Assembly (NCBI GenBank): GCA_902595195.1 | Contig: CACJPC010000002.1 | Coordinates: 42,270-106,269, forward strand | Direction: 5' to 3' | Origin: an uncultured Candidatus Actinomarina sp. | GTDB taxonomy: Bacteria > Actinomycetota > Acidimicrobiia > Actinomarinales > Actinomarinaceae | DNA: 64,000 bases | Shown: positions 1 to 64,000 of the stretch, one piece after another | How the letters are laid out: each line of letters begins with the position of its first letter | How positions within the stretch are numbered: the first letter of the stretch is position 1 | The notes under the pieces: model-generated | The model's input: the letters and a program-made list of their open reading frames with translations, nothing else | Told to the model about the DNA's origin: nothing | Database searches by the model: none | Made by a program: the position numbers and the translations under genes

Positions 1-857
1 TTTCCTTCTTCTACAAGTCTTTTGGCTCTTTCAATAGCCAGTCTTGAGACTTGTGTATGTTCATCTGGTGGTCTATCAAATGTAGAATAGACGACTTCTC
101 CATCAACAGATCTTTGCATATCTGTAACCTCTTCGGGTCTTTCATCAACAAGTACTACCATCAAATAAACTTCAGGATTGTTTGAAGTGATAGAGTTAGC
201 AATTTCTTTCAATATTGTTGTTTTACCTGCTTTTGGCGGAGAAACAATTAAACCTCTTTGACCTTTTCCAATCGGTGCAATTAGATCAATTATTCTTGGA
301 AGAATTTTGTCAGGACTTCCATCAATTTCTAGCTTTAATCTCTCATCTGGAAACAATGGAGTCAATTTATTAAAATCTACCCTTCTAGCGAGCAACTCTG
401 GGTCTGCTCCATTAACTGTTTTGGGTTCGATTAGTGCAGGATACTTTTCTTTTTGTCTTGGTGCACGAATTGGACCACTTACAAGATCTCCCTTACGCAT
501 TCTGTATTTCTTAATAACACCGGCTGCAACATATACGTCATCTTCGCTTGGTTTATATCCATTGCATCGTAAAAATCCATATCCCTCTGGTAATGTATCG
601 AGGATACCTTCTCTTATTTCACCCTTCTTTATATCGCTACTTCCAGAACTGACAACTGCAGGAGCATCGTCATCTTTGGATGTACTTATAACTTCAGGCA
701 CTTCTTCATCTATTGAGTCTAAAATTTCATCACTATGTTCAACGAGTAAATCTATTAATTTTGCTTTTTGAAGTCCTTTATGTTCAATACCTAAACTTTC
801 AGCAATAGACCTTAAGTCTGCTACTGGTTTTGATTGTAATTGTGATCTTGCGGACAT
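1..857 (-). CDS. rho: Transcription termination factor Rho (3' end runs off the window; ATG start at 855-857)
   Basis: Minus-strand translation from 857 reads [38 protein letters not shown]...[90 protein letters not shown]. This shows the Rho N-terminal domain, Walker A (PPKAGKT) and the characteristic [11 protein letters not shown] block. The ORF track omits it because there is no stop in the window. Confidence 0.85.
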   Translation of the reverse strand, partial: [285 protein letters not shown]

Positions 858-976
858 TTTTTCTCCTATATATAAATCAAATTTTTAAATAAGATTTGTG
901 AATTGTAGTTGTCTGAAAGACAAGCTTATTATATACACACTTTTTCTAAAGATGTAGTTTTTAATTTTTTTTTAAA

Positions 977-1837
977 CTACTTTATAGGCCTTAACAAGGA
1001 ATATGGAACTACCACAACTAATGTTGTTAAGTAATAAAATACACCAAAGACTGCCATTTGAGGCAAATTGAAAATTATTGAGAAAGTTAATACAATTGGG
1101 AAGTTTTGACACAATGCTTCAATTGATATTGTAACTGCATCTCTCTTTTCAATTTTAAAAAGTTTTGAAGTAAACTCTACAACAACGTACACTACGAAAA
1201 TTGCTACAAGTACTATAAATATCGCTTCAGAAAAATAATCTCTCAAAGCATCTCTTAATTCAAATGGCCCAGTGATTGAGATTATCAAAATATATATCTT
1301 TAAAAATTTGTCTAAGAAGTTTGAAATTTTTTCAATAAAGGCAATATCTTTACTTTTTAACCAATAACCAAAAATAAAAGGTATGAGAATGAGTACTGTT
1401 AATTGAGTAAGTGTTTCTAAAAAGTTGAATGAAAAGTCATCTGCATTAACAGATATAATACTTAACCAAAAAACTGTAGTCAGTGGTGTGATTAATGATG
1501 TTAAAGATGTCAGTGACACTGAAAGAGGTATGTTTCCTTTTTTATAATGAGTTAGAATTCCAGATATAAACCCACCAGGAGCAAGGAGAACCACAGCTAT
1601 CGAAATAGCAAAAATACTAGAATTAAAAACTAGATAAAGTGTGAGTCCAATCAAAGGCAGGACAAACAGCTGAAACAAAATAGCATATGAAAATGTAGAC
1701 TTGTTCTCAAAGGTTTCTTTTAAATCAGTAAATTTTGTTTGTGTTCCAAGAAAATAAAACATTACAGGAATCATAGGGGTTATAGTTTTAAACGTAATTG
1801 AAGAAGCAACTAACTCACTTAACTCTTGAATCCCCAT
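977..1837 (-). CDS. Polytopic membrane transporter of about 8-10 TM helices, BASS/AEC-like secondary carrier
   Basis: 286 aa, highly hydrophobic, with repeated TM segments (AILFQLFVLPLIGLTLYLVF, IAVVLLAPGGFISGIL). Size and topology fit the bile-acid:Na+ symporter / auxin-efflux-carrier fold. Family assignment is by resemblance only. Confidence 0.45.
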   Translation of the reverse strand: MGIQELSELVASSITFKTITPMIPVMFYFLGTQTKFTDLKETFENKSTFSYAILFQLFVLPLIGLTLYLVFNSSIFAISIAVVLLAPGGFISGILTHYKKGNIPLSVSLTSLTSLITPLTTVFWLSIISVNADDFSFNFLETLTQLTVLILIPFIFGYWLKSKDIAFIEKISNFLDKFLKIYILIISITGPFELRDALRDYFSEAIFIVLVAIFVVYVVVEFTSKLFKIEKRDAVTISIEALCQNFPIVLTFSIIFNLPQMAVFGVFYYLTTLVVVVPYSLLRPIK

Positions 1838-1869
1838 ATATGGATTATAAATTAAAAATATTCTTTAAG

Positions 1870-2670
1870 TTAACTTTCGCAACAAAGTGCTATGTAATTT
1901 GCTAAATACTCTCTCTCATCTTCTTGTAGAACATTATTATCTCTGTAATATACATAATCTCCGCCGTAATAAAGAACTAATGCATCTGCAAATAATTCTT
2001 CACTACCAAAAAATTCTCGAGCTTTAGTTCGCTGATTTTCCCCTTCTGGATTAACACAAGTTCTTGTTAAAAATGAGAGAGCGTGTGCGGTTTCATGTAG
2101 TAATGTGTCGTAAGCTTTGTTATTTGCAAAAGCTTTATTAGACACCCATACTGACAATTTCCAGTTTGAATTGGTAGATCCATCTTTGAACGTTCCAGCA
2201 GAATCCCATACTCCAAAAGGACACCTATCCAAGATTGTTGCAGCATAAGAATGGCATCCATTGACAAAAATAACATTATTTTCGACAGATTTTCTCAACT
2301 CTTCTGGAAGAGTGTCTACTAATGCATCTAGATTAAACTGATTCTCACCTTCGAAACCATCAAAGGAAGTGAACTCACCAGTGTAAATTTCTGTATTTTC
2401 CTGACTGTCTGTATTAATAGTTACTGAGTCATCTTTTTCAGAGACTTCAATAGTTGTTGTGGTGGTAGGGATAGTTGTTGTTGTAGTTGAAGAAGTTGTT
2501 GTAGTTGAAGAAGTTGTTGTAGTTGAAGAAGTTGTTGTTGAAGAGTTTTGTGAATTTCCAATAGTAGCTTGAATACTAATTTCAATTGGATTGTTTAATA
2601 CATAAACGTATGAGGCAGTTAAAAAAGCTAGGATAGAAAATACAATAATTGTAGTAGTTTTACCACTCAT
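1870..2670 (-). CDS. TM-anchored secreted HExxH zincin-like metallopeptidase with a Thr/Ser-rich stalk (paralog of 20585..21514)
   Basis: N-terminal signal-anchor (TIIVFSILAFLTASYVYV). A (TTTTSS)n linker is encoded by perfect 18-nt tandem DNA repeats. The C-terminal domain has NGCHSY, LLHETAHALSF (HExxH) and VLYYGGDYVYY motifs shared with the 309-aa paralog. It overlaps the upstream gene by 11 nt. Confidence 0.6.
   Translation of the reverse strand: MSGKTTTIIVFSILAFLTASYVYVLNNPIEISIQATIGNSQNSSTTTSSTTTTSSTTTTSSTTTTTIPTTTTTIEVSEKDDSVTINTDSQENTEIYTGEFTSFDGFEGENQFNLDALVDTLPEELRKSVENNVIFVNGCHSYAATILDRCPFGVWDSAGTFKDGSTNSNWKLSVWVSNKAFANNKAYDTLLHETAHALSFLTRTCVNPEGENQRTKAREFFGSEELFADALVLYYGGDYVYYRDNNVLQEDEREYLANYIALCCES
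2483..2536. repeat. Three perfect 18-nt tandem repeats (gtagttgaagaagttgtt) encoding the (STTTTS)n linker of the 266-aa zincin
   Basis: Direct reading of 2481-2545: ttgtagttgaagaagttgttgtagttgaagaagttgttgtagttgaagaagttgttgttgaagag. Confidence 0.9.
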
Positions 2671-4258
2671 TAATAGATTCGCTTAACTCTTCATCTATCA
2701 TTCCAGAAATATCATCTTCTTTAATTTTTAAACTCTCTTCGTAATCTGCTGGTTTGTTTAACTCTGCATATTTTTTCATAAAATTACCTAACAAAAGAAT
2801 AATTAATATGTAAAAAAGTAGAACAAGCATAAATCTATATGCTAAAGAACCGCTTTGCAGTAGAGTTTGTTGTATTTCATTAAACTCGCTGTCCGGTGGC
2901 AAGACTAGAATTCTGATAAAAAGCCAAATACTTATTAAAAAACTCACAATCGGCATTGCTTGGTTGACACCATCAGAATCTTCAATAGCATCGAACAATT
3001 CATTACCACCCCATGGAACTGCTTTAAAAATTACTCCTTCCAAACACATTAAATATGTAAGTTTGCAAATTGCCATTAACACACCTGATGAGCTAACAGA
3101 TTCAAAAGAAGTTGCATAAAAGAAGAAATATCCCACAATTGAAAGGCTCATCATTGAATAAAATTTAGGAGAAAGATCTGCTTTAGGTCTTTTTGTGACT
3201 ACGTGGATTGCAGCAATGAAACCTAAAATAAAGCCAAAAGGAAGATCTATAACTATGAATAAAACCGTTGAAAGGATAGCAAAAAACATTGCCTGTGGAT
3301 TCCAATCAAGTTTAACGATTTGATCATAAACGTAATACTCTATTAGAGATTCAATTCCCTCATAACAAAATGTGACTACAACCAAGCCAAACAAGACGCC
3401 TAAAAATATTGCTAAATTTTCTTCGCGGACTGAAAATGTAAAACCCTCTTCAACAAAAGCATATAAAAGAGCCGTTACTAATGCTACAAGTGAAATCTCC
3501 ATAAAAGTTTCTAGTTTTGTTTTCTTTTTAAGCTCATTATTTCTTTTTGTCCATCTAACTCGATAATGAGAAATTATTCTGTTAAACCATTCTTGGGCAA
3601 GCAATACCCCATAAAATAGAAATATAATTCCTGAAGTTATCAATAAAGCAAAAGCATTTTTTTCTTGATCAGAAAAATTAATATCGCTAAATAAAGGGAT
3701 TGTTGTTATCAATTCGTTTGTAAAGTTGATATTTGTTGTATTTACTGTAGCTGAAGGTTCAGGTAAAGGTTCGTTCAAATCAACAATAGGATCAGGATCT
3801 TCAGGTTGAGGAACTTCTGGGAGATCTGGAATTGCATTAATCAAAAACTCCTCTGAGGTTATTTCAGTCGTGATGTCTCTATAGCAATAAATAGATTCGC
3901 AGTCAGGACCACTGTATTGAGTGTACTCTGTAGTAACAATTCTTAAAAACAGAGATAAATTAGTAGCACCATCCCAAGAAATAATTTCTGAACCAGTTTC
4001 TGAAAAACTTACTAATTCTAATGGGTCATTAATCAATCCATCAGCAGTAATTTCTCTAACTGAAAGAATAATTTGATCAATGTTTTCAACTCCAGTAATT
4101 TTCCAAGAGATTTGCAAGCTGTCTTGGTCTTTTCTGGCTGATTCAATTTCAATTGTAGCTTCATGATTATCTCTCAAGTTTTTATCTTTATAATCATTCG
4201 AAGCTACACCGTTAAAAAAAGTTAAGAATAATAATGTTGAAATAAAAAATTTTTTCAT
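2660..4258 (-). CDS. Integral membrane protein of unknown function: signal peptide, ~190-aa extracytoplasmic Pro/Asp/Glu-rich domain, ~8 TM helices, acidic C-terminal tail
   Basis: MKKFFISTLLFLTFFNGVAS signal peptide. Extracytoplasmic region PDLPEVPQPEDPDPIVDLNEPLPEPS. Then multiple hydrophobic helices. The start shares a nucleotide with the sortase stop (4258). Confidence 0.65.
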   Translation of the reverse strand: MKKFFISTLLFLTFFNGVASNDYKDKNLRDNHEATIEIESARKDQDSLQISWKITGVENIDQIILSVREITADGLINDPLELVSFSETGSEIISWDGATNLSLFLRIVTTEYTQYSGPDCESIYCYRDITTEITSEEFLINAIPDLPEVPQPEDPDPIVDLNEPLPEPSATVNTTNINFTNELITTIPLFSDINFSDQEKNAFALLITSGIIFLFYGVLLAQEWFNRIISHYRVRWTKRNNELKKKTKLETFMEISLVALVTALLYAFVEEGFTFSVREENLAIFLGVLFGLVVVTFCYEGIESLIEYYVYDQIVKLDWNPQAMFFAILSTVLFIVIDLPFGFILGFIAAIHVVTKRPKADLSPKFYSMMSLSIVGYFFFYATSFESVSSSGVLMAICKLTYLMCLEGVIFKAVPWGGNELFDAIEDSDGVNQAMPIVSFLISIWLFIRILVLPPDSEFNEIQQTLLQSGSLAYRFMLVLLFYILIILLLGNFMKKYAELNKPADYEESLKIKEDDISGMIDEELSESINEW

Positions 4259-5925
4259 TATCCAAAAACCTCAACTCTTTTTAGTTCACCAATAACAACA
4301 AGCCTTTGTCTAGCTGAAAATTTAGGATGACAAGTAGATAAAGTTATTCTGTCGTCACCAAAGTTTCCTAACACATAGGTATCTTCAGGCGAGACAATTT
4401 TTACTTCAGTTATTACATACTCATATTGATTGGTGTTAGTTTGAAATAATATAGAGTCACCAACCTCTGTTTTATCAAGATTTCCAAATGGCGCACCATA
4501 AGTAGTTCTATGGCCAGCAATAGCAAAATTACCTCCTGTACCAGGAAGTGATGTTCCCAAAATATATCCAGGTCCGTACTCTAATTTATTTAAAGTAGCT
4601 CCAAAAACCACATAATGGTTTATGTTTGCTGATAAAATTGTCAACCTACCAACAACATCAGGAAGAAATTCTGCCTTAGCTGCTTGATTGGTGAGTGTTT
4701 TACTAGCTATAGAAATAAAAGATTCTTGAAATTCATCTGTCTGTTGCAGATTACTTAGTGATACATCTGCACTTAAATTCTTACTCCTAAGTTCTGCAAG
4801 ATTCTCACTATTTACAGTAAATTTATTTTCGAGTAGTTCCTGTTCGTCATTAATAACGGATGTTGAAAACAAAGTTTGATTGATTGTGTAGGCAACAATA
4901 AAAAAACCAACCAACAAAAGACCTACAGCTAACGGAACAAGCGACCTTCTTGAAGGATTATTATTACTTACTTGTTTATAGGACCCTGCTCTTGCCTTAT
5001 TTCCATTTTTTTTTACTGATTGATCGAACTTCAACTTAGGAATATTTTTATGTTTTTCCACTGGTTTTTTTGTAAAAACTATTGAGAAACGATTTGATGT
5101 CATTAAATTGAGCTTTTCTCTTAGCATTTGTTCTGTAACTTCAATTCCAAGGTAATTTGCATTTTTAGATATGTTGCTTACAGCAGATGTCAAGTAGTCA
5201 ACTTCTTTTAACATTGAAACAATGTCTGTTATATAATTTTCAGGATCGGCGATTAGTGGATTAAACCTTTCGCTTACATCAATACTTATCATCACTTCTG
5301 TACCAAGAGCATTCTCAAGAATTTTTTTAAGCGTGTTTGATTTAACATATATTTCAGACAACTCAACCTCTAATCTTTGGTTCATAAAACCTAGTGAGCG
5401 CTGATTTTGAATTGTATCAGGAGAGACATAAAGCTGTGTGCCAGAATTTACTGAATCGCTAATATTTAGATTTTGTATTTCTTTCTGTTCATTTCCAACA
5501 TTTACATTCATAACATTATTAACTTGACTGCTAATTTCATTTGCAACATTAGGATTTTCTAATAGGAAAAATTTAGCTTTTTCTTTCCCATATCCAAGTT
5601 TTTCATCGCCATATAAATACCAATTTCCTTTTTTCTTGATTATTTTTTTCTTTACAGCAATATCTAAGAGTTGACCATCATAAAAAACTTCTGATTTATC
5701 TACTTCTATATCCTCGTACTCAACAACTATGTTGTTGTTTTGCTGTCGGTTGAAAAAAGAGAACTGTTTTTTAGGTTTTTTTTGATTTACATTGTCTTCA
5801 TCAACAATTGTTGCATCTGAAATTACATCAGCATCATTTACTTTTTTTCTTCTCCATTTCAAAACAGTTAATACTGCAAAAATATTGAGCATGATTATAA
5901 ACAAATATGCAAAGAAATATGACAT
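4258..5925 (-). CDS. Sortase (transpeptidase, TLxTC catalytic motif) fused to a ~300-aa N-terminal domain flanked by two TM helices
   Basis: C-terminal 200 aa: NFAIAGHRTTYGAPFGNLDKTEVGDSILFQT...YEYVITEVKIVSPEDTYVL...RITLSTCHPKFSARQRLVV, with the catalytic His, Cys (TLSTC) and Arg of sortases. TM1 (FAYLFIIMLNIFAVLTVL) is followed by KWRRKK. A second TM (LVPLAVGLLLVGFFIVAYTI) precedes the sortase domain. It lies immediately downstream of, and is coupled to, the LPVTG giant gene. Confidence 0.75.
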   Translation of the reverse strand: MSYFFAYLFIIMLNIFAVLTVLKWRRKKVNDADVISDATIVDEDNVNQKKPKKQFSFFNRQQNNNIVVEYEDIEVDKSEVFYDGQLLDIAVKKKIIKKKGNWYLYGDEKLGYGKEKAKFFLLENPNVANEISSQVNNVMNVNVGNEQKEIQNLNISDSVNSGTQLYVSPDTIQNQRSLGFMNQRLEVELSEIYVKSNTLKKILENALGTEVMISIDVSERFNPLIADPENYITDIVSMLKEVDYLTSAVSNISKNANYLGIEVTEQMLREKLNLMTSNRFSIVFTKKPVEKHKNIPKLKFDQSVKKNGNKARAGSYKQVSNNNPSRRSLVPLAVGLLLVGFFIVAYTINQTLFSTSVINDEQELLENKFTVNSENLAELRSKNLSADVSLSNLQQTDEFQESFISIASKTLTNQAAKAEFLPDVVGRLTILSANINHYVVFGATLNKLEYGPGYILGTSLPGTGGNFAIAGHRTTYGAPFGNLDKTEVGDSILFQTNTNQYEYVITEVKIVSPEDTYVLGNFGDDRITLSTCHPKFSARQRLVVIGELKRVEVFG

Positions 5926-8900
5926 TAATACCTATATTCTCTTCTAAGTATGAATGCTCCACAGGCAAAAAGCAATAACCCTACAGAGATTAATAGACCC
6001 CCAACATTCCTACCTGTCACTGGTAATGTGGTCCCTACAGAAGGTGGTGGTGTAGGATCTATAGGATCAGTGGGGAAGATCCCCTCTGCATCCTCATTGT
6101 AAACAAACTCAACATAATCATCACCTGGAAGGAACTGTAGTGACTCTCCATTGTCTAATACTTCTTCATTGTCATCTCCCTCAATTCTCATGACATTATC
6201 GATATTTTCATCTTCTTCAACATCAGGTAATGGGTTTTGATCTTCAGATAATGGAGTGTTATCTTGAATACAATCCGCATCTTTATTCTTAATCATCTTT
6301 TGAACTTTTTCATTTTGAGTATTTGTTACCTCTAGTGCAACTGTAAAGAATTTGTTTTCTCCAACTTCAATTGAGGAGAAGTCAATCATCTGACCAGCCG
6401 GTACTAGAACTGTCTGTTCTGCAATTAGGGTTGTATTAATCCAAATCTTCTTTAGAACTTCTGCATCTACATTAGATCTTGAGTTGTCTACTGTAATACC
6501 GAACTCTGCACCACCGTCTTCAAAATCACAAACCCTATTAGTTGAAATAAGTGGTTCAAAAATGTATGTATCTTGTGGAATTGTAGTTGGAGGAGTTGTT
6601 TCACAAATTGCTGTTTCTGCGTTTGAAATCTGATACGGAGCTGTTGGATCAAACTGTGTGTAGCTACTATCTAACGCTCTCCACTGAATTTCTTGGTTTT
6701 GATTTATTCTTAACAACCTGGTTGTAGAACTAGTTGGGTTAATTGTTATAGTTTCATAAGGTACCCAAGATCCATTATTAGATCCATCATTGATTCTGTA
6801 TTCAAGATAGAAAGTTTTTACTTCATTACTTAAATTTCTTATTTCAATAGTTGAATCTGCAACATTCGCAGAACATTCACCTATGGTTAAAATCAGTTCA
6901 GGATTATTAAGTGTACTGCCACACTCTATACCAGTTCTTGCATCAGTAAATTTATATTCGTTGTCACTTGTGCTCTTATATCTAAATACAATTGACTGTG
7001 ATTCTCCAATAGAAATTTTTGGAATCCTTAGTGTGGTATTTGGATTTACAGAGAGAACTGACCCTGATTGATACTGTCCATTATCTATCTTGTAATCGTA
7101 CATAACAGAAACGGCCTGTGAACCAAAGTTTGAAATTACAAGCTCTGCTTGTGGGCCTGTTGTAACCCCACCATTTTGTTGAGAACAAGTTATTTCTGTG
7201 AAGCCGCTCAAAGAACTAGCTTGGGAACAGTTTTCTGCTGTTCCAGAAGCAAATTTATACTCTGTCTCTGTAGAAGTTTTGTATCTCCATTGGAATGTAC
7301 TATTTGCTGGAACAGGATAAGGGTTGGTAGTAAAGTTCCCCATGACTGAAGTGTTTCCGACAGACTGCCAACCACCACCATTGATACTAATATCATAACT
7401 TACAACTACTGCAGTTGAGTTAGGGTTGATAATTGTCAATTTTGCTTGAGGGCTATTATTTATACACTCATTAGTAGTGTACGCACTTACAGAAGATGTT
7501 GTAGGTGAACAATCAGCGGGCGCCATAATATTTTCATACTGCCAATTATTTGGATTCGTTGCATTGTATATCCTATATCTGTAGATTATGAAATTTGTTG
7601 TCATTGTTTGATTAATGCTATAAGGCTGAGAACTTGTAATTGTCTGAATACCTTGTGAAGTCCAAGAAATGTTATTTGTACTATATCCAATTTCTACTTG
7701 AGCAGTATTTGATGAGGTATTAGAAATTGTAAATGTAGATTTCTTTACAGCAGCACTTCCGCTGACATCACAGGAAGTGTCTTGAGTTGCTGTCAAGTTT
7801 GCAGAAGTACAATCAACTGTTTGAGTTCTTGTTAAATATCGGTATGAAGCGTTTGAAAAGTCATTTTGTGTAGTTGTTGCAGCATATCTCCAAGTAATAT
7901 ATTGCCCAGAAGTTAGGTTTTTATAAATAGAGTTATCAACTTGACCAGCAGCAACACTTACAGTCGTCATATACTCATAACCACCATTGTTGACTGCGTA
8001 CTCAACTTTGTAGTACTGAGTAATAGTTCCTGTGTTGTTAATGGAGAGCTTAGAATCTCTACTCTGATTGGAACATGCCTCAAGTGTTTGTGTCACAGTT
8101 GAGGTTTGTGGACAATCAACTGTAAGAGCAGTAAGAGTTGTGTAATCATTAGACATAGAGCTTGAAAGGCCTAAACGGTACCTCCATTTAACAGTTGACC
8201 CATGAGGAGCTCCAGGAGCTTCTAAGACTTTCGGAGTTCCATTAGTAACTGCAGATGTTCCTTTAGATATCCAGCCATTGCCAATGTCGTACCATGCTTC
8301 AACATAAACTGTATCAGAAGAATTATTTGTGACCGTTAGCTCAGAAACTCTATTTCCTGCAACACAAGCTTTTAGAACATTGTTAATGGAGACTTGATTC
8401 AATACTTCAGTTTCACAATCAAGCGCTGGTATTGAACCAAACGTTGTTTCTGAAGCGGAAGCAAGCTTTGTAACTGTACCAGCATATTTATACTTCCAAC
8501 TAATAGTTTGTCCATTTATAACCGATTTAGTTAGTGTTAACTGGTTACCTGCTGTTATCTCCACTGTTGAAACCTCTGTAGACCATTCACCTGAATTCAT
8601 TGCTGAATGTACTGTTACAAGTAGTGGTGTAGATCCTGTGTTATTTAAAGTTAATGTAGATGTTGCAGTCTGATTAGAACATGTTCCCATTTGATGAACA
8701 ACTGAGATAAAAGTACCACAATCAACCTCAATTGCGCCACCAGCTAAAGTAGTAAAACTAATATTTGATAACGCTGCTGTACTGTAAGCGGCTTTATATC
8801 TCCACTCAATTGTTGAACCAGAAGTTACCGATTGAGAGGTACTTGTATTCACTCCTCCAACAACTACGCCATTTGAGGAAGTAACTTTATCTGTCCATGT

Positions 8901-11900
8901 TCCTCCATCAATTCTGTATTGAATGTGATAGTACGCAGGAGCAGGGCTAGAAGATAGCGTTCCGTAGTGGAATCTTGAAGATTTCGATCCACTCACACAT
9001 TGTCCAATTGAGGTATATGGAGTAGCAATATTTACACCAGTACAGTTCACAATTTCAGATGTGTCAGTTGTAGTCCAATTTAGTGTAGAGAAATCACTTC
9101 CAGTTTCTGAAATCTTATATCTCCATGTAATTGTCTCACCTTCAGATACAGACTCTGGTAAGAATGTTGACCCACCAGGATTTACTTGAACTTGATTTGC
9201 AGAAAGGGTCCAGTTTGAGCCACCATCTGTTGAGTACTCAGCTTTGTAATATAAAATTCCAGAACTTGAGTTGTTAATGTTGAGTTTTGAAGTCTTATAA
9301 CCGTTAGCATCACATGTTGTATCAAAAGTCACTGTAATATCTTCACCAGAAGAACAGGTGATTGTTCGTAAATCATCATTTGTCCAGTCAGTTGGAAGAT
9401 CTGCTACAGTTTTTGCTACTTTGTATCTCCATTGAACTGTCTGTCCTGTAGGAACAATCTGAGTGTGTGGATATTGTCCATCAACACCTAAGGTGATATC
9501 TGGTTTATCTACCCATCCAGCTCCGTTGACATTTACTTGTACTTTGAAGAGAGCAGAGGTTGTCGCATCTGCACTATTTTTAATAACGAATTTAACTTCT
9601 TTAGTGTTGTTATAACAAATACCAAAAGATGTTGTCACGCTAGGATCTATAGTCTCACAGTTGACAGTTGCAGACTGAATATAATCCACATATGATGCAG
9701 AAACTAGTCCACTTAAAGAAGTTGCAGCTTTATATCTCCATCTGATATATTTTCCAGAATCTACATTTTGGGTAAATTCGGCTGACTGCGTATTAGATCC
9801 AGCAGCTCCTAACGTCAGGTCAGTATCTGCTACGACATATCCAGTACTTCCTTGAATAAAATACTCAACTTGATAATAGACAGTTGTGTTTGTGTTATTC
9901 GTTAAAACATATCTTGAAACTGCAGAGTTGTCTATGCACTCATCAAGAGTTTGAGAAATAACTGTGTCTAATGAACAGTTCACTTCCTCGCTTGTTGCCT
10001 CAGTTATCCACGAATTAGGAGTTGTTGCGGAAGACATTGGGTAATATCTCCAAGTAATTGTTTGACCATCTGGAACCATAACAAAGGTAGTAGAGGATGT
10101 ACCTGGAATGACAGCAGAACCGGAGACTTTAGTAATCCAGTCAGATGAATCACCACTCAAGTCATACTGGATATAAAAATATGCTGGTGCGTTTGCAGAG
10201 GATGAGTTAGAAAAGGTAAATGTAGACTTTCTTTCTCCAGCTGTACATGCACCAAAGGAAGATGATCCTGTTCCCTCAAGTACTGGACAGTCAACAGTCG
10301 CTGATGCACTTAAGACAGTGTCTGTGATTCCTGTGTAGTCATTATTAGTATTGGTAACTTTATAACGCCAGATAATATTTTTTGTATGTGGTACCGCATG
10401 ATTGAGAGTTGTATCAGTCTCGCCTGGTGCAACCGCAAGGTTCGGACTCTTTAAAATCCATGAAGCTCCATTATCTAACGTATATTGGACTTGGAAGTAG
10501 ATAGTGTTTAAACTCTCATTGTTTTGTAAGCTAAGTGTAGAGAGCTGAGATCCAGAGTCACAAGAACCCATGATATTCGTTACAGTTACATCAATAACAC
10601 AGTTCACATAAGCACTTGTTGTATCCTCAGTCCAGACACCGGTAAAGGCCTCCGTTGTTTTTACAGATTCATATCTCCACTCAATCTTCTGTCCCTCTAA
10701 AATTTGTAAGTTATTAGTTGTCACAAGAGAGACACCTGGAGCGATTACAGAATTTACAATAGATGAGTTTGTCCAGTCAGTAACTGTGCCTGATGCATTA
10801 ACAATTTTATACTGTACATTAAACTTAGCTGCGGCTGTAGAAGAGCTTGTGTTAGTTACCTTAAAGGATGCCGCTCTGTAATTTTCAGCACAGGCAGTAT
10901 AAATTGCCTCTCCTGTGACAGCAGTAAATGGACAGTTGATAGTTTTTGTATCGGTGTAGTTCCACTCCTCTAAATTAAGATTATTCAAAACTTTATTTAC
11001 TTTATATCGAACCTGTACTGTTCCACCATGTGGAACAGTTACTTCAAGTGGATGATTTTCTGTTAGGCCGTTGCTTACAATTTCTGCAGTCTTAAATGCC
11101 TGCCACTCTGTATCAGAGTTTCTCTTATATTCAATAGTGAAGTATGCGGTATCAGTACTTGATGGCACTAATTGAATGACTGGAGTTGAGCTTCCGTTTC
11201 CACATGTTCCAACTGCTACATCTACTTCTACAGAACCACCATCACAACCACAATCTACAGTTGCACTTGCTGTTACTTCTTCCCACTCTTGTCCTTCGAA
11301 GTCACCACCATTAGTCGTATCTTTGACTCTCCATGTAATCGTTTGTCCATCAGGAACAAATTTAGATAGATCTGTATTGGTCGATCCAGCAGAGACCGAG
11401 ATATCGAACGCCGATTCTAAGGAGTCTGTGGCAGATTGCCAAGTAATACCTCCATCCAATGAATACTGCACCTTATAGTAAGAGGTGTAGTTGTCGTTAT
11501 TTGTTATTGATAATGTTGATGTTGCACCTAAATCATCGCACTCACAGGTTGTTAGTGTTTGTGAGTAGTCAGAGTCTGGGTCACAATCAACTTGAACATC
11601 TGTAGTGTTCACCATTACATGGTTCATAAAGTTTGTATTGAAGTCTCCAGTTATTGAACCACTAATGTTAGTGCCCTCATCATAACGTGTGAAAAATAGA
11701 CCTGTACTTGTTAATCCTCTTATGAATGCATACTCTGTTGGAGGTTCATCATAGCTATAGTATGTACTTCCACGATCATATATCTGATATGAACCATTGG
11801 TAGTATAGTAATCGTGATATCGAACATAACCCCACTTTATGGAAACAGTTTGGCCATTTGTTACCTGTACTGAAGGTAGGTTAAACGTTGTCGAGTTAGT

Positions 11901-14900
11901 AAGTTCATCCGTTTGTGTTACTGCTTTACTCCAACTAACACCACCATTTGTGGAATATTGATAAAACAATCTCGCTCTCTCATATGGTTCTAAATGAGTT
12001 ACAGTTGTATCTTCAAACTTGAACTCTATTTGACCCTTGTTTTCAAGACATGTTAGCTGTGTAGTTGTAAGAGTAACTGGTTGGATGTCGTTGCTATTAC
12101 AATCCGAGTCTGCAGCTACTGTAATAGTTGAGTAATCTCCGCTAAAGTTTTCCATATATTTTGTAGAAGTGTTGCTTGTGTAAGTTCTGTATCTAATTTG
12201 ATACTCATGTGTTGAGTCAAGCAAGATAACACTTGCTACATATTCACTTGAGCTAAAGTAATAGGGCCTGATATAACCAAAATATGTAGAACTATTCCCA
12301 GTTACGCCACCATAATCGTGATGTTTATACCAATATGAATAACTTTCATTTGAATACTGCATATTTCCAAAAGGCTTCCAGGTATTGCCATCATGTGAAA
12401 TCTCAACTTGAAAATGAACATATGTGTTAGAAGAGATAGAACTAGAATCTCTATTAAGTTTTAATTCAAGTTTATCAGCACCATATAAGCTACAAGATAC
12501 ATAGTCTGTTGAGAAGTAAATTGGATCTGAGCTTGAACTTCCTACTGAGACTCCACAGTCTACCGTATTTGTAAAAGAAAATTCCGTCTCGTAGTAACTA
12601 CCATTTGGAGTTCCCTCTATACGATAGGATATTTGTACTACATCTCCATCTGAATAGGTCCCAAATAGTTGATGTGTTATGCCTGTTGAAGTAGGAGCTA
12701 GTGTAATAGTTCTATAATCACCGTACTCACCATCATTTACTTTAACTTTATAAACAAAGTAATTGGTCTCAGTATTTCCGTAATAATAAAATTCAAACTT
12801 TTGTTCATTGTTATAACATTGCGATCCAGCATATACAGCTCGTACAATTTTTTGGGTGACACTATTTGTACAGTCAATAAGCAATGTTGATGTGTTCGTA
12901 AAGTCTCCACTTGTTACAGGTGAAGTAGCAGCATATCTATAACGCATAACTACAGTGGTTCCCTGAGAGACAGTATCTTGAATTGTATAAGTCTTTACTT
13001 CACCAGGTAAAAGCATCTGATAAATGACAGCATTGCTGTTTGTTGAATCATAAAATGCTTCTTCCCATGTGCTACCTAAATCAGTTGAGTACTGAACGTG
13101 GAAATAACCTGTTGCCCAACCATTATTGCCGAGTGTAATTGATGGTGTTGCACCACCTGAGACACAAGTGCCTAAAGCAATTGATGCTGTACTAGCACCA
13201 ACAGTAGGACAGTTAACAGTTTTTACTGCTGAATAGTAGAGTTTTGAGTTACTAAAATCTCCACTAGTATAAGAAAACTTAAACTTATACTGCACAGTTC
13301 CTGCGTGGTTAACAGTGACAGTGTCTGTATATGACGTGCCTACAGCAAGATTAGATTCAATATCAATCCAATTAGATCCACCATCTATAGTCCTGGAAAC
13401 ATTCAGATAATACTGCGTACCAGCAGGTCTTGTCACAGTAAATGTTGCCGTTGCAAACCCTCCTGCTTCTAAAGTATTTTGACACTCTCCAATAGTGACT
13501 AGGTCGCTGTACGTATCATCCGTAGAATCAGTAGTTGTTGCTGTTCCCCAGTTAGTAGTTGTAATGACAGGATCACAATTTGTTGTACGCTGTTCAACAG
13601 TTTTATTGTAATTTCCGAAAACAACCCAGTCAGTTGAAGCAAGTTCGCTTTCAGCATATGCGACTTTGTATCTAATTTTCATTATGGAGCCAGATAATGC
13701 TCGAGTTGAAAGGTAAATAAAATCTTTACTGCCGCTTTGCTCCTGATTTATATAATTTGTTGTCTGCACTGCTGTATAGCCGTCAACTGCCAGACTTCCT
13801 GTAACGCTGCTATCTAAAACTGCACGATCATCATTGTATGAATCAGAACTGTCAAGTTTATAGAATAAGTCATTTTTGGTCCAATTATCACCATCATCAA
13901 GAGAGATTTCAAATGCATACCAAAGAGCTGATCTGTTTGCGTCATTATAGTTTGAGTTGTACATCACCCAACCCATCCACTGTTTGTTATCAACACAGCT
14001 ATTAACTACATTGGATGGTTCAGTTTCATATTGATAAGAACTACTACTCCATGGGCCAATATTTAAATCACAATCGTGATGCCAACTAAGACCATTTGAA
14101 GGAGAGCTTAAATATTGTTCTTCATAAATACCCGTATTCCATGAAGGGTTTTCAGTATAAGACTTCTGAATTCTCCACCCCATATACGCATCTGCTTCAT
14201 TTGTATATGTTTTTGCTCCAGCTGTGTAAACCAAAGTTTCCCCTGCAGCAATCGAGAATGTTGTTGAATCTGAACTGTTGTATGCTGATCCAGTATTGTA
14301 GCTATACGGGTTAGCAGTTTTTGTCGGTGTTACTTTAAAATATACTGTTTCTGACTCATTATTCGTGAGAGTTAAAGTAGAGGTCTGACCTGCAGAACTA
14401 CATGCTGTTACTTCATAGCTTGCTGTAACTGATGGATTGCAATCGTTGTATTGATAACCTGTGTACTTATAAGGATACCCAGTGGTATTATTCCAATCAG
14501 GATTTTCAATATACGAACCTTGAACAATCCACTGCATATAACCCTCAGTACCATCAGGGTATAGTTTTCTCATATCTGGACTAGTGGTAGCATCATATGT
14601 TAGAGTTTCGCCAGCTGGGACTGAGAAATAAATTGCAGCTGACCAATCTATATAGCTCGAATTTGGTGAATTGATACTGTTAGATGAAGTTTTAGTAGGT
14701 GCGGCTTTAAAGTACAACGTCTGTGCTTCATTATTGGTTACAGAGAGTGTTGAGTACCTTCCAACAGCGGCACAAGAACTAAAGGATGCTGACTGTGTAA
14801 AGTCTGCAACACAGTTTGCTTGTCTACTAAAGACTGCCCATGCAGCATTTGCTGTTGAGTCTGTTGGGTTTGTCTCAGCAATACGATACCTAAAATATCC

Positions 14901-17198
14901 TGTTGCAGATGAAGCAATAGTTTCTGGTGCTGAAAAAGTAAGTGATTGACCGTCGGCAAGAGCTGTCCCATCTGCGACCTCCGTCCAATTAACATTATCT
15001 GGCGAAAACTCTACATCAACAAAACCGCCATAACTGTCATTTGTTGCATTGAAGTTTGTTAGTGTAAGTCGTATGGTTGCATTACCGGAACCATCACAGA
15101 TTTGAGAAGTGCTCTGAGAAACTCTAGTGTAATTGGCAGTGCTGTTTGTTGATTCTCCACCATTACCCCACCAGTTACAATCTACAGCACTAGGTGCAGT
15201 CCATCGAACCCAGGAATCTCCAGATTTTAATTCATTACCATAAGATCTTGAAGTGAACGTACCTTCAGTGTGTGAAGAAGAGTATAAATCTGTTGAACGA
15301 TATTGATAGTAGCTTGTACCATACACCATTTTAAATTCTGGAATAACGCCATGATAAACGTTTGCTGTGTATGTATAAGTTTGGCCGGCATTGATTGTAC
15401 GGCCCCATTGATCTTGCCAGCTAAAAGCACTTGAACCTACAGAAGTTCGTTTTGCATGTGCAAAATACATTGATGTGTTTCCAGTATTAGTGAGTGTGAC
15501 ATTATAGGTTACAAAGTCGTTGTTACAGGTTCCATTTGTGGTTGCAGTAATTGTACCTGAGTAGGTTTTACAATCTATAGTTCTACTCGTAGCTGATGTA
15601 AACCCTGATGTAGCTGTTGGATTAGCATCTGCAACGATGTACTGAAAATATACTGTCTGAGCATTTGCTACTGTTGTTGGCATGCTGATTGTCTCTGGTG
15701 TTCCTGAGACAACTAACTCACCATCTATAAAGGTTATCCAAGTACCACTTGAGCCAATCTTGTACTGTACATCAAAATATGCATTTGTTGTACCTGTATT
15801 TGTTAGTGTTACTGATGGTGTTGAAGAACCTCCATCACATGTCCCAGCAGCAGTATCTACTGTACCTGCAGCATAATCACCACATCCAGAACCTGTTAAT
15901 AAATCCCCTACTATATACATTGTTCCACTTGATGGATTTGAAGAGTTGTACCGCATTCGATACTCCACCGTCTGACCTTGGTATACAGCTGGTGCACCTG
16001 TTGCAGAGAACTGTCCACCTGGCGATATCTGCGTTCCGTCTAATAGTCCTACCCAGCTTCCACCAGCAATTCTGTAATCTACATCAAAATACTGTGTTGT
16101 TTGCTTGTTGTTAGTAATAAGGAGTGCTGGCTGTTGATAACCGCTTGCACATTCACCAATTGAGGTTTTAAAGGATGGAGCAAACGGATCATATGCATTT
16201 GGTCCGCAGGAAGCACCGTCTGTATTATCACTTGTAAATGTTGTTCCTTTTGTAGCTACGTTATATTGATTAGTTCCAGTTCTCTTAACTTCAAATCTAT
16301 TTCCAAGACCATCATCAATAATGAAACGAATCTCTCCCTCTGGAGTTTTATAGGTATAGCTAGCAAGTGTTGCTGAGACACCGCTGAATGCTGCATTTGT
16401 TGGTGTGACTTCTGAAATAGCATTGTTGTCTTTATCATAAAGAACAACTTTGTTAGCTAAAGCATTATATGTTGCAAGCTCATATCCATCCCAGTCACCA
16501 ATATATGAAAAGTCAGCAGCATTAATATGAGTAGTCATGCCGGGATCAGCAAACGTTGTTACTCCACCAGTATCAACGTTATAGATGTAGCCATGCTTGA
16601 AACCAGCCTGTGCCATATATATCTGATCATTACCATTTGCATTCACGACATATTCACCAGATGAGAATCCGTAGTAACCGTTTACACCGTCATAAAAGTT
16701 CTCATCACCAACTTGGGTATAGTCAGCAATATGAGCGAGAGGTGTAAGTACACCTTCAGTACTAATAGTAAAGAGATGTGTACCATGTCCATCAGAGGTA
16801 ATCGTTACATACATAACACCTGTTGGTGACATCGCTAACGCGTTAATACCTTTTACATTTCCTGCAATATTGGATGTAGAACTAAAGTCTACTGTTGTTG
16901 TTGTTCGTTGAATAGTTGTTGTCTCTGTAGCTACATATTGATCAATAGTGAAGCTAGTTGACGTATAGTCCCAATCTAATTTATAAAAGTATGCTCTTGC
17001 ATACGCATCATTACAATCCCAGTTAGCAGTTGCATACGCCTCTTCCTGTGGCACTGCCCATGATGAGATGAACACGATGGTAAATAGAGCAATATATGTT
17101 GTTGTTTTGAGTATTGTTCTGATAGTTGACGAGTTGATATAAGACCTCAAATTTAAATATGTGTAAATAAATTTATTACTCATAACACTCAACAACAT
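5925..17198 (-). CDS. Giant (3757 aa) cell-wall-anchored surface protein: signal peptide, ~330-aa N-terminal domain, ~30 divergent Ig/FN3-like ~110-aa repeats, C-terminal LPVTG sorting signal
   Basis: 11.3 kb uninterrupted ORF. C-terminus LPVTGRNVGGLLISVGLLLFACGAFILRREYRY is a sortase sorting motif followed by a hydrophobic stretch and a basic tail. Repeats are bounded by Cys (..VDC..) and share TLTLTNNxxxxxYFxVxY...W.....GQTIxWRYK-like motifs. Thr/Ser/Asn/Gly/Tyr-rich composition. Confidence 0.9.
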   Translation of the reverse strand: MLLSVMSNKFIYTYLNLRSYINSSTIRTILKTTTYIALFTIVFISSWAVPQEEAYATANWDCNDAYARAYFYKLDWDYTSTSFTIDQYVATETTTIQRTTTTVDFSSTSNIAGNVKGINALAMSPTGVMYVTITSDGHGTHLFTISTEGVLTPLAHIADYTQVGDENFYDGVNGYYGFSSGEYVVNANGNDQIYMAQAGFKHGYIYNVDTGGVTTFADPGMTTHINAADFSYIGDWDGYELATYNALANKVVLYDKDNNAISEVTPTNAAFSGVSATLASYTYKTPEGEIRFIIDDGLGNRFEVKRTGTNQYNVATKGTTFTSDNTDGASCGPNAYDPFAPSFKTSIGECASGYQQPALLITNNKQTTQYFDVDYRIAGGSWVGLLDGTQISPGGQFSATGAPAVYQGQTVEYRMRYNSSNPSSGTMYIVGDLLTGSGCGDYAAGTVDTAAGTCDGGSSTPSVTLTNTGTTNAYFDVQYKIGSSGTWITFIDGELVVSGTPETISMPTTVANAQTVYFQYIVADANPTATSGFTSATSRTIDCKTYSGTITATTNGTCNNDFVTYNVTLTNTGNTSMYFAHAKRTSVGSSAFSWQDQWGRTINAGQTYTYTANVYHGVIPEFKMVYGTSYYQYRSTDLYSSSHTEGTFTSRSYGNELKSGDSWVRWTAPSAVDCNWWGNGGESTNSTANYTRVSQSTSQICDGSGNATIRLTLTNFNATNDSYGGFVDVEFSPDNVNWTEVADGTALADGQSLTFSAPETIASSATGYFRYRIAETNPTDSTANAAWAVFSRQANCVADFTQSASFSSCAAVGRYSTLSVTNNEAQTLYFKAAPTKTSSNSINSPNSSYIDWSAAIYFSVPAGETLTYDATTSPDMRKLYPDGTEGYMQWIVQGSYIENPDWNNTTGYPYKYTGYQYNDCNPSVTASYEVTACSSAGQTSTLTLTNNESETVYFKVTPTKTANPYSYNTGSAYNSSDSTTFSIAAGETLVYTAGAKTYTNEADAYMGWRIQKSYTENPSWNTGIYEEQYLSSPSNGLSWHHDCDLNIGPWSSSSYQYETEPSNVVNSCVDNKQWMGWVMYNSNYNDANRSALWYAFEISLDDGDNWTKNDLFYKLDSSDSYNDDRAVLDSSVTGSLAVDGYTAVQTTNYINQEQSGSKDFIYLSTRALSGSIMKIRYKVAYAESELASTDWVVFGNYNKTVEQRTTNCDPVITTTNWGTATTTDSTDDTYSDLVTIGECQNTLEAGGFATATFTVTRPAGTQYYLNVSRTIDGGSNWIDIESNLAVGTSYTDTVTVNHAGTVQYKFKFSYTSGDFSNSKLYYSAVKTVNCPTVGASTASIALGTCVSGGATPSITLGNNGWATGYFHVQYSTDLGSTWEEAFYDSTNSNAVIYQMLLPGEVKTYTIQDTVSQGTTVVMRYRYAATSPVTSGDFTNTSTLLIDCTNSVTQKIVRAVYAGSQCYNNEQKFEFYYYGNTETNYFVYKVKVNDGEYGDYRTITLAPTSTGITHQLFGTYSDGDVVQISYRIEGTPNGSYYETEFSFTNTVDCGVSVGSSSSDPIYFSTDYVSCSLYGADKLELKLNRDSSSISSNTYVHFQVEISHDGNTWKPFGNMQYSNESYSYWYKHHDYGGVTGNSSTYFGYIRPYYFSSSEYVASVILLDSTHEYQIRYRTYTSNTSTKYMENFSGDYSTITVAADSDCNSNDIQPVTLTTTQLTCLENKGQIEFKFEDTTVTHLEPYERARLFYQYSTNGGVSWSKAVTQTDELTNSTTFNLPSVQVTNGQTVSIKWGYVRYHDYYTTNGSYQIYDRGSTYYSYDEPPTEYAFIRGLTSTGLFFTRYDEGTNISGSITGDFNTNFMNHVMVNTTDVQVDCDPDSDYSQTLTTCECDDLGATSTLSITNNDNYTSYYKVQYSLDGGITWQSATDSLESAFDISVSAGSTNTDLSKFVPDGQTITWRVKDTTNGGDFEGQEWEEVTASATVDCGCDGGSVEVDVAVGTCGNGSSTPVIQLVPSSTDTAYFTIEYKRNSDTEWQAFKTAEIVSNGLTENHPLEVTVPHGGTVQVRYKVNKVLNNLNLEEWNYTDTKTINCPFTAVTGEAIYTACAENYRAASFKVTNTSSSTAAAKFNVQYKIVNASGTVTDWTNSSIVNSVIAPGVSLVTTNNLQILEGQKIEWRYESVKTTEAFTGVWTEDTTSAYVNCVIDVTVTNIMGSCDSGSQLSTLSLQNNESLNTIYFQVQYTLDNGASWILKSPNLAVAPGETDTTLNHAVPHTKNIIWRYKVTNTNNDYTGITDTVLSASATVDCPVLEGTGSSSFGACTAGERKSTFTFSNSSSANAPAYFYIQYDLSGDSSDWITKVSGSAVIPGTSSTTFVMVPDGQTITWRYYPMSSATTPNSWITEATSEEVNCSLDTVISQTLDECIDNSAVSRYVLTNNTNTTVYYQVEYFIQGSTGYVVADTDLTLGAAGSNTQSAEFTQNVDSGKYIRWRYKAATSLSGLVSASYVDYIQSATVNCETIDPSVTTSFGICYNNTKEVKFVIKNSADATTSALFKVQVNVNGAGWVDKPDITLGVDGQYPHTQIVPTGQTVQWRYKVAKTVADLPTDWTNDDLRTITCSSGEDITVTFDTTCDANGYKTSKLNINNSSSGILYYKAEYSTDGGSNWTLSANQVQVNPGGSTFLPESVSEGETITWRYKISETGSDFSTLNWTTTDTSEIVNCTGVNIATPYTSIGQCVSGSKSSRFHYGTLSSSPAPAYYHIQYRIDGGTWTDKVTSSNGVVVGGVNTSTSQSVTSGSTIEWRYKAAYSTAALSNISFTTLAGGAIEVDCGTFISVVHQMGTCSNQTATSTLTLNNTGSTPLLVTVHSAMNSGEWSTEVSTVEITAGNQLTLTKSVINGQTISWKYKYAGTVTKLASASETTFGSIPALDCETEVLNQVSINNVLKACVAGNRVSELTVTNNSSDTVYVEAWYDIGNGWISKGTSAVTNGTPKVLEAPGAPHGSTVKWRYRLGLSSSMSNDYTTLTALTVDCPQTSTVTQTLEACSNQSRDSKLSINNTGTITQYYKVEYAVNNGGYEYMTTVSVAAGQVDNSIYKNLTSGQYITWRYAATTTQNDFSNASYRYLTRTQTVDCTSANLTATQDTSCDVSGSAAVKKSTFTISNTSSNTAQVEIGYSTNNISWTSQGIQTITSSQPYSINQTMTTNFIIYRYRIYNATNPNNWQYENIMAPADCSPTTSSVSAYTTNECINNSPQAKLTIINPNSTAVVVSYDISINGGGWQSVGNTSVMGNFTTNPYPVPANSTFQWRYKTSTETEYKFASGTAENCSQASSLSGFTEITCSQQNGGVTTGPQAELVISNFGSQAVSVMYDYKIDNGQYQSGSVLSVNPNTTLRIPKISIGESQSIVFRYKSTSDNEYKFTDARTGIECGSTLNNPELILTIGECSANVADSTIEIRNLSNEVKTFYLEYRINDGSNNGSWVPYETITINPTSSTTRLLRINQNQEIQWRALDSSYTQFDPTAPYQISNAETAICETTPPTTIPQDTYIFEPLISTNRVCDFEDGGAEFGITVDNSRSNVDAEVLKKIWINTTLIAEQTVLVPAGQMIDFSSIEVGENKFFTVALEVTNTQNEKVQKMIKNKDADCIQDNTPLSEDQNPLPDVEEDENIDNVMRIEGDDNEEVLDNGESLQFLPGDDYVEFVYNEDAEGIFPTDPIDPTPPPSVGTTLPVTGRNVGGLLISVGLLLFACGAFILRREYRY
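6012..6026 (-). other. LPVTG cell-wall sorting signal codons in the giant protein
   Basis: Reverse complement of ttaccagtgacaggt reads L P V T G, followed by a hydrophobic segment and RREYRY-stop. Confidence 0.85.
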
Positions 17199-17277
17199 TT
17201 TTAATTAGATTTAATTCTAATTAACTTAACATTAGTTTAACTGGAATTCATTTAAAGTAAAATGATTTTTTAAAAAT

Positions 17278-17898
17278 TTAGTACTGTTTTAGTATGTTTT
17301 CGACAAGATTTGAGGAAGTTTTAAGAAAAAACTCTTCTGAATATCTATTAAACAGTTCATGATCTCCAATATTTAACGCATATTCAAACATCGCTCCCCT
17401 AAATGCAGTGGCTATATTCACAGCAATTTCTTCCGCTCCGTCCTTGTATTGCTCAGAATTACTCAATAAAACTGTAATCGCTTGAACCGGATCTTGGTCT
17501 AACCATTTATTAACATTAACTAAATTAAACATTTGTACAACAACAACCTTTCCTGCATATCCGAGACTTACAAGGTTCTCAGCATATGTAACTGGAATCT
17601 TCTTTAATTTCTCAATTACGGTTAAGGAGTCGTCTGCAAGTGTGGCACCCATGTTTGCTGCTACATCCATTTTTGAATGCACAATTGCTGAAAATACATC
17701 TTCCATTCTGTCAGGAAAATGATTGTAAGCTGTTGCAGGTGATACACCAGCTTCTTTTGCAATTTGAGTAAGAGTGACTTCTCTAATATCTCCAACTTCA
17801 TTAATTACATCAACAGCTGTATCAATAAGTTTTGTCCTATTGAGGTCAAAAATATCTTGCTGTCTACGTGCTCTTCCGTCTTGTTGGATATCAGTCAT
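17278..17898 (-). CDS. TetR-family transcriptional regulator
   Basis: N-terminal HTH with the TetR signature TLTQIAKEAGVSPATAYNHFPDR. 206 aa. Confidence 0.85.
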   Translation of the reverse strand: MTDIQQDGRARRQQDIFDLNRTKLIDTAVDVINEVGDIREVTLTQIAKEAGVSPATAYNHFPDRMEDVFSAIVHSKMDVAANMGATLADDSLTVIEKLKKIPVTYAENLVSLGYAGKVVVVQMFNLVNVNKWLDQDPVQAITVLLSNSEQYKDGAEEIAVNIATAFRGAMFEYALNIGDHELFNRYSEEFFLKTSSNLVENILKQY

Positions 17899-17940
17899 AT
17901 TGGCATATTACAGGAATAAATTTAAGAATCTAAAATTTTT

Positions 17941-19266
17941 TTAAAAATACTCTTTTATAGCTTTTTCAACCACTAAGGAATCTGATTCGGAAACGATGTA
18001 TTTCTCAATATTTTCTGTGTTTTCTACAGAAAAAGATGGAATAACAGAGGAAATTACATTACTAAATTTTTCTGGTGATGCAGTTGCAATTCCCACAACT
18101 GGAAGATTTGATGAAAAAGAAATACCTTCTGAAACTGCAGTTGCGGTATGAGGATCTACAATCCATTCAGAATCCTCATAGAACTCTTTAATTTCTTTTA
18201 ATATCATTTCATCATCAAATGATTTTGAAGAAAAAATGCTTTGTAATTTTGTAGCTGCATCTTCATTTAATGTTGCAAGTTTTTCGTTTTGTAACTGATC
18301 ATAGAATGATGAAGTATCTCCTTCTAGATCAAAAATTAATCTCTCAAGGCTAGATGGAATTTGTATATCCATACTTGGTGCAACGGTAGGCATGGTATCT
18401 TTTGGTTCTAAGGTTCCACTAGAAATAAACCTTGTAAGTACATCATTGAGATTTGAAGCACAGAATATTTCATTAATTGGAAGCCCATTACACCTCCCAA
18501 ACCAAGCAGAATAAGCATTTCCAAAGTTTCCAGATGGTATAGAGATATTAATGGGATTAGTAAATTGTTTTGTAAGCCATACATAATAAGCTGTTTGACC
18601 CATAACTCTTAGCCAGTTGATTGAATTCAAAGAAACTACTCTTCTGTTAAACGCGTTTTCCTGTAAAAGAGTTTTGGCAATTTGTTGGCAATCATCATAG
18701 GATCCCTCAATTGCAATATTTAATACATTGTCTTGAATAACCTCTGTCATCTGACGTCGTTGATATTCGCTAACTTTATTGTGTGGATGTAAAACTACGA
18801 TATCGATGTTTTTGGAATCTTTTACAGCCTGGATTGCAGCACTTCCAGTGTCTCCACTTGTTGCAACAATAACTAACCCTCTCTCACCAATTTCTTCTAG
18901 TCTCTTGTCTGCTATTGCACCAAGTGGTTGAAGTGCATAGTCTTTGAATGATTTTGTAGGACCATGGAATAACTCCATTACGTATTTGTCTTTTTTGATC
19001 TCTTTAAGCACTGGCTCTGGTGAGTTTTCAAAGCCCGGATAAATTGATAATTCATCTACATAACTTGCAGAATTTTTATCTAAAGCAATAAATATTGTTT
19101 TAACGAAATCTTCATAACTTAAATCTTCTTGGGTCAGGTTGCTTAAGTTTTTAAGTGTTGTTCCATTTGGTAGGTACAATCCTCTATCTTCTGCCACACC
19201 TGAAAGAACAATATCTTGAAAAGAAAGTGTCGACTTACTTCCACGGGTTGAATGATATGTAATCAC
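17941..19266 (-). CDS. thrC: Threonine synthase
   Basis: PLP-lysine motif FHGPTKSFKDYALQ. 441 aa, fold type II PLP enzyme, directly downstream of hom. Confidence 0.9.
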   Translation of the reverse strand: MITYHSTRGSKSTLSFQDIVLSGVAEDRGLYLPNGTTLKNLSNLTQEDLSYEDFVKTIFIALDKNSASYVDELSIYPGFENSPEPVLKEIKKDKYVMELFHGPTKSFKDYALQPLGAIADKRLEEIGERGLVIVATSGDTGSAAIQAVKDSKNIDIVVLHPHNKVSEYQRRQMTEVIQDNVLNIAIEGSYDDCQQIAKTLLQENAFNRRVVSLNSINWLRVMGQTAYYVWLTKQFTNPINISIPSGNFGNAYSAWFGRCNGLPINEIFCASNLNDVLTRFISSGTLEPKDTMPTVAPSMDIQIPSSLERLIFDLEGDTSSFYDQLQNEKLATLNEDAATKLQSIFSSKSFDDEMILKEIKEFYEDSEWIVDPHTATAVSEGISFSSNLPVVGIATASPEKFSNVISSVIPSFSVENTENIEKYIVSESDSLVVEKAIKEYF

Positions 19267-19270
19267 TTGT

Positions 19271-20530
19271 TTAGAGATAAACTCTGATTGTAGATGTTAC
19301 AGAGCTGACACTATCGAGATTTGCAATACTGTCTATTGAACTTGTTAAATTGTGCTCTGATGCTTCATGTGTTACAAGAACTAACTCTGCGTTATCTCCT
19401 CTACCTTCTTGAATAACGCTTTCAATGCTTACATTATTTTTTCCAAATAAGCTTGCAATAGCTGCAAGAACACCCGGTTCGTCTTTGACTGAGAGCCTAA
19501 TAAACCAGCTTGAATCGACATCTTTTATAGCTTTGTCTCCTGTCTTTGGAGTTCGTAATGGATACCAGTTGGTTTGATTGCTAGCCATTTGATGACATGC
19601 ACTTAGTACATCTCCAATAATTGCACTTGCAGTTGGTGCTGCACCAGCACCAGGTCCGGAAAATACTAATTGGTTTATATTCTCACCTTCAACAAGCACA
19701 GCATTTAATGCACCTCTTATAGCTGCAAGAGGATGCTTGCTGTCAACAAGAACTGGGTAGACTCTTGCATTAAAACCTTCTTGACTATTATCAATTTGAG
19801 CTACTAGTTTGATAGTCTTGTTTAGTCTTTTTGCCCAATCGAAATCTTCTTTTGTAATTTTAGAAATACCTTCTGTATAAACATCATCAGTCGATGGAGA
19901 TACGCCAAAACATAGAAGTGATAAAATCATAGCTTTATATTTTGCATCTATACCTTCAACATCATTTGTAGGATCTGGTTCTGCGTAACCTAATTCTTGA
20001 GCATTCTGTAATGCATCACCGTATGTGCTGCCCTCTTCCATTGCAGTTAGGATGTAGTTGCTTGTTCCATTAATAATCCCTGCAACCCTTGAAAGTTCTT
20101 CTCCTCTTAAACTTTCAATGAGTGGTTTTAGAACAGGTATGCCAGCTGCAACTGCTGCTTCAAAATACAAGCAGGCGTTATTTTCCTGAGCGGTCTTAAT
20201 CAACTCTTCACCGCAATCTGCAATGATATCTTTGTTTGCAGTAATTACTGATTTTCCTTTTTGTAAGAGTTCCTTTATGTACTCTTTTCCTGGTTCTACT
20301 CCACCTAAAACTTCAATTACTAAATCAATATTTTCATCATTGGCAATTTCATTAAAATCCTCAGTTATAAGATTTGAATCAAAATCTCTGTCTTTAGTGG
20401 AATCGGAGACTAAAACCTTTGAAAGATTTATATTAATTACCTCATTATCAAGATGTAGCAATCGAGAAATAACTGCAGAGCCAATATTTCCTGCACCTAA
20501 AACTGCTACTGTATATGAATTATTTTTCAT
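19271..20530 (-). CDS. hom: Homoserine dehydrogenase
   Basis: NAD-binding N-terminus VAVLGAGNIGSAV, a central catalytic domain and a C-terminal ACT-like domain. 419 aa. Confidence 0.9.
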   Translation of the reverse strand: MKNNSYTVAVLGAGNIGSAVISRLLHLDNEVININLSKVLVSDSTKDRDFDSNLITEDFNEIANDENIDLVIEVLGGVEPGKEYIKELLQKGKSVITANKDIIADCGEELIKTAQENNACLYFEAAVAAGIPVLKPLIESLRGEELSRVAGIINGTSNYILTAMEEGSTYGDALQNAQELGYAEPDPTNDVEGIDAKYKAMILSLLCFGVSPSTDDVYTEGISKITKEDFDWAKRLNKTIKLVAQIDNSQEGFNARVYPVLVDSKHPLAAIRGALNAVLVEGENINQLVFSGPGAGAAPTASAIIGDVLSACHQMASNQTNWYPLRTPKTGDKAIKDVDSSWFIRLSVKDEPGVLAAIASLFGKNNVSIESVIQEGRGDNAELVLVTHEASEHNLTSSIDSIANLDSVSSVTSTIRVYL

Positions 20531-20584
20531 AATTAGTAAGGATAAATGTTATTTTGACTCAAACAACAATTAATTTTGTAGATT

Positions 20585-21514
20585 TTATGAAGAAATTGAG
20601 AGTGAAGATACAGCTTCTTGATATACCCCACAATAATCAATCATGTCAGTCATCCACTTGCGATCTTCTTCTGGAAGATACTCAAGCTTGTAGTAATTAG
20701 TCCATTTACCACCATAATAATACACAAAAACATCCGCCAAATTCTCTTCATCTCCATAGCGACTATGTGCTAGTTCTCTAAAAGTTGAACCATCTTGCAA
20801 TATACATTCTCTCATCACCAAATAGGAATAAGCGTGTGCGGCCTCATGAACAAGAATATCTTTTAATCTCCCAGACTCTATTCCTCTATCAGATATCCAA
20901 ATTGTCATAGCCCACTCATTTCCATAATTTCCATCGGCATCATACCCTACTGGATCAAATACTCCATAAACACATCTATTGAATAAAGCTTCTCCATAAG
21001 GATGACAACCATTTAAAACCTGAACCTCTGAAGTTAAAATTTCTCTTAATATATCTGGCAACTGATAAATTGCTAACTGGATTCTTAAATTTGTTTCGTC
21101 ATCACCTTCAAATCCAGGAAATGAATAAAGTAAATTGGTTATGTCATTTTTTATTCCTGTTTCGCCAGACTCTCTTCTTTCGTGAAGATTAATAAGAATT
21201 TCATTCTCATTTGGTATCCCATTCACGCATGTAGTGGTAAGTCCTTCTGAATTTACTAAAGCTGCTGCTTGTGAAGAACTATATGGACCAAACCTGTTGC
21301 ATACAGAATCATAGAGAATAAAAGTTTGATCAGAATCACCGGGTTGATCTTCATCAACATTTGTTGTTAATTTGTAACTAGGTTGGGCTACTTCAATTTC
21401 TGGAGTTTGAATTCTTAATACAGAAAATAAATTTATATTAAGAAAATAAGTAAGCAACCAGATGACAATATTTATTGATAGAAAAACAAAAAGAAGTATT
21501 TTGAATGTTTTCAT
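20585..21514 (-). CDS. TM-anchored secreted HExxH zincin-like metallopeptidase (paralog of 1870..2670)
   Basis: N-terminal TM anchor. Motifs NGCHPYGEALFNRCVYGVFD, ILVHEAAHAYSYL (HExxH), a downstream Glu-rich segment and VFVYYYGGKW. Collinear with the 266-aa paralog. Confidence 0.6.
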   Translation of the reverse strand: MKTFKILLFVFLSINIVIWLLTYFLNINLFSVLRIQTPEIEVAQPSYKLTTNVDEDQPGDSDQTFILYDSVCNRFGPYSSSQAAALVNSEGLTTTCVNGIPNENEILINLHERRESGETGIKNDITNLLYSFPGFEGDDETNLRIQLAIYQLPDILREILTSEVQVLNGCHPYGEALFNRCVYGVFDPVGYDADGNYGNEWAMTIWISDRGIESGRLKDILVHEAAHAYSYLVMRECILQDGSTFRELAHSRYGDEENLADVFVYYYGGKWTNYYKLEYLPEEDRKWMTDMIDYCGVYQEAVSSLSISS

Positions 21515-21525
21515 GCTATTTGTAA

Positions 21526-22563
21526 TTAATAATTATTAATTAATTTTATATCATCCAGTAAATTTCCTTCACCAGGAAATCTTGCAGTGCTTACGTGTGT
21601 AATCCTAACTCTTAAAGTTGTTACGCCATCAGGTACCGTATATGTTCCTGAATATTGTGTCCAAGATGTGCTTGTGGAATATTCTCCAATGTCAACTTCA
21701 GAACCAGGTGCTCCAAGAGAAAGCTTTACTGTGTCTGTTCCTGCTCTTCCTCTATGCCAAAAACTCCAACTAATCTGATCTCCAGGTGAAACACTAACAT
21801 CTTGATATATTGAACCTTCAGCAGTTGAATTTAATTCAAGATGATGACTACCTTCAACTGACTCAATACCCCTATGTCCCGATTCCCATACTTCAAACCT
21901 TAAATTACTACCGTCTAATCTCTCAATTGTCCATCCTGGAACTTGTTGGTTTGTTAACTTTTTATAACTGTTGTCACCTATAGGATCTCCTTCATAATTT
22001 TCAAAAGATCCATTTACAAGAATATCTACTGGTGGAACTGTTGTAGTAGTTGTTGTTGTAGTAGAAGTTGTAGTTGTTGTAGGTGGAACTGTTGTAGTAG
22101 TTGTTGTAGGTGGAACTGTTGTAGTAGTTGTTGTTGTAGTAGAAGTTGTAGGAGTATCGTCTGTAATAAATATGCTTGTTTCGACATTATTGGAAGGAAC
22201 TGTTGTAGTAGTTGTTGTTGTAGTAGAAGTAGTAGTTGTATCTGATACGAAAATTTCATTTGACTGATTTGGTGCATTAATTGCTACAAATGTAAATACT
22301 GTTATACCTGTACAAAGACCGTAAAAGTAACTTCTTTTTTTAAATAAAAATAAAAAGGTTGATAGAAAACTTAAAATATATCCCCAAAGTAAAATAAAGA
22401 ATAAAAATCTTCTTTTTTCTGCAAAATATTTAGTAATTTCCATAACCTCTTCGTGTGTGAGGTTTTGCTCAGGTGATTTTATGTTTAGATTTAATTTTTC
22501 AATAGCTTTAAAGACTTCATCTAAAGATTTGTTGAGCCTGTCAGCGAGAATATAAAGTTTCAT
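21526..22563 (-). CDS. Membrane protein: cytoplasmic N-terminus, 2 TM helices, poly-Thr/Pro stalk, C-terminal galactose-binding-like (CBM4/9/22-type) jelly-roll domain
   Basis: TM FLFFILLWGYILSFLSTFLFLF. Stalk (T)n-VPP repeats. C-terminal domain starts LVNGSFENYEGD...VPGWTIER..., the NG(S/G)FE...GW signature of CBM4_9-like domains. Confidence 0.55.
   Translation of the reverse strand: MKLYILADRLNKSLDEVFKAIEKLNLNIKSPEQNLTHEEVMEITKYFAEKRRFLFFILLWGYILSFLSTFLFLFKKRSYFYGLCTGITVFTFVAINAPNQSNEIFVSDTTTTSTTTTTTTTVPSNNVETSIFITDDTPTTSTTTTTTTTVPPTTTTTTVPPTTTTTSTTTTTTTTVPPVDILVNGSFENYEGDPIGDNSYKKLTNQQVPGWTIERLDGSNLRFEVWESGHRGIESVEGSHHLELNSTAEGSIYQDVSVSPGDQISWSFWHRGRAGTDTVKLSLGAPGSEVDIGEYSTSTSWTQYSGTYTVPDGVTTLRVRITHVSTARFPGEGNLLDDIKLINNY
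22031..22245. repeat. Imperfect tandem repeats (ggtggaactgttgtagtagttgttgt units) encoding the poly-Thr/VPP stalk
   Basis: Units at about 22031, 22082, 22109 and 22197. The QQLL-rich 83-aa track ORF 22026..22277 is an artifact of this repeat. Confidence 0.8.
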
Positions 22564-22575
22564 TTGGAGAAAATT

Positions 22576-23022
22576 TTAGGTTAATTTTTCCTTTACTATT
22601 CTACTTACCACAGAACCATCTATGCCTTCACCTTTTGACATAACAGCACCAATTACTTTACCCATTTGGGATATATCAACTTCGCCCATTTCACCCAGAA
22701 CTTCATCAACAATTTTTTCAACGTCTTCTTCACTAAGTTGCTCAGGCAACCATTCGCTTAAGAAATCAATTTCAAACTGAATTTTTTCAGCCATTTCAGT
22801 ACCTCTATCACCAAGTGACTGATACTCTTCAACTGCTTTAATCATCTTCTTTACATAAGAGGAAATGACGCCTAAAACTAGTTCATCTGTAGCTTCTTCA
22901 CCTTTTTCAGCTTTTTTCTTTGCTACCTCTGTCTGAACCTGTCTAATTGCATCAAGCTTAGGCTTATCTTTTGCTTTCATCGCTTCTTTTAAAGCAGCAC
23001 TTAAATCATCGGATATTGTCAT
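22576..23022 (-). CDS. GatB/YqeY-domain protein
   Basis: 148 aa, all-helical, with the GatB/YqeY C-terminal pattern (...GKVIGAVMSKGEGIDGSVVSRIVKEKL). Confidence 0.75.
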   Translation of the reverse strand: MTISDDLSAALKEAMKAKDKPKLDAIRQVQTEVAKKKAEKGEEATDELVLGVISSYVKKMIKAVEEYQSLGDRGTEMAEKIQFEIDFLSEWLPEQLSEEDVEKIVDEVLGEMGEVDISQMGKVIGAVMSKGEGIDGSVVSRIVKEKLT

Positions 23023-23025
23023 AAT

Positions 23026-23682
23026 TTACTTTCTATATACATGCATTGTATCAGGAATATCTGTAATTACCCCGAATACACCTAACTCCATAAAATGTTG
23101 AAAATCTTTTTCATCGTTAACTGTCCAAACTCCCGTTTTTTGAAATGGCAAATCAAAATTCCTACTATCTAAGAGAGCTCTCTCAACCATGAAAAATAAA
23201 TGTTCATCATGTATTGATAAAGATTTTGCTTGAAATAATGCGTCTTCTTGATCAAGTATGATTCCATAATGACAATTAAATAATTCTTTAAAGTCTTGGA
23301 TGGCTTTCCAGTTAAATGAGGTAACAATATCTTGAGGTGACAAAATAGAGAGCATTTTTTGAAATAATATGTCTATCTGAGTTTTTTCTAAACTATTTGT
23401 TTTAATTTCAAAATTAACTTTTCCGTCTATTTGATCTCTTGATGATAAAATCAGTTCATCTTTTTCAACATCATTTAACTTATTTAGTATCTCTTGTGTG
23501 GAAAGTTCGTTAATAAATTGTCCATTTATATCAGGGTCATGAAATAAAATAAGATTATTATCGGCTGTAATTCGAACATCAGTTTCAACATAATCACAGT
23601 ATTCAAATGCTTTATTAAGCCCTGTTATTGAATTTTCCCTATAAATACGGGGTAAACCTCTATGTCCAAAAATTTTTCCCAA
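23026..23682 (-). CDS. Glycerophosphodiester phosphodiesterase family protein
   Basis: GDPD motifs GHRGLP...ENS...ETDVRITADNNLILFHD. Confidence 0.8.
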   Translation of the reverse strand: MGKIFGHRGLPRIYRENSITGLNKAFEYCDYVETDVRITADNNLILFHDPDINGQFINELSTQEILNKLNDVEKDELILSSRDQIDGKVNFEIKTNSLEKTQIDILFQKMLSILSPQDIVTSFNWKAIQDFKELFNCHYGIILDQEDALFQAKSLSIHDEHLFFMVERALLDSRNFDLPFQKTGVWTVNDEKDFQHFMELGVFGVITDIPDTMHVYRK

Positions 23683-23764
23683 AATGCCTCCATATAAATT
23701 AAAGTTGAGTACTATTAATTGTCAAGCTTGTGAAATATTTCACAAAGTAAGAAAGAATGTGTAA

Positions 23765-24043
23765 ATGTTAAATATTGATTTTGAACAAGAAGATTGGATG
23801 CTAGAGGGCGGATGTGTCTACTCCGACACTGAGCTATTTTTTCCTGTCGGATCTTCAATGAAAGCAATGAAACAAGCTAATGAAGCAAAAGCTATCTGTA
23901 TGGAGTGCCCAGTTGTTACTGAATGTCTTGAATACGCCATAAGAACTAATCAAGATTCTGGTGTCTGGGGTGGTACAACTGAAGATGAGAGAAAATCAAT
24001 AAGAAGACAGTACCGTAAAACCGGTCTTGTTATCAACGGTTAG
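23765..24043 (+). CDS. WhiB-family [4Fe-4S] transcriptional regulator
   Basis: Four Cys (C17 ... CMECPVVTEC), GVWGG turn and basic C-terminal tail (RKSIRRQYRKTG). 82-nt AT-rich leader upstream. Confidence 0.85.
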   Translation: MLNIDFEQEDWMLEGGCVYSDTELFFPVGSSMKAMKQANEAKAICMECPVVTECLEYAIRTNQDSGVWGGTTEDERKSIRRQYRKTGLVING

Positions 24044-24272
24044 AAACTAAGCCCGCTCCTCTTTTATTGTCACCGTCATCTGAGAATTCAATAATCTGAA
24101 TCAATGATGTATTGACTGCAATTTCACCTTCATCATCTTTATGTATGTAAAACTCATTTGCAGAAGTTAAATTCTTAATTTCATCTAAGAATTTTTCTTT
24201 ATCTTTGATATCTACTTCTATAGCTGAGGTTGATCCAACCATATAAATTCTTGCTTTCAAAGTTCCTGCCAT
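24033..24272 (-). CDS. Small acidic conserved hypothetical protein (possibly DUF3107-like)
   Basis: 79 aa, tightly packed 9 nt downstream of prs. No motif I can assign with confidence. Confidence 0.4.
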   Translation of the reverse strand: MAGTLKARIYMVGSTSAIEVDIKDKEKFLDEIKNLTSANEFYIHKDDEGEIAVNTSLIQIIEFSDDGDNKRGAGLVSNR

Positions 24273-24281
24273 CTTTACTCC

Positions 24282-25256
24282 TTATAAAACGTTTTCACCC
24301 ATAAATAATGCTGAGACTGAGTCATCAGTAAATATAGATGTTAGTGCATTTGCAATTATTGGAGAAACACTCAAGGACTCAACATTTCCTAATTTTTCAG
24401 GATTTCCATTCTGCAGCAAAGTATCTGTGACAACTATTTTATCTACTGGAGCGTCTTGTAATTTTTGTACTGAACCCTCGGAAAATATACCGTGCGTTGC
24501 TGCAACATTGACAGATAAGGCTCCACGTTCTTTTAAAATTCTTGAAGCAGCTGCGATAGTTCCTCCAGTGTCAATAATGTCATCGAGTAGGATTGCATGT
24601 CTGTCTTCAACTTCACCAATAATTGTGAAAGACTTTACCTCATTATGTATCTTTGGATCTCTTTTTTTATGTACAAAACCTACATACGCATCAAGATGTT
24701 TGGCAAATGTAGTTGCTCTCTTAACTCCACCTGCATCAGGCGAAATAATAGAAATTGGACCATCAAATTTATCTTTAAAATATTCAACAAAAAGTGGCAT
24801 AGCAGTTAAATGATCAAATGGCTGATCGACAAACCCTTGTATCTGCTGAGTGTGTAAGTCGATAGATACCATTCTGTTAACTCCTGCAGCAACATACATA
24901 TCGCTTATTAATCTTGCAGATATTGGCTCTCTAGGTAGTGCTTTTTTATCTTGTCTTGAGTAAGGGTAAAAAGGCAGTACAGCAGTGATTCGTTTTGCTG
25001 AAGCGCGTTTTAAAGCATCTATCATGAGGAGTTGTTCCATAATTGTTCTATTGATATCTCCAGAATGGCTTTGCATAACAAAACAGTCTGCACCTCTTAC
25101 ACTCTCACCAAGTCTCAAATAAATCTCTCCGCTAGCAAATTCTTTTCTCTCTACTTCTGATAACTCAGTTCCAAGATTTGAAGCTACTTTTTGCGCAAGT
25201 TCAACATTTGATGAACCTGAAAAAAGAAGCATTTTTTTCTTGCCAGGTTGTTCAAT
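24282..25256 (-). CDS. prs: Ribose-phosphate pyrophosphokinase. True start probably MIEQPGKKKMLLFSG at ~25256 rather than the track's 25313.
   Basis: DLHTQQIQGFVDQPFDHL and the PRPP-binding loop ILLDDIIDTGGT. The shorter start gives a 4-nt overlap with glmU instead of 60 nt. Confidence 0.9.
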   Translation of the reverse strand: MEQPGKKKMLLFSGSSNVELAQKVASNLGTELSEVERKEFASGEIYLRLGESVRGADCFVMQSHSGDINRTIMEQLLMIDALKRASAKRITAVLPFYPYSRQDKKALPREPISARLISDMYVAAGVNRMVSIDLHTQQIQGFVDQPFDHLTAMPLFVEYFKDKFDGPISIISPDAGGVKRATTFAKHLDAYVGFVHKKRDPKIHNEVKSFTIIGEVEDRHAILLDDIIDTGGTIAAASRILKERGALSVNVAATHGIFSEGSVQKLQDAPVDKIVVTDTLLQNGNPEKLGNVESLSVSPIIANALTSIFTDDSVSALFMGENVL

Positions 25257-26616
25257 CATTTTTTTTCTTTCTGTCCATATAGCCTTCAATATTTTTTTGA
25301 TTATTTCTTTCAATACCTAATGCTTTTGAAGGAACATCTTTTGTAATTACAGAACCTGCACCTATCATTGATTCTTTTCCAATTGTTACAGGAGCAACAA
25401 GCATGACATCTGATCCAATAAAAGCTCCGTCTTCAATATCTGTTTTATGTTTATTTTTACCATCGTAATTAACTGTTATTGCTCCTGCAGAAAAGTTTAC
25501 ACCTGTTCCTAATTCTGCATCACCAACGTATGCAAGATGAGGAATTTTACTTCCTTTACCAATTTTTGATTTTTTCGTTTCAGCAAATGCTCCAACCTTC
25601 ACATTCTCTCCTAGTTCCGAACCAGGTCTAATGTGAGCAAAAGGTCCTATTTGACCTCCAGCATCAATAATTGAATCGTCTACCACAGAATTCAATACTT
25701 TTGAACCTTGTCCAACTTTTGAATTATTAATTTGAGCATTTGGTCCAATCTCACAATCAGGACCTATCTCCGTTTCACCTTTTAAATGACTGTTTGCGTA
25801 AACTTTTGTACCAGCAGAAATTTTTACAGTTGAATCTATGTATGTAGAAGTTGGGTCTTGAAAGTAAACACCTTCGTCCATGAATTGTTGTATTGTTTGC
25901 TTTAACAGAGCGTCTTCAACTTCATTTAGTTGGCCCATAGAATTTATTCCTCTTATTGAATCTTCTTCTACTTGTACTATAACAATATCTTTTTTTTCAT
26001 TATTTGCAATACCTATTAAGTCAGTTATATAAAATTCTCCCTGCGCATTAGAGGTATTCAAATTGTTGATTTGCTCTAGGAGAAATTCTTTTTCAAAACA
26101 ATATATCCCTGAATTAATTTCATCAACCAACCTCTCTTCTTCTGTGCAGTCTTTTTCCTCAACAATTTTAATTTGTCTATCTTGTTGAATGACTCTTCCA
26201 TATCCAAATGGATTAGAGACCTTAGATGTAAGAAAGCCTATAGTTGAACTTGAGTCAGTTACTTTTTTAATTAAATTTTTAATATCATTGCTATTGATCA
26301 TTGGTACATCGCCTGGAAGAACAAGAATATATTCAGATGTATCATTAGCAAATTTTTTATCCTCTAACAGGATTGAAATTGCATGTCCTGTACCTTTTTG
26401 CTCCTCTTGGATAACAAAATTAAGTGATTCTGGCAGAGCTTCCATTACTTGTTCAGCTTCATGCCCTACTACAACATATTTAGTATTTATATCCTCAATA
26501 ACCTCAAGAGCGTATGAAATTAATTTTTTTCCTGAAACAGAATGTAAGACTTTTGGTAAATTGGACTTCATTCTAGTCCCTTTACCTGCGGCTAATATTA
26601 CTCCTGATACATTCAT
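25252..26616 (-). CDS. glmU: Bifunctional GlmU (UDP-GlcNAc pyrophosphorylase / GlcN-1-P acetyltransferase). True start MNVSGVILAAGKGTRM at 26616; the track ORF is over-extended through the tRNA.
   Basis: N-terminal LAAGKGTRMKS nucleotidyltransferase motif plus C-terminal left-handed beta-helix hexapeptide repeats. The upstream 87 nt of the track ORF is the tRNA-Gln gene. Confidence 0.9.
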   Translation of the reverse strand: MNVSGVILAAGKGTRMKSNLPKVLHSVSGKKLISYALEVIEDINTKYVVVGHEAEQVMEALPESLNFVIQEEQKGTGHAISILLEDKKFANDTSEYILVLPGDVPMINSNDIKNLIKKVTDSSSTIGFLTSKVSNPFGYGRVIQQDRQIKIVEEKDCTEEERLVDEINSGIYCFEKEFLLEQINNLNTSNAQGEFYITDLIGIANNEKKDIVIVQVEEDSIRGINSMGQLNEVEDALLKQTIQQFMDEGVYFQDPTSTYIDSTVKISAGTKVYANSHLKGETEIGPDCEIGPNAQINNSKVGQGSKVLNSVVDDSIIDAGGQIGPFAHIRPGSELGENVKVGAFAETKKSKIGKGSKIPHLAYVGDAELGTGVNFSAGAITVNYDGKNKHKTDIEDGAFIGSDVMLVAPVTIGKESMIGAGSVITKDVPSKALGIERNNQKNIEGYMDRKKKND

Positions 26617-26627
26617 TTCAAAATTGA

Positions 26628-26702
26628 TGGCTGGGGGAGAAGGACTCGAACCCTCAACGATGGGACCAAAACCCATTGTGTTGCCAATTACACCATCCCC
26701 CA
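26628..26702 (-). tRNA. tRNA-Gln (anticodon UUG), CCA encoded
   Basis: Reverse complement: TGGGGGATGGTGTAATTGGCAACACAATGGGTTTTGGTCCCATCGTTGAGGGTTCGAGTCCTTCTCCCCCAGCCA. Acceptor stem 7 bp (U1-A72). Anticodon stem ATGGG/CCCAT, loop TTTTGGT giving UUG. T-loop TTCGAGT. Discriminator G plus CCA. Close to E. coli tRNA-Gln. tRNA-Gln also sits upstream of glmU-prs in mycobacteria. Confidence 0.9.
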
Positions 26703-26721
26703 ATTGTTATGCAAATATATT

Positions 26722-27543
26722 CTAATCATCATTTTGAGAGAAACTACAATCAATTTTCTTAGTTATTGAAAAATATTTAAGATTGAATTCTTCAGAATCT
26801 ATTTCTTCAATCTCTTCATGTTCTTCAAACAATGAAAAAAGAGCCGACCCACTACCGGACATAAAAAAGTTTTTTTTATATCTCTCTTCAAGGTTTTGTT
26901 TTACTGCATTAAGTTCTGGGTAAATTTCTGTAGATATATTCCAGAGATCATTAAAAAGTGAGATACCATTCCACGAATACTTTTCAGTGTCCTTTGGTTG
27001 TATTTCGTCATATTTTTCAAAGACTTCTTTTGTGCTCAAACCGTTTTTTGGAACAGCAATAATGATTTTCATTGGTGGAGTGTCATTCAAATTTAGGACA
27101 TTTTCACCAATACCTGTTACAGTTGCTGGTTGTTTATTTATAAAGAATGGAACATCACTTCCAACTTGCTTCACGACATCATGGTAAGAAGGCATTGATA
27201 ATTCATAATTTGAACAGAGGAAATTGATTATTGCTGCACCGTTTGAACTTCCTCCACCAAGTCCAGATTCTATAGGTATCTGTTTATCAACTTTGATTTC
27301 AAAGGATTTTTCAAAAGAAGGATTGAGTTTTCTCATTAATGATAAAGATTTATGAATCGTTGTTAACTCATAATTTAATTTGTCAATATTAAAAACAATC
27401 TGATCTTTTTGACTTTCTTTAATTACTATTTCATCAAAAATACCAACAGGAATAATATCTGATTCAATCTTGTGATAATTATCTTGTAAGCCATCATGAA
27501 TTTTTAAATTAAGATTGATTTTTGCAGAAGATAATATTTTCAC
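26722..27543 (-). CDS. ispE: 4-diphosphocytidyl-2-C-methyl-D-erythritol kinase
   Basis: GHMP kinase glycine-rich motif PIESGLGGGSSNGAAI. Classic ksgA-ispE adjacency. Confidence 0.85.
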   Translation of the reverse strand: MKILSSAKINLNLKIHDGLQDNYHKIESDIIPVGIFDEIVIKESQKDQIVFNIDKLNYELTTIHKSLSLMRKLNPSFEKSFEIKVDKQIPIESGLGGGSSNGAAIINFLCSNYELSMPSYHDVVKQVGSDVPFFINKQPATVTGIGENVLNLNDTPPMKIIIAVPKNGLSTKEVFEKYDEIQPKDTEKYSWNGISLFNDLWNISTEIYPELNAVKQNLEERYKKNFFMSGSGSALFSLFEEHEEIEEIDSEEFNLKYFSITKKIDCSFSQNDD

Positions 27544-28331
27544 AATATGTCCTTTGCAATATCATAATAATTTTCAGGAGTTAAATTACTTGCACGATTA
27601 TTAGGGTCTATTCCTAATTCAACAAGACGGTCCTCAGAGATTATTGATTTGAGTGATGTTCTTACTTTTTTTCTTTTTTGTTGAAAAGCAATTTTGGATA
27701 TTTCAAATGCTCGAATTCTTGTTTCTTCATCCAAAATAGTCTCTCTTTGAATAGTCAGAACAGAAGAAGTAATTTTTGGAGGTGGATAGAAACAATTTTT
27801 TGAAACATCAAATTGAATCTTAGATTCAGTAAATAATTTAAATAAGACTGATAAAGCACCATATTCTTTTCCACCAGGATTCGCAACAATTCTATCTCCC
27901 ACCTCTTTTTGAACCATGACAACATATCTATGAATTACAGGAACTTCAGTTATCAATTTAACCAACAATCTTGTTCCGATATTGTAAGGCAAATTCGATA
28001 CAAAAATCCACCATGGACCTTGAAGTTGTGTATAGTCAAATTCCATTGCATCTTCATTGAAGATCTCTAGATTAGGTACATCAATAAATCTTTCATTTAG
28101 AATCTCTGCAAGATTCCCATCAATTTCTACAGCTTTAATTCTATAATTGTCCTTCAATAATTCACTAGTTAAAGACCCCGTGCCAGGCCCAACTTCAATT
28201 ATGGGATCTGCTAATTGTCCCTGAACTAATTTTGTAATTTTTCTTGATATATTTGAATCAATTAAAAAGTTCTGGCCTAATTTATAATTTGGCTTTGATT
28301 CTAATTTTTCAACCCATTCTTGTTCACTCAT
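27540..28331 (-). CDS. rsmA: 16S rRNA (adenine1518/1519-N6)-dimethyltransferase
   Basis: LGQNFL, SAM-binding VEVGPGTGSLT, catalytic VSNLPYNI. Confidence 0.9.
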   Translation of the reverse strand: MSEQEWVEKLESKPNYKLGQNFLIDSNISRKITKLVQGQLADPIIEVGPGTGSLTSELLKDNYRIKAVEIDGNLAEILNERFIDVPNLEIFNEDAMEFDYTQLQGPWWIFVSNLPYNIGTRLLVKLITEVPVIHRYVVMVQKEVGDRIVANPGGKEYGALSVLFKLFTESKIQFDVSKNCFYPPPKITSSVLTIQRETILDEETRIRAFEISKIAFQQKRKKVRTSLKSIISEDRLVELGIDPNNRASNLTPENYYDIAKDIL

Positions 28332-29103
28332 TTAAATCTCGAGATAATAATCTATCAGTATTTTTTTTAGTCAGTTCTGAAAACTCATTCAGAGATATAT
28401 CTAATATTTTTGAAATTTTTTCAGCAGTATACATAATATAAGACGGTTTATTTTTTTGTCCTTTATAAGGTTCAGGAGCTAAATAAGGAATGTCTGTTTC
28501 AACTAAAATTTTGTTTAATGGGATATTATTAACTGCTAGTTGCAAATCTTGAGCAGTGTCGTACGTTACAATTCCAGATATAGAGAAATAAACACCAAGC
28601 TCTGCAAACTTTTTAGTCCACTTATTACCCCCAGTCCATGAATGTAGAATAATTTTATTGTTGCTTTCTCTCTCACTAAGAATTTTATAAATATCAGAAA
28701 AACTATCTCTGCAATGAATAATTACTGGTTTAGAAAGTTTGTCACCTACTTCAAGGTGGTAAAGAAAGCTATCTATCTGATCTTCCTTTGATGATAAATT
28801 GCGGTAGTAATCAAGTCCAGTTTCGCCAATCAAGTCTGCTTCGATAAATAAAGTATCAAGTGATTCTTTTAATGTTTCAAATTCACTGGCTTGATGTGGA
28901 TGCAAGCCTGCTGACCAATAGGATAATTTTTTTAAACTATCAGAAACTTGCTTTGCTTTTAATGAAGACTCTACATCAACACCTGGAATCACTACATACT
29001 CTAGATTAAATAAATCATTTTCATCGATTTCATTACTCCAAAGCTGAAGATGACAATGCGTGTCTACCCATTTGAATTGCTCTAATGTTTTATTTTTATT
29101 CAC
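28324..29103 (-). CDS. TatD-family metal-dependent deoxyribonuclease/hydrolase
   Basis: VDTHCHL N-terminal metal-binding motif. 259 aa TIM-barrel hydrolase pattern. Confidence 0.85.
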   Translation of the reverse strand: MNKNKTLEQFKWVDTHCHLQLWSNEIDENDLFNLEYVVIPGVDVESSLKAKQVSDSLKKLSYWSAGLHPHQASEFETLKESLDTLFIEADLIGETGLDYYRNLSSKEDQIDSFLYHLEVGDKLSKPVIIHCRDSFSDIYKILSERESNNKIILHSWTGGNKWTKKFAELGVYFSISGIVTYDTAQDLQLAVNNIPLNKILVETDIPYLAPEPYKGQKNKPSYIMYTAEKISKILDISLNEFSELTKKNTDRLLSRDLNE

Positions 29104-29133
29104 TACTATATAAGCATAGGATTAAATACATTT

Positions 29134-29373
29134 ATGAGTAAAGGTAACAGAAGTAAAATTGACAATCTTGGAAGAGTTGTAATTCCAAAATCTATTAGGA
29201 AAGCTCTTGATGTTGAAGCTAATAGTGAAATCTCAATGTATGTTGAAGATAAAAAGTTAATAATTACAAAGGGCTATCAAACTTGTTCTATATGTGGCTC
29301 CAAAGATGTTACATATCAACTCAAAGATAAATTTCTATGTTCTAATTGTATAAACGATATTAAGAGTCTTTAA
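29134..29373 (+). CDS. AbrB/SpoVT-type swapped-hairpin DNA-binding domain fused to a C-terminal CxxC...CxxC zinc ribbon
   Basis: N-terminus KIDNLGRVVIPKSIRKALDVEANSEISMYVEDKKLIITKGY closely resembles B. subtilis AbrB (VDELGRVVIPIELRRTLGIAEKDALEIYVDDEKIILKKY). C-terminus CSICGSKDVTYQLKDKFLCSNC. Confidence 0.65.
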   Translation: MSKGNRSKIDNLGRVVIPKSIRKALDVEANSEISMYVEDKKLIITKGYQTCSICGSKDVTYQLKDKFLCSNCINDIKSL

Positions 29374-30175
29374 TTTTATCGTATATTTCGTTTGTAGGAA
29401 TGTCAGTAATTAGAGATACTGCTTTTGCTAAATCTCTTTTAGGAACACCATTATCTAATAATATTTTTAGTGCAGAATCTAGTTCAAAATTTACATTTGT
29501 ATTTAATTCACTAGGTGCGATGACGAGCGTTATTTCACCTTTGAGATTATCTGAGCTAAGCTTTTCTTTTACTTCCGCGATATCGCCTCGGTGAATTGTT
29601 TCAAATTTTTTTGTTAATTCCCTACAAACCGTTATTTGTGAATTCAATCCATTTTTTTCAAAATAATCAAGATCTTTTATTACACGTTTTGGAGAGGTAA
29701 AACAGACACTCGGCATTTGAGCATTTAATAACTTTGTTAAAAATTCGCTTTTTTCTTTTCCTGATTTAGGTATAAATCCTAAAAATTGAAAATTTGAAAT
29801 GTCGAATCCAGAAAGAGTCAAAGCTACTAGCACACTTGAGGGACCGGGTATTGATTCAACTCTAAATCCTTCCTTGATTATTATTTCTACTAATTTATTA
29901 CCTGGATCGGAAATTAAAGGCGTACCTGCATCAGAAATAAGAGCTAGGTTTAAATTATTTCCTAAATGACTTTTGATATCTTCAATTTTATTGACTTCAT
30001 TGCCAATAAAATAGGACTCTATTCCTGTTTCGATACCAAAATGATTTAAAAGTTTTTTTGCACGTCTTGTATCCTCACAATAAATTAAATCGACATTGTT
30101 TAATACATCAATGAGTCTTTGTGATACATCGTCTAAATTTCCAATTGGGGTTGGGCAAATGTATAGAGTACCCAC
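29360..30175 (-). CDS. rsmI: 16S rRNA (cytidine1402-2'-O)-methyltransferase (tetrapyrrole-methylase fold)
   Basis: GTLYICPTPIGNLDDVSQR N-terminus. 271 aa. Confidence 0.85.
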   Translation of the reverse strand: MGTLYICPTPIGNLDDVSQRLIDVLNNVDLIYCEDTRRAKKLLNHFGIETGIESYFIGNEVNKIEDIKSHLGNNLNLALISDAGTPLISDPGNKLVEIIIKEGFRVESIPGPSSVLVALTLSGFDISNFQFLGFIPKSGKEKSEFLTKLLNAQMPSVCFTSPKRVIKDLDYFEKNGLNSQITVCRELTKKFETIHRGDIAEVKEKLSSDNLKGEITLVIAPSELNTNVNFELDSALKILLDNGVPKRDLAKAVSLITDIPTNEIYDKIKDS

Positions 30176-30180
30176 TTTGT

Positions 30181-31581
30181 TTATAGATCACCAAGCTGTG
30201 ATGAGATTTCATCAATAATATTTATGTCTTGAGAAAGGACCAATTTTACAAAACCATTTTGCTTTGAAATCCATACGTTAGTTGAGCCTTTATAAATAAC
30301 TCCGTTGTACTGTTCAACTACTTCTGTAAATCTTTTTTGGGTATCTCCCCACAAAATATATGCATCATATATTTCATCAAGATCTGCAGAAGTGTCGCCA
30401 CTTATTTTTACAGTCATTACTAAATTGCCAGATGAATCAACGTAGTCTTTCCATGAACCTCCCCCGATTCCAACTGCAGCAGTAATTGCAGGGATAGGTC
30501 CAATGGTATCTTGCAAGAGATAAACTAGGTCCAAAGATCCAATTGTACCTTCATCTATTAACTCAAAATTATTAATTTCAACATCAGCAATTTCGATGAC
30601 ATCATATCTTTCGTTAGCAAAATACTTTTCAGAGGAATATATCTGCTCTGAAGTTGGGAGATTTGTTAAGCCAGTTCTTTTATACTCACCTAGCGCGTCA
30701 TTTAAAGCTGCCATTTTTCCTTTATTGATAATTTCTCTTGAAAGTATTGGACCATAGGTGTAATACAAGTCTGAAGGTATATAAAAATAATTTGGAAGCT
30801 GAACCCTGCAGGAAATATTTGGAATCTGTGCTTGCATAGTTTGACGGTCATATGCATCTAAACTATCAACCCATTTTGCTTCGACCCACTCAGCTTGAGC
30901 CTCCATTAGCGCTCTAATTCCTGGGTAGTTAGAGAAATCATCTAAATCATCCATTTCTTGATACCATTCAGATACCTCAAAATGCATACCCTGTAAAGAA
31001 TGGACAAGTTCATGAACTACTACTCTCTGTTCATAAAAATTAAGCTTTTTTTGACCTGATTTTATAGGAACTCTTAGTGTTTTATCTAATAAGTTGTATG
31101 AACCAGCAGAAAAACAGCGTTGGAATTCTACTTGTAAATTTAAAAGTTGGTCAGCTGTGAAATCATTTAAACCCCACATATTCTCTGAAAGTACAGCTCT
31201 TTCCCACTCACCCTCTTCATAATCTTCTTCAAAATCATCGAGAAAAGAAAGAGCATTGTATTCTTGATAATCATTTAGAGTGTAAAAATCATAGAGAGGT
31301 TCTTCGATAAACTCTAAACCTATTCTTCTCTCGATAAATTTCATTAATTCAGCTAATTGCTCTTTGATTTCTGTTGGTGGCTCTTGAATCTCTAACCCAA
31401 ACTCATCAAGTGCAAACGGAGGCTCTTCATAAACAGTTGTTGTTGTAGAGGTAGATGTAGTTGTGGTACTTTCAGTAGTTGTAGTTTCTTCTGCTTGGGT
31501 TTCAGAAACAGATTCTTCAGTAGTTCCAGATGAGCAGGATATTAAAACTAAACACAATAAAGTAAGTAAAAATTTTCTCAT
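30181..31581 (-). CDS. Lipoprotein with an HExxH zinc-metallopeptidase-like domain
   Basis: Lipobox LVLISCSS. Acidic Thr-rich linker. VVVHELVHSLQGMHF (HExxH) with downstream Glu residues. 466 aa. Confidence 0.6.
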   Translation of the reverse strand: MRKFLLTLLCLVLISCSSGTTEESVSETQAEETTTTESTTTTSTSTTTTVYEEPPFALDEFGLEIQEPPTEIKEQLAELMKFIERRIGLEFIEEPLYDFYTLNDYQEYNALSFLDDFEEDYEEGEWERAVLSENMWGLNDFTADQLLNLQVEFQRCFSAGSYNLLDKTLRVPIKSGQKKLNFYEQRVVVHELVHSLQGMHFEVSEWYQEMDDLDDFSNYPGIRALMEAQAEWVEAKWVDSLDAYDRQTMQAQIPNISCRVQLPNYFYIPSDLYYTYGPILSREIINKGKMAALNDALGEYKRTGLTNLPTSEQIYSSEKYFANERYDVIEIADVEINNFELIDEGTIGSLDLVYLLQDTIGPIPAITAAVGIGGGSWKDYVDSSGNLVMTVKISGDTSADLDEIYDAYILWGDTQKRFTEVVEQYNGVIYKGSTNVWISKQNGFVKLVLSQDINIIDEISSQLGDL

Positions 31582-31633
31582 AGGTTATTAGATTACATGT
31601 ATTCTATTATTTATAAAAACAATTGGAGGAATT

Positions 31634-32035
31634 TTGATTAAAGAATTTAGAGATTTTATCAATAGAGGGAATGTTGTTGAACTTGGAGTAGCGTTCGTTA
31701 TGGGTGCTTCTTTTAAGTCATTGGTTGATGTTTTTACCAAGAGATTAGTTGAGCCATTGATTGGTTTAATAATAAATCTTCCTAATTTAGATAAGCTAGG
31801 AATGTTTGGAGATATAGATCCTGCATCTGGTACGTCTGCAGGCTCTTTTGGAGCTTTTTTAGGGGAAGTCATTAACTATACAATTATTGCCTTTGTAATG
31901 TTTTTAGTAATAAAAGCTTACAACCATTTTGAAGACATTGTTTCTGATGAAGAAACTGAAGCAGTAGCTGCAGAATCAAAAGAGGTATTATTGCTAAAAG
32001 AAATTAGAGATGGAATAAATAAGATTAGTAAATAA
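31634..32035 (+). CDS. mscL: Large-conductance mechanosensitive channel
   Basis: MIKEFRDFINRGNVVELGVAFVMGASF matches the MscL TM1 signature. 133 aa. Confidence 0.85.
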   Translation: MIKEFRDFINRGNVVELGVAFVMGASFKSLVDVFTKRLVEPLIGLIINLPNLDKLGMFGDIDPASGTSAGSFGAFLGEVINYTIIAFVMFLVIKAYNHFEDIVSDEETEAVAAESKEVLLLKEIRDGINKISK

Positions 32036-32046
32036 TAAAAAACTTT

Positions 32047-33810
32047 ATGAAAGAAAATAATTTAAAAGATTTATTTAACTACGCACTTGAGCAAGACACT
32101 AAGGTTCGTAGAGGAATAGTTTATTCAATACTAAATAAAATATTTGACCTAGCTCCTCCTATTTTGATTGGTATTGCAATAGATATAGTGGTGGAAGGAT
32201 CTGATTCCTTTATAGGTAATCTTGGATACAGCGACAGAAGACAGCAATTAATTATACTCGCCGTCTTAACGTTTATAATATGGGGACTCGAATCAGCATT
32301 CGATTATATTGCGGCTGTAACTTGGAGAAACATCTCCCAAGATATTGAACATTCTTTACGAACAGATGCCTTTAACAATGTCCTCGGTCTTGATTTGGCG
32401 TTTTTTGAAAATAAATCTTCTGGAAGGTTGATGGCAATCCTTAATGATGATGTAAATCAACTAGAGACTTTCTTAGATAACGGTGCAAACAGGCTAGTTC
32501 AAACTGCTACAACCGTTCTTGTTATTGGTGGAACATTCTTATATATTTCACCACTGGTTGCTGTGTTTGCCTTCATACCCATTCCAATTATTATTTTTGG
32601 CTCACTTAGATTCACTAACAGAATTGCAGAAAGGTATACAAAGATTCGAAATGATATAGAAAATTTAAATGCCAATCTTTCGAACTCTATTACAGGAATA
32701 CTCACAGTAAAAAGTTTTAACAGAGAAAAAAAAGAAAGCGAAAGAATAACTCTTTCATCAAATGAGGTTAAAAGTGCAAATTATCATGCAATAAGACTAT
32801 CTGCAGCATTTATTCCCATAATTCGAATTGCAATACTATTTGGATTTACAGCGACACTTTTAATTGGTGGTTTCTTAGCCCTAGACGGAGAAATTAAAGT
32901 AGCAACCTATTCAGTCATGCTATTTATAACACAGAGATTATTGTGGCCATTAACTGAACTCGGAGTGATTTTTGATTCATATCAAAAAGCAATGGCGTCA
33001 TTTAGACGAATAATAAATTTAAAAAATACTACACCCACAATCGATAATGGAAACGAAAAGCTCACAAGTTTTAATAAGAAAATTGAGATATCAAATTTAA
33101 ATTTTGAATACGTAAAAAATTTTCCAGTTTTAAATGATATTTCTATAGACATTAATAAAGGTCAAACTACAGCGATTGTTGGAAGTACAGGTTCTGGTAA
33201 ATCTACTCTAATAAAACTTATTTTGAGATTATATGATTCAACTTCTGGAGAAATTAAATTTGATGGTAAGAATATAAGAGATTTAGAACTAGACAGTTTG
33301 AGAAATAAAATCGGATTGGTAAGCCAAGATATATTCTTATTTGAAGGTACAGTTTTTGAAAATATTGCTTACGGAAATCTAGATGCAAAAGATGAAGAAG
33401 TTTGGGAAGCAGCAAAACTTTCAGAGTCTGACAAATTTATAAATCTATTGCCTAATAAGGAAAATACAATCGTTGGAGAAAGAGGGCAAAAGCTATCAGG
33501 TGGGCAAAGGCAAAGAATCTCAATAGCAAGAGCAATACTAAAAAATCCAGAAATATTAATTTTAGATGAAGCAACTTCAGCCGTTGACAATGAAACTGAA
33601 GCTGCAATACAGAGGTCTATTAATACCTTAAAAGAAGGAAGAACTGTTATTGCAATAGCGCATCGTTTATCCACTATAAGAAATGCTGAAATTATTTACG
33701 TTTTAGAAGAAGGTAAAGTTGTTGAATCTGGAAATCACGAAAGCCTTTTAGAAATTAATGGGGTTTACTCAAAGCTATGGTCAGTTCAAACAGGAGAAAA
33801 AATTAGTTAA
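32047..33810 (+). CDS. ABC exporter, fused permease-ATPase (MsbA/MdlB-like)
   Basis: 6-TM N-terminal domain. Walker A GSTGSGKST, signature LSGGQRQRISIARA, Walker B ILILDEATS. Confidence 0.85.
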   Translation: MKENNLKDLFNYALEQDTKVRRGIVYSILNKIFDLAPPILIGIAIDIVVEGSDSFIGNLGYSDRRQQLIILAVLTFIIWGLESAFDYIAAVTWRNISQDIEHSLRTDAFNNVLGLDLAFFENKSSGRLMAILNDDVNQLETFLDNGANRLVQTATTVLVIGGTFLYISPLVAVFAFIPIPIIIFGSLRFTNRIAERYTKIRNDIENLNANLSNSITGILTVKSFNREKKESERITLSSNEVKSANYHAIRLSAAFIPIIRIAILFGFTATLLIGGFLALDGEIKVATYSVMLFITQRLLWPLTELGVIFDSYQKAMASFRRIINLKNTTPTIDNGNEKLTSFNKKIEISNLNFEYVKNFPVLNDISIDINKGQTTAIVGSTGSGKSTLIKLILRLYDSTSGEIKFDGKNIRDLELDSLRNKIGLVSQDIFLFEGTVFENIAYGNLDAKDEEVWEAAKLSESDKFINLLPNKENTIVGERGQKLSGGQRQRISIARAILKNPEILILDEATSAVDNETEAAIQRSINTLKEGRTVIAIAHRLSTIRNAEIIYVLEEGKVVESGNHESLLEINGVYSKLWSVQTGEKIS

Positions 33811-34981
33811 TCTTTTCTGCAATATACTCACCAATAGCTAGAGAAGCTGTTGCTGCAGGGCTTGGTGCATTTAGAACATGAAGAGAATTATCACCCTCCT
33901 CAAAAACAAAATCGTCAATCAAGTCTCCGTTAGAACTTACAGCTTGTGCCCTCACTCCAGCTACTCGGGGTTCTAAATCTTTTAACTCAACATTAGGAAT
34001 ATAATTTAATATTTCCTTTAGAAATACTCTCTTATTTAAAGATCTATACATCTCAGAAATTCCTGTACCAAAGTATTTCTTGCCTAGCTTCCACATACCT
34101 TTGTATGAAATTGTTTTACTTAATTCAAAAACATTAATGTTGCTCCATTTATAGCCCTCTTTAGCAAATGCTAAAACTGCATTTGGACCAGCTTCAATTT
34201 GACCATCAACTGTTTTGGTAAGATGAATTCCCAAAAATGGTAAGTTTGGATCGCTTATTGGATAAATCATATTATTTACTAAATGAGATTTCTCTTGATT
34301 CAATACAAAATATTCACCCCTAAAAGGAATTATTCTTAAATTGGGCTTAATATTGTCCATTAAAGCAACCGTGTCAGAAAATAAGCCTGCACAGTTTATC
34401 AGATATTCTGAAGTGAATGTTTCCTTATCACTAGTAAGAATTTTTAAATCATTTTTTGAATCTATCGATTTTATTTTTTGAAAATATTTTACAGTTCCCC
34501 CTAAAGTCTCAAATTTCTTCGCAATTTTCTCTGTTACTACCTTATAGTCAACTACTCCAGCCTGAGGAACATATAATGCTGATTCAAATTTACAATTTGG
34601 TTCTAAATCTAGTATCTCATTTCTTTCCAAAGGCCTTACACCATCCATGTTGAGTTCTTTAGCTCTATTGTTTAAATGAGTAATTTTTTCTATATCATGA
34701 TCGACTACAATTTTTCCTTCAATTCTGAATGGGATGCTTTCCGAATTCATAAAATCAATTAATAGTTCTCTTCCTCTAATACAAAGATTTGATTTGAAAG
34801 ATTGAGGTTTGTAATAAATTCCAGAATGAATAACTCCTGAGTTTCTACCAGACTGGTGAGTCCCTGGAGATTTTTCTTTATCTAATACAAGAACATTTTT
34901 GCCTTGTTCTTGTAATTTTAGAGCCGTTGAGAGACCAACAATACCAGCCCCTACAATTGCAACATCATATATTTTATTCAT
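33803..34981 (-). CDS. lhgO: FAD-dependent oxidoreductase, L-2-hydroxyglutarate oxidase/dehydrogenase-like
   Basis: Dinucleotide-binding YDVAIVGAGIVGLSTA. ~390-aa DAO-family pattern. The ATG at 34979-34981 abuts the tmRNA 3' end. Confidence 0.7.
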   Translation of the reverse strand: MNKIYDVAIVGAGIVGLSTALKLQEQGKNVLVLDKEKSPGTHQSGRNSGVIHSGIYYKPQSFKSNLCIRGRELLIDFMNSESIPFRIEGKIVVDHDIEKITHLNNRAKELNMDGVRPLERNEILDLEPNCKFESALYVPQAGVVDYKVVTEKIAKKFETLGGTVKYFQKIKSIDSKNDLKILTSDKETFTSEYLINCAGLFSDTVALMDNIKPNLRIIPFRGEYFVLNQEKSHLVNNMIYPISDPNLPFLGIHLTKTVDGQIEAGPNAVLAFAKEGYKWSNINVFELSKTISYKGMWKLGKKYFGTGISEMYRSLNKRVFLKEILNYIPNVELKDLEPRVAGVRAQAVSSNGDLIDDFVFEEGDNSLHVLNAPSPAATASLAIGEYIAEKIN

Positions 34982-35319
34982 TGGTGGAGGTGCGGGGAGT
35001 CGAACCCCGGTCCTTCCAAGCTATCAAACAGCTTCTCCGAGTGCATCCGATGGTTTACTGTTAGGCAAGTCATCGGAACCTATAACCTAACAGGTTTACC
35101 TAAATCTTAGGAGTCAGTCGGTAACCCAACTCAGCATCCCACATTTCGACGCCATTGCTATCCGAGGTGGGAGCCCCGATAGGTGACGAGCAGCGGTTAG
35201 GCTGCTAAAGCCAACTTAGGTTTGGCAGTTATATTGTTTTCCTACGTTTTTTACGAGGCCCTAGGACCCTCGACTCGCTACTGAGAGACTCGCTTCAAAG
35301 TCGAAGCCAGTTCACCCCC
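34982..35319 (-). ncRNA. ssrA: tmRNA (ssrA), ~338 nt; predicted tag ends ...AKPKLALAA, stop UAA
   Basis: Reverse complement begins GGGGGTGAACTGGCTTCGACTTTGAAGCG and ends CCGGGGTTCGACTCCCCGCACCTCCACCA. tRNA-Ala-like acceptor with the G3.U70 wobble, T-arm GGTTCGACTCC, encoded CCA. Internal ORF ...GCCAAACCTAAGTTGGCTTTAGCAGCCTAA. Confidence 0.9.
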
Positions 35320-35371
35320 ATACAGTTGTATTAGTTCTAAAATTATACTTGAGAATGAGATTATTTAAAAT

Positions 35372-36016
35372 ATGAAAATTAATAACAATAGCTTTGAACT
35401 AAATGAAAAATTACAAGTAGTAATTGATTCAAATGATAATGATGGGTTAATATTTATACCAAAAAATATTCAAATTGATGTAGATATAGAAAACTATTTT
35501 GGAAAAATTGTAATTAGTAAGTTAGTTATTCATCCTTCTGAGAGTGAATTCCAAATCGGTAAATTAACGATTGAAAATAACATTCCAAATATGGATATTA
35601 AGTTACTTGATCGATATATTTATAAAGTTTTATCTGACAAGTCCGGATTAGCCTACTCTCCTTATAAATATTTCCCTGATTACGATTTTACAGTTTTTGA
35701 AAAAGGCAGAAGACCCTCACCGCTAGATTGGGCTATGTTTGCTTCTCTATATGTATTTAGTTGTAATGTCTTACCGCAATCAGTAAAAGTAGAGCTATCA
35801 CTTGCAAAGCATCTAAGAATATCCGAGGAAAACTTTAAAAGATTTATGAAAAAAATTCCCGAAGATTTATTTAGAAAATCAGGACACACCGAATCTAGAG
35901 GTGGGGATATCTCATTAAATGCAGAAAATTTAATTAAAGAATTTCTAGGAGTAGATCAGGAATCTTTTGAAAACAATCCTTTTTTAAAGTTTTACTCTGA
36001 AGCTGATTTTGCCTGA
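35372..36016 (+). CDS. Hypothetical cytoplasmic protein (214 aa), no recognisable family
   Basis: Long ORF with coding-like composition. Overlaps the convergent 35992..36435 gene by 25 nt. Confidence 0.5.
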   Translation: MKINNNSFELNEKLQVVIDSNDNDGLIFIPKNIQIDVDIENYFGKIVISKLVIHPSESEFQIGKLTIENNIPNMDIKLLDRYIYKVLSDKSGLAYSPYKYFPDYDFTVFEKGRRPSPLDWAMFASLYVFSCNVLPQSVKVELSLAKHLRISEENFKRFMKKIPEDLFRKSGHTESRGGDISLNAENLIKEFLGVDQESFENNPFLKFYSEADFA

Positions 36017-36435
36017 GGTCTGCTCACCATAGATAAAATTTTACTTACTTCAACTTCCCATATTTCTCTGGATTTAATACCTGCTTGTTCCCAGGTAATA
36101 TCCTTTGTCCGCTTATAAGGCTTGCCTAGGTATCGATTTGATAAATAGTCTATGTGATCATTGGCAGTAGAGTCTTGAACTATTGTTTCTACACTACCTC
36201 TTATTTCCCAACTTGAATACATGTCAGATGGATGAAAAATGACAATTGACAAATTTGGTTCCTGCCTGATATTTTCTGTTTTTTTTCTTCCTTGTTCTGT
36301 ATTAATAAGAATTTTATTTTCTTTGTAATCAACCCACATTAGATGATTCTGAATCTCATTTTCATTAATTTTTGTAGCTATTGAACAGAATGCATTATTA
36401 TCAATTGCTTGTTTAAGTTCATTTGGAAGTTGCAT
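35992..36435 (-). CDS. PNPOx-like FMN-binding split-barrel protein (pyridoxamine 5'-phosphate oxidase family; possibly F420-dependent)
   Basis: 147 aa. The pattern SIATK...HLMWVDYKENKILINTEQGRKKTENIRQEPNLSIVIF is typical of the PNPOx/Rv1155-like split-barrel fold. F420 biosynthesis genes are present in the window. Confidence 0.55.
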   Translation of the reverse strand: MQLPNELKQAIDNNAFCSIATKINENEIQNHLMWVDYKENKILINTEQGRKKTENIRQEPNLSIVIFHPSDMYSSWEIRGSVETIVQDSTANDHIDYLSNRYLGKPYKRTKDITWEQAGIKSREIWEVEVSKILSMVSRPQAKSASE

Positions 36436-36465
36436 ACACCCTTATTTTAAGTAAAAATTATTAAT

Positions 36466-37026
36466 ATGGCATTTATTAAATTGTTCAAATTTCAGGACTC
36501 TACTGGTCTTCTTAAAAAAGAGTATGAGAAAGGCATGAGAAGAGCTGGAAGAATTTGGAACATACTGACAATTCAATCCCAAACCCCTGAAATTTTAAGA
36601 GATTCAATGCGTTTATATAATTCAACAATGTTTGGAAGTTTAGAAATATCTCGTTTTGATAGAGAATTACTTGCAGTAATCACTTCAATTTCCAATGAAT
36701 GTGAATATTGAATACGAGCACACTTATATGATCTCCGGTCGGAGACAAAAGACCAAAAATTAGTTGATGAGATTGCTAAAGACTGGAAAAAAAGCAGCTT
36801 AACAAAAGAACAAATCGCTTTGTGTAATTTTGCGGAAAAATTGACTTTGAAACCGGGTGAAATAACACAATTAGATTACAAAGAATTACAAAAAAATAAT
36901 TTTGATGACAAAGCAATATCAGAAATAGTTCAAGTAATTTCCTACTTTAACTACATCAATAGAGTTGCCGATGGACTTGGTTTAGAGCCTGAGGAATTTA
37001 TTGACGAAAAAGGTTATAAAAAATAA
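36466..37026 (+). CDS. Candidate AhpD/carboxymuconolactone-decarboxylase-family selenoprotein with an in-frame TGA at 36709..36711. The track splits it into 36466..36711 and 36820..37026, which are in the same frame.
   Basis: DNA tccaatgaatgtgaatatTGAatacgagcacac reads S-N-E-C-E-Y-(TGA)-I-R-A-H. This matches the CMD/AhpD core motif SxxNxCxYCxxxH with TGA at the second Cys. The downstream frame stays open for 105 more codons with family-like sequence (ALCNFAEKLTLKPGEIT...). Confidence 0.55.
36730..36746 (+). promoter_or_regulatory. Candidate bacterial SECIS-like hairpin 21 nt downstream of the in-frame UGA
   Basis: gaTCTCCggtcGGAGAc is a 5-bp G/C-containing stem with a GGUC apical loop (G and U in the loop), sitting in an otherwise AT-rich coding sequence. 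Confidence 0.35.
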
Positions 37027-37066
37027 AGTACCTTGTAAGAATTTAAAGTACTTATAACATATATAT

Positions 37067-38212
37067 ATGCAACAAAACACTAAAGGCTTACTCCTTTTTG
37101 TATTTTTAATTTCCGTAAGTGTATTTGGTATAAACCTTTTTAACAATAATGATTCTGAAGAGAGTGTAGAGGTAACTCAAACAACATTATTTGAAGCTAC
37201 CACAACAACATCTCCTGTAGTTAAAATCGAAAAATATGCTTATCCAAGTTTTGATTTTGAAAAAGAAACAACATCTTCGTTGGAGTCTATAAGTGACTTA
37301 TGTTACATAACAGGAAATTGGTTCAGCTTAACAAGAGAGTGTCTTTTAGAATGGGAAAATTCATTAAAAATTATCGATAGTAAAAGAGATGCTTACCTTG
37401 AACATTATGAATACACTTTGAATTATTTTAAAAATAATTATGCCAATATAGATGAAGATACATTTTTGTATATTGTTTCAACTTTAACAATTAATGAGAA
37501 AGTAAATTTCTTTACCTCACAATTAAAAGAAGTTGAGGAAGTAATAAGAATCAAAGAAAATCAAGATGAAAATATTACATCTATATTTTTATCTGACGAA
37601 TCTGTTACAAAATCTAAAGAATTGGAAACAGAAGATCTGAAAAATGGTTGTTATCTAGAGAATTTAGAAGATCCCATAGAGAGTCCTGAACTTATTGAAG
37701 TTGAAACTATAAATACAAGAGATGACAAAAAGTTTAATTTTGGAATAAAGGTTGAATCTTCTTTAAATATCGACCCTGAGTGCATAAAAAAGTTATTAGA
37801 TTTGATATTGAATCATGAAAAAGGCTGGATAAACGTAACTGATAAAGGCTTCCATCACACAAATGTTGAAGATAGTGATTTTGTATATATATTTGCTTCT
37901 CCTGAAACTACTGACGAACTTTGTTACCCCTTGCAAACAAATGGGATATATTCATGTAGAAATGAAAGAGAAATAGTTATCAATGACTTTAGGTGGAAAA
38001 ATGGTGCTAGGGATTTTTTAAGAGATTTAGAAACTTACAGATTGTATCTTATCAATCATGAAACTGGCCATATTTTAGGCTGGGGGCACACAAGTTGTCC
38101 TAAAGAAGGTGCTATTGCACCAGTAATGATGCAACAAAGTAAAGGTACTGATGGATGTGTTCCATATGGTTGGCCAATTTACGAAATTATAAAAGCCAAT
38201 TTTGATGATTAG
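37067..38212 (+). CDS. Secreted metzincin-like zinc metalloprotease (DUF3152-like, HExxHxxGxxH)
   Basis: N-terminal signal/TM (GLLLFVFLISVSVFGINLF). C-terminal INHETGHILGWGHTSCP is the HExxHxxGxxH metzincin motif. Confidence 0.6.
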   Translation: MQQNTKGLLLFVFLISVSVFGINLFNNNDSEESVEVTQTTLFEATTTTSPVVKIEKYAYPSFDFEKETTSSLESISDLCYITGNWFSLTRECLLEWENSLKIIDSKRDAYLEHYEYTLNYFKNNYANIDEDTFLYIVSTLTINEKVNFFTSQLKEVEEVIRIKENQDENITSIFLSDESVTKSKELETEDLKNGCYLENLEDPIESPELIEVETINTRDDKKFNFGIKVESSLNIDPECIKKLLDLILNHEKGWINVTDKGFHHTNVEDSDFVYIFASPETTDELCYPLQTNGIYSCRNEREIVINDFRWKNGARDFLRDLETYRLYLINHETGHILGWGHTSCPKEGAIAPVMMQQSKGTDGCVPYGWPIYEIIKANFDD

Positions 38213-38263
38213 TTAATTTTATTGGTGCCAGCCTAAATAACTAAATTGTTATTTTATTATCGT

Positions 38264-38294
38264 GTTGTTTTGTTTTTATTACAACAGTTTTTTT
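38264..38294. terminator. Weak candidate bidirectional intrinsic terminator between convergent genes
   Basis: tgttgt(38264-69) ... acaaca(38281-86) hairpin followed by ttttttt (38288-94). The stem is AU-rich, so the call is weak. Confidence 0.25.
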
Positions 38295-38299
38295 AAAAT

Positions 38300-39223
38300 T
38301 TAAAGAGCTACAGATTCATCCCCAGCTAAAATTTTTTTTATATTTTCAATAGTTTCTAAACCCGCTTTAAGTTGAGCTTCATTTGTAGATGCTCCGATGT
38401 GTGGAGTGGTAACTAGATTCAAGCCATTATATCGATCTACATTTTCTGGAGGTTCATTTGAATATACATCTAGCCCAGCTCCAAAAATTTTTTCTGATTC
38501 TAAGAGTTCAAATAAATAATCTTCGTCCAAAACACCACCTCTTGAAGTATTTACAATTATTGAACTGGGTTTGAGTAAATCTAGCATATCCTTAGAAATC
38601 AAATTTTCTGTATCTTTAGTCTTAATTACATGAATTGATACAACATCTGCAGTTCTTAGTAAGTCATCAAGCTCGACACTTTCTTCTGAACCATTCCAAT
38701 CCGTAACATATGGATCATAAAATACAATTGACATACCAAAACTTTTCATTCTATCTGCGACTAAACGACCAGCTTTACCAAAGCCAACTATTCCTAGTGT
38801 TTTTCCATAAAGTTCATAGCCTAGAAATTCAGATCTGTTCCATTCACCTTTCTTAAGATGCGAATCAGCAAGACTTAATTTTCTAGATGCACTAATTATT
38901 AAAGCAACTGTTAACTCAACAACAGATATTAAATTAGCTGAGGGAGCATTAGTAACAAAAATGTTTTTAGATTTTGCAAAATCTAAATCAACATTATCTA
39001 TCCCAACACCACACCTAGCTATTATTTTTAGTTGTTCTGCTTTGTCTAAAACTTCTTTTGTTAATTTCGTAGCACTCCGAATCACTACAATTTCACTATC
39101 TTTTATATGATTAGCTAAGTCTTCATCTTTTGATAAAGATTTAGATATGTCAAAACAATCCCCAATTTTTTCGAGCTCTTTATAAACTTGTTGGTTTAAA
39201 TTATCACAGATAAGTATTTTCAT
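38300..39223 (-). CDS. D-isomer-specific 2-hydroxyacid dehydrogenase (short SerA-like phosphoglycerate dehydrogenase without an ACT domain)
   Basis: 307 aa. NAD-binding GxGxxG region GIVGFGKAGRLVA. Catalytic pattern of the 2-hydroxyacid dehydrogenase family. Confidence 0.75.
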   Translation of the reverse strand: MKILICDNLNQQVYKELEKIGDCFDISKSLSKDEDLANHIKDSEIVVIRSATKLTKEVLDKAEQLKIIARCGVGIDNVDLDFAKSKNIFVTNAPSANLISVVELTVALIISASRKLSLADSHLKKGEWNRSEFLGYELYGKTLGIVGFGKAGRLVADRMKSFGMSIVFYDPYVTDWNGSEESVELDDLLRTADVVSIHVIKTKDTENLISKDMLDLLKPSSIIVNTSRGGVLDEDYLFELLESEKIFGAGLDVYSNEPPENVDRYNGLNLVTTPHIGASTNEAQLKAGLETIENIKKILAGDESVAL

Positions 39224-39228
39224 TTTAT

Positions 39229-40017
39229 TTATTGAAGTTTTGATAATGCCTGTTCGTGAATTTGCTTTGATGCAGATGCAAGTACATAAACATTGCTTTC
39301 ATCAAAATTTAATTTTTTACCCTCCCAATCTGTCATGATACCACCAGCGCCCTCAACAATTTTAATTAGTGGCAAATAATCATGTGGAAAAGATAGTCGC
39401 TCAGCGACAATATCTATATGACCACTGGCTAGAAGTCCATAGTTATAACAATCACTTCCAGTAGTAGTTACTTTTACAGATTGTTCTAGCGACTGGTAAG
39501 CTCTCCATTTTTTCATTCCAAATTCATGACTAGAGGTTGTGGCCATTACTGCATCTTCTAATTTTTCAACAGACTTACAGATAGTTGGCTGGTTATTTAC
39601 TTTTGTAAGGTCAGGTTGGAATGAAGACCATCTTTCGCTTAAGGCCGGACAATCTATAACGCCTGCAACTAACTGATCTTCAATGACTAATGAAATTAAA
39701 GTACCAAAATCATGTTTACCAGCTAAAAAGCTCCTAGTTCCATCAATAGGATCAATGTACCAAGTGATGTTTTCTGTACCAATAACCTCTTTATATTCTT
39801 CTCCAATAATATTGTGATTTGGGTAATGATTAAGAATTTGTGTTCTAATATAATTTTCTATCTCTTTATCTGCCTTGGTTACTGGACTCATATCTCTTTT
39901 GAGTGACAAATCTTTTATATCACGAAAATATTTCAGAGCAATTTTTCCTGTATTATCTAAAATATCATTTATAAATATTTCAAAATCATTCGTTCTATTA
40001 TCAACCATGAATACCAA
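39229..40017 (-). CDS. Inositol monophosphatase-family phosphatase (SuhB/HisN/CysQ-like)
   Basis: WYIDPIDGTRSFL metal-binding motif. 262 aa. Confidence 0.8.
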   Translation of the reverse strand: MVFMVDNRTNDFEIFINDILDNTGKIALKYFRDIKDLSLKRDMSPVTKADKEIENYIRTQILNHYPNHNIIGEEYKEVIGTENITWYIDPIDGTRSFLAGKHDFGTLISLVIEDQLVAGVIDCPALSERWSSFQPDLTKVNNQPTICKSVEKLEDAVMATTSSHEFGMKKWRAYQSLEQSVKVTTTGSDCYNYGLLASGHIDIVAERLSFPHDYLPLIKIVEGAGGIMTDWEGKKLNFDESNVYVLASASKQIHEQALSKLQ

Positions 40018-40087
40018 TTAAATTAAATGTAATTCTATCTGAAGTATGAATTCATATGGTTAATTAACAAAGTTTTAACAATAAAGG

Positions 40088-40336
40088 TTAAATGTAATTT
40101 AATTGTTTTAGTTTTAACTCCAATTCAACATCAGATGGCTCAACTAGAAAAGTATCGTCCTCAAATACAATAGTTGGAATTCTTCTCTGGTTGTTTTGTA
40201 ATTTTGTTATGTATTCATTTGCTTCTGAGTTGATATCTACATTGATTTCTTCGAAATCTACATTCAACTTGTTAAGTAAAGCTTTAGATCGTACACAATC
40301 ACCACACCAGTCAGTTGTGTAGAATTTAATATTCAT
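40088..40336 (-). CDS. Glutaredoxin-like (NrdH/mycoredoxin-type) small redox protein
   Basis: 82 aa, thioredoxin-fold active site WCGDC near the N-terminus. Cis-Pro region RIPTIVF. Confidence 0.7.
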   Translation of the reverse strand: MNIKFYTTDWCGDCVRSKALLNKLNVDFEEINVDINSEANEYITKLQNNQRRIPTIVFEDDTFLVEPSDVELELKLKQLNYI

Positions 40337-40338
40337 AT

Positions 40339-40620
40339 CTAGGAATTTCCTTGTAATTGACTAAATAACTCAAGAAAGTTATTAAAAAATAATGACAGAT
40401 CACTTAAAGTTTTAAATGCTTCTCCAAATTGTAATTGTAGTGAAGAAACAACATCTGCAGTAGCGTTTAGTTTTGGAAGTAATGCTTGAATATCTTGAAT
40501 TACAGACATCACAGTCTCAATTTCAGAATTGATTACCTGCACATAATTGTAAAAATAAATCCCTGCACCTATTAGTAGAGATAAGGTTAAGACTTGTAAA
40601 AATAAAACTACTCGAAGCAA
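40339..40620 (-). CDS. Small N-terminally TM-anchored hypothetical protein
   Basis: 93 aa. TM LFLQVLTLSLLIGAGIYFY followed by a helical segment. Sandwiched with 1-3 nt spacing between trxA and the glutaredoxin-like gene. Confidence 0.4.
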   Translation of the reverse strand: MLRVVLFLQVLTLSLLIGAGIYFYNYVQVINSEIETVMSVIQDIQALLPKLNATADVVSSLQLQFGEAFKTLSDLSLFFNNFLELFSQLQGNS

Positions 40621-40621
40621 C

Positions 40622-40930
40622 TTAGATTAAAGCGGAAACTTTTTCTTTAATTACTTCTTTTGGCTGCACACCAACAAAACGTTCTTTGACTTCTCCGCCT
40701 TTTAACATAACTACTGTTGGTACTCCCATAACTCCATTGGCTCCAGCGATATCTGGATGTTGATCGACGTCAAGCTTAACAAACTCGACTCCCTCAACTT
40801 CACTTGATAACTCTTCAAGGATTGGACTTAAAACTTTGCATGGACCACACCATGTTGCGTGAAAATCAATAACAACTGGCGAATCGGAATTAAGTAATTC
40901 GCTATATTCTTGTGCATTTATATCTTTCAT
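40622..40930 (-). CDS. trxA: Thioredoxin
   Basis: WCGPCK active site. 102 aa. Confidence 0.9.
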   Translation of the reverse strand: MKDINAQEYSELLNSDSPVVIDFHATWCGPCKVLSPILEELSSEVEGVEFVKLDVDQHPDIAGANGVMGVPTVVMLKGGEVKERFVGVQPKEVIKEKVSALI

Positions 40931-41029
40931 TAATTCACTCCTTATTGTTTTATAAGTTTATAGTTGTTGAATTTATACGAGTAACTTTCAAAAGGAAATA
41001 TATAGTAAAAATTACTTATAATTATCACT

Positions 41030-42559
41030 ATGAATAACATAATCGTCTCACCTCACTATTTATCTACAGATATTGCTTCTCAAATATATAACAAAGGTGG
41101 AAATGCAGTTGATGCTGCTATTGCAACTAATCTTATTCAAGGTATCGTAGCACCAGAAACTTGTGGTATTGGTGGAGACCTATTTGCGCTAGTTTGGGAT
41201 CCATCAAAAAATGAACCCGATTTTTTAGACGCTTCCGGATATGCTGGTACTTTTGCAAACCCTGATGATTTACAAAATATGGAGTCAATACCATTAAATC
41301 ATCCATTATCTGTAACTGTTCCAGGTGCAGTTGCAGGATGGATAGAGCTCAGTAAAAAATATGGCAATTTAAAAGTACAGGAAATTTTAGATCTAGGAAT
41401 AGATTTATGTCACGAGGGTTTTGAAATCAACGAAGAACTTTATAATTCTCTAACTATACACAAAGAGGAACTCAGCGGACAGGCATCTGGATATGGGTTT
41501 TACAGAGATAACCAGCCTTTTGAAAAAGGTAAAGTGATAAGGCGTCCTCAATTAGGAAAGACTCTAGAGCAATTAAAAACCAATGGCCTTGAATATTTTT
41601 ATGATAGTGAAATTGCAAAATCGATCTCTTCAAGTGTAAATGGAATTTTATCATTGGATGATTTAAGAAATTATAAAGCTGAATGGAAAAAGCCTCTGCA
41701 TACAAATATTTATGGGTTTGATGGCTGGACATCACCTCCACATACTCAGGGTTACCTAACTTTATCAACATTGAAAGCAATTGAGATGTTAGATACTGAG
41801 AACGATGATATACATAAAATTATTGAGACATACAGAATTCTTGCCGCAGATCGAGACAATATTACTTACGATTATGGAAAAAATATAAAAGATTTTAAAG
41901 GCGTTGATGTAGATTACTTACAAGAAAAAATAAAGCTATTCAACCCAAATCATTCCGAAAAATTTGATTTTCCTAAACCACATGGTGGAGGAACAGCATA
42001 TATGAACACAATTGATAAAGACGGATTAGGAGTATCACTTATACAATCTAATTTTCACGGAATTGGGAGCAGGATAGGTGTAGGAAGTTTTGGATTTTTC
42101 CTACACAACAGAGGATGTGGATTTAATCTAGACTCAAAACACCCAAATTATTTATTACCAGGAAGGAAACCGCTTCATACTCTTTCACCAACAATTTGGT
42201 CTAAAAATGGAAATTTAGAATTTATAGCTGGCACCAGAGGAGGAAGATACCAACCTCAACTATTAATTCAAACAATACTGCCTTATATTCAAAAATCAGA
42301 TTCTTTTGAAGAAATAATTAAAGAACCCAGATGGGTTATAGAAAATTTTTCTAGTGAAACGACATCAAAATTAAGATTCGAAAAAATTAATAATGAAGAT
42401 TTAGAAATTTTACTTAAAAAAGGGCACGAAGTTGAAGTAGAAAATAAACTTAACAAAGCTTATGGTCCTATTTCAATTATTTATAAAAAGGATGACGGAA
42501 ACTTTGAAGGTGTTTGTGATGTTAGAGTAGGTACTGAAAAAGTTTTTAATAGTTTTTAA
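41030..42559 (+). CDS. ggt: Gamma-glutamyltranspeptidase-family protein
   Basis: N-terminus GGNAVDAAIATNLIQGIVAPETCGIGGDLFALVWD and the autoprocessing/nucleophile region HGGGTAYMNTID. 509 aa. Confidence 0.8.
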   Translation: MNNIIVSPHYLSTDIASQIYNKGGNAVDAAIATNLIQGIVAPETCGIGGDLFALVWDPSKNEPDFLDASGYAGTFANPDDLQNMESIPLNHPLSVTVPGAVAGWIELSKKYGNLKVQEILDLGIDLCHEGFEINEELYNSLTIHKEELSGQASGYGFYRDNQPFEKGKVIRRPQLGKTLEQLKTNGLEYFYDSEIAKSISSSVNGILSLDDLRNYKAEWKKPLHTNIYGFDGWTSPPHTQGYLTLSTLKAIEMLDTENDDIHKIIETYRILAADRDNITYDYGKNIKDFKGVDVDYLQEKIKLFNPNHSEKFDFPKPHGGGTAYMNTIDKDGLGVSLIQSNFHGIGSRIGVGSFGFFLHNRGCGFNLDSKHPNYLLPGRKPLHTLSPTIWSKNGNLEFIAGTRGGRYQPQLLIQTILPYIQKSDSFEEIIKEPRWVIENFSSETTSKLRFEKINNEDLEILLKKGHEVEVENKLNKAYGPISIIYKKDDGNFEGVCDVRVGTEKVFNSF

Positions 42560-42992
42560 TTTCTTTTTTATGCTGTTTTTCAATAAGTTTTTTTCTTTTA
42601 TCGTAGTCTTTTTTACCTCTAGCAAGAGCAAGCTCTACTTTTATATACCCATTTTTTTCAAAAATTTTTGTAGCGATTAATGTAAATCCTTTTTGGGAAG
42701 TTAAACCTATTAGTTTTTTTATCTCACCTTTGTGAAGTAAAAGTTTTCTTTGATTTTTTGGATTGTAATCTGTCTGGTCCGCATATTTATATGGCTCAAT
42801 GTTCATTTCCATAAGAAATGCTTCCTCATTTTCAATTATTGCGAATGCGTCAACAATTGAAACCGCACCAGTTCTGACACTCTTAGTTTCTGGACCAGTT
42901 AAGACAATTCCAGCTTCATAAAACTCTTGAAATTCATAAGAATTTCTCGCTTTTCTATTTTCTGCAAATACTTTCATCAATCTAGAAAACAA
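42546..42992 (-). CDS. smpB: SsrA-binding protein
   Basis: KVFAENRKARNSYEFQEFYEAGIVLTGPETKSVR is the SmpB signature. 148 aa. Confidence 0.9.
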   Translation of the reverse strand: MFSRLMKVFAENRKARNSYEFQEFYEAGIVLTGPETKSVRTGAVSIVDAFAIIENEEAFLMEMNIEPYKYADQTDYNPKNQRKLLLHKGEIKKLIGLTSQKGFTLIATKIFEKNGYIKVELALARGKKDYDKRKKLIEKQHKKEIKNY

Positions 42993-44350
42993 TAAGGATT
43001 CACTCTACCTCTAGAAGTTGGATCAAGATATGGTAATGAACAATTAGCCGAACTTGGATTCTTTAATCTTACTTCAAAGTGTAAATGTGGTCCTGTAGAA
43101 CGACCTGTAGAGCCAACTGTTCCAATTTGGTCACCTGTAACTACAGTTTGACCAACTGAAACTAAAATTTTATCCATATGGAAATATAAAGTTGTCATTC
43201 CTCCGCCATGATCAATGAATACAGTCCTTCCAGCTAGACCGTAATATCTTGCAAGAATAACTACACCACCTGCAGCTGCTTTAATTGGCGTGCCTCTACT
43301 TGCTGCTATATCAATAGCGCCATGAAAACTGGTTGTTCCTCCAAGTCTTCTCCATTTGTATCCACTAGAAACATAACCCGTTGTTACAGGCCAACTTAGT
43401 TTGTTTGGAGCAACACCTCCTACACTACTTAACCTTTCTATATCTGCCTGGATTGCATCTTCAAGTTTTTCTAAATCAGCATGTTCTTTATCTAGCTTTT
43501 CTAATTCTTTATTAGCTTGGTTTAATAGACTTTGAGCATTTTGCCTAGCTCTAAGAACCTGAGATTTTTTAGCCTCAACTTGCCTTTTCTCTCTTTCTAC
43601 AGTTTCTTTTTTCTCTTCTACTTCTTCAGCAAATTCTTCAGCTTCAATAGAAATTTCAGTTTTTCTTGTTTCCTCATTTTGTAAGAGATTAACTATTTCT
43701 TCCCTTTCTTCTTCTCTTTCAGTTAAAAATACTGTCTGAGTTGAAGCAAGATTTTTTAAAGCATTTAGTTGTTCAACGATCTCATAAGCTGAGTCAACAA
43801 TTGTGGAGGCATATCCTAGGGCAACTAAAAACCTTGATAATTCATTTAATTCCACGAACAATGCTGTTGTAGGACTCATAACACCATTTATGTAGAGGCT
43901 TACAGCTTGTTCTTGTAACTTATCATCTGCTTCTACCAAGTTTTTTTGAGTTTCAAACAATTCGTCAGATACATTAGATATTTCATTTTTAATTTTTCCA
44001 AGTTTTGTTTGTTCTTGAACAATCGTCTGCTGAACTTCAGCCAAGTCATTTAAAGTTCCATCGTAATTTTCTAATGCTTTTTCTAATTCCCTTTCAGCAG
44101 CAGAAAGCCTTGATTGTACTTCTGCAAGCTCTTGGTTGACTTGTTGCAAATCTTTATCGTTTTCCAAAATAGCATTTTCAAGATCAGTAAGTTGTCCTTC
44201 GTAGTTGCTGATTTGCTCAGCGATTGCCTGAAGTTGTCTTTCAACTTCTATCAATCTATCCTCTGCAGTTATAGCCATTGAATTTGTTGGAAACATTAAT
44301 GTCAAAACTAGAAATATTGGCAGTGAAAGTGTTAAAAACCTTCTAATCAT
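42977..44350 (-). CDS. Secreted coiled-coil + M23 (LytM) peptidase, FtsEX-associated cell-wall hydrolase (EnvC/PcsB-like)
   Basis: Signal peptide, ~300 aa of heptad-rich coiled coil, then C-terminal FHGAIDIAASRGTPIKAAAGGVV...DHGGGMTTLYFHM M23 motifs. Directly downstream of ftsX. Confidence 0.8.
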   Translation of the reverse strand: MIRRFLTLSLPIFLVLTLMFPTNSMAITAEDRLIEVERQLQAIAEQISNYEGQLTDLENAILENDKDLQQVNQELAEVQSRLSAAERELEKALENYDGTLNDLAEVQQTIVQEQTKLGKIKNEISNVSDELFETQKNLVEADDKLQEQAVSLYINGVMSPTTALFVELNELSRFLVALGYASTIVDSAYEIVEQLNALKNLASTQTVFLTEREEEREEIVNLLQNEETRKTEISIEAEEFAEEVEEKKETVEREKRQVEAKKSQVLRARQNAQSLLNQANKELEKLDKEHADLEKLEDAIQADIERLSSVGGVAPNKLSWPVTTGYVSSGYKWRRLGGTTSFHGAIDIAASRGTPIKAAAGGVVILARYYGLAGRTVFIDHGGGMTTLYFHMDKILVSVGQTVVTGDQIGTVGSTGRSTGPHLHFEVRLKNPSSANCSLPYLDPTSRGRVNPYCFLD

Positions 44351-45218
44351 TTAATACTTTCCTTATGCCCACAAAAGAAGCAAACAATCCAAAAATTATT
44401 GAGGACAATAGTAGAACCAAAGTTAGGTAAATTAAATAACTATCAGAAATTGTAATGTCGAAAATGCTTTCAGCTACTATCGAATTTTTAGAATACTCAA
44501 TTATTCCCCACCCAAGACCAACAGCAATACTAGTTCCAATTAAAGATTCGAAAACTGCTTCAAAAATAAATGGCAATCTAATATAAGTAGAAGATGCACC
44601 AACTAATCTCATTATTTTTATTTCTTTTTTCTTAGAATACGCAGCAAGCCTTAATGTATTAATAATAAGAATGAATGCTGCAAAACCTATAAGTAATGCA
44701 AATGTTGATGCTGAAATTACTAAGGTATTAGTCAAGCTTAATAATCTTTCTATAGCTTCACCACTTGTCCTTATTTCCTTAACTGCTGGATTACCATCCA
44801 TCCTCTCAATTATTAATTCATAATCAGATGGATCATTGAGATTTACCCTTAAAGACGAAGGTAGTTTTTCATAATCTACTTCACTTAATAATTCTGGTTG
44901 ATCTTTGAATAATATTTTAAATTCTTCCTCTGCTTCAGATTTAGTAAAATATTCAACAGTTCTAATCTCTGGGTAAGTTTCTAGTGACTCTTGTAATTGT
45001 TTATGTGCTGTAGTGGTAACCCTGTCATCAAGAAAAATTACAACATGCGTACCATTTTGCCATCTAACTGTGTTATTTTGAACAATAGATCTGGCTGAAA
45101 GGGTTGTAAAAACTAAAAAGCTAGATACCAACACCGCAATTATTGTTGCAAAAACCAATAAAGGAGTTCTTCTCATATTTAGAATTGTATTTTTTATTAC
45201 ATATGAAAATTTGTTCAT
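44343..45218 (-). CDS. ftsX: Cell division ABC-transporter-like permease FtsX
   Basis: 4-TM topology with a large extracytoplasmic loop. Follows ftsE with a 4-nt gap. Confidence 0.85.
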   Translation of the reverse strand: MNKFSYVIKNTILNMRRTPLLVFATIIAVLVSSFLVFTTLSARSIVQNNTVRWQNGTHVVIFLDDRVTTTAHKQLQESLETYPEIRTVEYFTKSEAEEEFKILFKDQPELLSEVDYEKLPSSLRVNLNDPSDYELIIERMDGNPAVKEIRTSGEAIERLLSLTNTLVISASTFALLIGFAAFILIINTLRLAAYSKKKEIKIMRLVGASSTYIRLPFIFEAVFESLIGTSIAVGLGWGIIEYSKNSIVAESIFDITISDSYLIYLTLVLLLSSIIFGLFASFVGIRKVLND

Positions 45219-45221
45219 GAT

Positions 45222-45905
45222 TTACCTAAGAATATAACTTCCTTCACTTTCATCTCTTGCAATTTTTCCGTTTGCAAGTTCAATAACTCGTTTTTTTCTT
45301 CTATTCACGATTGAAGAATCATGTGTAGCCATAACAACTGTTGTTCCAGCTCTATTGATTTTTTCAAGCAAAGAAACTATCTGGATACTCAATTCAGGAT
45401 CAAGATTACCTGTAGGCTCATCACATAAAAGTACAAGTGGATTGTTAGCTAATGACCTTGCAATACTTACTCTTGTTTGTTCACCACCGGAAAGTTGGTC
45501 TGGATATTTAAAAGCATTTTCATTCAGCTCTACAAGATCTAATAAGGTATTTGTTTTAGATTCGATCTCATCATTTGGAGTTCCCATAACTTCTAAAGCA
45601 AAGGCTATATTTTCGTAGGTATTTCTCTTTTCTAGTAGTTGAGGCTCTTGAGTAACAATTCCAAGTTTTCTTCTTAACAGTGGTGTCTTCCATCTAGGCA
45701 GTTGAACAACATCGAGTCCTGCAACTTCAATACTTCCTTTTGTAGAAATGTACTCCTTATATAAAAGTTTAAGAAAAGAAGACTTTCCACTTCCAGAATG
45801 ACCAACAAGATAAACGAATTCTCCTTCGTTTATAGTCGTACTTATATTTGAAAGTGCAACACTTCCACCTTGAAATACTAATGAAACATTATCTAACTTA
45901 ATCAT
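45222..45905 (-). CDS. ftsE: Cell division ATP-binding protein FtsE
   Basis: Walker A GHSGSGKSS, signature LSGGEQTRVSIARSL, Walker B LLCDEPTGNLD. Confidence 0.9.
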   Translation of the reverse strand: MIKLDNVSLVFQGGSVALSNISTTINEGEFVYLVGHSGSGKSSFLKLLYKEYISTKGSIEVAGLDVVQLPRWKTPLLRRKLGIVTQEPQLLEKRNTYENIAFALEVMGTPNDEIESKTNTLLDLVELNENAFKYPDQLSGGEQTRVSIARSLANNPLVLLCDEPTGNLDPELSIQIVSLLEKINRAGTTVVMATHDSSIVNRRKKRVIELANGKIARDESEGSYILR

Positions 45906-47002
45906 TTATTCCCTGTCTACGCCATTTTAGGTACTCTTTAATAAATATGGAAATATCTCCATCAAGAACATTCTGTACATTGCCTACCTCAATACTGTTT
46001 CTAGCATCTTTTACTTGTTGATATGGTTGAAGTACATAAGACCTAATTTGCCTGCCCCATCCAGCCTCGTGCTGATCTCCTCTTATTTCATTCAATTTTT
46101 TCAATTCATCTTCTCTTTTTTTTAATAATAATTTTGTCTTTAAAAGCTCTAATGCTCTTGTTTTATTTTGAAGCTGAGATCTTTCTGCCTGACAAGCCAC
46201 AACTATTCCAGTAGCAATATGTGTAATTCGTACAGCTGAATCTGTAGTATTTACATGCTGCCCTCCTGCTCCAGAAGATCTATAAACATCAATTCTTATT
46301 TCATCATCTTGGATATTAATTTCGTCATTATTTTCAATTAAAGGAATTACATCTACTCCAGCAAAGCTAGTGTGTCTCCTTTTATTACTATCAAAAGGGC
46401 TAATTCTTACTAATCTATGAACTCCTCTTTCACTCTCTAAATTTGCATATGCTCTAAATCCATTGATTCTTATAGATGCTGACTTAATTCCCGCTTCCTC
46501 CCCTTGAGACATTTCTTCAATTTGATGATCTATGTTATTGCTGGAAAGGTGTCTTGTATACATTCTTAAAAGCATCTCAGCCCAATCATGAGCATCAACT
46601 CCACCAGCACCTGCATTAATAGTCAAAACTGCATTCAAGTCATCATACTTATCGAAATAAAGTGCTTCGTCTTCAATCTCCTCAATCATATTTTCTAATT
46701 TGTTTATTTCATCTTGATAGTCTTCTTCATTGATATTTTCTTCTTCAGTAAGCTCAATTAATTCTTTAAGCTCTTTGAGGTCATTTTCTAAACTGCTTAA
46801 AGATGTTATCAATTTTTCTATAGTAGAAGCTTCAATTGATACCTTTTGGGCATACTGCGGATTGTCCCAGAATCCTTTTTTATTTATCTCAAGGTTTAAT
46901 TGATCAAGCTTCTTTTTTTTGTTTTCAAAGTCAAAGATACCCCTTTGCTGAAATCAATCTTTCATTAAAAGTGTTAACTTTACTTAAGATTTCTTTATAC
47001 AT
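45898..47002 (-). CDS. prfB: Peptide chain release factor 2, expressed through a +1 programmed frameshift. ORF0 is 47002..46934 plus UGA; the main frame continues from GAC at 46932 to the stop at 45898.
   Basis: ORF0 MYKEILSKVNTFNERLISAKGYL-stop, compare E. coli ...ERSDVLRGYL-stop. After the shift: DFENKKKKLDQLNLEINKKGFWDNPQYAQKVSIEASTIEKLITSLSSLENDLKEL..., contiguous with the track ORF. GGQ motif SGAGGQHVNTTDSAVR present. Confidence 0.85.
46930..46945 (-). promoter_or_regulatory. prfB +1 programmed frameshift site (internal SD-like AAGGGG + UAU CUU UGA C)
   Basis: Minus-strand sequence AAGGGGTATCTTTGAC is nearly identical to E. coli prfB AGGGGGUAUCUUUGAC. Confidence 0.85.
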
Positions 47003-49602
47003 TTATCAACCATTCCGCATTTTTTATATTTTATACCTGAACCGCAATAGCAAGGATCATTCCTACCAATCTTATCTTTAATTATTTGTGTAGTCTTTAC
47101 ATTATCCTTGTTTTCTTGATTTTGTATGATAAAACTTTTATCAAAATTCATAAGAATTCTGATTACTGAAAATTTAACATTCTCTATTAAATCCTCAAAA
47201 AGTGTATATCCCTCATTTTGATACTCAACAAGCGGATCTCTTTGACCCATTGCCCTTAGTCCAATTCCAGATCTTAAATAATCCATTTCGGCTAAATGAT
47301 CCTTCCAAGATTGGTCAACAAATGACAAAGATGAACCTCTTGCTAATTTCCAAAATGTATCAGAGTCTTGTGATTCATTATTATTAAAAAGATTCTCCAG
47401 CTCATGATCAATTTGCAATTGATCATTGATTTCGATATTTCTTACAAATTCTTTTTTAACTCCATCACTTAATAAATTACTTAGTTCATCAGAAATTAAT
47501 TGGTTAAAATGCTCTAAGTTTTCATAATTTTTTTTATGTAGTTCAATATTATTTGAAATTGTGCTGACAACATCATCAAACCATTCCAAAATTAAATTTT
47601 CAATACTATCTGACCTAAGAAGTTGTCTTCTCCATTTGTAAATAACTTCTCTTTGTTGATTTAGAACTTGATCGAATTTAAGTACATTTTTTCTGATTTC
47701 GAAATTGAGTGATTCAACCTGCGCTTGCGCTCTTTCTATACTCTTAGTGACCATTGATTGTTCTATTCGTTCTTCATCTGGAAGATTCAGTTTATTCATT
47801 ATTGATTCAATTCTTTCACCTTGAAATCTTCTCATTAAATCATCTTGAAGTGAAATATAGAATCTTGACTCTCCAGGGTCACCTTGCCTACCAGATCTTC
47901 CTCTTAGCTGATTATCAATTCTTCTTGAGTCGTGCCTCTCTGTACCTAAAACATATAATCCACCAAGTTCTAAAACTTTATTTTTTTCTTCAGCTACTTG
48001 TAACTCCAACTCATTAATCTTTAAATCTAAATACATTGGATCGTCTAATTTATTTTCATTTATTTGGTGCTGAACTGCCATATCCTCAGGATTTCCTCCT
48101 AGTTTTATGTCTACACCTCTACCAGCCATGTTTGTCGCAACTGTAACCGCACCCAATCTTCCCGCCTGTGCAATAATTTGCGCTTCCTGTTCATGATTTT
48201 TTGCATTTAAAACATTGTGTACAATACCTTTACTAGTTAATTGTTTAGATACTTCTTCTGAAGCTTCAACAGATACAGTTCCCAATAAGATTGGTTGTCC
48301 TTTTTTGTTTCTGTCAATAATATCTTCAATAACTGCGTTCAGTTTTGCTTCATTCGTTTTATATACAGCATCCTGTTGATCCATTCTTTGTATCGGTAGG
48401 TTGGTAGGAATTTCGACAACCTCAAGATTGTATATTTGAATAAACTCTTCTTCTTCAGTTTTTGCAGTACCAGTCATTCCTGCCAAATTTTCATACATTC
48501 TGAAATAGTTTTGATAAGTTATTGATGCTAGTGTTTGATTTTCATCTTGAATTTTTACATTTTCTTTAGCTTCTAATGCTTGATGTAATCCGTCTGAATA
48601 CCTCCGTCCTTCAAGTACTCTTCCAGTAAATTCATCAACAATATTGATTTGGCCATTTGAGACAATATAATCTACATCTTTAGCAAATATTGTTTTAGCT
48701 CTCAGACATGCTGTTAAATAATGAATAAAGTTTGTTTGAGAGTTTTCGTATAAATTTGAGATACCTAGTTTTGACTCTACATACTCAATGCCTAATTCCG
48801 TGGGATGGACTTGTTTTTTAGCTTCATCAATATCATAGTGAACATCTCTTTTCATTCCTTTTACAATCTTGGTGAACTCTGTGTACCATTTTGTTGAATC
48901 ACTTACCTTGCCAGAGATAATTAAAGGGGTTCTTGCTTCGTCAACTAGTATCGAATCTACCTCGTCAATAACACTGTAAAACAAATCACCTTGAACAAGT
49001 TGTTCACTTGAAATTGCCATGTTGTCTCTGAGATAATCAAAACCAAATTCATTGTTGGTACCATATGTAATGTCTTTTTTGTATGCTTCAATCTTTTCTT
49101 CATAGTCTTGATTTGAATAAATCAGACCTACTTCAAGACCTAAAAAATTATATATTGGGCTCATCCACTCTGCGTCCCTTTTTGCGAGGTAATCATTAAC
49201 TGTTACAACATGAACGCCTTTTTTATATAAAGCCATTAAAGAGATCGGCAGGGTTGAAACAAGAGTTTTACCTTCACCAGTTTTCATCTCAGATATTTTA
49301 TTTCTAAGAAGAACCAGTCCTCCAAATAGTTGAACATCATAATGTCTTTGATTTAGTGTTCTTTTTGCAGCCTCTCTTATATATGCAAATGCTTCTACCT
49401 CAATATCTGATGGTGAGTCAATAATTTTTTCTGAAAGATTCTGAAAATTAGTTTTTATTTCTTCATCGGATAATTTTTCAAAAGATTGTTCTTTTTTATT
49501 TATCTCTTCAACAATCCCATTTAGCTCAGAAGTTAACTTCCCACTACCAACTGAAAGTGCTTTTTTAAATAAATTCAAATTTAGCTGGTGCCATGCTCCC
49601 AA
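46984..49602 (-). CDS. secA: Preprotein translocase ATPase SecA
   Basis: 872 aa. DEAD-like motor with Walker A MKTGEGKT. C-terminal zinc-binding CYCGSGIKYKKCG. Confidence 0.95.
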   Translation of the reverse strand: MGAWHQLNLNLFKKALSVGSGKLTSELNGIVEEINKKEQSFEKLSDEEIKTNFQNLSEKIIDSPSDIEVEAFAYIREAAKRTLNQRHYDVQLFGGLVLLRNKISEMKTGEGKTLVSTLPISLMALYKKGVHVVTVNDYLAKRDAEWMSPIYNFLGLEVGLIYSNQDYEEKIEAYKKDITYGTNNEFGFDYLRDNMAISSEQLVQGDLFYSVIDEVDSILVDEARTPLIISGKVSDSTKWYTEFTKIVKGMKRDVHYDIDEAKKQVHPTELGIEYVESKLGISNLYENSQTNFIHYLTACLRAKTIFAKDVDYIVSNGQINIVDEFTGRVLEGRRYSDGLHQALEAKENVKIQDENQTLASITYQNYFRMYENLAGMTGTAKTEEEEFIQIYNLEVVEIPTNLPIQRMDQQDAVYKTNEAKLNAVIEDIIDRNKKGQPILLGTVSVEASEEVSKQLTSKGIVHNVLNAKNHEQEAQIIAQAGRLGAVTVATNMAGRGVDIKLGGNPEDMAVQHQINENKLDDPMYLDLKINELELQVAEEKNKVLELGGLYVLGTERHDSRRIDNQLRGRSGRQGDPGESRFYISLQDDLMRRFQGERIESIMNKLNLPDEERIEQSMVTKSIERAQAQVESLNFEIRKNVLKFDQVLNQQREVIYKWRRQLLRSDSIENLILEWFDDVVSTISNNIELHKKNYENLEHFNQLISDELSNLLSDGVKKEFVRNIEINDQLQIDHELENLFNNNESQDSDTFWKLARGSSLSFVDQSWKDHLAEMDYLRSGIGLRAMGQRDPLVEYQNEGYTLFEDLIENVKFSVIRILMNFDKSFIIQNQENKDNVKTTQIIKDKIGRNDPCYCGSGIKYKKCGMVDKCIKKS

Positions 49603-50825
49603 GAGTCGAGATATTCAATTTGCTCTTTTGTGAGTATTTCTAACTCTCCACCCATGAGTCCTAACTTAGTTGCAGCAATTTTTAAATCAACTTCACTTGG
49701 AAGGGTGTACACTTTTGCTTCCAATGTTTTATGGTTTTCTTTAATCCACTCAGCAGCTAAAGCTTGATTTGCAAAGGACATGTCCATAACCGATGCTGGA
49801 TGCCCAGTAGCAGCGGCTAAATTTACGAGTCTTCCTTCAGCAAGTACCAATATTTCTTTTCCATCATATTTATAACTTTCAACATGTTCTCTAACTCTAT
49901 TAACCTCTGAACTATCCTCTTTTAGTCTTTCTAAATTTATTTCTACATCAAAATGTCCTGCATTGGCCAAAACAACACCATCTTTCATTACATCAAAATG
50001 TTGCTTGTCAAGTGCGTGCATATTTCCAGTTACTGACACAACAACATCAGCAATTTTTGCAGCATTAATACTATTTTTAACCTCATATCCATGCATTAAA
50101 GCTTCTAGTGCGCGTACCGAGTTTGGTTCAACAACAGTAACTTTTGCACCCATTCCGTAGGCTCTCTCTGCAACTCCTTTTCCGCAATCACCAAAACCAA
50201 CCACAACTACATTTAATCCAGCAATTAAAAGATCTGTAGCTCTAACAACACCGTCCATTGCACTTTGTCCCGTACCAAATCTGTTATCAAATAAATGCTT
50301 TGTGTCAGAGTCATTTACAGCCACAACTGGGAATCGAAGTTTATTATTCTTTTCCATAGACTTTAGCCTTATTACTCCAGTCGTAGTTTCTTCCATTGAA
50401 CCCATTATTGGAATATCAGATCGATCTGTAAGTAATAAAGTGACTAAATCTGCCCCATCATCCATTGTAATATCTGGTTTTGTATCCAAAACAGAGTTGA
50501 GGTGTTTAAAGAATTCATCATTAGATACTCCATGTACAGCATGAACCTCTACATCATTTTCGGCAAGATAAGCTGCAACTGAGTCTTTTGTAGATAATGG
50601 ATTTGATGCACATAAAGCTACATTTGCACCAGCTTCTTTTAAAGTAAGCATTAAGTTTGCAGTTTCTTTTGTTACATGCATGCAAGCACCAATACTTAAG
50701 CCGTTTAGAGGTTTAGTAGATGAAAATTCATTTTTTATTTCCTCTAGAACTTGCATCTGTCTGCTAGCCCAACTTACTTCTTCATGTCCTATGTTTGCTA
50801 ATTTTGAATCTTTTATTGTTGACAT
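49581..50825 (-). CDS. ahcY: Adenosylhomocysteinase (short bacterial form)
   Basis: NAD-binding VVVVGFGDCGKGVA and catalytic-domain motifs (GCMHVTKETA). 414 aa. Confidence 0.9.
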   Translation of the reverse strand: MSTIKDSKLANIGHEEVSWASRQMQVLEEIKNEFSSTKPLNGLSIGACMHVTKETANLMLTLKEAGANVALCASNPLSTKDSVAAYLAENDVEVHAVHGVSNDEFFKHLNSVLDTKPDITMDDGADLVTLLLTDRSDIPIMGSMEETTTGVIRLKSMEKNNKLRFPVVAVNDSDTKHLFDNRFGTGQSAMDGVVRATDLLIAGLNVVVVGFGDCGKGVAERAYGMGAKVTVVEPNSVRALEALMHGYEVKNSINAAKIADVVVSVTGNMHALDKQHFDVMKDGVVLANAGHFDVEINLERLKEDSSEVNRVREHVESYKYDGKEILVLAEGRLVNLAAATGHPASVMDMSFANQALAAEWIKENHKTLEAKVYTLPSEVDLKIAATKLGLMGGELEILTKEQIEYLDSWEHGTS

Positions 50826-50828
50826 TAC

Positions 50829-51818
50829 CTATCCTTTTAATTTTTTCTTTAAATTTTCAATAGCGTCAATGTTAAATGGATCAATATTTAATTGATCTGC
50901 TAAGTTAACACTTACTAAATCACCTATTAAGACTAAATGAAACAAATTTATAATTAAATTGTCAGATGAAATATTCCTAACATCAATTGTGTCTACTTTT
51001 GAGCCTATAAGTTCCTTTGTAAACTCGAATCTATTATCTATCTTTTTATAGTCATCTCCTCTAAGAAGGATTAAAATAAAATTATTTTTTGAACCCTCTT
51101 GGTCTGCTTCCCATGAAAGTATTTCATTATGGTGTACTTCGGGCATGAAACCAACATAAGCTTTAGATTTAGAATTCTCATTTATTTGAGTTTTCCATCT
51201 TTGAGCAACCAAATAGGTTAAATCTGAACCAGCGTAAATTACAGCAGTTTTCGTTCCTATTTGATTAGCAATATTCTTAGAAATTTCAAAAACTTCATTT
51301 GAAGCGTCTTCCTTTAAATTATTTAAATAACTTCCAGCTTCCTCACATGCATTAATAAAAATCTCTTTAGTTGGATTTGGTAAATAATTAACAACTGCTT
51401 TGGTCATAAGACCAAATGCAGCCCTAGGCTGAAGCCCCTCTGGAACTTTGACAAACTTTTTATTATGTTTAGTTGCTAAATCTAGAAGTTCTCCACCACT
51501 AGAGATTGCTGCCCATTCCAAATTTTCATCTATTGCATCTTTAGCAACACTTATTGTTTCTTCTGTATTTCCAGAATACGAAATGAATAAACAAAAAGGT
51601 CTGGCTGCAATTTGGTTTTTTGTTAAATTATATGTTTTCCTAACTTCTGCATCTATATTGGTATGCTGATTTAATATAAGTTTAAGAACATCACCTGCTA
51701 CCCCAGAACCACCCATCCCTACAATAAGAATTCTCTCGTAATCAACTGATGCAAATCCCTCTGAAGTTTCTAAATCAGTTCTTAACTGATTACCTAAATT
51801 TAAAACGTGTTCTAACAT
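50829..51818 (-). CDS. SIS-domain bifunctional phosphoglucose/phosphomannose isomerase-like protein
   Basis: Tandem SIS domains (GMGGSGVAGDVL). Syntenic with the mycobacterial SIS gene between manA and pmmA. Confidence 0.7.
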   Translation of the reverse strand: MLEHVLNLGNQLRTDLETSEGFASVDYERILIVGMGGSGVAGDVLKLILNQHTNIDAEVRKTYNLTKNQIAARPFCLFISYSGNTEETISVAKDAIDENLEWAAISSGGELLDLATKHNKKFVKVPEGLQPRAAFGLMTKAVVNYLPNPTKEIFINACEEAGSYLNNLKEDASNEVFEISKNIANQIGTKTAVIYAGSDLTYLVAQRWKTQINENSKSKAYVGFMPEVHHNEILSWEADQEGSKNNFILILLRGDDYKKIDNRFEFTKELIGSKVDTIDVRNISSDNLIINLFHLVLIGDLVSVNLADQLNIDPFNIDAIENLKKKLKG

Positions 51819-51824
51819 TTACAA

Positions 51825-53159
51825 CTAAATACTACTCGAAATTTTTTCTAAAACTTGGTCAAGAATTTCTTGTGTATCAGCTTCAACATTAATTCTTAAC
51901 TTATTTTCAGTATTTGAACCCCTGACATTAAACCAAAAGTTTCTGTGCAGACAACTAAGTCCGTCAGTTTGATCAAACTCCCCTTCAAAAATGCTTTCAA
52001 TTTTGCTGATTGACTCATTAATATCTTCAACAGAAAAATTTATTTCACCAGAACTAGGTGGAAAGTTATATTTATCAATTATTGAACTGAGTTTCTCTTT
52101 ATTACTGGAAAGCAATTTCATAAATATTAAAAGTGTCAGAATTGCAGAATCAGCATAAAAGTTATCTCTGTAATAAAAATGTGCGCTATGTTCTCCCCCA
52201 AAATCAGCATCTACATCCCGCATCATTTTTTTTATATTGGAATGACCAACTTTACATTTATATAATTCAATATTATTGTTTTTCATCATTTTTAAAGCAT
52301 GAGGAGAGACGTTTACATTGTGGACTACTCTAAATTCATTTTTTTGTGAAGACAAAAATTCTGATATTAAGACTGTCATCATACTCCCCGAAATAACTCT
52401 CCCAAGATTATCTATAAATACACCTCTATCAGCGTCCCCATCAAATGCTATTCCAAAATCTAGATCGTTATCTATTACTAGATTTTTTAAATCAGTTAAG
52501 TTTGATTCGTCTGATGGGTCAGCAGGATGATTAGGGAAATTACCATCAACTTCTAAATATATAGACTTCACATTGAATTTGTATATATTATTTAAAGTAT
52601 CAAATACCGCACCAAATACACCGTTTCCTCCATCAATACCAAAATTTAATTTTTGTGAAATACTCTCTGGAGATACTAAATTTTTGAGATGTTCATAATA
52701 TTCATTACCTAAGTGTTTGTCGTTAATTTTAAATTTCTCAATACGTATCTCTACATTTCTATCGGCTAATTTTTTGATATCCATTAGGCCAGAGTTTTCA
52801 CCTATTGGTATTGCGCCAGCATTACAGAGTTTTAAGCCATTATAATTTTTTGGATTGTGCGAAGCAGTAATTATTGCCCCTGGTTTTTTAAGTAAGCCGG
52901 ATAGTGAATAGACAGTGTCTGTTGGGACCAATCCAACATAAATAATTTCCTTATTAGCGGATTTAATTCCAGAAGTAAAGGCATCAAGCATTTCAATATT
53001 TGAAACTCTCCCGTCATGGCCAACAATAATAGTGTCATCTGGAACAAATTCTGCAAAAGCTTTGCCAATTTTGTATGCTATATCTTGGTTTATGCTGTCA
53101 CCGTAAACGCCTCTAATATCATAAGATTTAAAAATTAAATCTAGTTTATTTTTTGTCAT
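51825..53159 (-). CDS. Phosphomannomutase/phosphoglucomutase
   Basis: Active-site serine loop ITASHNPKNYNGLK. Mg-binding GFAFDGDADR-like motif GIAFDGDADRG. Confidence 0.85.
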   Translation of the reverse strand: MTKNKLDLIFKSYDIRGVYGDSINQDIAYKIGKAFAEFVPDDTIIVGHDGRVSNIEMLDAFTSGIKSANKEIIYVGLVPTDTVYSLSGLLKKPGAIITASHNPKNYNGLKLCNAGAIPIGENSGLMDIKKLADRNVEIRIEKFKINDKHLGNEYYEHLKNLVSPESISQKLNFGIDGGNGVFGAVFDTLNNIYKFNVKSIYLEVDGNFPNHPADPSDESNLTDLKNLVIDNDLDFGIAFDGDADRGVFIDNLGRVISGSMMTVLISEFLSSQKNEFRVVHNVNVSPHALKMMKNNNIELYKCKVGHSNIKKMMRDVDADFGGEHSAHFYYRDNFYADSAILTLLIFMKLLSSNKEKLSSIIDKYNFPPSSGEINFSVEDINESISKIESIFEGEFDQTDGLSCLHRNFWFNVRGSNTENKLRINVEADTQEILDQVLEKISSSI

Positions 53160-53180
53160 TACTCAATTATTGTACTGTTC

Positions 53181-53915
53181 ATGGATTCAAACTCTAGTTT
53201 TAATAACTTTTCAATTGTGATTCCTATTTATAATGAGGAAGAAATTCTTGCAGAATCTATAAATAATATTCTCTCTATTTGTGAAAGAACATCTGTTGAA
53301 TATGAAATCATAATCTCAGAAAATGGGTCTACTGACAATACAAAAAATCTCGCTAGAGATTTTGAACAAAATAATTCCAAAATAGTTTTAATTGAAAGCG
53401 ATCATCCAAATTATGGTGAAGCACTTAAAAGAGGATTTTTGAATTGCAAAAATGAAATAATAATTTCATTTGATATTGACTATTATTCTGAAAGTTTTTT
53501 AAAAGAGTGTTTATTGCTTGAGGATAAATATGCAGGTTTAATTGCTTCAAAAAGATTGAGCAATTCTGAAGATGGAAGAAGACTAATACGAAAATTGGCA
53601 ACTAATTTCTTTGTTTATATTTTAAAAATTTTATTTAAAACTAAATTATCTGACACACACGGAATGAAAGCAGTCAGGAAAAGTTTTGTAAATAATCATA
53701 TTAATTTAGTAATTTCTACACAAGATTTATTTGATACAGAGCTACTACTTAGAATTGAAAAAACTGGAAATGAATTTAAGGAAGTTCCCGCCAAAATTAA
53801 CGAAATAAGACCAAGTGTTTCAGTTATATATAAAAGAATTCCAAGAACTTTAAAGAGCTTATTTAAGCTAAAAATTGCGTTTTATAAAGAGTCTTTAAAA
53901 ACAAAAAATTTATAA
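53181..53915 (+). CDS. GT2-family glycosyltransferase, polyprenyl-phosphate sugar synthase-like (GtrB/Ppm1-like)
   Basis: FSIVIPIYNEEE...ENGSTDNT and DxD-type FDIDY motifs. 244 aa soluble GT-A domain. Confidence 0.75.
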   Translation: MDSNSSFNNFSIVIPIYNEEEILAESINNILSICERTSVEYEIIISENGSTDNTKNLARDFEQNNSKIVLIESDHPNYGEALKRGFLNCKNEIIISFDIDYYSESFLKECLLLEDKYAGLIASKRLSNSEDGRRLIRKLATNFFVYILKILFKTKLSDTHGMKAVRKSFVNNHINLVISTQDLFDTELLLRIEKTGNEFKEVPAKINEIRPSVSVIYKRIPRTLKSLFKLKIAFYKESLKTKNL

Positions 53916-54343
53916 ATTAAATACTTGATTGGAAGTATTGATCCATGAATTAAAACTGTAATTACCAAATAATACAACTCGTTTTTTTGAAATTCAGGAT
54001 TCCATAAATTAATTAAAAACCAAACAAGAATTGGGATTCCTAAATTAAGTAAGCTAACAGAAATATATTTTATGAATTCCCTCCATGAGCCATCACGATA
54101 TGAAAGTTGAAAAATAATTTTTCTTGATAAAAAATAAGAAACTACAACACCAATTGCAAATGAAAATGTATTAGTTAAATAAGTTCTAAGAGGAAAACTA
54201 ATCATAGTTAAAATAAAAAATTGAAAAATATAATTCAAGAAAAGACCAAATATTAAATTAAATGCTCCAACAATATATGTTCTAAATAATTCAGCAAATG
54301 AGCTGTCACTTTTTGTGAGTTTATTAATGAGATTATTCAGCAT
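53882..54343 (-). CDS. GtrA-family small membrane protein (putative polyprenyl-P-sugar flippase component)
   Basis: 153 aa, 4 TM helices. GtrA-like N-terminal pattern (FRTYIVGAFNLIFGLFLNYIFQF). Confidence 0.65.
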   Translation of the reverse strand: MLNNLINKLTKSDSSFAELFRTYIVGAFNLIFGLFLNYIFQFFILTMISFPLRTYLTNTFSFAIGVVVSYFLSRKIIFQLSYRDGSWREFIKYISVSLLNLGIPILVWFLINLWNPEFQKNELYYLVITVLIHGSILPIKYLIYKFFVFKDSL

Positions 54344-56519
54344 ATTTTTTAATTCTAAATACTAAAAGATATGCTGTAAGTAAAAAAATAATTAACGAAA
54401 TAATATTTAAGGATTTTTCTAAAGATGTATTTTCGAATGTTATGCTGACTTCGTTAGAATAAGGTATAACTCCCATAAATGATGGTGACAATCTATATGG
54501 GCCAGAACCATTTTCAATTTTCCAATTTGGAAAATATGATACTTTGACAATGTGAAGTTCATTAGGGTGTTCTGTTTCAAAAGTTATTTTGTTGTTTGAA
54601 ATTCTGACATGATTAATCTCACTTTTTTTGTTGGAAAGTCTGTTTTGAATCTGAGATTCTTCAGCATCTATTCCTTCAATAATTCTTTTTTTATTATCTA
54701 ACTTGAATTCTTTCATTGCAAGACTGAAAAAACTATCAGTTTTTTCTTGTCTAAATATCGAATTAGAAATTCTTTCAAATAATTCTGGCTGACTAAAGTT
54801 TACTAATTCAGCATCAACAACTTGAACTTTGTCAGAGTAGATTTTAAAAACTGTAAATGGAGAGCTTTGGAATAAATTCTCTAACTCGTCTGACATTATT
54901 GCTTTGTCAGTAATCGAATCTGTATAAGAAATAAAATAATCAACTCCTAACTCTTTCATGTATCTTACTCCTCTATCAAAATCACCATTTATATAACTTA
55001 GTCCTCCTACTGGGTTAGATGGACTTTCTGCAACACCAGATACAGTCACAAAGTGAAAAGGAGTAGTTATGCTCGAATCAAAATAAAGACCTTCAATACT
55101 TTCATGATTTGTAAACATAGGAATTGTCATTAAAACCATAGGTGTACCATACTTGTTTAAATCTGAATTTGGCTCCCACATTATTCTTCCAGGTTCAAGT
55201 TGATTCAATCCAGAGTATAAATTAGTTATATCGCTCCAGTCATCTTTTTGATCATACCCCGTAAAATTCCAATTCAACCAATGTGGTAAGAAATTGACTG
55301 AAGACAGAACTAATGCAATTAGCGTTATTCCTAATCCATATTTAGGTTTATAAATAGTAATTATGAAAGAAAGCAAAATTATAAAAGCAATGAAATAAAC
55401 TGTAATTGCATACCTTTCTTGCCATTTTTGAACATAATTAAAAATAAAGAATGACGAACAGATTAGATAAAACAATATAATCAAATATTTTTGCTTTATT
55501 CTTTCAATCAACAAGTCCATTTTCTCTTCAAAGATTTTGAAAAATAAGATAATTAGACCCAAATTTAAAAAAGGTACTAATCTTCCATTCCATAAAGCAC
55601 CCTCTGGTCCATAAAAAAATAACAATGTTGATACAAAAATTAAGTACATTTCGGTTGATAGAAATATATTTTTCAAATTTCTTCCTGCTGTGAAAATTCC
55701 ATAAGAAAATATCGCAATTGCAAAAGGAAGGATATCAGGCTTTATTAAATCTTTGATTCTTGTGTAAGGAGAGTATGTCATATTTGTTGTAAATTCTAGA
55801 TTTAGAAACAAAGTGATAGAAAAGCGCAAAGTTAGAAACAAAAAAATCAATAACCCAATTAATTTTTCAAGATTTATAGATTTTGAAGACAAAAAATAAA
55901 TTAAAAATATTGGTGCATAGATCATAAATGGAATTATGTGAGAAAGCAAAGATAATCCCAACAATACTGAACCTTTGATGGCTGAATGCTTTATCAAGTT
56001 ATTACGTATGTAGTAAATGGATAAATTTGCAAATGCTAAAGAATATGTGAATGAATACTGGCCTGCAAGAGAGGATGCTAGATTACCCCCAAAAATAGTA
56101 AAAGACTCAGTTAATAAATATAACAATCCTCCAGCAAACCCAATATAAGATAAAGTACCAATTTTAAAGTTTATTAACTTTTCTATGGAAACAACTAGAA
56201 GAACTAAAGCAATTAAAACCATAATTTTAAATGAGACATTAAAGGGAAGAACAATATTTAAAATTGCAACAATCGATGGCGGTAATGGAAAATAGAAATA
56301 ATATGCTGGGTAGCCTGCAAACCAGTCATTTGACCAACCGCTAATTTTAAAATTGTAAAAAAGCTCTTCCACAAAAAATTTAGTTGGTACGATATGAGCA
56401 CCCATATCACCACCTGTTGGGAGTGTATTAAGAAGTATTAAATCAATTCTTAAAAATATTAAGAGTATTGCAAACGGAAATACGGTCGCAATTTTATTTG
56501 ATTGAAAGTTAAACTTCAC
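54333..56519 (-). CDS. Large polytopic membrane protein (about 13+ TM) with a ~230-aa C-terminal extracytoplasmic domain; probable GT-C-type polyprenyl-P-sugar-dependent glycosyltransferase
   Basis: 728 aa. N-terminal conserved-looking GGDMGAHIV...GWSNDWFAGYPAYYFYFPLPP loop followed by many TM helices. Coupled to gtrA (11-nt overlap) and adjacent to the GT2 gene. Confidence 0.5.
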   Translation of the reverse strand: MKFNFQSNKIATVFPFAILLIFLRIDLILLNTLPTGGDMGAHIVPTKFFVEELFYNFKISGWSNDWFAGYPAYYFYFPLPPSIVAILNIVLPFNVSFKIMVLIALVLLVVSIEKLINFKIGTLSYIGFAGGLLYLLTESFTIFGGNLASSLAGQYSFTYSLAFANLSIYYIRNNLIKHSAIKGSVLLGLSLLSHIIPFMIYAPIFLIYFLSSKSINLEKLIGLLIFLFLTLRFSITLFLNLEFTTNMTYSPYTRIKDLIKPDILPFAIAIFSYGIFTAGRNLKNIFLSTEMYLIFVSTLLFFYGPEGALWNGRLVPFLNLGLIILFFKIFEEKMDLLIERIKQKYLIILFYLICSSFFIFNYVQKWQERYAITVYFIAFIILLSFIITIYKPKYGLGITLIALVLSSVNFLPHWLNWNFTGYDQKDDWSDITNLYSGLNQLEPGRIMWEPNSDLNKYGTPMVLMTIPMFTNHESIEGLYFDSSITTPFHFVTVSGVAESPSNPVGGLSYINGDFDRGVRYMKELGVDYFISYTDSITDKAIMSDELENLFQSSPFTVFKIYSDKVQVVDAELVNFSQPELFERISNSIFRQEKTDSFFSLAMKEFKLDNKKRIIEGIDAEESQIQNRLSNKKSEINHVRISNNKITFETEHPNELHIVKVSYFPNWKIENGSGPYRLSPSFMGVIPYSNEVSITFENTSLEKSLNIISLIIFLLTAYLLVFRIKKYAE

Positions 56520-56757
56520 TTAAGGTTTTTCCCAAGTATTTTGTTCTTCTTTTTCCATTTTCTGTCCATTCAGCATACCAATATGGACCGTGTGGACATT
56601 TTTGGCATGATTCTTTACCGCATTTAATGTTTTTTGACCTATATGAGACGTTAATGTCTTTATGAAGATTTAATTTATTATCAACTAGAAGCTTTATTCT
56701 CTTTAAGTCTGTTTCGTTTAGTTCAGCTAAACCTTCTAGAATATCTTTATCTATCAT
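56509..56757 (-). CDS. Small Cys-rich (zinc-ribbon-like) hypothetical protein
   Basis: 82 aa. CGKESCQKCPHGPYWYAEW. Overlaps the downstream membrane-protein gene by 11 nt. Occupies the position of whiB2 in the mycobacterial gene order. Confidence 0.45.
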   Translation of the reverse strand: MIDKDILEGLAELNETDLKRIKLLVDNKLNLHKDINVSYRSKNIKCGKESCQKCPHGPYWYAEWTENGKRRTKYLGKTLSEV

Positions 56758-56802
56758 TATTAAAATGTTAGTTGAAAGGTCAAAAATAATAGGTTCTTAA
56801 AA

Positions 56803-57699
56803 TTGAAAAAAGTAACATATTTAAGCGGTGGTGTGGGTGGTGCAAAATTTGCTAAAGGCTTATATAAAGCAAGTTTGAACAAACTTTCGATAATTGTTAA
56901 CACTGGTGATGACGAATATATAAATGGTGTCTCACTATCTCCAGATATAGATACCGTAATATACGGTCTAGCTGGAATTGAAGGTGAATTTGGATGGGGA
57001 ATAAAAAAAGATAAATTTACAGTTCATGAACATTTAAATAAATTTTTAAATACCAATTTTATGATTGGCGATAAAGATTTGGCTACCAATCTATTTAGGA
57101 ACCAAATGCTATATGAGGGAAAAACGTTGACAGAAATTACTAATGAAATAAAATCTGAATTCAACATTCTTTGTGAAATTATCCCAATGACTGATGACAA
57201 GGTAAGTACAAAATTAATTACAAAGCAAGGCGAAAGGCTTGATTTTCAAAACTATTTTGTTGAGAAAAGAGGAAAGCCAAGATTAAAAAATATAACGTAT
57301 AAGGGATCAAGTCAAGCAAAAGTTAGTAGCAAACTAATAAGAACAATGAAAGAAAGCGATACGATAATCATTGGCCCCTCTAATCCTTATTTATCAATCG
57401 GACCAATTTTGTCTCTAAGAAAAATAAAGGATGCATTAATTCAACATGACAATGTTATAGTTATCAGCCCATTTGTTAATAACAATGCCATAAAAGGACC
57501 TTCGAAAAAAAACTTTACAGATATGGGCCTCACAGCAGATATAAAAGGCATTAAGAAATTCTATAAAAATGTAGCTAACAAATATATCGTACATTTTGGA
57601 GATTCTGATAATTTAAGCAATACTTACGAAGAGAACATTCTTTTTAAAACAATTGAAGATTCAAAGAAATTAGCTACAAAACTACTTAGTTATGAATGA
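56803..57699 (+). CDS. cofD: 2-phospho-L-lactate transferase (F420 biosynthesis)
   Basis: N-terminus VTYLSGGVGGAKFAKGL is the CofD/YvcK-superfamily glycine loop. Size 298 aa. Followed by cofE with an 8-nt overlap. Confidence 0.75.
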   Translation: MKKVTYLSGGVGGAKFAKGLYKASLNKLSIIVNTGDDEYINGVSLSPDIDTVIYGLAGIEGEFGWGIKKDKFTVHEHLNKFLNTNFMIGDKDLATNLFRNQMLYEGKTLTEITNEIKSEFNILCEIIPMTDDKVSTKLITKQGERLDFQNYFVEKRGKPRLKNITYKGSSQAKVSSKLIRTMKESDTIIIGPSNPYLSIGPILSLRKIKDALIQHDNVIVISPFVNNNAIKGPSKKNFTDMGLTADIKGIKKFYKNVANKYIVHFGDSDNLSNTYEENILFKTIEDSKKLATKLLSYE

Positions 57700-58390
57700 A
57701 ATTTCGATTATTCCAGTAAAAGGATTACCCGAAATCAAGAAAGGTGATGACCTAGCTTCCATGACTTTTGACCTGATTAAGAAATCAGGAAGTGAGATTA
57801 AAAATAATGATGTATTTGTAATTACACAAAAAATTGTTTCAAAGAGTGAAGGTATGGAAAGAGATTTAAATGAATATGAATTTGAAGATTTAATTAAAAG
57901 TGAAACGAAACAAATTATTAGAAAACGAGGGGATTTAATAATTGCAAAAACAAAACACGGTTTCATATGTGCAAATGCAGGAATAGATAAATCCAATATT
58001 GAGAAAAACAAAGCTCTTCTTTTACCCGAAGATCCAAATAAATCAGCTCATAAATTTAGAAGTCAAATAAAGACTGTAAGTGGAAAAAGAGTAGCTGTAG
58101 TGATTTCTGATACTTTTGGAAGAGCATGGAGAAAAGGTCAGGTTAATTTTGCAATAGGTTCCTCTGGCATTTCTCCTATTACAAACTACATTGGAAAGTA
58201 CGACTCATTTAATAACGAACTATTTGCAACAGAAATTGCAACAATTGACGAAATTGCTAGTGCAGCAGAATTAGTTATGGAAAAGTCGATTAATATTCCA
58301 ATAGCTATCATAAGAGGACTTAAATATGAATCCTCAAATGAAAATGCAGAGATATTAATTAGAGACGATCAAGAAGATTTTTTTCTTTAA
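57692..58390 (+). CDS. cofE: Coenzyme F420-0:L-glutamate ligase
   Basis: 232 aa with the CofE pattern (IPVKGLPEIKKGDDLA...ICANAGIDKSN...). Translationally coupled to cofD, as in mycobacterial fbiA-fbiB. Confidence 0.7.
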   Translation: MNEISIIPVKGLPEIKKGDDLASMTFDLIKKSGSEIKNNDVFVITQKIVSKSEGMERDLNEYEFEDLIKSETKQIIRKRGDLIIAKTKHGFICANAGIDKSNIEKNKALLLPEDPNKSAHKFRSQIKTVSGKRVAVVISDTFGRAWRKGQVNFAIGSSGISPITNYIGKYDSFNNELFATEIATIDEIASAAELVMEKSINIPIAIIRGLKYESSNENAEILIRDDQEDFFL

Positions 58391-59310
58391 GTTTTTAACC
58401 AACTTACTACTTCTTTTATGCCATTATTTAATGAAAATTGAGATTCCCAATTTAATTCTTTTTGTGCCTTAGAACTATTCAAAACACTTCGCAGAAGTTC
58501 ACCTTTTCTTGACTCCTTATATATAGGTTCTACATCAGATGCAAATTCAGATTTTATTGTTTCTAACAATTGATTTACCGATGTCTCTATCCCCGTCCCT
58601 ATATTAAGAAATAAATTGGAGTCAATCTTTGAAGATAAAATTAATGCATTTACAACATCTTTCACATATATGTAGTCTCTTGTTTGTTCTCCGTCCCCAT
58701 AAATAATTGGTTTTTCATTCTTTAAAATTTTATTTGAAAATATTGATACTACTCCAGCTTCGCCGTGTGGATCCTGACGTGGTCCGTAAACATTTGAGAG
58801 GTTCAAAATTGAATATGACAAGTTTGTATTAATCGTCATACTTGTGATAATTTCGTTTAACTTCTTTTTACCAATACCATATGGTGACTCAGGTTCTCCT
58901 GCAAAATCTTCTTCACCAGTTGGTAAAATGTTTGGCTCACCAAATATCGTTCCACCAGAAGAGGTGAAAACGAATTTACTGCAATCAGTGCTTAGTAAAG
59001 TTTTTATAAGTTGGACTGGTTGTAAGATATTATGCTCAAAATCAAGTAACGGATCATCTACAGAAACTACAACAGAAGATTGGGCTGCCAAGTGAAAACA
59101 AATTTGAGGATTAAATTCTTTAATCAAATTTAATGAATTTTTAGTTCCAAAATCGTCTTCAATTAATTTAAAATTACCCTCGAATTCAATATTTTCTTTT
59201 TTTCCAGTTAAGAAGTTATCAAATACCAATATTTCATTATCAGGTGATAAAAGTTCTTCTAATAAATGTGAGCCAATAAAACCTGCTCCACCTGTAATTA
59301 AAATTTTCAT
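58387..59310 (-). CDS. NAD-dependent epimerase/dehydratase (UDP-hexose 4-epimerase-like SDR)
   Basis: MKILITGGAGFIGSHL Rossmann motif. YxxxK catalytic pair (YGIGKK). 307 aa. Confidence 0.8.
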   Translation of the reverse strand: MKILITGGAGFIGSHLLEELLSPDNEILVFDNFLTGKKENIEFEGNFKLIEDDFGTKNSLNLIKEFNPQICFHLAAQSSVVVSVDDPLLDFEHNILQPVQLIKTLLSTDCSKFVFTSSGGTIFGEPNILPTGEEDFAGEPESPYGIGKKKLNEIITSMTINTNLSYSILNLSNVYGPRQDPHGEAGVVSIFSNKILKNEKPIIYGDGEQTRDYIYVKDVVNALILSSKIDSNLFLNIGTGIETSVNQLLETIKSEFASDVEPIYKESRKGELLRSVLNSSKAQKELNWESQFSLNNGIKEVVSWLKT

Positions 59311-59312
59311 TT

Positions 59313-60188
59313 TTAATTTGTTCTAACTATTTCGTTTTTAATTATACTTCCGCTTTCAATTGTTGAATTATTGGAAATAATTGAATTTTCGATCACAACA
59401 TTTTCAGCAATTTTGCAACCATCCAAAATTACACTGTTTTTAATAATTGAATCTTTATTTATTTTTGTATTGTTTGGAGATATCCAATTTTCTTTGCCAT
59501 CATCAAGGTGTGCTTGAATAAATGCCTCTCTAGTTCCAACATCAATCATATTGCCTTTAACGGTATACGTATTCAACAATTGATTTGTTGACAGTTGAGG
59601 AAATACATCTCTCTCAAAAGAGCATGGAACATCAAGTGATGAAACAATGGACATAATATCTTTTTTGAAAAGGTGATAGAGTCCTAAGCTAATTTTATTT
59701 CCAAATCTGTCATCATCTGGCTTTTCTATGAAAGCTTCAACTTCCATTTTTTCGTTTACTTTTAAAACTCCATATCTTGATGGATTTTCAACTTCAAATG
59801 AACCAATTAATGAATTAGTACAGCTACGAGCTGAATCAATGAAATTTTCCAAATCAACTTCTAATAGAAGGTCTCCGTTCATGCATAGAAATTTGTTGGG
59901 CATCGATTGAATATTTTCAATAATATAACCAGCTGTGTCTAATTTTTTTTGCTCAAATAATAAATTTATATTGTTGTTTGATAATGCTTCATAATCAATC
60001 CAATGCTGTCTGTGCTTTTCAGAACAAATTAGATTAAATGTAAAGTCAGAAAATTTTGAGAACTGTGTGATTATCTTATCAATTATCTTTTCACCTCTTA
60101 TTGTTAGAAGTGCTTTTGGAATTCCGCTAGATAACGGTTGAAGCCTAGTTGCCTCTCCCCCAACAAGAAGAAATATTTCATTCATCAT
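59313..60188 (-). CDS. Sugar-1-phosphate nucleotidyltransferase with a C-terminal hexapeptide-repeat (LbH) domain
   Basis: LLVGGEATRLQPLSSGIPKALL NTP-transferase loop plus a C-terminal [LIV]-G-x-x-x-x repeat region. 291 aa. Confidence 0.7.
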   Translation of the reverse strand: MMNEIFLLVGGEATRLQPLSSGIPKALLTIRGEKIIDKIITQFSKFSDFTFNLICSEKHRQHWIDYEALSNNNINLLFEQKKLDTAGYIIENIQSMPNKFLCMNGDLLLEVDLENFIDSARSCTNSLIGSFEVENPSRYGVLKVNEKMEVEAFIEKPDDDRFGNKISLGLYHLFKKDIMSIVSSLDVPCSFERDVFPQLSTNQLLNTYTVKGNMIDVGTREAFIQAHLDDGKENWISPNNTKINKDSIIKNSVILDGCKIAENVVIENSIISNNSTIESGSIIKNEIVRTN

Positions 60189-61560
60189 CTTGTAGGATAT
60201 TAAAGAATTTAGTTAATTCGTCATCTTTTTCTAAATTGATAACCCGTTCCCATAATGACATTGATTTTTCTAAAGAAAGAACGTTTTGCACATTTCTTAT
60301 AAATTTTTCTTTTAATAATGGAATGGCTTCCTCTCTTCTAGATGGATGACCTATAGGATTTTCAATGGTGATTTTTTCAGAAGTGGAGTTATCATCATAA
60401 ACAATTTCTATGGAATTTGATATATGTCTCTTAGAAAATTCATAGTAATTTGTAGTAAAATTTGAATCTTCACTAACTACAATTTTTTTTCTTAGACTTT
60501 CTATTTTGCTTAAACCAGAGAAATCGTTTTTGTACATTTCATATTTCAATTCTCCAAAAAGAAGAGCAGCTGAAACCATATATTCAAGACTATGATCCCT
60601 GTCAGATTCGTTAGATAAATTTTCTTTATTTGCGATTATCCTTATTGCGGGTTCATGTGTAAAAATGTTAATTTTTTTTACTTTATCTATATTTTGATTA
60701 AATTCTTTACTTAACTTGATTGCACCTTCTACTGCTGACTGCCCATGAAATTCGGCTGGAAATAAAACTTTAAATAATACATTTTGAATTACCCAATCAT
60801 TTAATTCTTTACCAAATTTAATTTCAGAATCATTTAGAAAATTTTTTTCAAATCCCCAATTTTTGTCGTCTTGGATAGAGCTATAAACTTCATCATTTAA
60901 TTGGCTGATTTTAGCGAGTTCAATCCCTCGTTTTGATGCATCTGCTGCCGCCCAGCTTTTTCTTTTTCCTACGTTAGGAAAGTGTCTGTAGGATCTGAGG
61001 GAAGGACCATCAAGTAAAATATGATTAATAGTTCTATGAACAATTTTCTCATTTCCTTTACTTAATAAAGATGAGAAAACAGCTCCAGATGCTAACTTCA
61101 CATAAAACACATGATCATAACCTAGTTGGTTTAATGAAGTCCCAAGACATAAAGAACCTTGAATTTCATAAGCTTTTGTTAGAGCTGTCGTAAAGTCTAT
61201 AAATTTATAATTTGGATTCGCATAAAAATAACTGTATATGGACCCAAAGTTGTCTGATGGGTGGGCCCACTCTTTTGCAAGAAATGTGTCGTTGTAGTCA
61301 AACCATCTAGTTAATACAGTTAAATACCATGCAACTTCTTGGTAGGAATTTAATTTCCCAACATTTAAGAAAGGGTTTGAAAATAATTCAAAGGATTTAT
61401 CTTCTATAGCAAAATTATTGACTTCGTCATGAGTGCTTGCTTCAATTACGCAACCTAGGGTATCTAGGATTGCAAGCTTGGCAGAAGTAAAATGGTCATC
61501 ATTTTTTAAAGGTTTTGAAAGAAAATTGTTTATTTGTGTATCTAAATTATTTTTTTGCAA
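60178..61560 (-). CDS. prpD: MmgE/PrpD-family protein (2-methylcitrate dehydratase-like)
   Basis: 460 aa. N-terminal LAILDTLGCVIEAS matches the MmgE/PrpD motif. Adjacent to the citrate-synthase paralog. Confidence 0.65.
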   Translation of the reverse strand: MQKNNLDTQINNFLSKPLKNDDHFTSAKLAILDTLGCVIEASTHDEVNNFAIEDKSFELFSNPFLNVGKLNSYQEVAWYLTVLTRWFDYNDTFLAKEWAHPSDNFGSIYSYFYANPNYKFIDFTTALTKAYEIQGSLCLGTSLNQLGYDHVFYVKLASGAVFSSLLSKGNEKIVHRTINHILLDGPSLRSYRHFPNVGKRKSWAAADASKRGIELAKISQLNDEVYSSIQDDKNWGFEKNFLNDSEIKFGKELNDWVIQNVLFKVLFPAEFHGQSAVEGAIKLSKEFNQNIDKVKKINIFTHEPAIRIIANKENLSNESDRDHSLEYMVSAALLFGELKYEMYKNDFSGLSKIESLRKKIVVSEDSNFTTNYYEFSKRHISNSIEIVYDDNSTSEKITIENPIGHPSRREEAIPLLKEKFIRNVQNVLSLEKSMSLWERVINLEKDDELTKFFNILQDDE

Positions 61561-61563
61561 AAA

Positions 61564-62634
61564 CTATCTTTCAGAGGGACCGATGTATTTTGCTGCAGGC
61601 CTAATTAAAATATCCTGTTCGCGTTGTTCAAAGTAATGCGCAGCCCATCCAACAGACCTACCTGCTACAAATATTGGAGTAAACAAGTCAACTTCAAATC
61701 CCAATTCAGCTAAAAGCAGACCTCCATAAAAGTCGACATTTGGAAAAAGATTTTTTTCTTCATCCATAATTTGGTCAATTTTCTTTGCAATTTCAAACCT
61801 ATTTTTAGATGACTCGGTCTGAGCTAACTTATCTACCCAACTTTTGACTATTGGACTTCTTGGGTCTTGGACTTTATAAACTCCATGACCAAATCCCATT
61901 ATTTTTTTCTTATTTTCAAGTAATTGTTTAACTCCGTCTATAGCTTCCTCGACACTATCAAAAGAGTTTATTAACTCAACAGCTCTCTCATTTGCACCAC
62001 CATGTAATTCTCCTTTTAAAGTTGCAATTCCAGACACTATTGCACCAGTAAGATCTGCTCTTGTTGAAGCAGTAACTCTAGTAGCGAAGGTTGATGCGTT
62101 AAATCCATGCTCTGCATAAAGAATTAACATGTCGTCTAGTGCTTCGAGTTGGTCCTTTGATGAGCTATTTGGCAATAGCGAACTAGCAACTAAATACTGA
62201 CTATCTAATTCGTCACAACTCTCTTCATGATAAGAAGCGATTATGTAACAAACTGTTGCATTAATCCTTGCAGATAATTCAGTTTTATCTTCTTTATCAA
62301 GTTGTTGTTTTCTTAAAGTTGTTAATTCACCTTTATAAGACACTACTGTTCTTATTACATCCATCGGATGCAATGTTTGTTTTATTTCGCTAAGCAAGTC
62401 ATTAATTTTTTGGTCTTTGCTTATCTCAAGATAGTATTTTGCAAAACTTTTTCTAAAGTCTTTGTCGTTAAGTGAGTCAGCAATAATTAATGATGCTACT
62501 TGTTCATAAGTATTATTTTTTGTTAAATCTGTTGCGTCATAACCTCTATATCTTAAAGAAGTGCCCTCTTTTCCCACCGTTGAGATAGAGGTTTCGCCAG
62601 CAACAACTCCCCTTAAGCCTGGTGAAAATTCCAT
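61564..62634 (-). CDS. prpC: Citrate synthase-family protein (2-methylcitrate synthase-like), short at 356 aa
   Basis: GLRGVVAGETSISTV...LRYRGYDATDL N-terminal motif. Catalytic region GFGHGVYKVQDPR. Confidence 0.75.
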   Translation of the reverse strand: MEFSPGLRGVVAGETSISTVGKEGTSLRYRGYDATDLTKNNTYEQVASLIIADSLNDKDFRKSFAKYYLEISKDQKINDLLSEIKQTLHPMDVIRTVVSYKGELTTLRKQQLDKEDKTELSARINATVCYIIASYHEESCDELDSQYLVASSLLPNSSSKDQLEALDDMLILYAEHGFNASTFATRVTASTRADLTGAIVSGIATLKGELHGGANERAVELINSFDSVEEAIDGVKQLLENKKKIMGFGHGVYKVQDPRSPIVKSWVDKLAQTESSKNRFEIAKKIDQIMDEEKNLFPNVDFYGGLLLAELGFEVDLFTPIFVAGRSVGWAAHYFEQREQDILIRPAAKYIGPSER

Positions 62635-62681
62635 ATGTCTAATTGTACAATATTGTTACATATAAGGATTAGAATTTTCTC

Positions 62682-64000
62682 ATGGCAGAAATACATAATC
62701 TTGAAAATAAGACTAGATTTGGCTCAAGGTACATTGCTGGATTTTTATTAATACTCAGTAGTTTTCTTTTTGCCGCTTGGGTTGGTTTTTTTGTCTTCCT
62801 CCCTATAAAATCTGCAATGTCAGTCGTAACTGATTTAGAAGAAAAATTTCTCCCCAGAGCTGAGGGAATGGTATTAAATTTTGTTTCTCTATCTGAACCA
62901 TCGGTCATTTACACTTCTGATAATCAAATTCTTGATGAATTACATGATGGGTTAAACAGGGATCCAATTGCTTTGTCAGATGTTCCGCCTTTTGTGATAA
63001 ACACACTTTTAGCTGCTGAAGATAGTAACTATTACCAGCACGAAGGAGTAGATTTTATCGCAATTCTTAGTGCTGTTTTAGATAATCTTAGGGGCGTTAC
63101 GAGAGGTGGTTCAACTATAACTTCTCAGGTTGCAAAACAATCTTTTGTTGGTGACGAAATTTCAATAAGAAGAAAAGTAGCTGAAGCTGTAGTAGCAGCA
63201 GAACTTGAACGAAGATACACAAAAGATCAAATTCTTGAATATTATATTAATTCAATTTATTGGGGTTCAGGTGCTTATGGAATCCAATCAGCAGCCTATG
63301 AATACTTTGATAAAACTGTTCAGGAGTTAACACTTGATGAGGCAGCAACCTTAGTTGTAATTATTAGAAGCCCTGCTTATTACAACCCAAGAAAATATCC
63401 AGATAGAGTTCTTGAAAGAAGAAACGATGTCATAAATATAATGCTAAAAGAAGGGTTTATAGTAGATATCCAAGCAAGATCAGCAAAGCTTGCTCCTCTA
63501 AATGTTGTTGAATCCAAAAATTTTGTAGCACAGGCAGAACATGTTGTGGCAGAAGTAAAAAGACAATTATTAAATGATCCCCAATTTGCTGTATTAGGCA
63601 ATACAAAAGAAGAGAGAAAGAAAGCAGTGTTTGGTTGTCCCTCTGATGATACTAATTGTTTTGGAGGTGGAGGTTTAAAAGTATATGTGACTCTTAATTT
63701 GTCATTGCAACAACATGCAAATAGTGTACTCAATACCTGGGTTCCGCCTGATCCTGATGAAGAAAATCCAGATGAACCAAAACCAACAGGTGTAATTACA
63801 TTAATTAACAATTACACAGGTGCAATTGAGGTAATGGCTTCAGGATTACCTTTTGATGAAGAACAATACAATTTAGCAACACAAGGCAAAAGAAATCCTG
63901 GATCCGCTTTTAAACCAATAACTCTTTTGGCAGCACTTGAATCAGGTGCAAAGTTGTACAGCTATAGAGATTCAAGAAGTCCAGTTGAAATTAATTGTGG
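62682..64000 (+). CDS. Class A penicillin-binding protein (transglycosylase + transpeptidase); start complete, 3' end beyond the window
   Basis: ATG at 62682. N-terminal TM. GT51 motifs AAEDSNYYQHEGVD and RGGSTITSQVAK. Transpeptidase SAFKP (SxxK). The ORF track omits it because it has no stop in the window. Confidence 0.85.
   Translation, partial: MAEIHNLENKTRFGSRYIAGFLLILSSFLFAAWVGFFVFLPIKSAMSVVTDLEEKFLPRAEGMVLNFVSLSEPSVIYTSDNQILDELHDGLNRDPIALSDVPPFVINTLLAAEDSNYYQHEGVDFIAILSAVLDNLRGVTRGGSTITSQVAKQSFVGDEISIRRKVAEAVVAAELERRYTKDQILEYYINSIYWGSGAYGIQSAAYEYFDKTVQELTLDEAATLVVIIRSPAYYNPRKYPDRVLERRNDVINIMLKEGFIVDIQARSAKLAPLNVVESKNFVAQAEHVVAEVKRQLLNDPQFAVLGNTKEERKKAVFGCPSDDTNCFGGGGLKVYVTLNLSLQQHANSVLNTWVPPDPDEENPDEPKPTGVITLINNYTGAIEVMASGLPFDEEQYNLATQGKRNPGSAFKPITLLAALESGAKLYSYRDSRSPVEINC

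Follow-up and report, generated by a model that had tools for sequence, protein, structure and literature searches.

The open frame at positions 36466 to 37026 on the forward strand of the 64,000-nucleotide stretch of DNA analysed here (the window), whose host is Candidatus Actinomarina (OCS155 marine Actinobacteria, 33% GC), is very probably a single functional gene, encoding an AhpD-like thiol/selenol oxidoreductase of 186 residues in which the UGA at codon 82 is read as selenocysteine (Sec). The features on which this reading draws are as follows.

36466..37026, forward strand: complete coding sequence of a probable AhpD-like (TIGR01926 / CMD superfamily) selenoprotein, 186 codons plus TAA.
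36664..36723, forward strand: active-site signature E67-x11-C79-E-Y81-U82-I-R-A-H86, read from the translation.
36709..36711, forward strand: UGA codon 82, predicted selenocysteine; invariant TGA, with Cys (TGC) in homologues.
36732..36745, forward strand: SECIS-like hairpin UCUCC-GGUC-GGAGA inside the ORF (stem 36732-36736 / 36741-36745, loop GGUC 36737-36740).

The gene runs as one open frame from the ATG at 36466 to the TAA at 37024-37026 and contains a sole in-frame TGA, at 36709-36711. The original prediction had described two same-frame ORFs split solely by this codon, which we confirmed, and the read-through translation is ...ITSISNECEY*IRAHLYDLRSET.... The second of these ORFs, 36820 to 37026, does share the frame of the upstream part, but it is a restart of the ORF finder at the next TTG and not an ORF in its own right. 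When both strands of the 64-kb window were searched, UGAs having an open frame on both sides and a bSECIS-like hairpin were found at only two places; this, together with the codon make-up of the hairpin described below, exceeds what coincidence would give. The other one, at 61430, was rejected as an antisense frame shadow inside prpD, and the remaining TGA-split ORFs of the window were likewise discarded as selenoprotein candidates, being antisense shadows of real genes. The neighbours of the AhpD-like gene are a PNPOx/F420-class oxidoreductase, a DUF3152 protein, SerA and the tmRNA. Public records truncate or split the gene, and standard annotation halves it: at least 997 public contigs (NCBI, JGI, ENA, Logan, Tara) carry exactly the 81-residue N-terminal piece, annotated as a 'hypothetical protein', while many database entries (P0001-P0038) show a W at position 82, because the metagenome gene callers used code 4.

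Codon 82 is TGA in all 42 Actinomarina loci recovered from species-level genomes, and the flanking codons vary synonymously across the same 42 (C79 is TGT or TGC, Y81 is TAT or TAC, R84 uses five codons and A85 four). The Gemmatimonadota homologues also have a stop in this column (6/6), and every one of the 48 orthologues and homologues carries exactly one internal stop, with no frameshift or extra stop in any of them; the TGA is thus kept without decay in both phyla, and the comparison of orthologues proposed with the original prediction speaks in its favour. In the Cys-form homologues the codon is TGC (P0046, P0049, P0050; loci L050 and L051). The dN/dS ratio is 0.066 over codons 1-81 and 0.153 from codon 83 to the end, with a dS of about 1.4 downstream of the UGA, and it remains at 0.15-0.18 over codons 83-118, a stretch that would be untranslated if the gene were split. 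The orthologues do not agree on where the first in-frame start codon past the UGA lies, and 10 of the 42 have none. Such purifying selection downstream, with neither frameshift nor additional stop, points to translation that runs in frame beyond the UGA.

The assignment to the AhpD/CMD family made in the original prediction holds with two models. The read-through protein scores 136 bits against TIGR01926 (cutoff 81.8), where residues 11-176 correspond to profile positions 10-176 of 178 and the UGA is spanned, and 30 bits against Pfam CMD (cutoff 23), over residues 45-94 only. The closest solved relative is 6K40 'AhpD' (E = 3.4e-25, residues 16-176), and approximately 160 residues can be aligned with 6K40, 3C1L (Mlr4105), 2OYO, 2PFX and 2PRR, proteins of 188-197 residues, with E values from 3e-25 to 4e-18. 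In the two alignments that we examined, those with 6K40 and 3C1L, the Actinomarina protein has the N-x-C-x-Y-C-x3-H core in common with both, and U82 falls on their second Cys (C-x-Y-C-x3-H). These alignments, together with the TGC of the homologues cited above, bear out the expectation that U would align with Cys. Whereas the Actinomarina gene has the UGA, 6K40 and 3C1L are Cys-forms, and most of the solved entries come from structural genomics and are called 'uncharacterized' or 'putative' (for example 'uncharacterized peroxidase-related protein').

The active-site signature is the proton-relay motif of AhpD, E-x11-C-x-x-C-x3-H, whose second Cys is here replaced by Sec. The equivalent residues are Glu118, Cys130, His132, Cys133 and His137 in Mycobacterium tuberculosis AhpD and Glu36, Cys48, Tyr50, Cys51 and His55 in PA0269 (PMC3141380). 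The Actinomarina protein thus resembles M. tuberculosis AhpD (Rv2429, the alkylhydroperoxidase that reduces AhpC) in its CMD/AhpD superfamily and its E-x11-C-x-x-C-x3-H motif, in which Sec82 corresponds to Cys133, but it differs by this Sec, by a Tyr81 in place of His132 (as in PA0269) and by having no adjacent ahpC; the M. tuberculosis AhpD structure was not among the PDB sequence matches of the protein. The UGA had been placed at the second, 'resolving' Cys. It is indeed the second Cys, but the name does not fit, since in M. tuberculosis AhpD it is the exposed Cys133 that attacks Cys61 of AhpC, while Cys130 is partly buried (PMC6626918). Because of this precedent, Sec82 most likely occupies the position of the attacking Cys.

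That AhpD-like proteins with a Cys-x-x-Sec motif form an established bacterial selenoprotein family, as was stated in the original prediction, is well documented from ocean metagenomes since 2005. The family was found in the Sargasso Sea metagenome (PMC1088965), appears as 'AhpD-like 1' in the GOS data (PMC2398784), and is described as AhpD-like, TIGR01926/COG2128, CxxU in both of these papers and in PMC13188914; a 2026 review gives TIGR01926 as the defining model of the "AhpD-like, CxxU" selenoprotein family. Our gene shares with this family (TIGR01926 'peroxidase-related enzyme', COG2128) the HMM, the CxxU motif, a SECIS-like hairpin downstream and the surface-ocean habitat. There is no difference in kind; all that is added is the host lineage, Ca. 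Actinomarina, and the truncation seen in public annotation. Another AhpD-related CxxU selenoprotein is NF041238, 'AhpD_rel_CFYUT alkylhydroperoxidase-related (seleno)protein' (the Sargasso 'hypothetical protein 1'). We rejected membership in it, as the window protein reaches only 55 of the 175 bits required and the model has a length of 357 residues. The Gemmatimonadota homologues read C-F-Y-U-T at the motif.

The hairpin announced in the original prediction is present, although it ends at 36745 and not at 36746, and its stem begins 20 nt, not 21 nt, after the UGA; the distance from the UGA to the loop is 25 nt. It is the centroid structure on folding. Its folding energy of -7.0 kcal/mol (z = -1.19, with 21 of 200 shuffles as stable) is not significant, although such a comparison says little about an element of 14 nt, and the hairpin draws its support from conservation. 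The hairpin covers the codons CTC-CGG-TCG-GAG (L90-R91-S92-E93), all rare here (CGG makes up 0.8% of Arg codons and TCG 3.7% of Ser codons), and their joint expectation from the window's own codon usage is 4.9e-6. CGG, TCG and GAG are invariant in the 42 genomes, and the sole change in the stem, CTC to CTT, retains a G.U pair. The lowest synonymous variation of the gene coincides with the hairpin (0.04-0.09, compared with a mean of 0.395). In the Sec-forms of Gemmatimonadota a hairpin lies over the same codons, with a U-A pair replaced by C-G in a compensatory manner. The support from covariation is thin: this exchange between the phyla is the only compensatory one, and there is a single G.U variant. 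Unlike the Sec-forms, the Cys-forms fold only weakly at the aligned site, with -2.5 and -1.1 kcal/mol at 64-67% GC, versus -8.1 kcal/mol for a Sec-form at 68% GC. The hairpin is constrained at the RNA level, and this selection appears from the sequence comparison to be specific to Sec-forms. It also overlaps a conserved peptide, DLRxE, and part of its conservation is therefore at the protein level.

In the E. coli fdhF SECIS, too, the hairpin lies within the ORF just past the UGA, and the GGUC tetraloop with its G and U is identical, the apical loop of fdhF being assigned from its sequence. Unlike fdhF, the Actinomarina element has an uninterrupted 5-bp stem, lacking both a bulged U in the upper part and an extended lower stem, and its loop starts at nt 29 counted from the U of the UGA, 7 nt farther than in fdhF (nt 22). 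A bulged U is a trait of the E. coli element and not of every bacterial SECIS. The element agrees with published descriptions of bacterial SECIS elements: the UGA-to-loop distance of 25 nt fits the range of 16-37 nt (PMC10778597), the apical hairpin, with its 5 bp, is of the common 5/6-bp type (PMC4607533), and the GGUC loop fits the criterion of a small apical loop with a conserved G (PMC1088965). When the window was scanned with Rfam at gathering thresholds, only the tmRNA and a tRNA-Gln were returned and no SECIS family, a null result that is uninformative because Rfam models cover bacterial SECIS elements poorly, as was noted too in a recent preprint (10.64898/2026.04.03.716425).

As the original prediction maintained, TGA is a normal stop in this DNA: at least seven long, tightly packed ORFs of the window end in it, no other ORF needs read-through, and prfB, encoding RF2, is found at 45898-46953 (446 bits, cutoff 370). 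The Sec machinery is represented in the lineage by selD, which has a UGA of its own at codon 12 (MRLTEYSHGSG-U-ACK) and belongs to a protein cluster named Ca. Actinomarina minuta that includes AGQ18952.1, 'selenophosphate synthase [Candidatus Actinomarina minuta]'. The hairpins of the AhpD-like gene and of selD have the stem UCUCC/GGAGA in common. We did not find tRNA-Sec with ARAGORN in the window, in 49 related loci or in seven selD loci, nor selA, selB or selD in the window (about 50 ORFs, NCBIfam or Pfam) or the 49 related loci, nor selA or selB within 10 kb on either side of selD on three contigs. The preprint reports selC, selA and selD, along with a divergent selB, in 84 of 84 complete Actinomarina genomes, and predicts about five selenoproteins per genome (10.64898/2026.04.03.716425). 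Hence, of the machinery that the original prediction proposed to look for, selD is found in the lineage by our own search and selA, selB and selC come from that preprint. The word 'AhpD' is absent from its main text, and 'peroxidase' and the MAFI prefix are absent from one of its supplements (10.64898/2026.04.03.716425).

The original prediction had itself named a pseudogene and a sequencing error as alternatives, and both are countered by the 42 orthologues, the low dN/dS and the 997 or more contigs. A nonsense mutation that inactivated a former Cys-containing AhpD-like gene would be in line with a stop that divides the ORF and with a public annotation limited to the 81-residue 'hypothetical protein'. 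However, 42 species-level genomes and homologues from a second phylum share this TGA, none of these genes shows a frameshift or a second stop, and past the UGA dN/dS is 0.15 with dS near 1.4; because a decaying gene would not retain its frame, its TGA and a low dN/dS, we consider this explanation refuted and extremely improbable. A true TGC or TGT hidden by an error of sequencing or assembly has practically no chance of being the answer, for even though one base (A versus C or T) would restore the Cys, the TGA occurs in 42 SAGs and MAGs that were assembled independently of one another and the exact 81-residue product on all those contigs. It is just as improbable as a pseudogene that UGA is a sense codon throughout the genome, for Trp (code 4) or Gly (code 25). 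The W at position 82 in many entries would suit this view, but it stems from code-4 gene calling, and the ORFs ending in TGA, the presence of an RF2 gene to read UGA, and homologues with Cys rather than Trp or Gly in the codon-82 column all speak against it.

Two further explanations accept the UGA as genuine and are very unlikely, if somewhat less so. The UGA could simply terminate translation, giving an 81-residue protein and perhaps a separate C-terminal one, with the hairpin serving mRNA stability or pausing. Bacteria generally insert Sec with low efficiency, so some of the 81-residue product is probably made; C-terminal fragments are also called in some genomes (P0065 and P0067, with a start at codon 87). 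Termination nevertheless sits poorly with the same-frame purifying selection on codons 83-118 and with the scattered or missing start codons past the UGA, and His86 and the C-terminal half of the TIGR01926 domain come after the UGA, so that the 81-residue fragment would lack half of the fold. It is equally doubtful that a near-cognate tRNA, one for Trp, Cys or Arg, reads through the UGA independently of a SECIS and yields a protein without selenium. Such read-through would agree with the small size and ordinary folding energy of the hairpin and with the failure to find selA, selB and selC in the window or the 49 related loci, but the UGA lies exactly at the catalytic Cys column of a documented CxxU selenoprotein family, selection acts at the RNA level on a hairpin that agrees with the criteria published for bacterial SECIS elements, the lineage possesses a selD gene that itself contains a UGA, and the full Sec machinery has been reported (preprint 10.64898/2026.04.03.716425).

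If UGA-82 is read as Sec, we infer SelB binding, selenium insertion, the substrate and the reductant as follows. SelB with Sec-tRNA(Sec) would, by the established bacterial mechanism, bind the apical loop of the hairpin located 20 nt downstream and, competing with RF2, bring the Sec-tRNA(Sec) into the A site, and partial termination at UGA-82 would probably leave the 81-residue fragment. By homology, Sec82 would attack an oxidised partner (a peroxiredoxin sulfenate or a disulfide) or a hydroperoxide directly, after which Cys79 would resolve the intermediate into an intramolecular selenenylsulfide that an upstream reductant would re-reduce. No peroxiredoxin or ahpC linkage was seen among the approximately 50 window ORFs scanned, and the biochemical role is assigned through homology only, because no obvious redox partner is adjacent. 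The Cys-form homologues directly follow 2-oxoacid dehydrogenase E1-beta and lipoyl-E2 genes, while the Actinomarina gene does not; this context of the Cys-forms gives only a hint of lipoamide dependence. In Gemmatimonadota the gene is accompanied by an alpha/beta-hydrolase plus VTT-domain ORF and by a radical SAM gene, which offer no functional clue.

The gene is real but ordinary: its family, its motif and its mode of recoding were all known before, and it raises no new mechanistic question. Some of the abundant 'AhpD-like' selenoprotein signal seen in ocean metagenomes can be attributed through it to a named and very abundant lineage, and the gene supports the recent claim that Actinomarina is selenium-dependent. 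It is possible, though rather doubtful, that the Sec enzyme, found in 42 of the 42 Actinomarina genomes recovered, is a central peroxide or disulfide defence enzyme of a free-living ocean bacterium that ranks among the smallest and most abundant, and that the shared UCUCC/GGAGA stem and the reportedly divergent SelB reflect a lineage-specific SECIS consensus. Were the former true, the oxidative-stress tolerance of Actinomarina would be selenium-dependent; were the latter true, the consensus could be used to define the full Actinomarina selenoproteome.

The AhpD-like gene of the window is one continuous frame of 186 codons apart from a single TGA, and its translation across codon 82 reads ...ELLAVITSISNECEY*IRAHLYDLRSETKDQ.... 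The features on which this reading depends are:

36466-37026, plus strand: AhpD-like gene, from ATG at 36466 to TAA at 37024-37026, with a single in-frame TGA at codon 82 (36709-36711)
36732-36745, plus strand: SECIS-like hairpin TCTCC-GGTC-GGAGA, starting 20 nt past the TGA, with 25 nt between TGA and loop
45898-46953, minus strand: prfB, encoding the UGA-reading release factor RF2 (446 bits against a cutoff of 370)

The original prediction described two same-frame ORFs split by TGA; the TGA and the open frame stand, but the 'ORF' at 36820 is where an ORF finder restarts at the next TTG. Its hairpin was exact except for the end coordinate and the spacing, each one base off. It also took TGA for a normal stop here, rightly, as TGA terminates at least seven of the window's long, closely spaced ORFs; with RF2 encoded as well, genetic codes 4 and 25 are excluded. 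The remaining TGA-split frames are antisense shadows of real genes. The only other match to a simple bSECIS-like filter, a UGA at 61430 on the plus strand (stem CCTAG/CTAGG, loop GGTAT), was rejected as a frame shadow: it lies antisense within prpD (60178-61563, minus strand) and does not represent a gene.

When the stop was replaced by Cys before the profile searches, the 186-residue protein matched NCBIfam TIGR01926 'peroxidase-related enzyme' over residues 11-176, spanning the TGA (136 bits against a cutoff of 81.8), and Pfam CMD (30 bits against 23). Its best solved relatives are the AhpD-like proteins 6K40, 3C1L, 2OYO, 2PFX and 2PRR (E = 3e-25 to 4e-18), with alignments of about 160 residues; in those to 6K40 and 3C1L, residue 82 falls on the second Cys of N-x-C-x-Y-C-x3-H. 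The complete AhpD proton-relay signature is present as E67-x11-C79-x-Y81-U82-x3-H86, the counterparts in Mycobacterium tuberculosis AhpD being Glu118, Cys130, His132, Cys133 and His137, while PA0269 has the same Tyr-containing variant (PMC3141380).

We scanned for orthologues with one genome per species and full-length matches, which yielded 42 Actinomarina loci and 6 Gemmatimonadota (Longimicrobiales) loci. The latter (L042-L047, e.g. L042:6001-6585) are Sec-forms with the motif C-F-Y-U-T in 68% GC genomes. A decayed gene or a sequencing error would also leave a stop within the frame; however, all 48 loci stop at codon 82, with no further internal stop and no frameshift. Beside the invariant TGA there is synonymous drift, C79 being TGT or TGC, Y81 TAT or TAC, R84 any of five codons and A85 any of four, and 997 or more public contigs carry the exact 81-aa N-terminal fragment of the window gene. 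For the Actinomarina genes, median dN/dS was 0.066 for codons 1-81 and 0.153 from codon 83 to the end, with dS of about 1.3-1.4. Two separate genes would likewise give a split frame, and codons 83-118 would then be untranslated, but their dN/dS is 0.15-0.18, and in 10 of the 42 Actinomarina orthologues no ATG, GTG or TTG occurs in frame after the TGA. The shared TGA, the dN/dS values, the missing restarts and the contig count together rule out a pseudogene, a wrongly sequenced codon and a pair of independent genes.

As predicted, U aligns with Cys: the distant homologues P0046, P0049 and P0050 (about 48% identity) have TGC at codon 82. These Cys-forms read ...NSTRYC TTAHWHDY..., lacking the first motif Cys and keeping the second, which is consistent with the essential position being the second. 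Among the C-terminal fragments in the protein matches, P0076 is named Acidobacteriota (sequence inspected) and P0084 Pirellulaceae (by name alone), which suggests Sec-forms in further phyla.

The hairpin covers codons L90 CTC, R91 CGG, S92 TCG and E93 GAG. In the long ORFs of the window, which is 33% GC, CGG accounts for 5 of 592 Arg codons (0.8%), TCG for 3.7% of Ser, CTC for 5.9% of Leu and GAG for 27% of Glu, giving a joint expectation of 4.9e-6. Across the 42 Actinomarina genomes CGG, TCG and GAG do not vary, and the sole change in the stem, from CTC to CTT, occurs in 9 genomes and retains a G.U pair. Synonymous variation in the gene reaches its minimum at codons 89-95 (0.04-0.09 versus a mean of 0.395, 5-codon sliding window), although the conserved peptide DLRxE accounts for part of the hairpin conservation. 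The Gemmatimonadota Sec-forms, at 68% GC, have a hairpin GACCUC-CGGGCC-GAGGUC at identical codons (-8.1 kcal/mol); the consensus fold of the two groups has four common pairs, one with a U-A to C-G change, and covariation support amounts to a single compensatory pair. By comparison, the aligned site of the Cys-forms (64-67% GC) folds to just -2.5 and -1.1 kcal/mol. In folding energy the window hairpin did not surpass shuffled sequence (z = -1.19). Its apical loop is small and contains G (PMC1088965), and the element is of the 5/6-bp 'minimal' type (PMC4607533). The GGUC tetraloop is that of the Escherichia coli fdhF element, whose sequence we confirmed to be present in 5,419 of the 5,426 E. coli genomes checked, but the window hairpin lacks the bulged U and is 7 nt more distant from the UGA. 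The feature in the original prediction is real, and its reading as a candidate AhpD/CMD-family selenoprotein gene was correct.

By the standard bacterial route, SelB-GTP-Sec-tRNA(Sec) would bind the apical loop as the ribosome nears UGA-82 and would outcompete RF2 there. In M. tuberculosis AhpD the second Cys, Cys133, is exposed and forms a mixed disulfide with Cys61 of AhpC, while Cys130 is partly buried (PMC6626918), which makes an attacking role for Sec82 most likely. The original prediction had placed the 'resolving' Cys at the UGA, which reverses the roles. Sec82 probably attacks, with Cys79 then converting the intermediate into a selenenylsulfide; we say only probably because B. thailandensis AhpD has the opposite residue preference (PMC6626918).

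Neither tRNA-Sec nor selA, selB or selD was found in the window or the related loci. According to a preprint (10.64898/2026.04.03.716425), 84 of 84 complete Actinomarina genomes have selC, selA, selD and a divergent selB. Its predictions put the number of selenoproteins at about 5 per genome, one of them a Sec-form SelD that starts 'MRLT'. We searched for selD independently by scanning a metagenome collection for the SelD motif TDVTGFG in AT-rich codons. The contig compositionally nearest to the window, L056 (AACY020319425.1; 33% GC, tetranucleotide r = 0.98), encodes selD, and the full-length forms among its close homologues (344-347 aa) start MRLTEYSHGSG-W-ACK. Their 90%-identity cluster includes AGQ18952.1 / UniRef100_S5DVI1, 'selenophosphate synthase [Candidatus Actinomarina minuta]'. 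In the DNA (L172-L178), TGA is codon 12, followed 9 nt on by a strong stem-loop, CUCUCC-CAA/CAG-GGAGAG (-15 kcal/mol):

L172:73-1107: Actinomarina-type selD, TGA at 106-108, hairpin at about 118-132; also in L173-L178

The named cluster and the TGA at codon 12 show that selenophosphate synthetase occurs in the lineage and that its gene is a second UGA-containing gene. Of the machinery required by the original prediction, selD was therefore found in the lineage, if not in the window, and for selA, selB and selC the source is the preprint. Public selD entries are N-terminally truncated to 290 aa or have W at the UGA (MRLTEYSHGSG-U-ACK). The selD stem CUCUCC/GGAGAG resembles the AhpD-like UCUCC/GGAGA, but differs in its distance of 9 nt from the UGA and its CAA/CAG loop; about 30 nt downstream the sequence could form another hairpin, this one with a G-U loop, and either is a candidate SECIS.

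No peroxiredoxin gene was found near the AhpD-like gene, among about 50 ORFs of the window that were scanned; other features of the window include:

4258-5931, minus strand: protein of 557 residues with a sortase domain (class E-like) at its C-terminus, immediately after the 3,759-residue ORF
5925-17204, minus strand: 3,759-residue ORF with no Pfam match at E <= 1e-6
34982-35319, minus strand: tmRNA (tag AKPKLALAA)
35992-36435, minus strand: PNPOx / Rv1155-like F420-class oxidoreductase, divergent from the selenoprotein gene across a 30-bp spacer
37067-38212, plus strand: DUF3152 protein, the downstream neighbour, with an N-terminal hydrophobic segment and a HETGHxxGxxH zinc-metalloprotease-like motif, and no NCBIfam name
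42546-43004, minus strand: SmpB
56776-58390, plus strand: cofD and cofE (F420 biosynthesis), 20 kb from the selenoprotein gene

A functional link of the oxidoreductase or cofD and cofE with the selenoprotein gene is possible. The tmRNA, SmpB and RF2 genes all lie within 12 kb of it, and the tmRNA is syntenic with it in 37 of 49 related loci, those reaching far enough upstream. The 3,759-residue ORF probably encodes a giant surface protein anchored by sortase. The Cys-form genes (L050:1511-4570, L051:294-863; 64-67% GC) lie directly 3' of 2-oxoacid dehydrogenase E1-beta and lipoyl-E2 genes, with a peptidase S10 gene downstream. This context recalls the lipoamide-dependent AhpD system and hints that the Cys-forms may have a lipoamide-linked redox role as in mycobacteria; the Actinomarina gene, in contrast, lacks the linkage.

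In 2005 the 'AhpD-like protein' (COG2128, CxxU) was among the new selenoprotein families described from the Sargasso Sea, where it had a predicted SECIS and 27 sequences (PMC1088965). In GOS, 299 sequences from 37 samples placed it fourth in abundance among selenoprotein families (PMC2398784), and a 2026 review mapped it to TIGR01926 (PMC13188914). Since the window protein passes TIGR01926, it is a member of this known family, from the habitat of its discovery. The closest relatives of its gene are in single-cell and metagenome-assembled Candidatus Actinomarina genomes (OCS155 cluster, Actinomarinales; at most 98% protein identity). None of the database entries examined bears a selenoprotein name. 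Proteins of 186-190 aa (P0001-P0038) have W at residue 82, an artefact that arose when genes on short metagenome contigs were called with code 4; these contigs must therefore have TGA, while 81-aa records from at least 997 contigs (e.g. MBR9877687.1; P0111; window 36466-36711) are named 'hypothetical protein' or 'alkylhydroperoxidase family enzyme'. 'AhpD' is absent from the main text of the preprint (10.64898/2026.04.03.716425), as are 'peroxidase' and the MAFI prefix from the text of one of its supplements. With the family already established, little is novel beyond lineage assignment and annotation correction, but the explicit assignment of the AhpD-like selenoprotein to Actinomarina is new, and so is the showing that public annotation truncates or mistranslates its gene.
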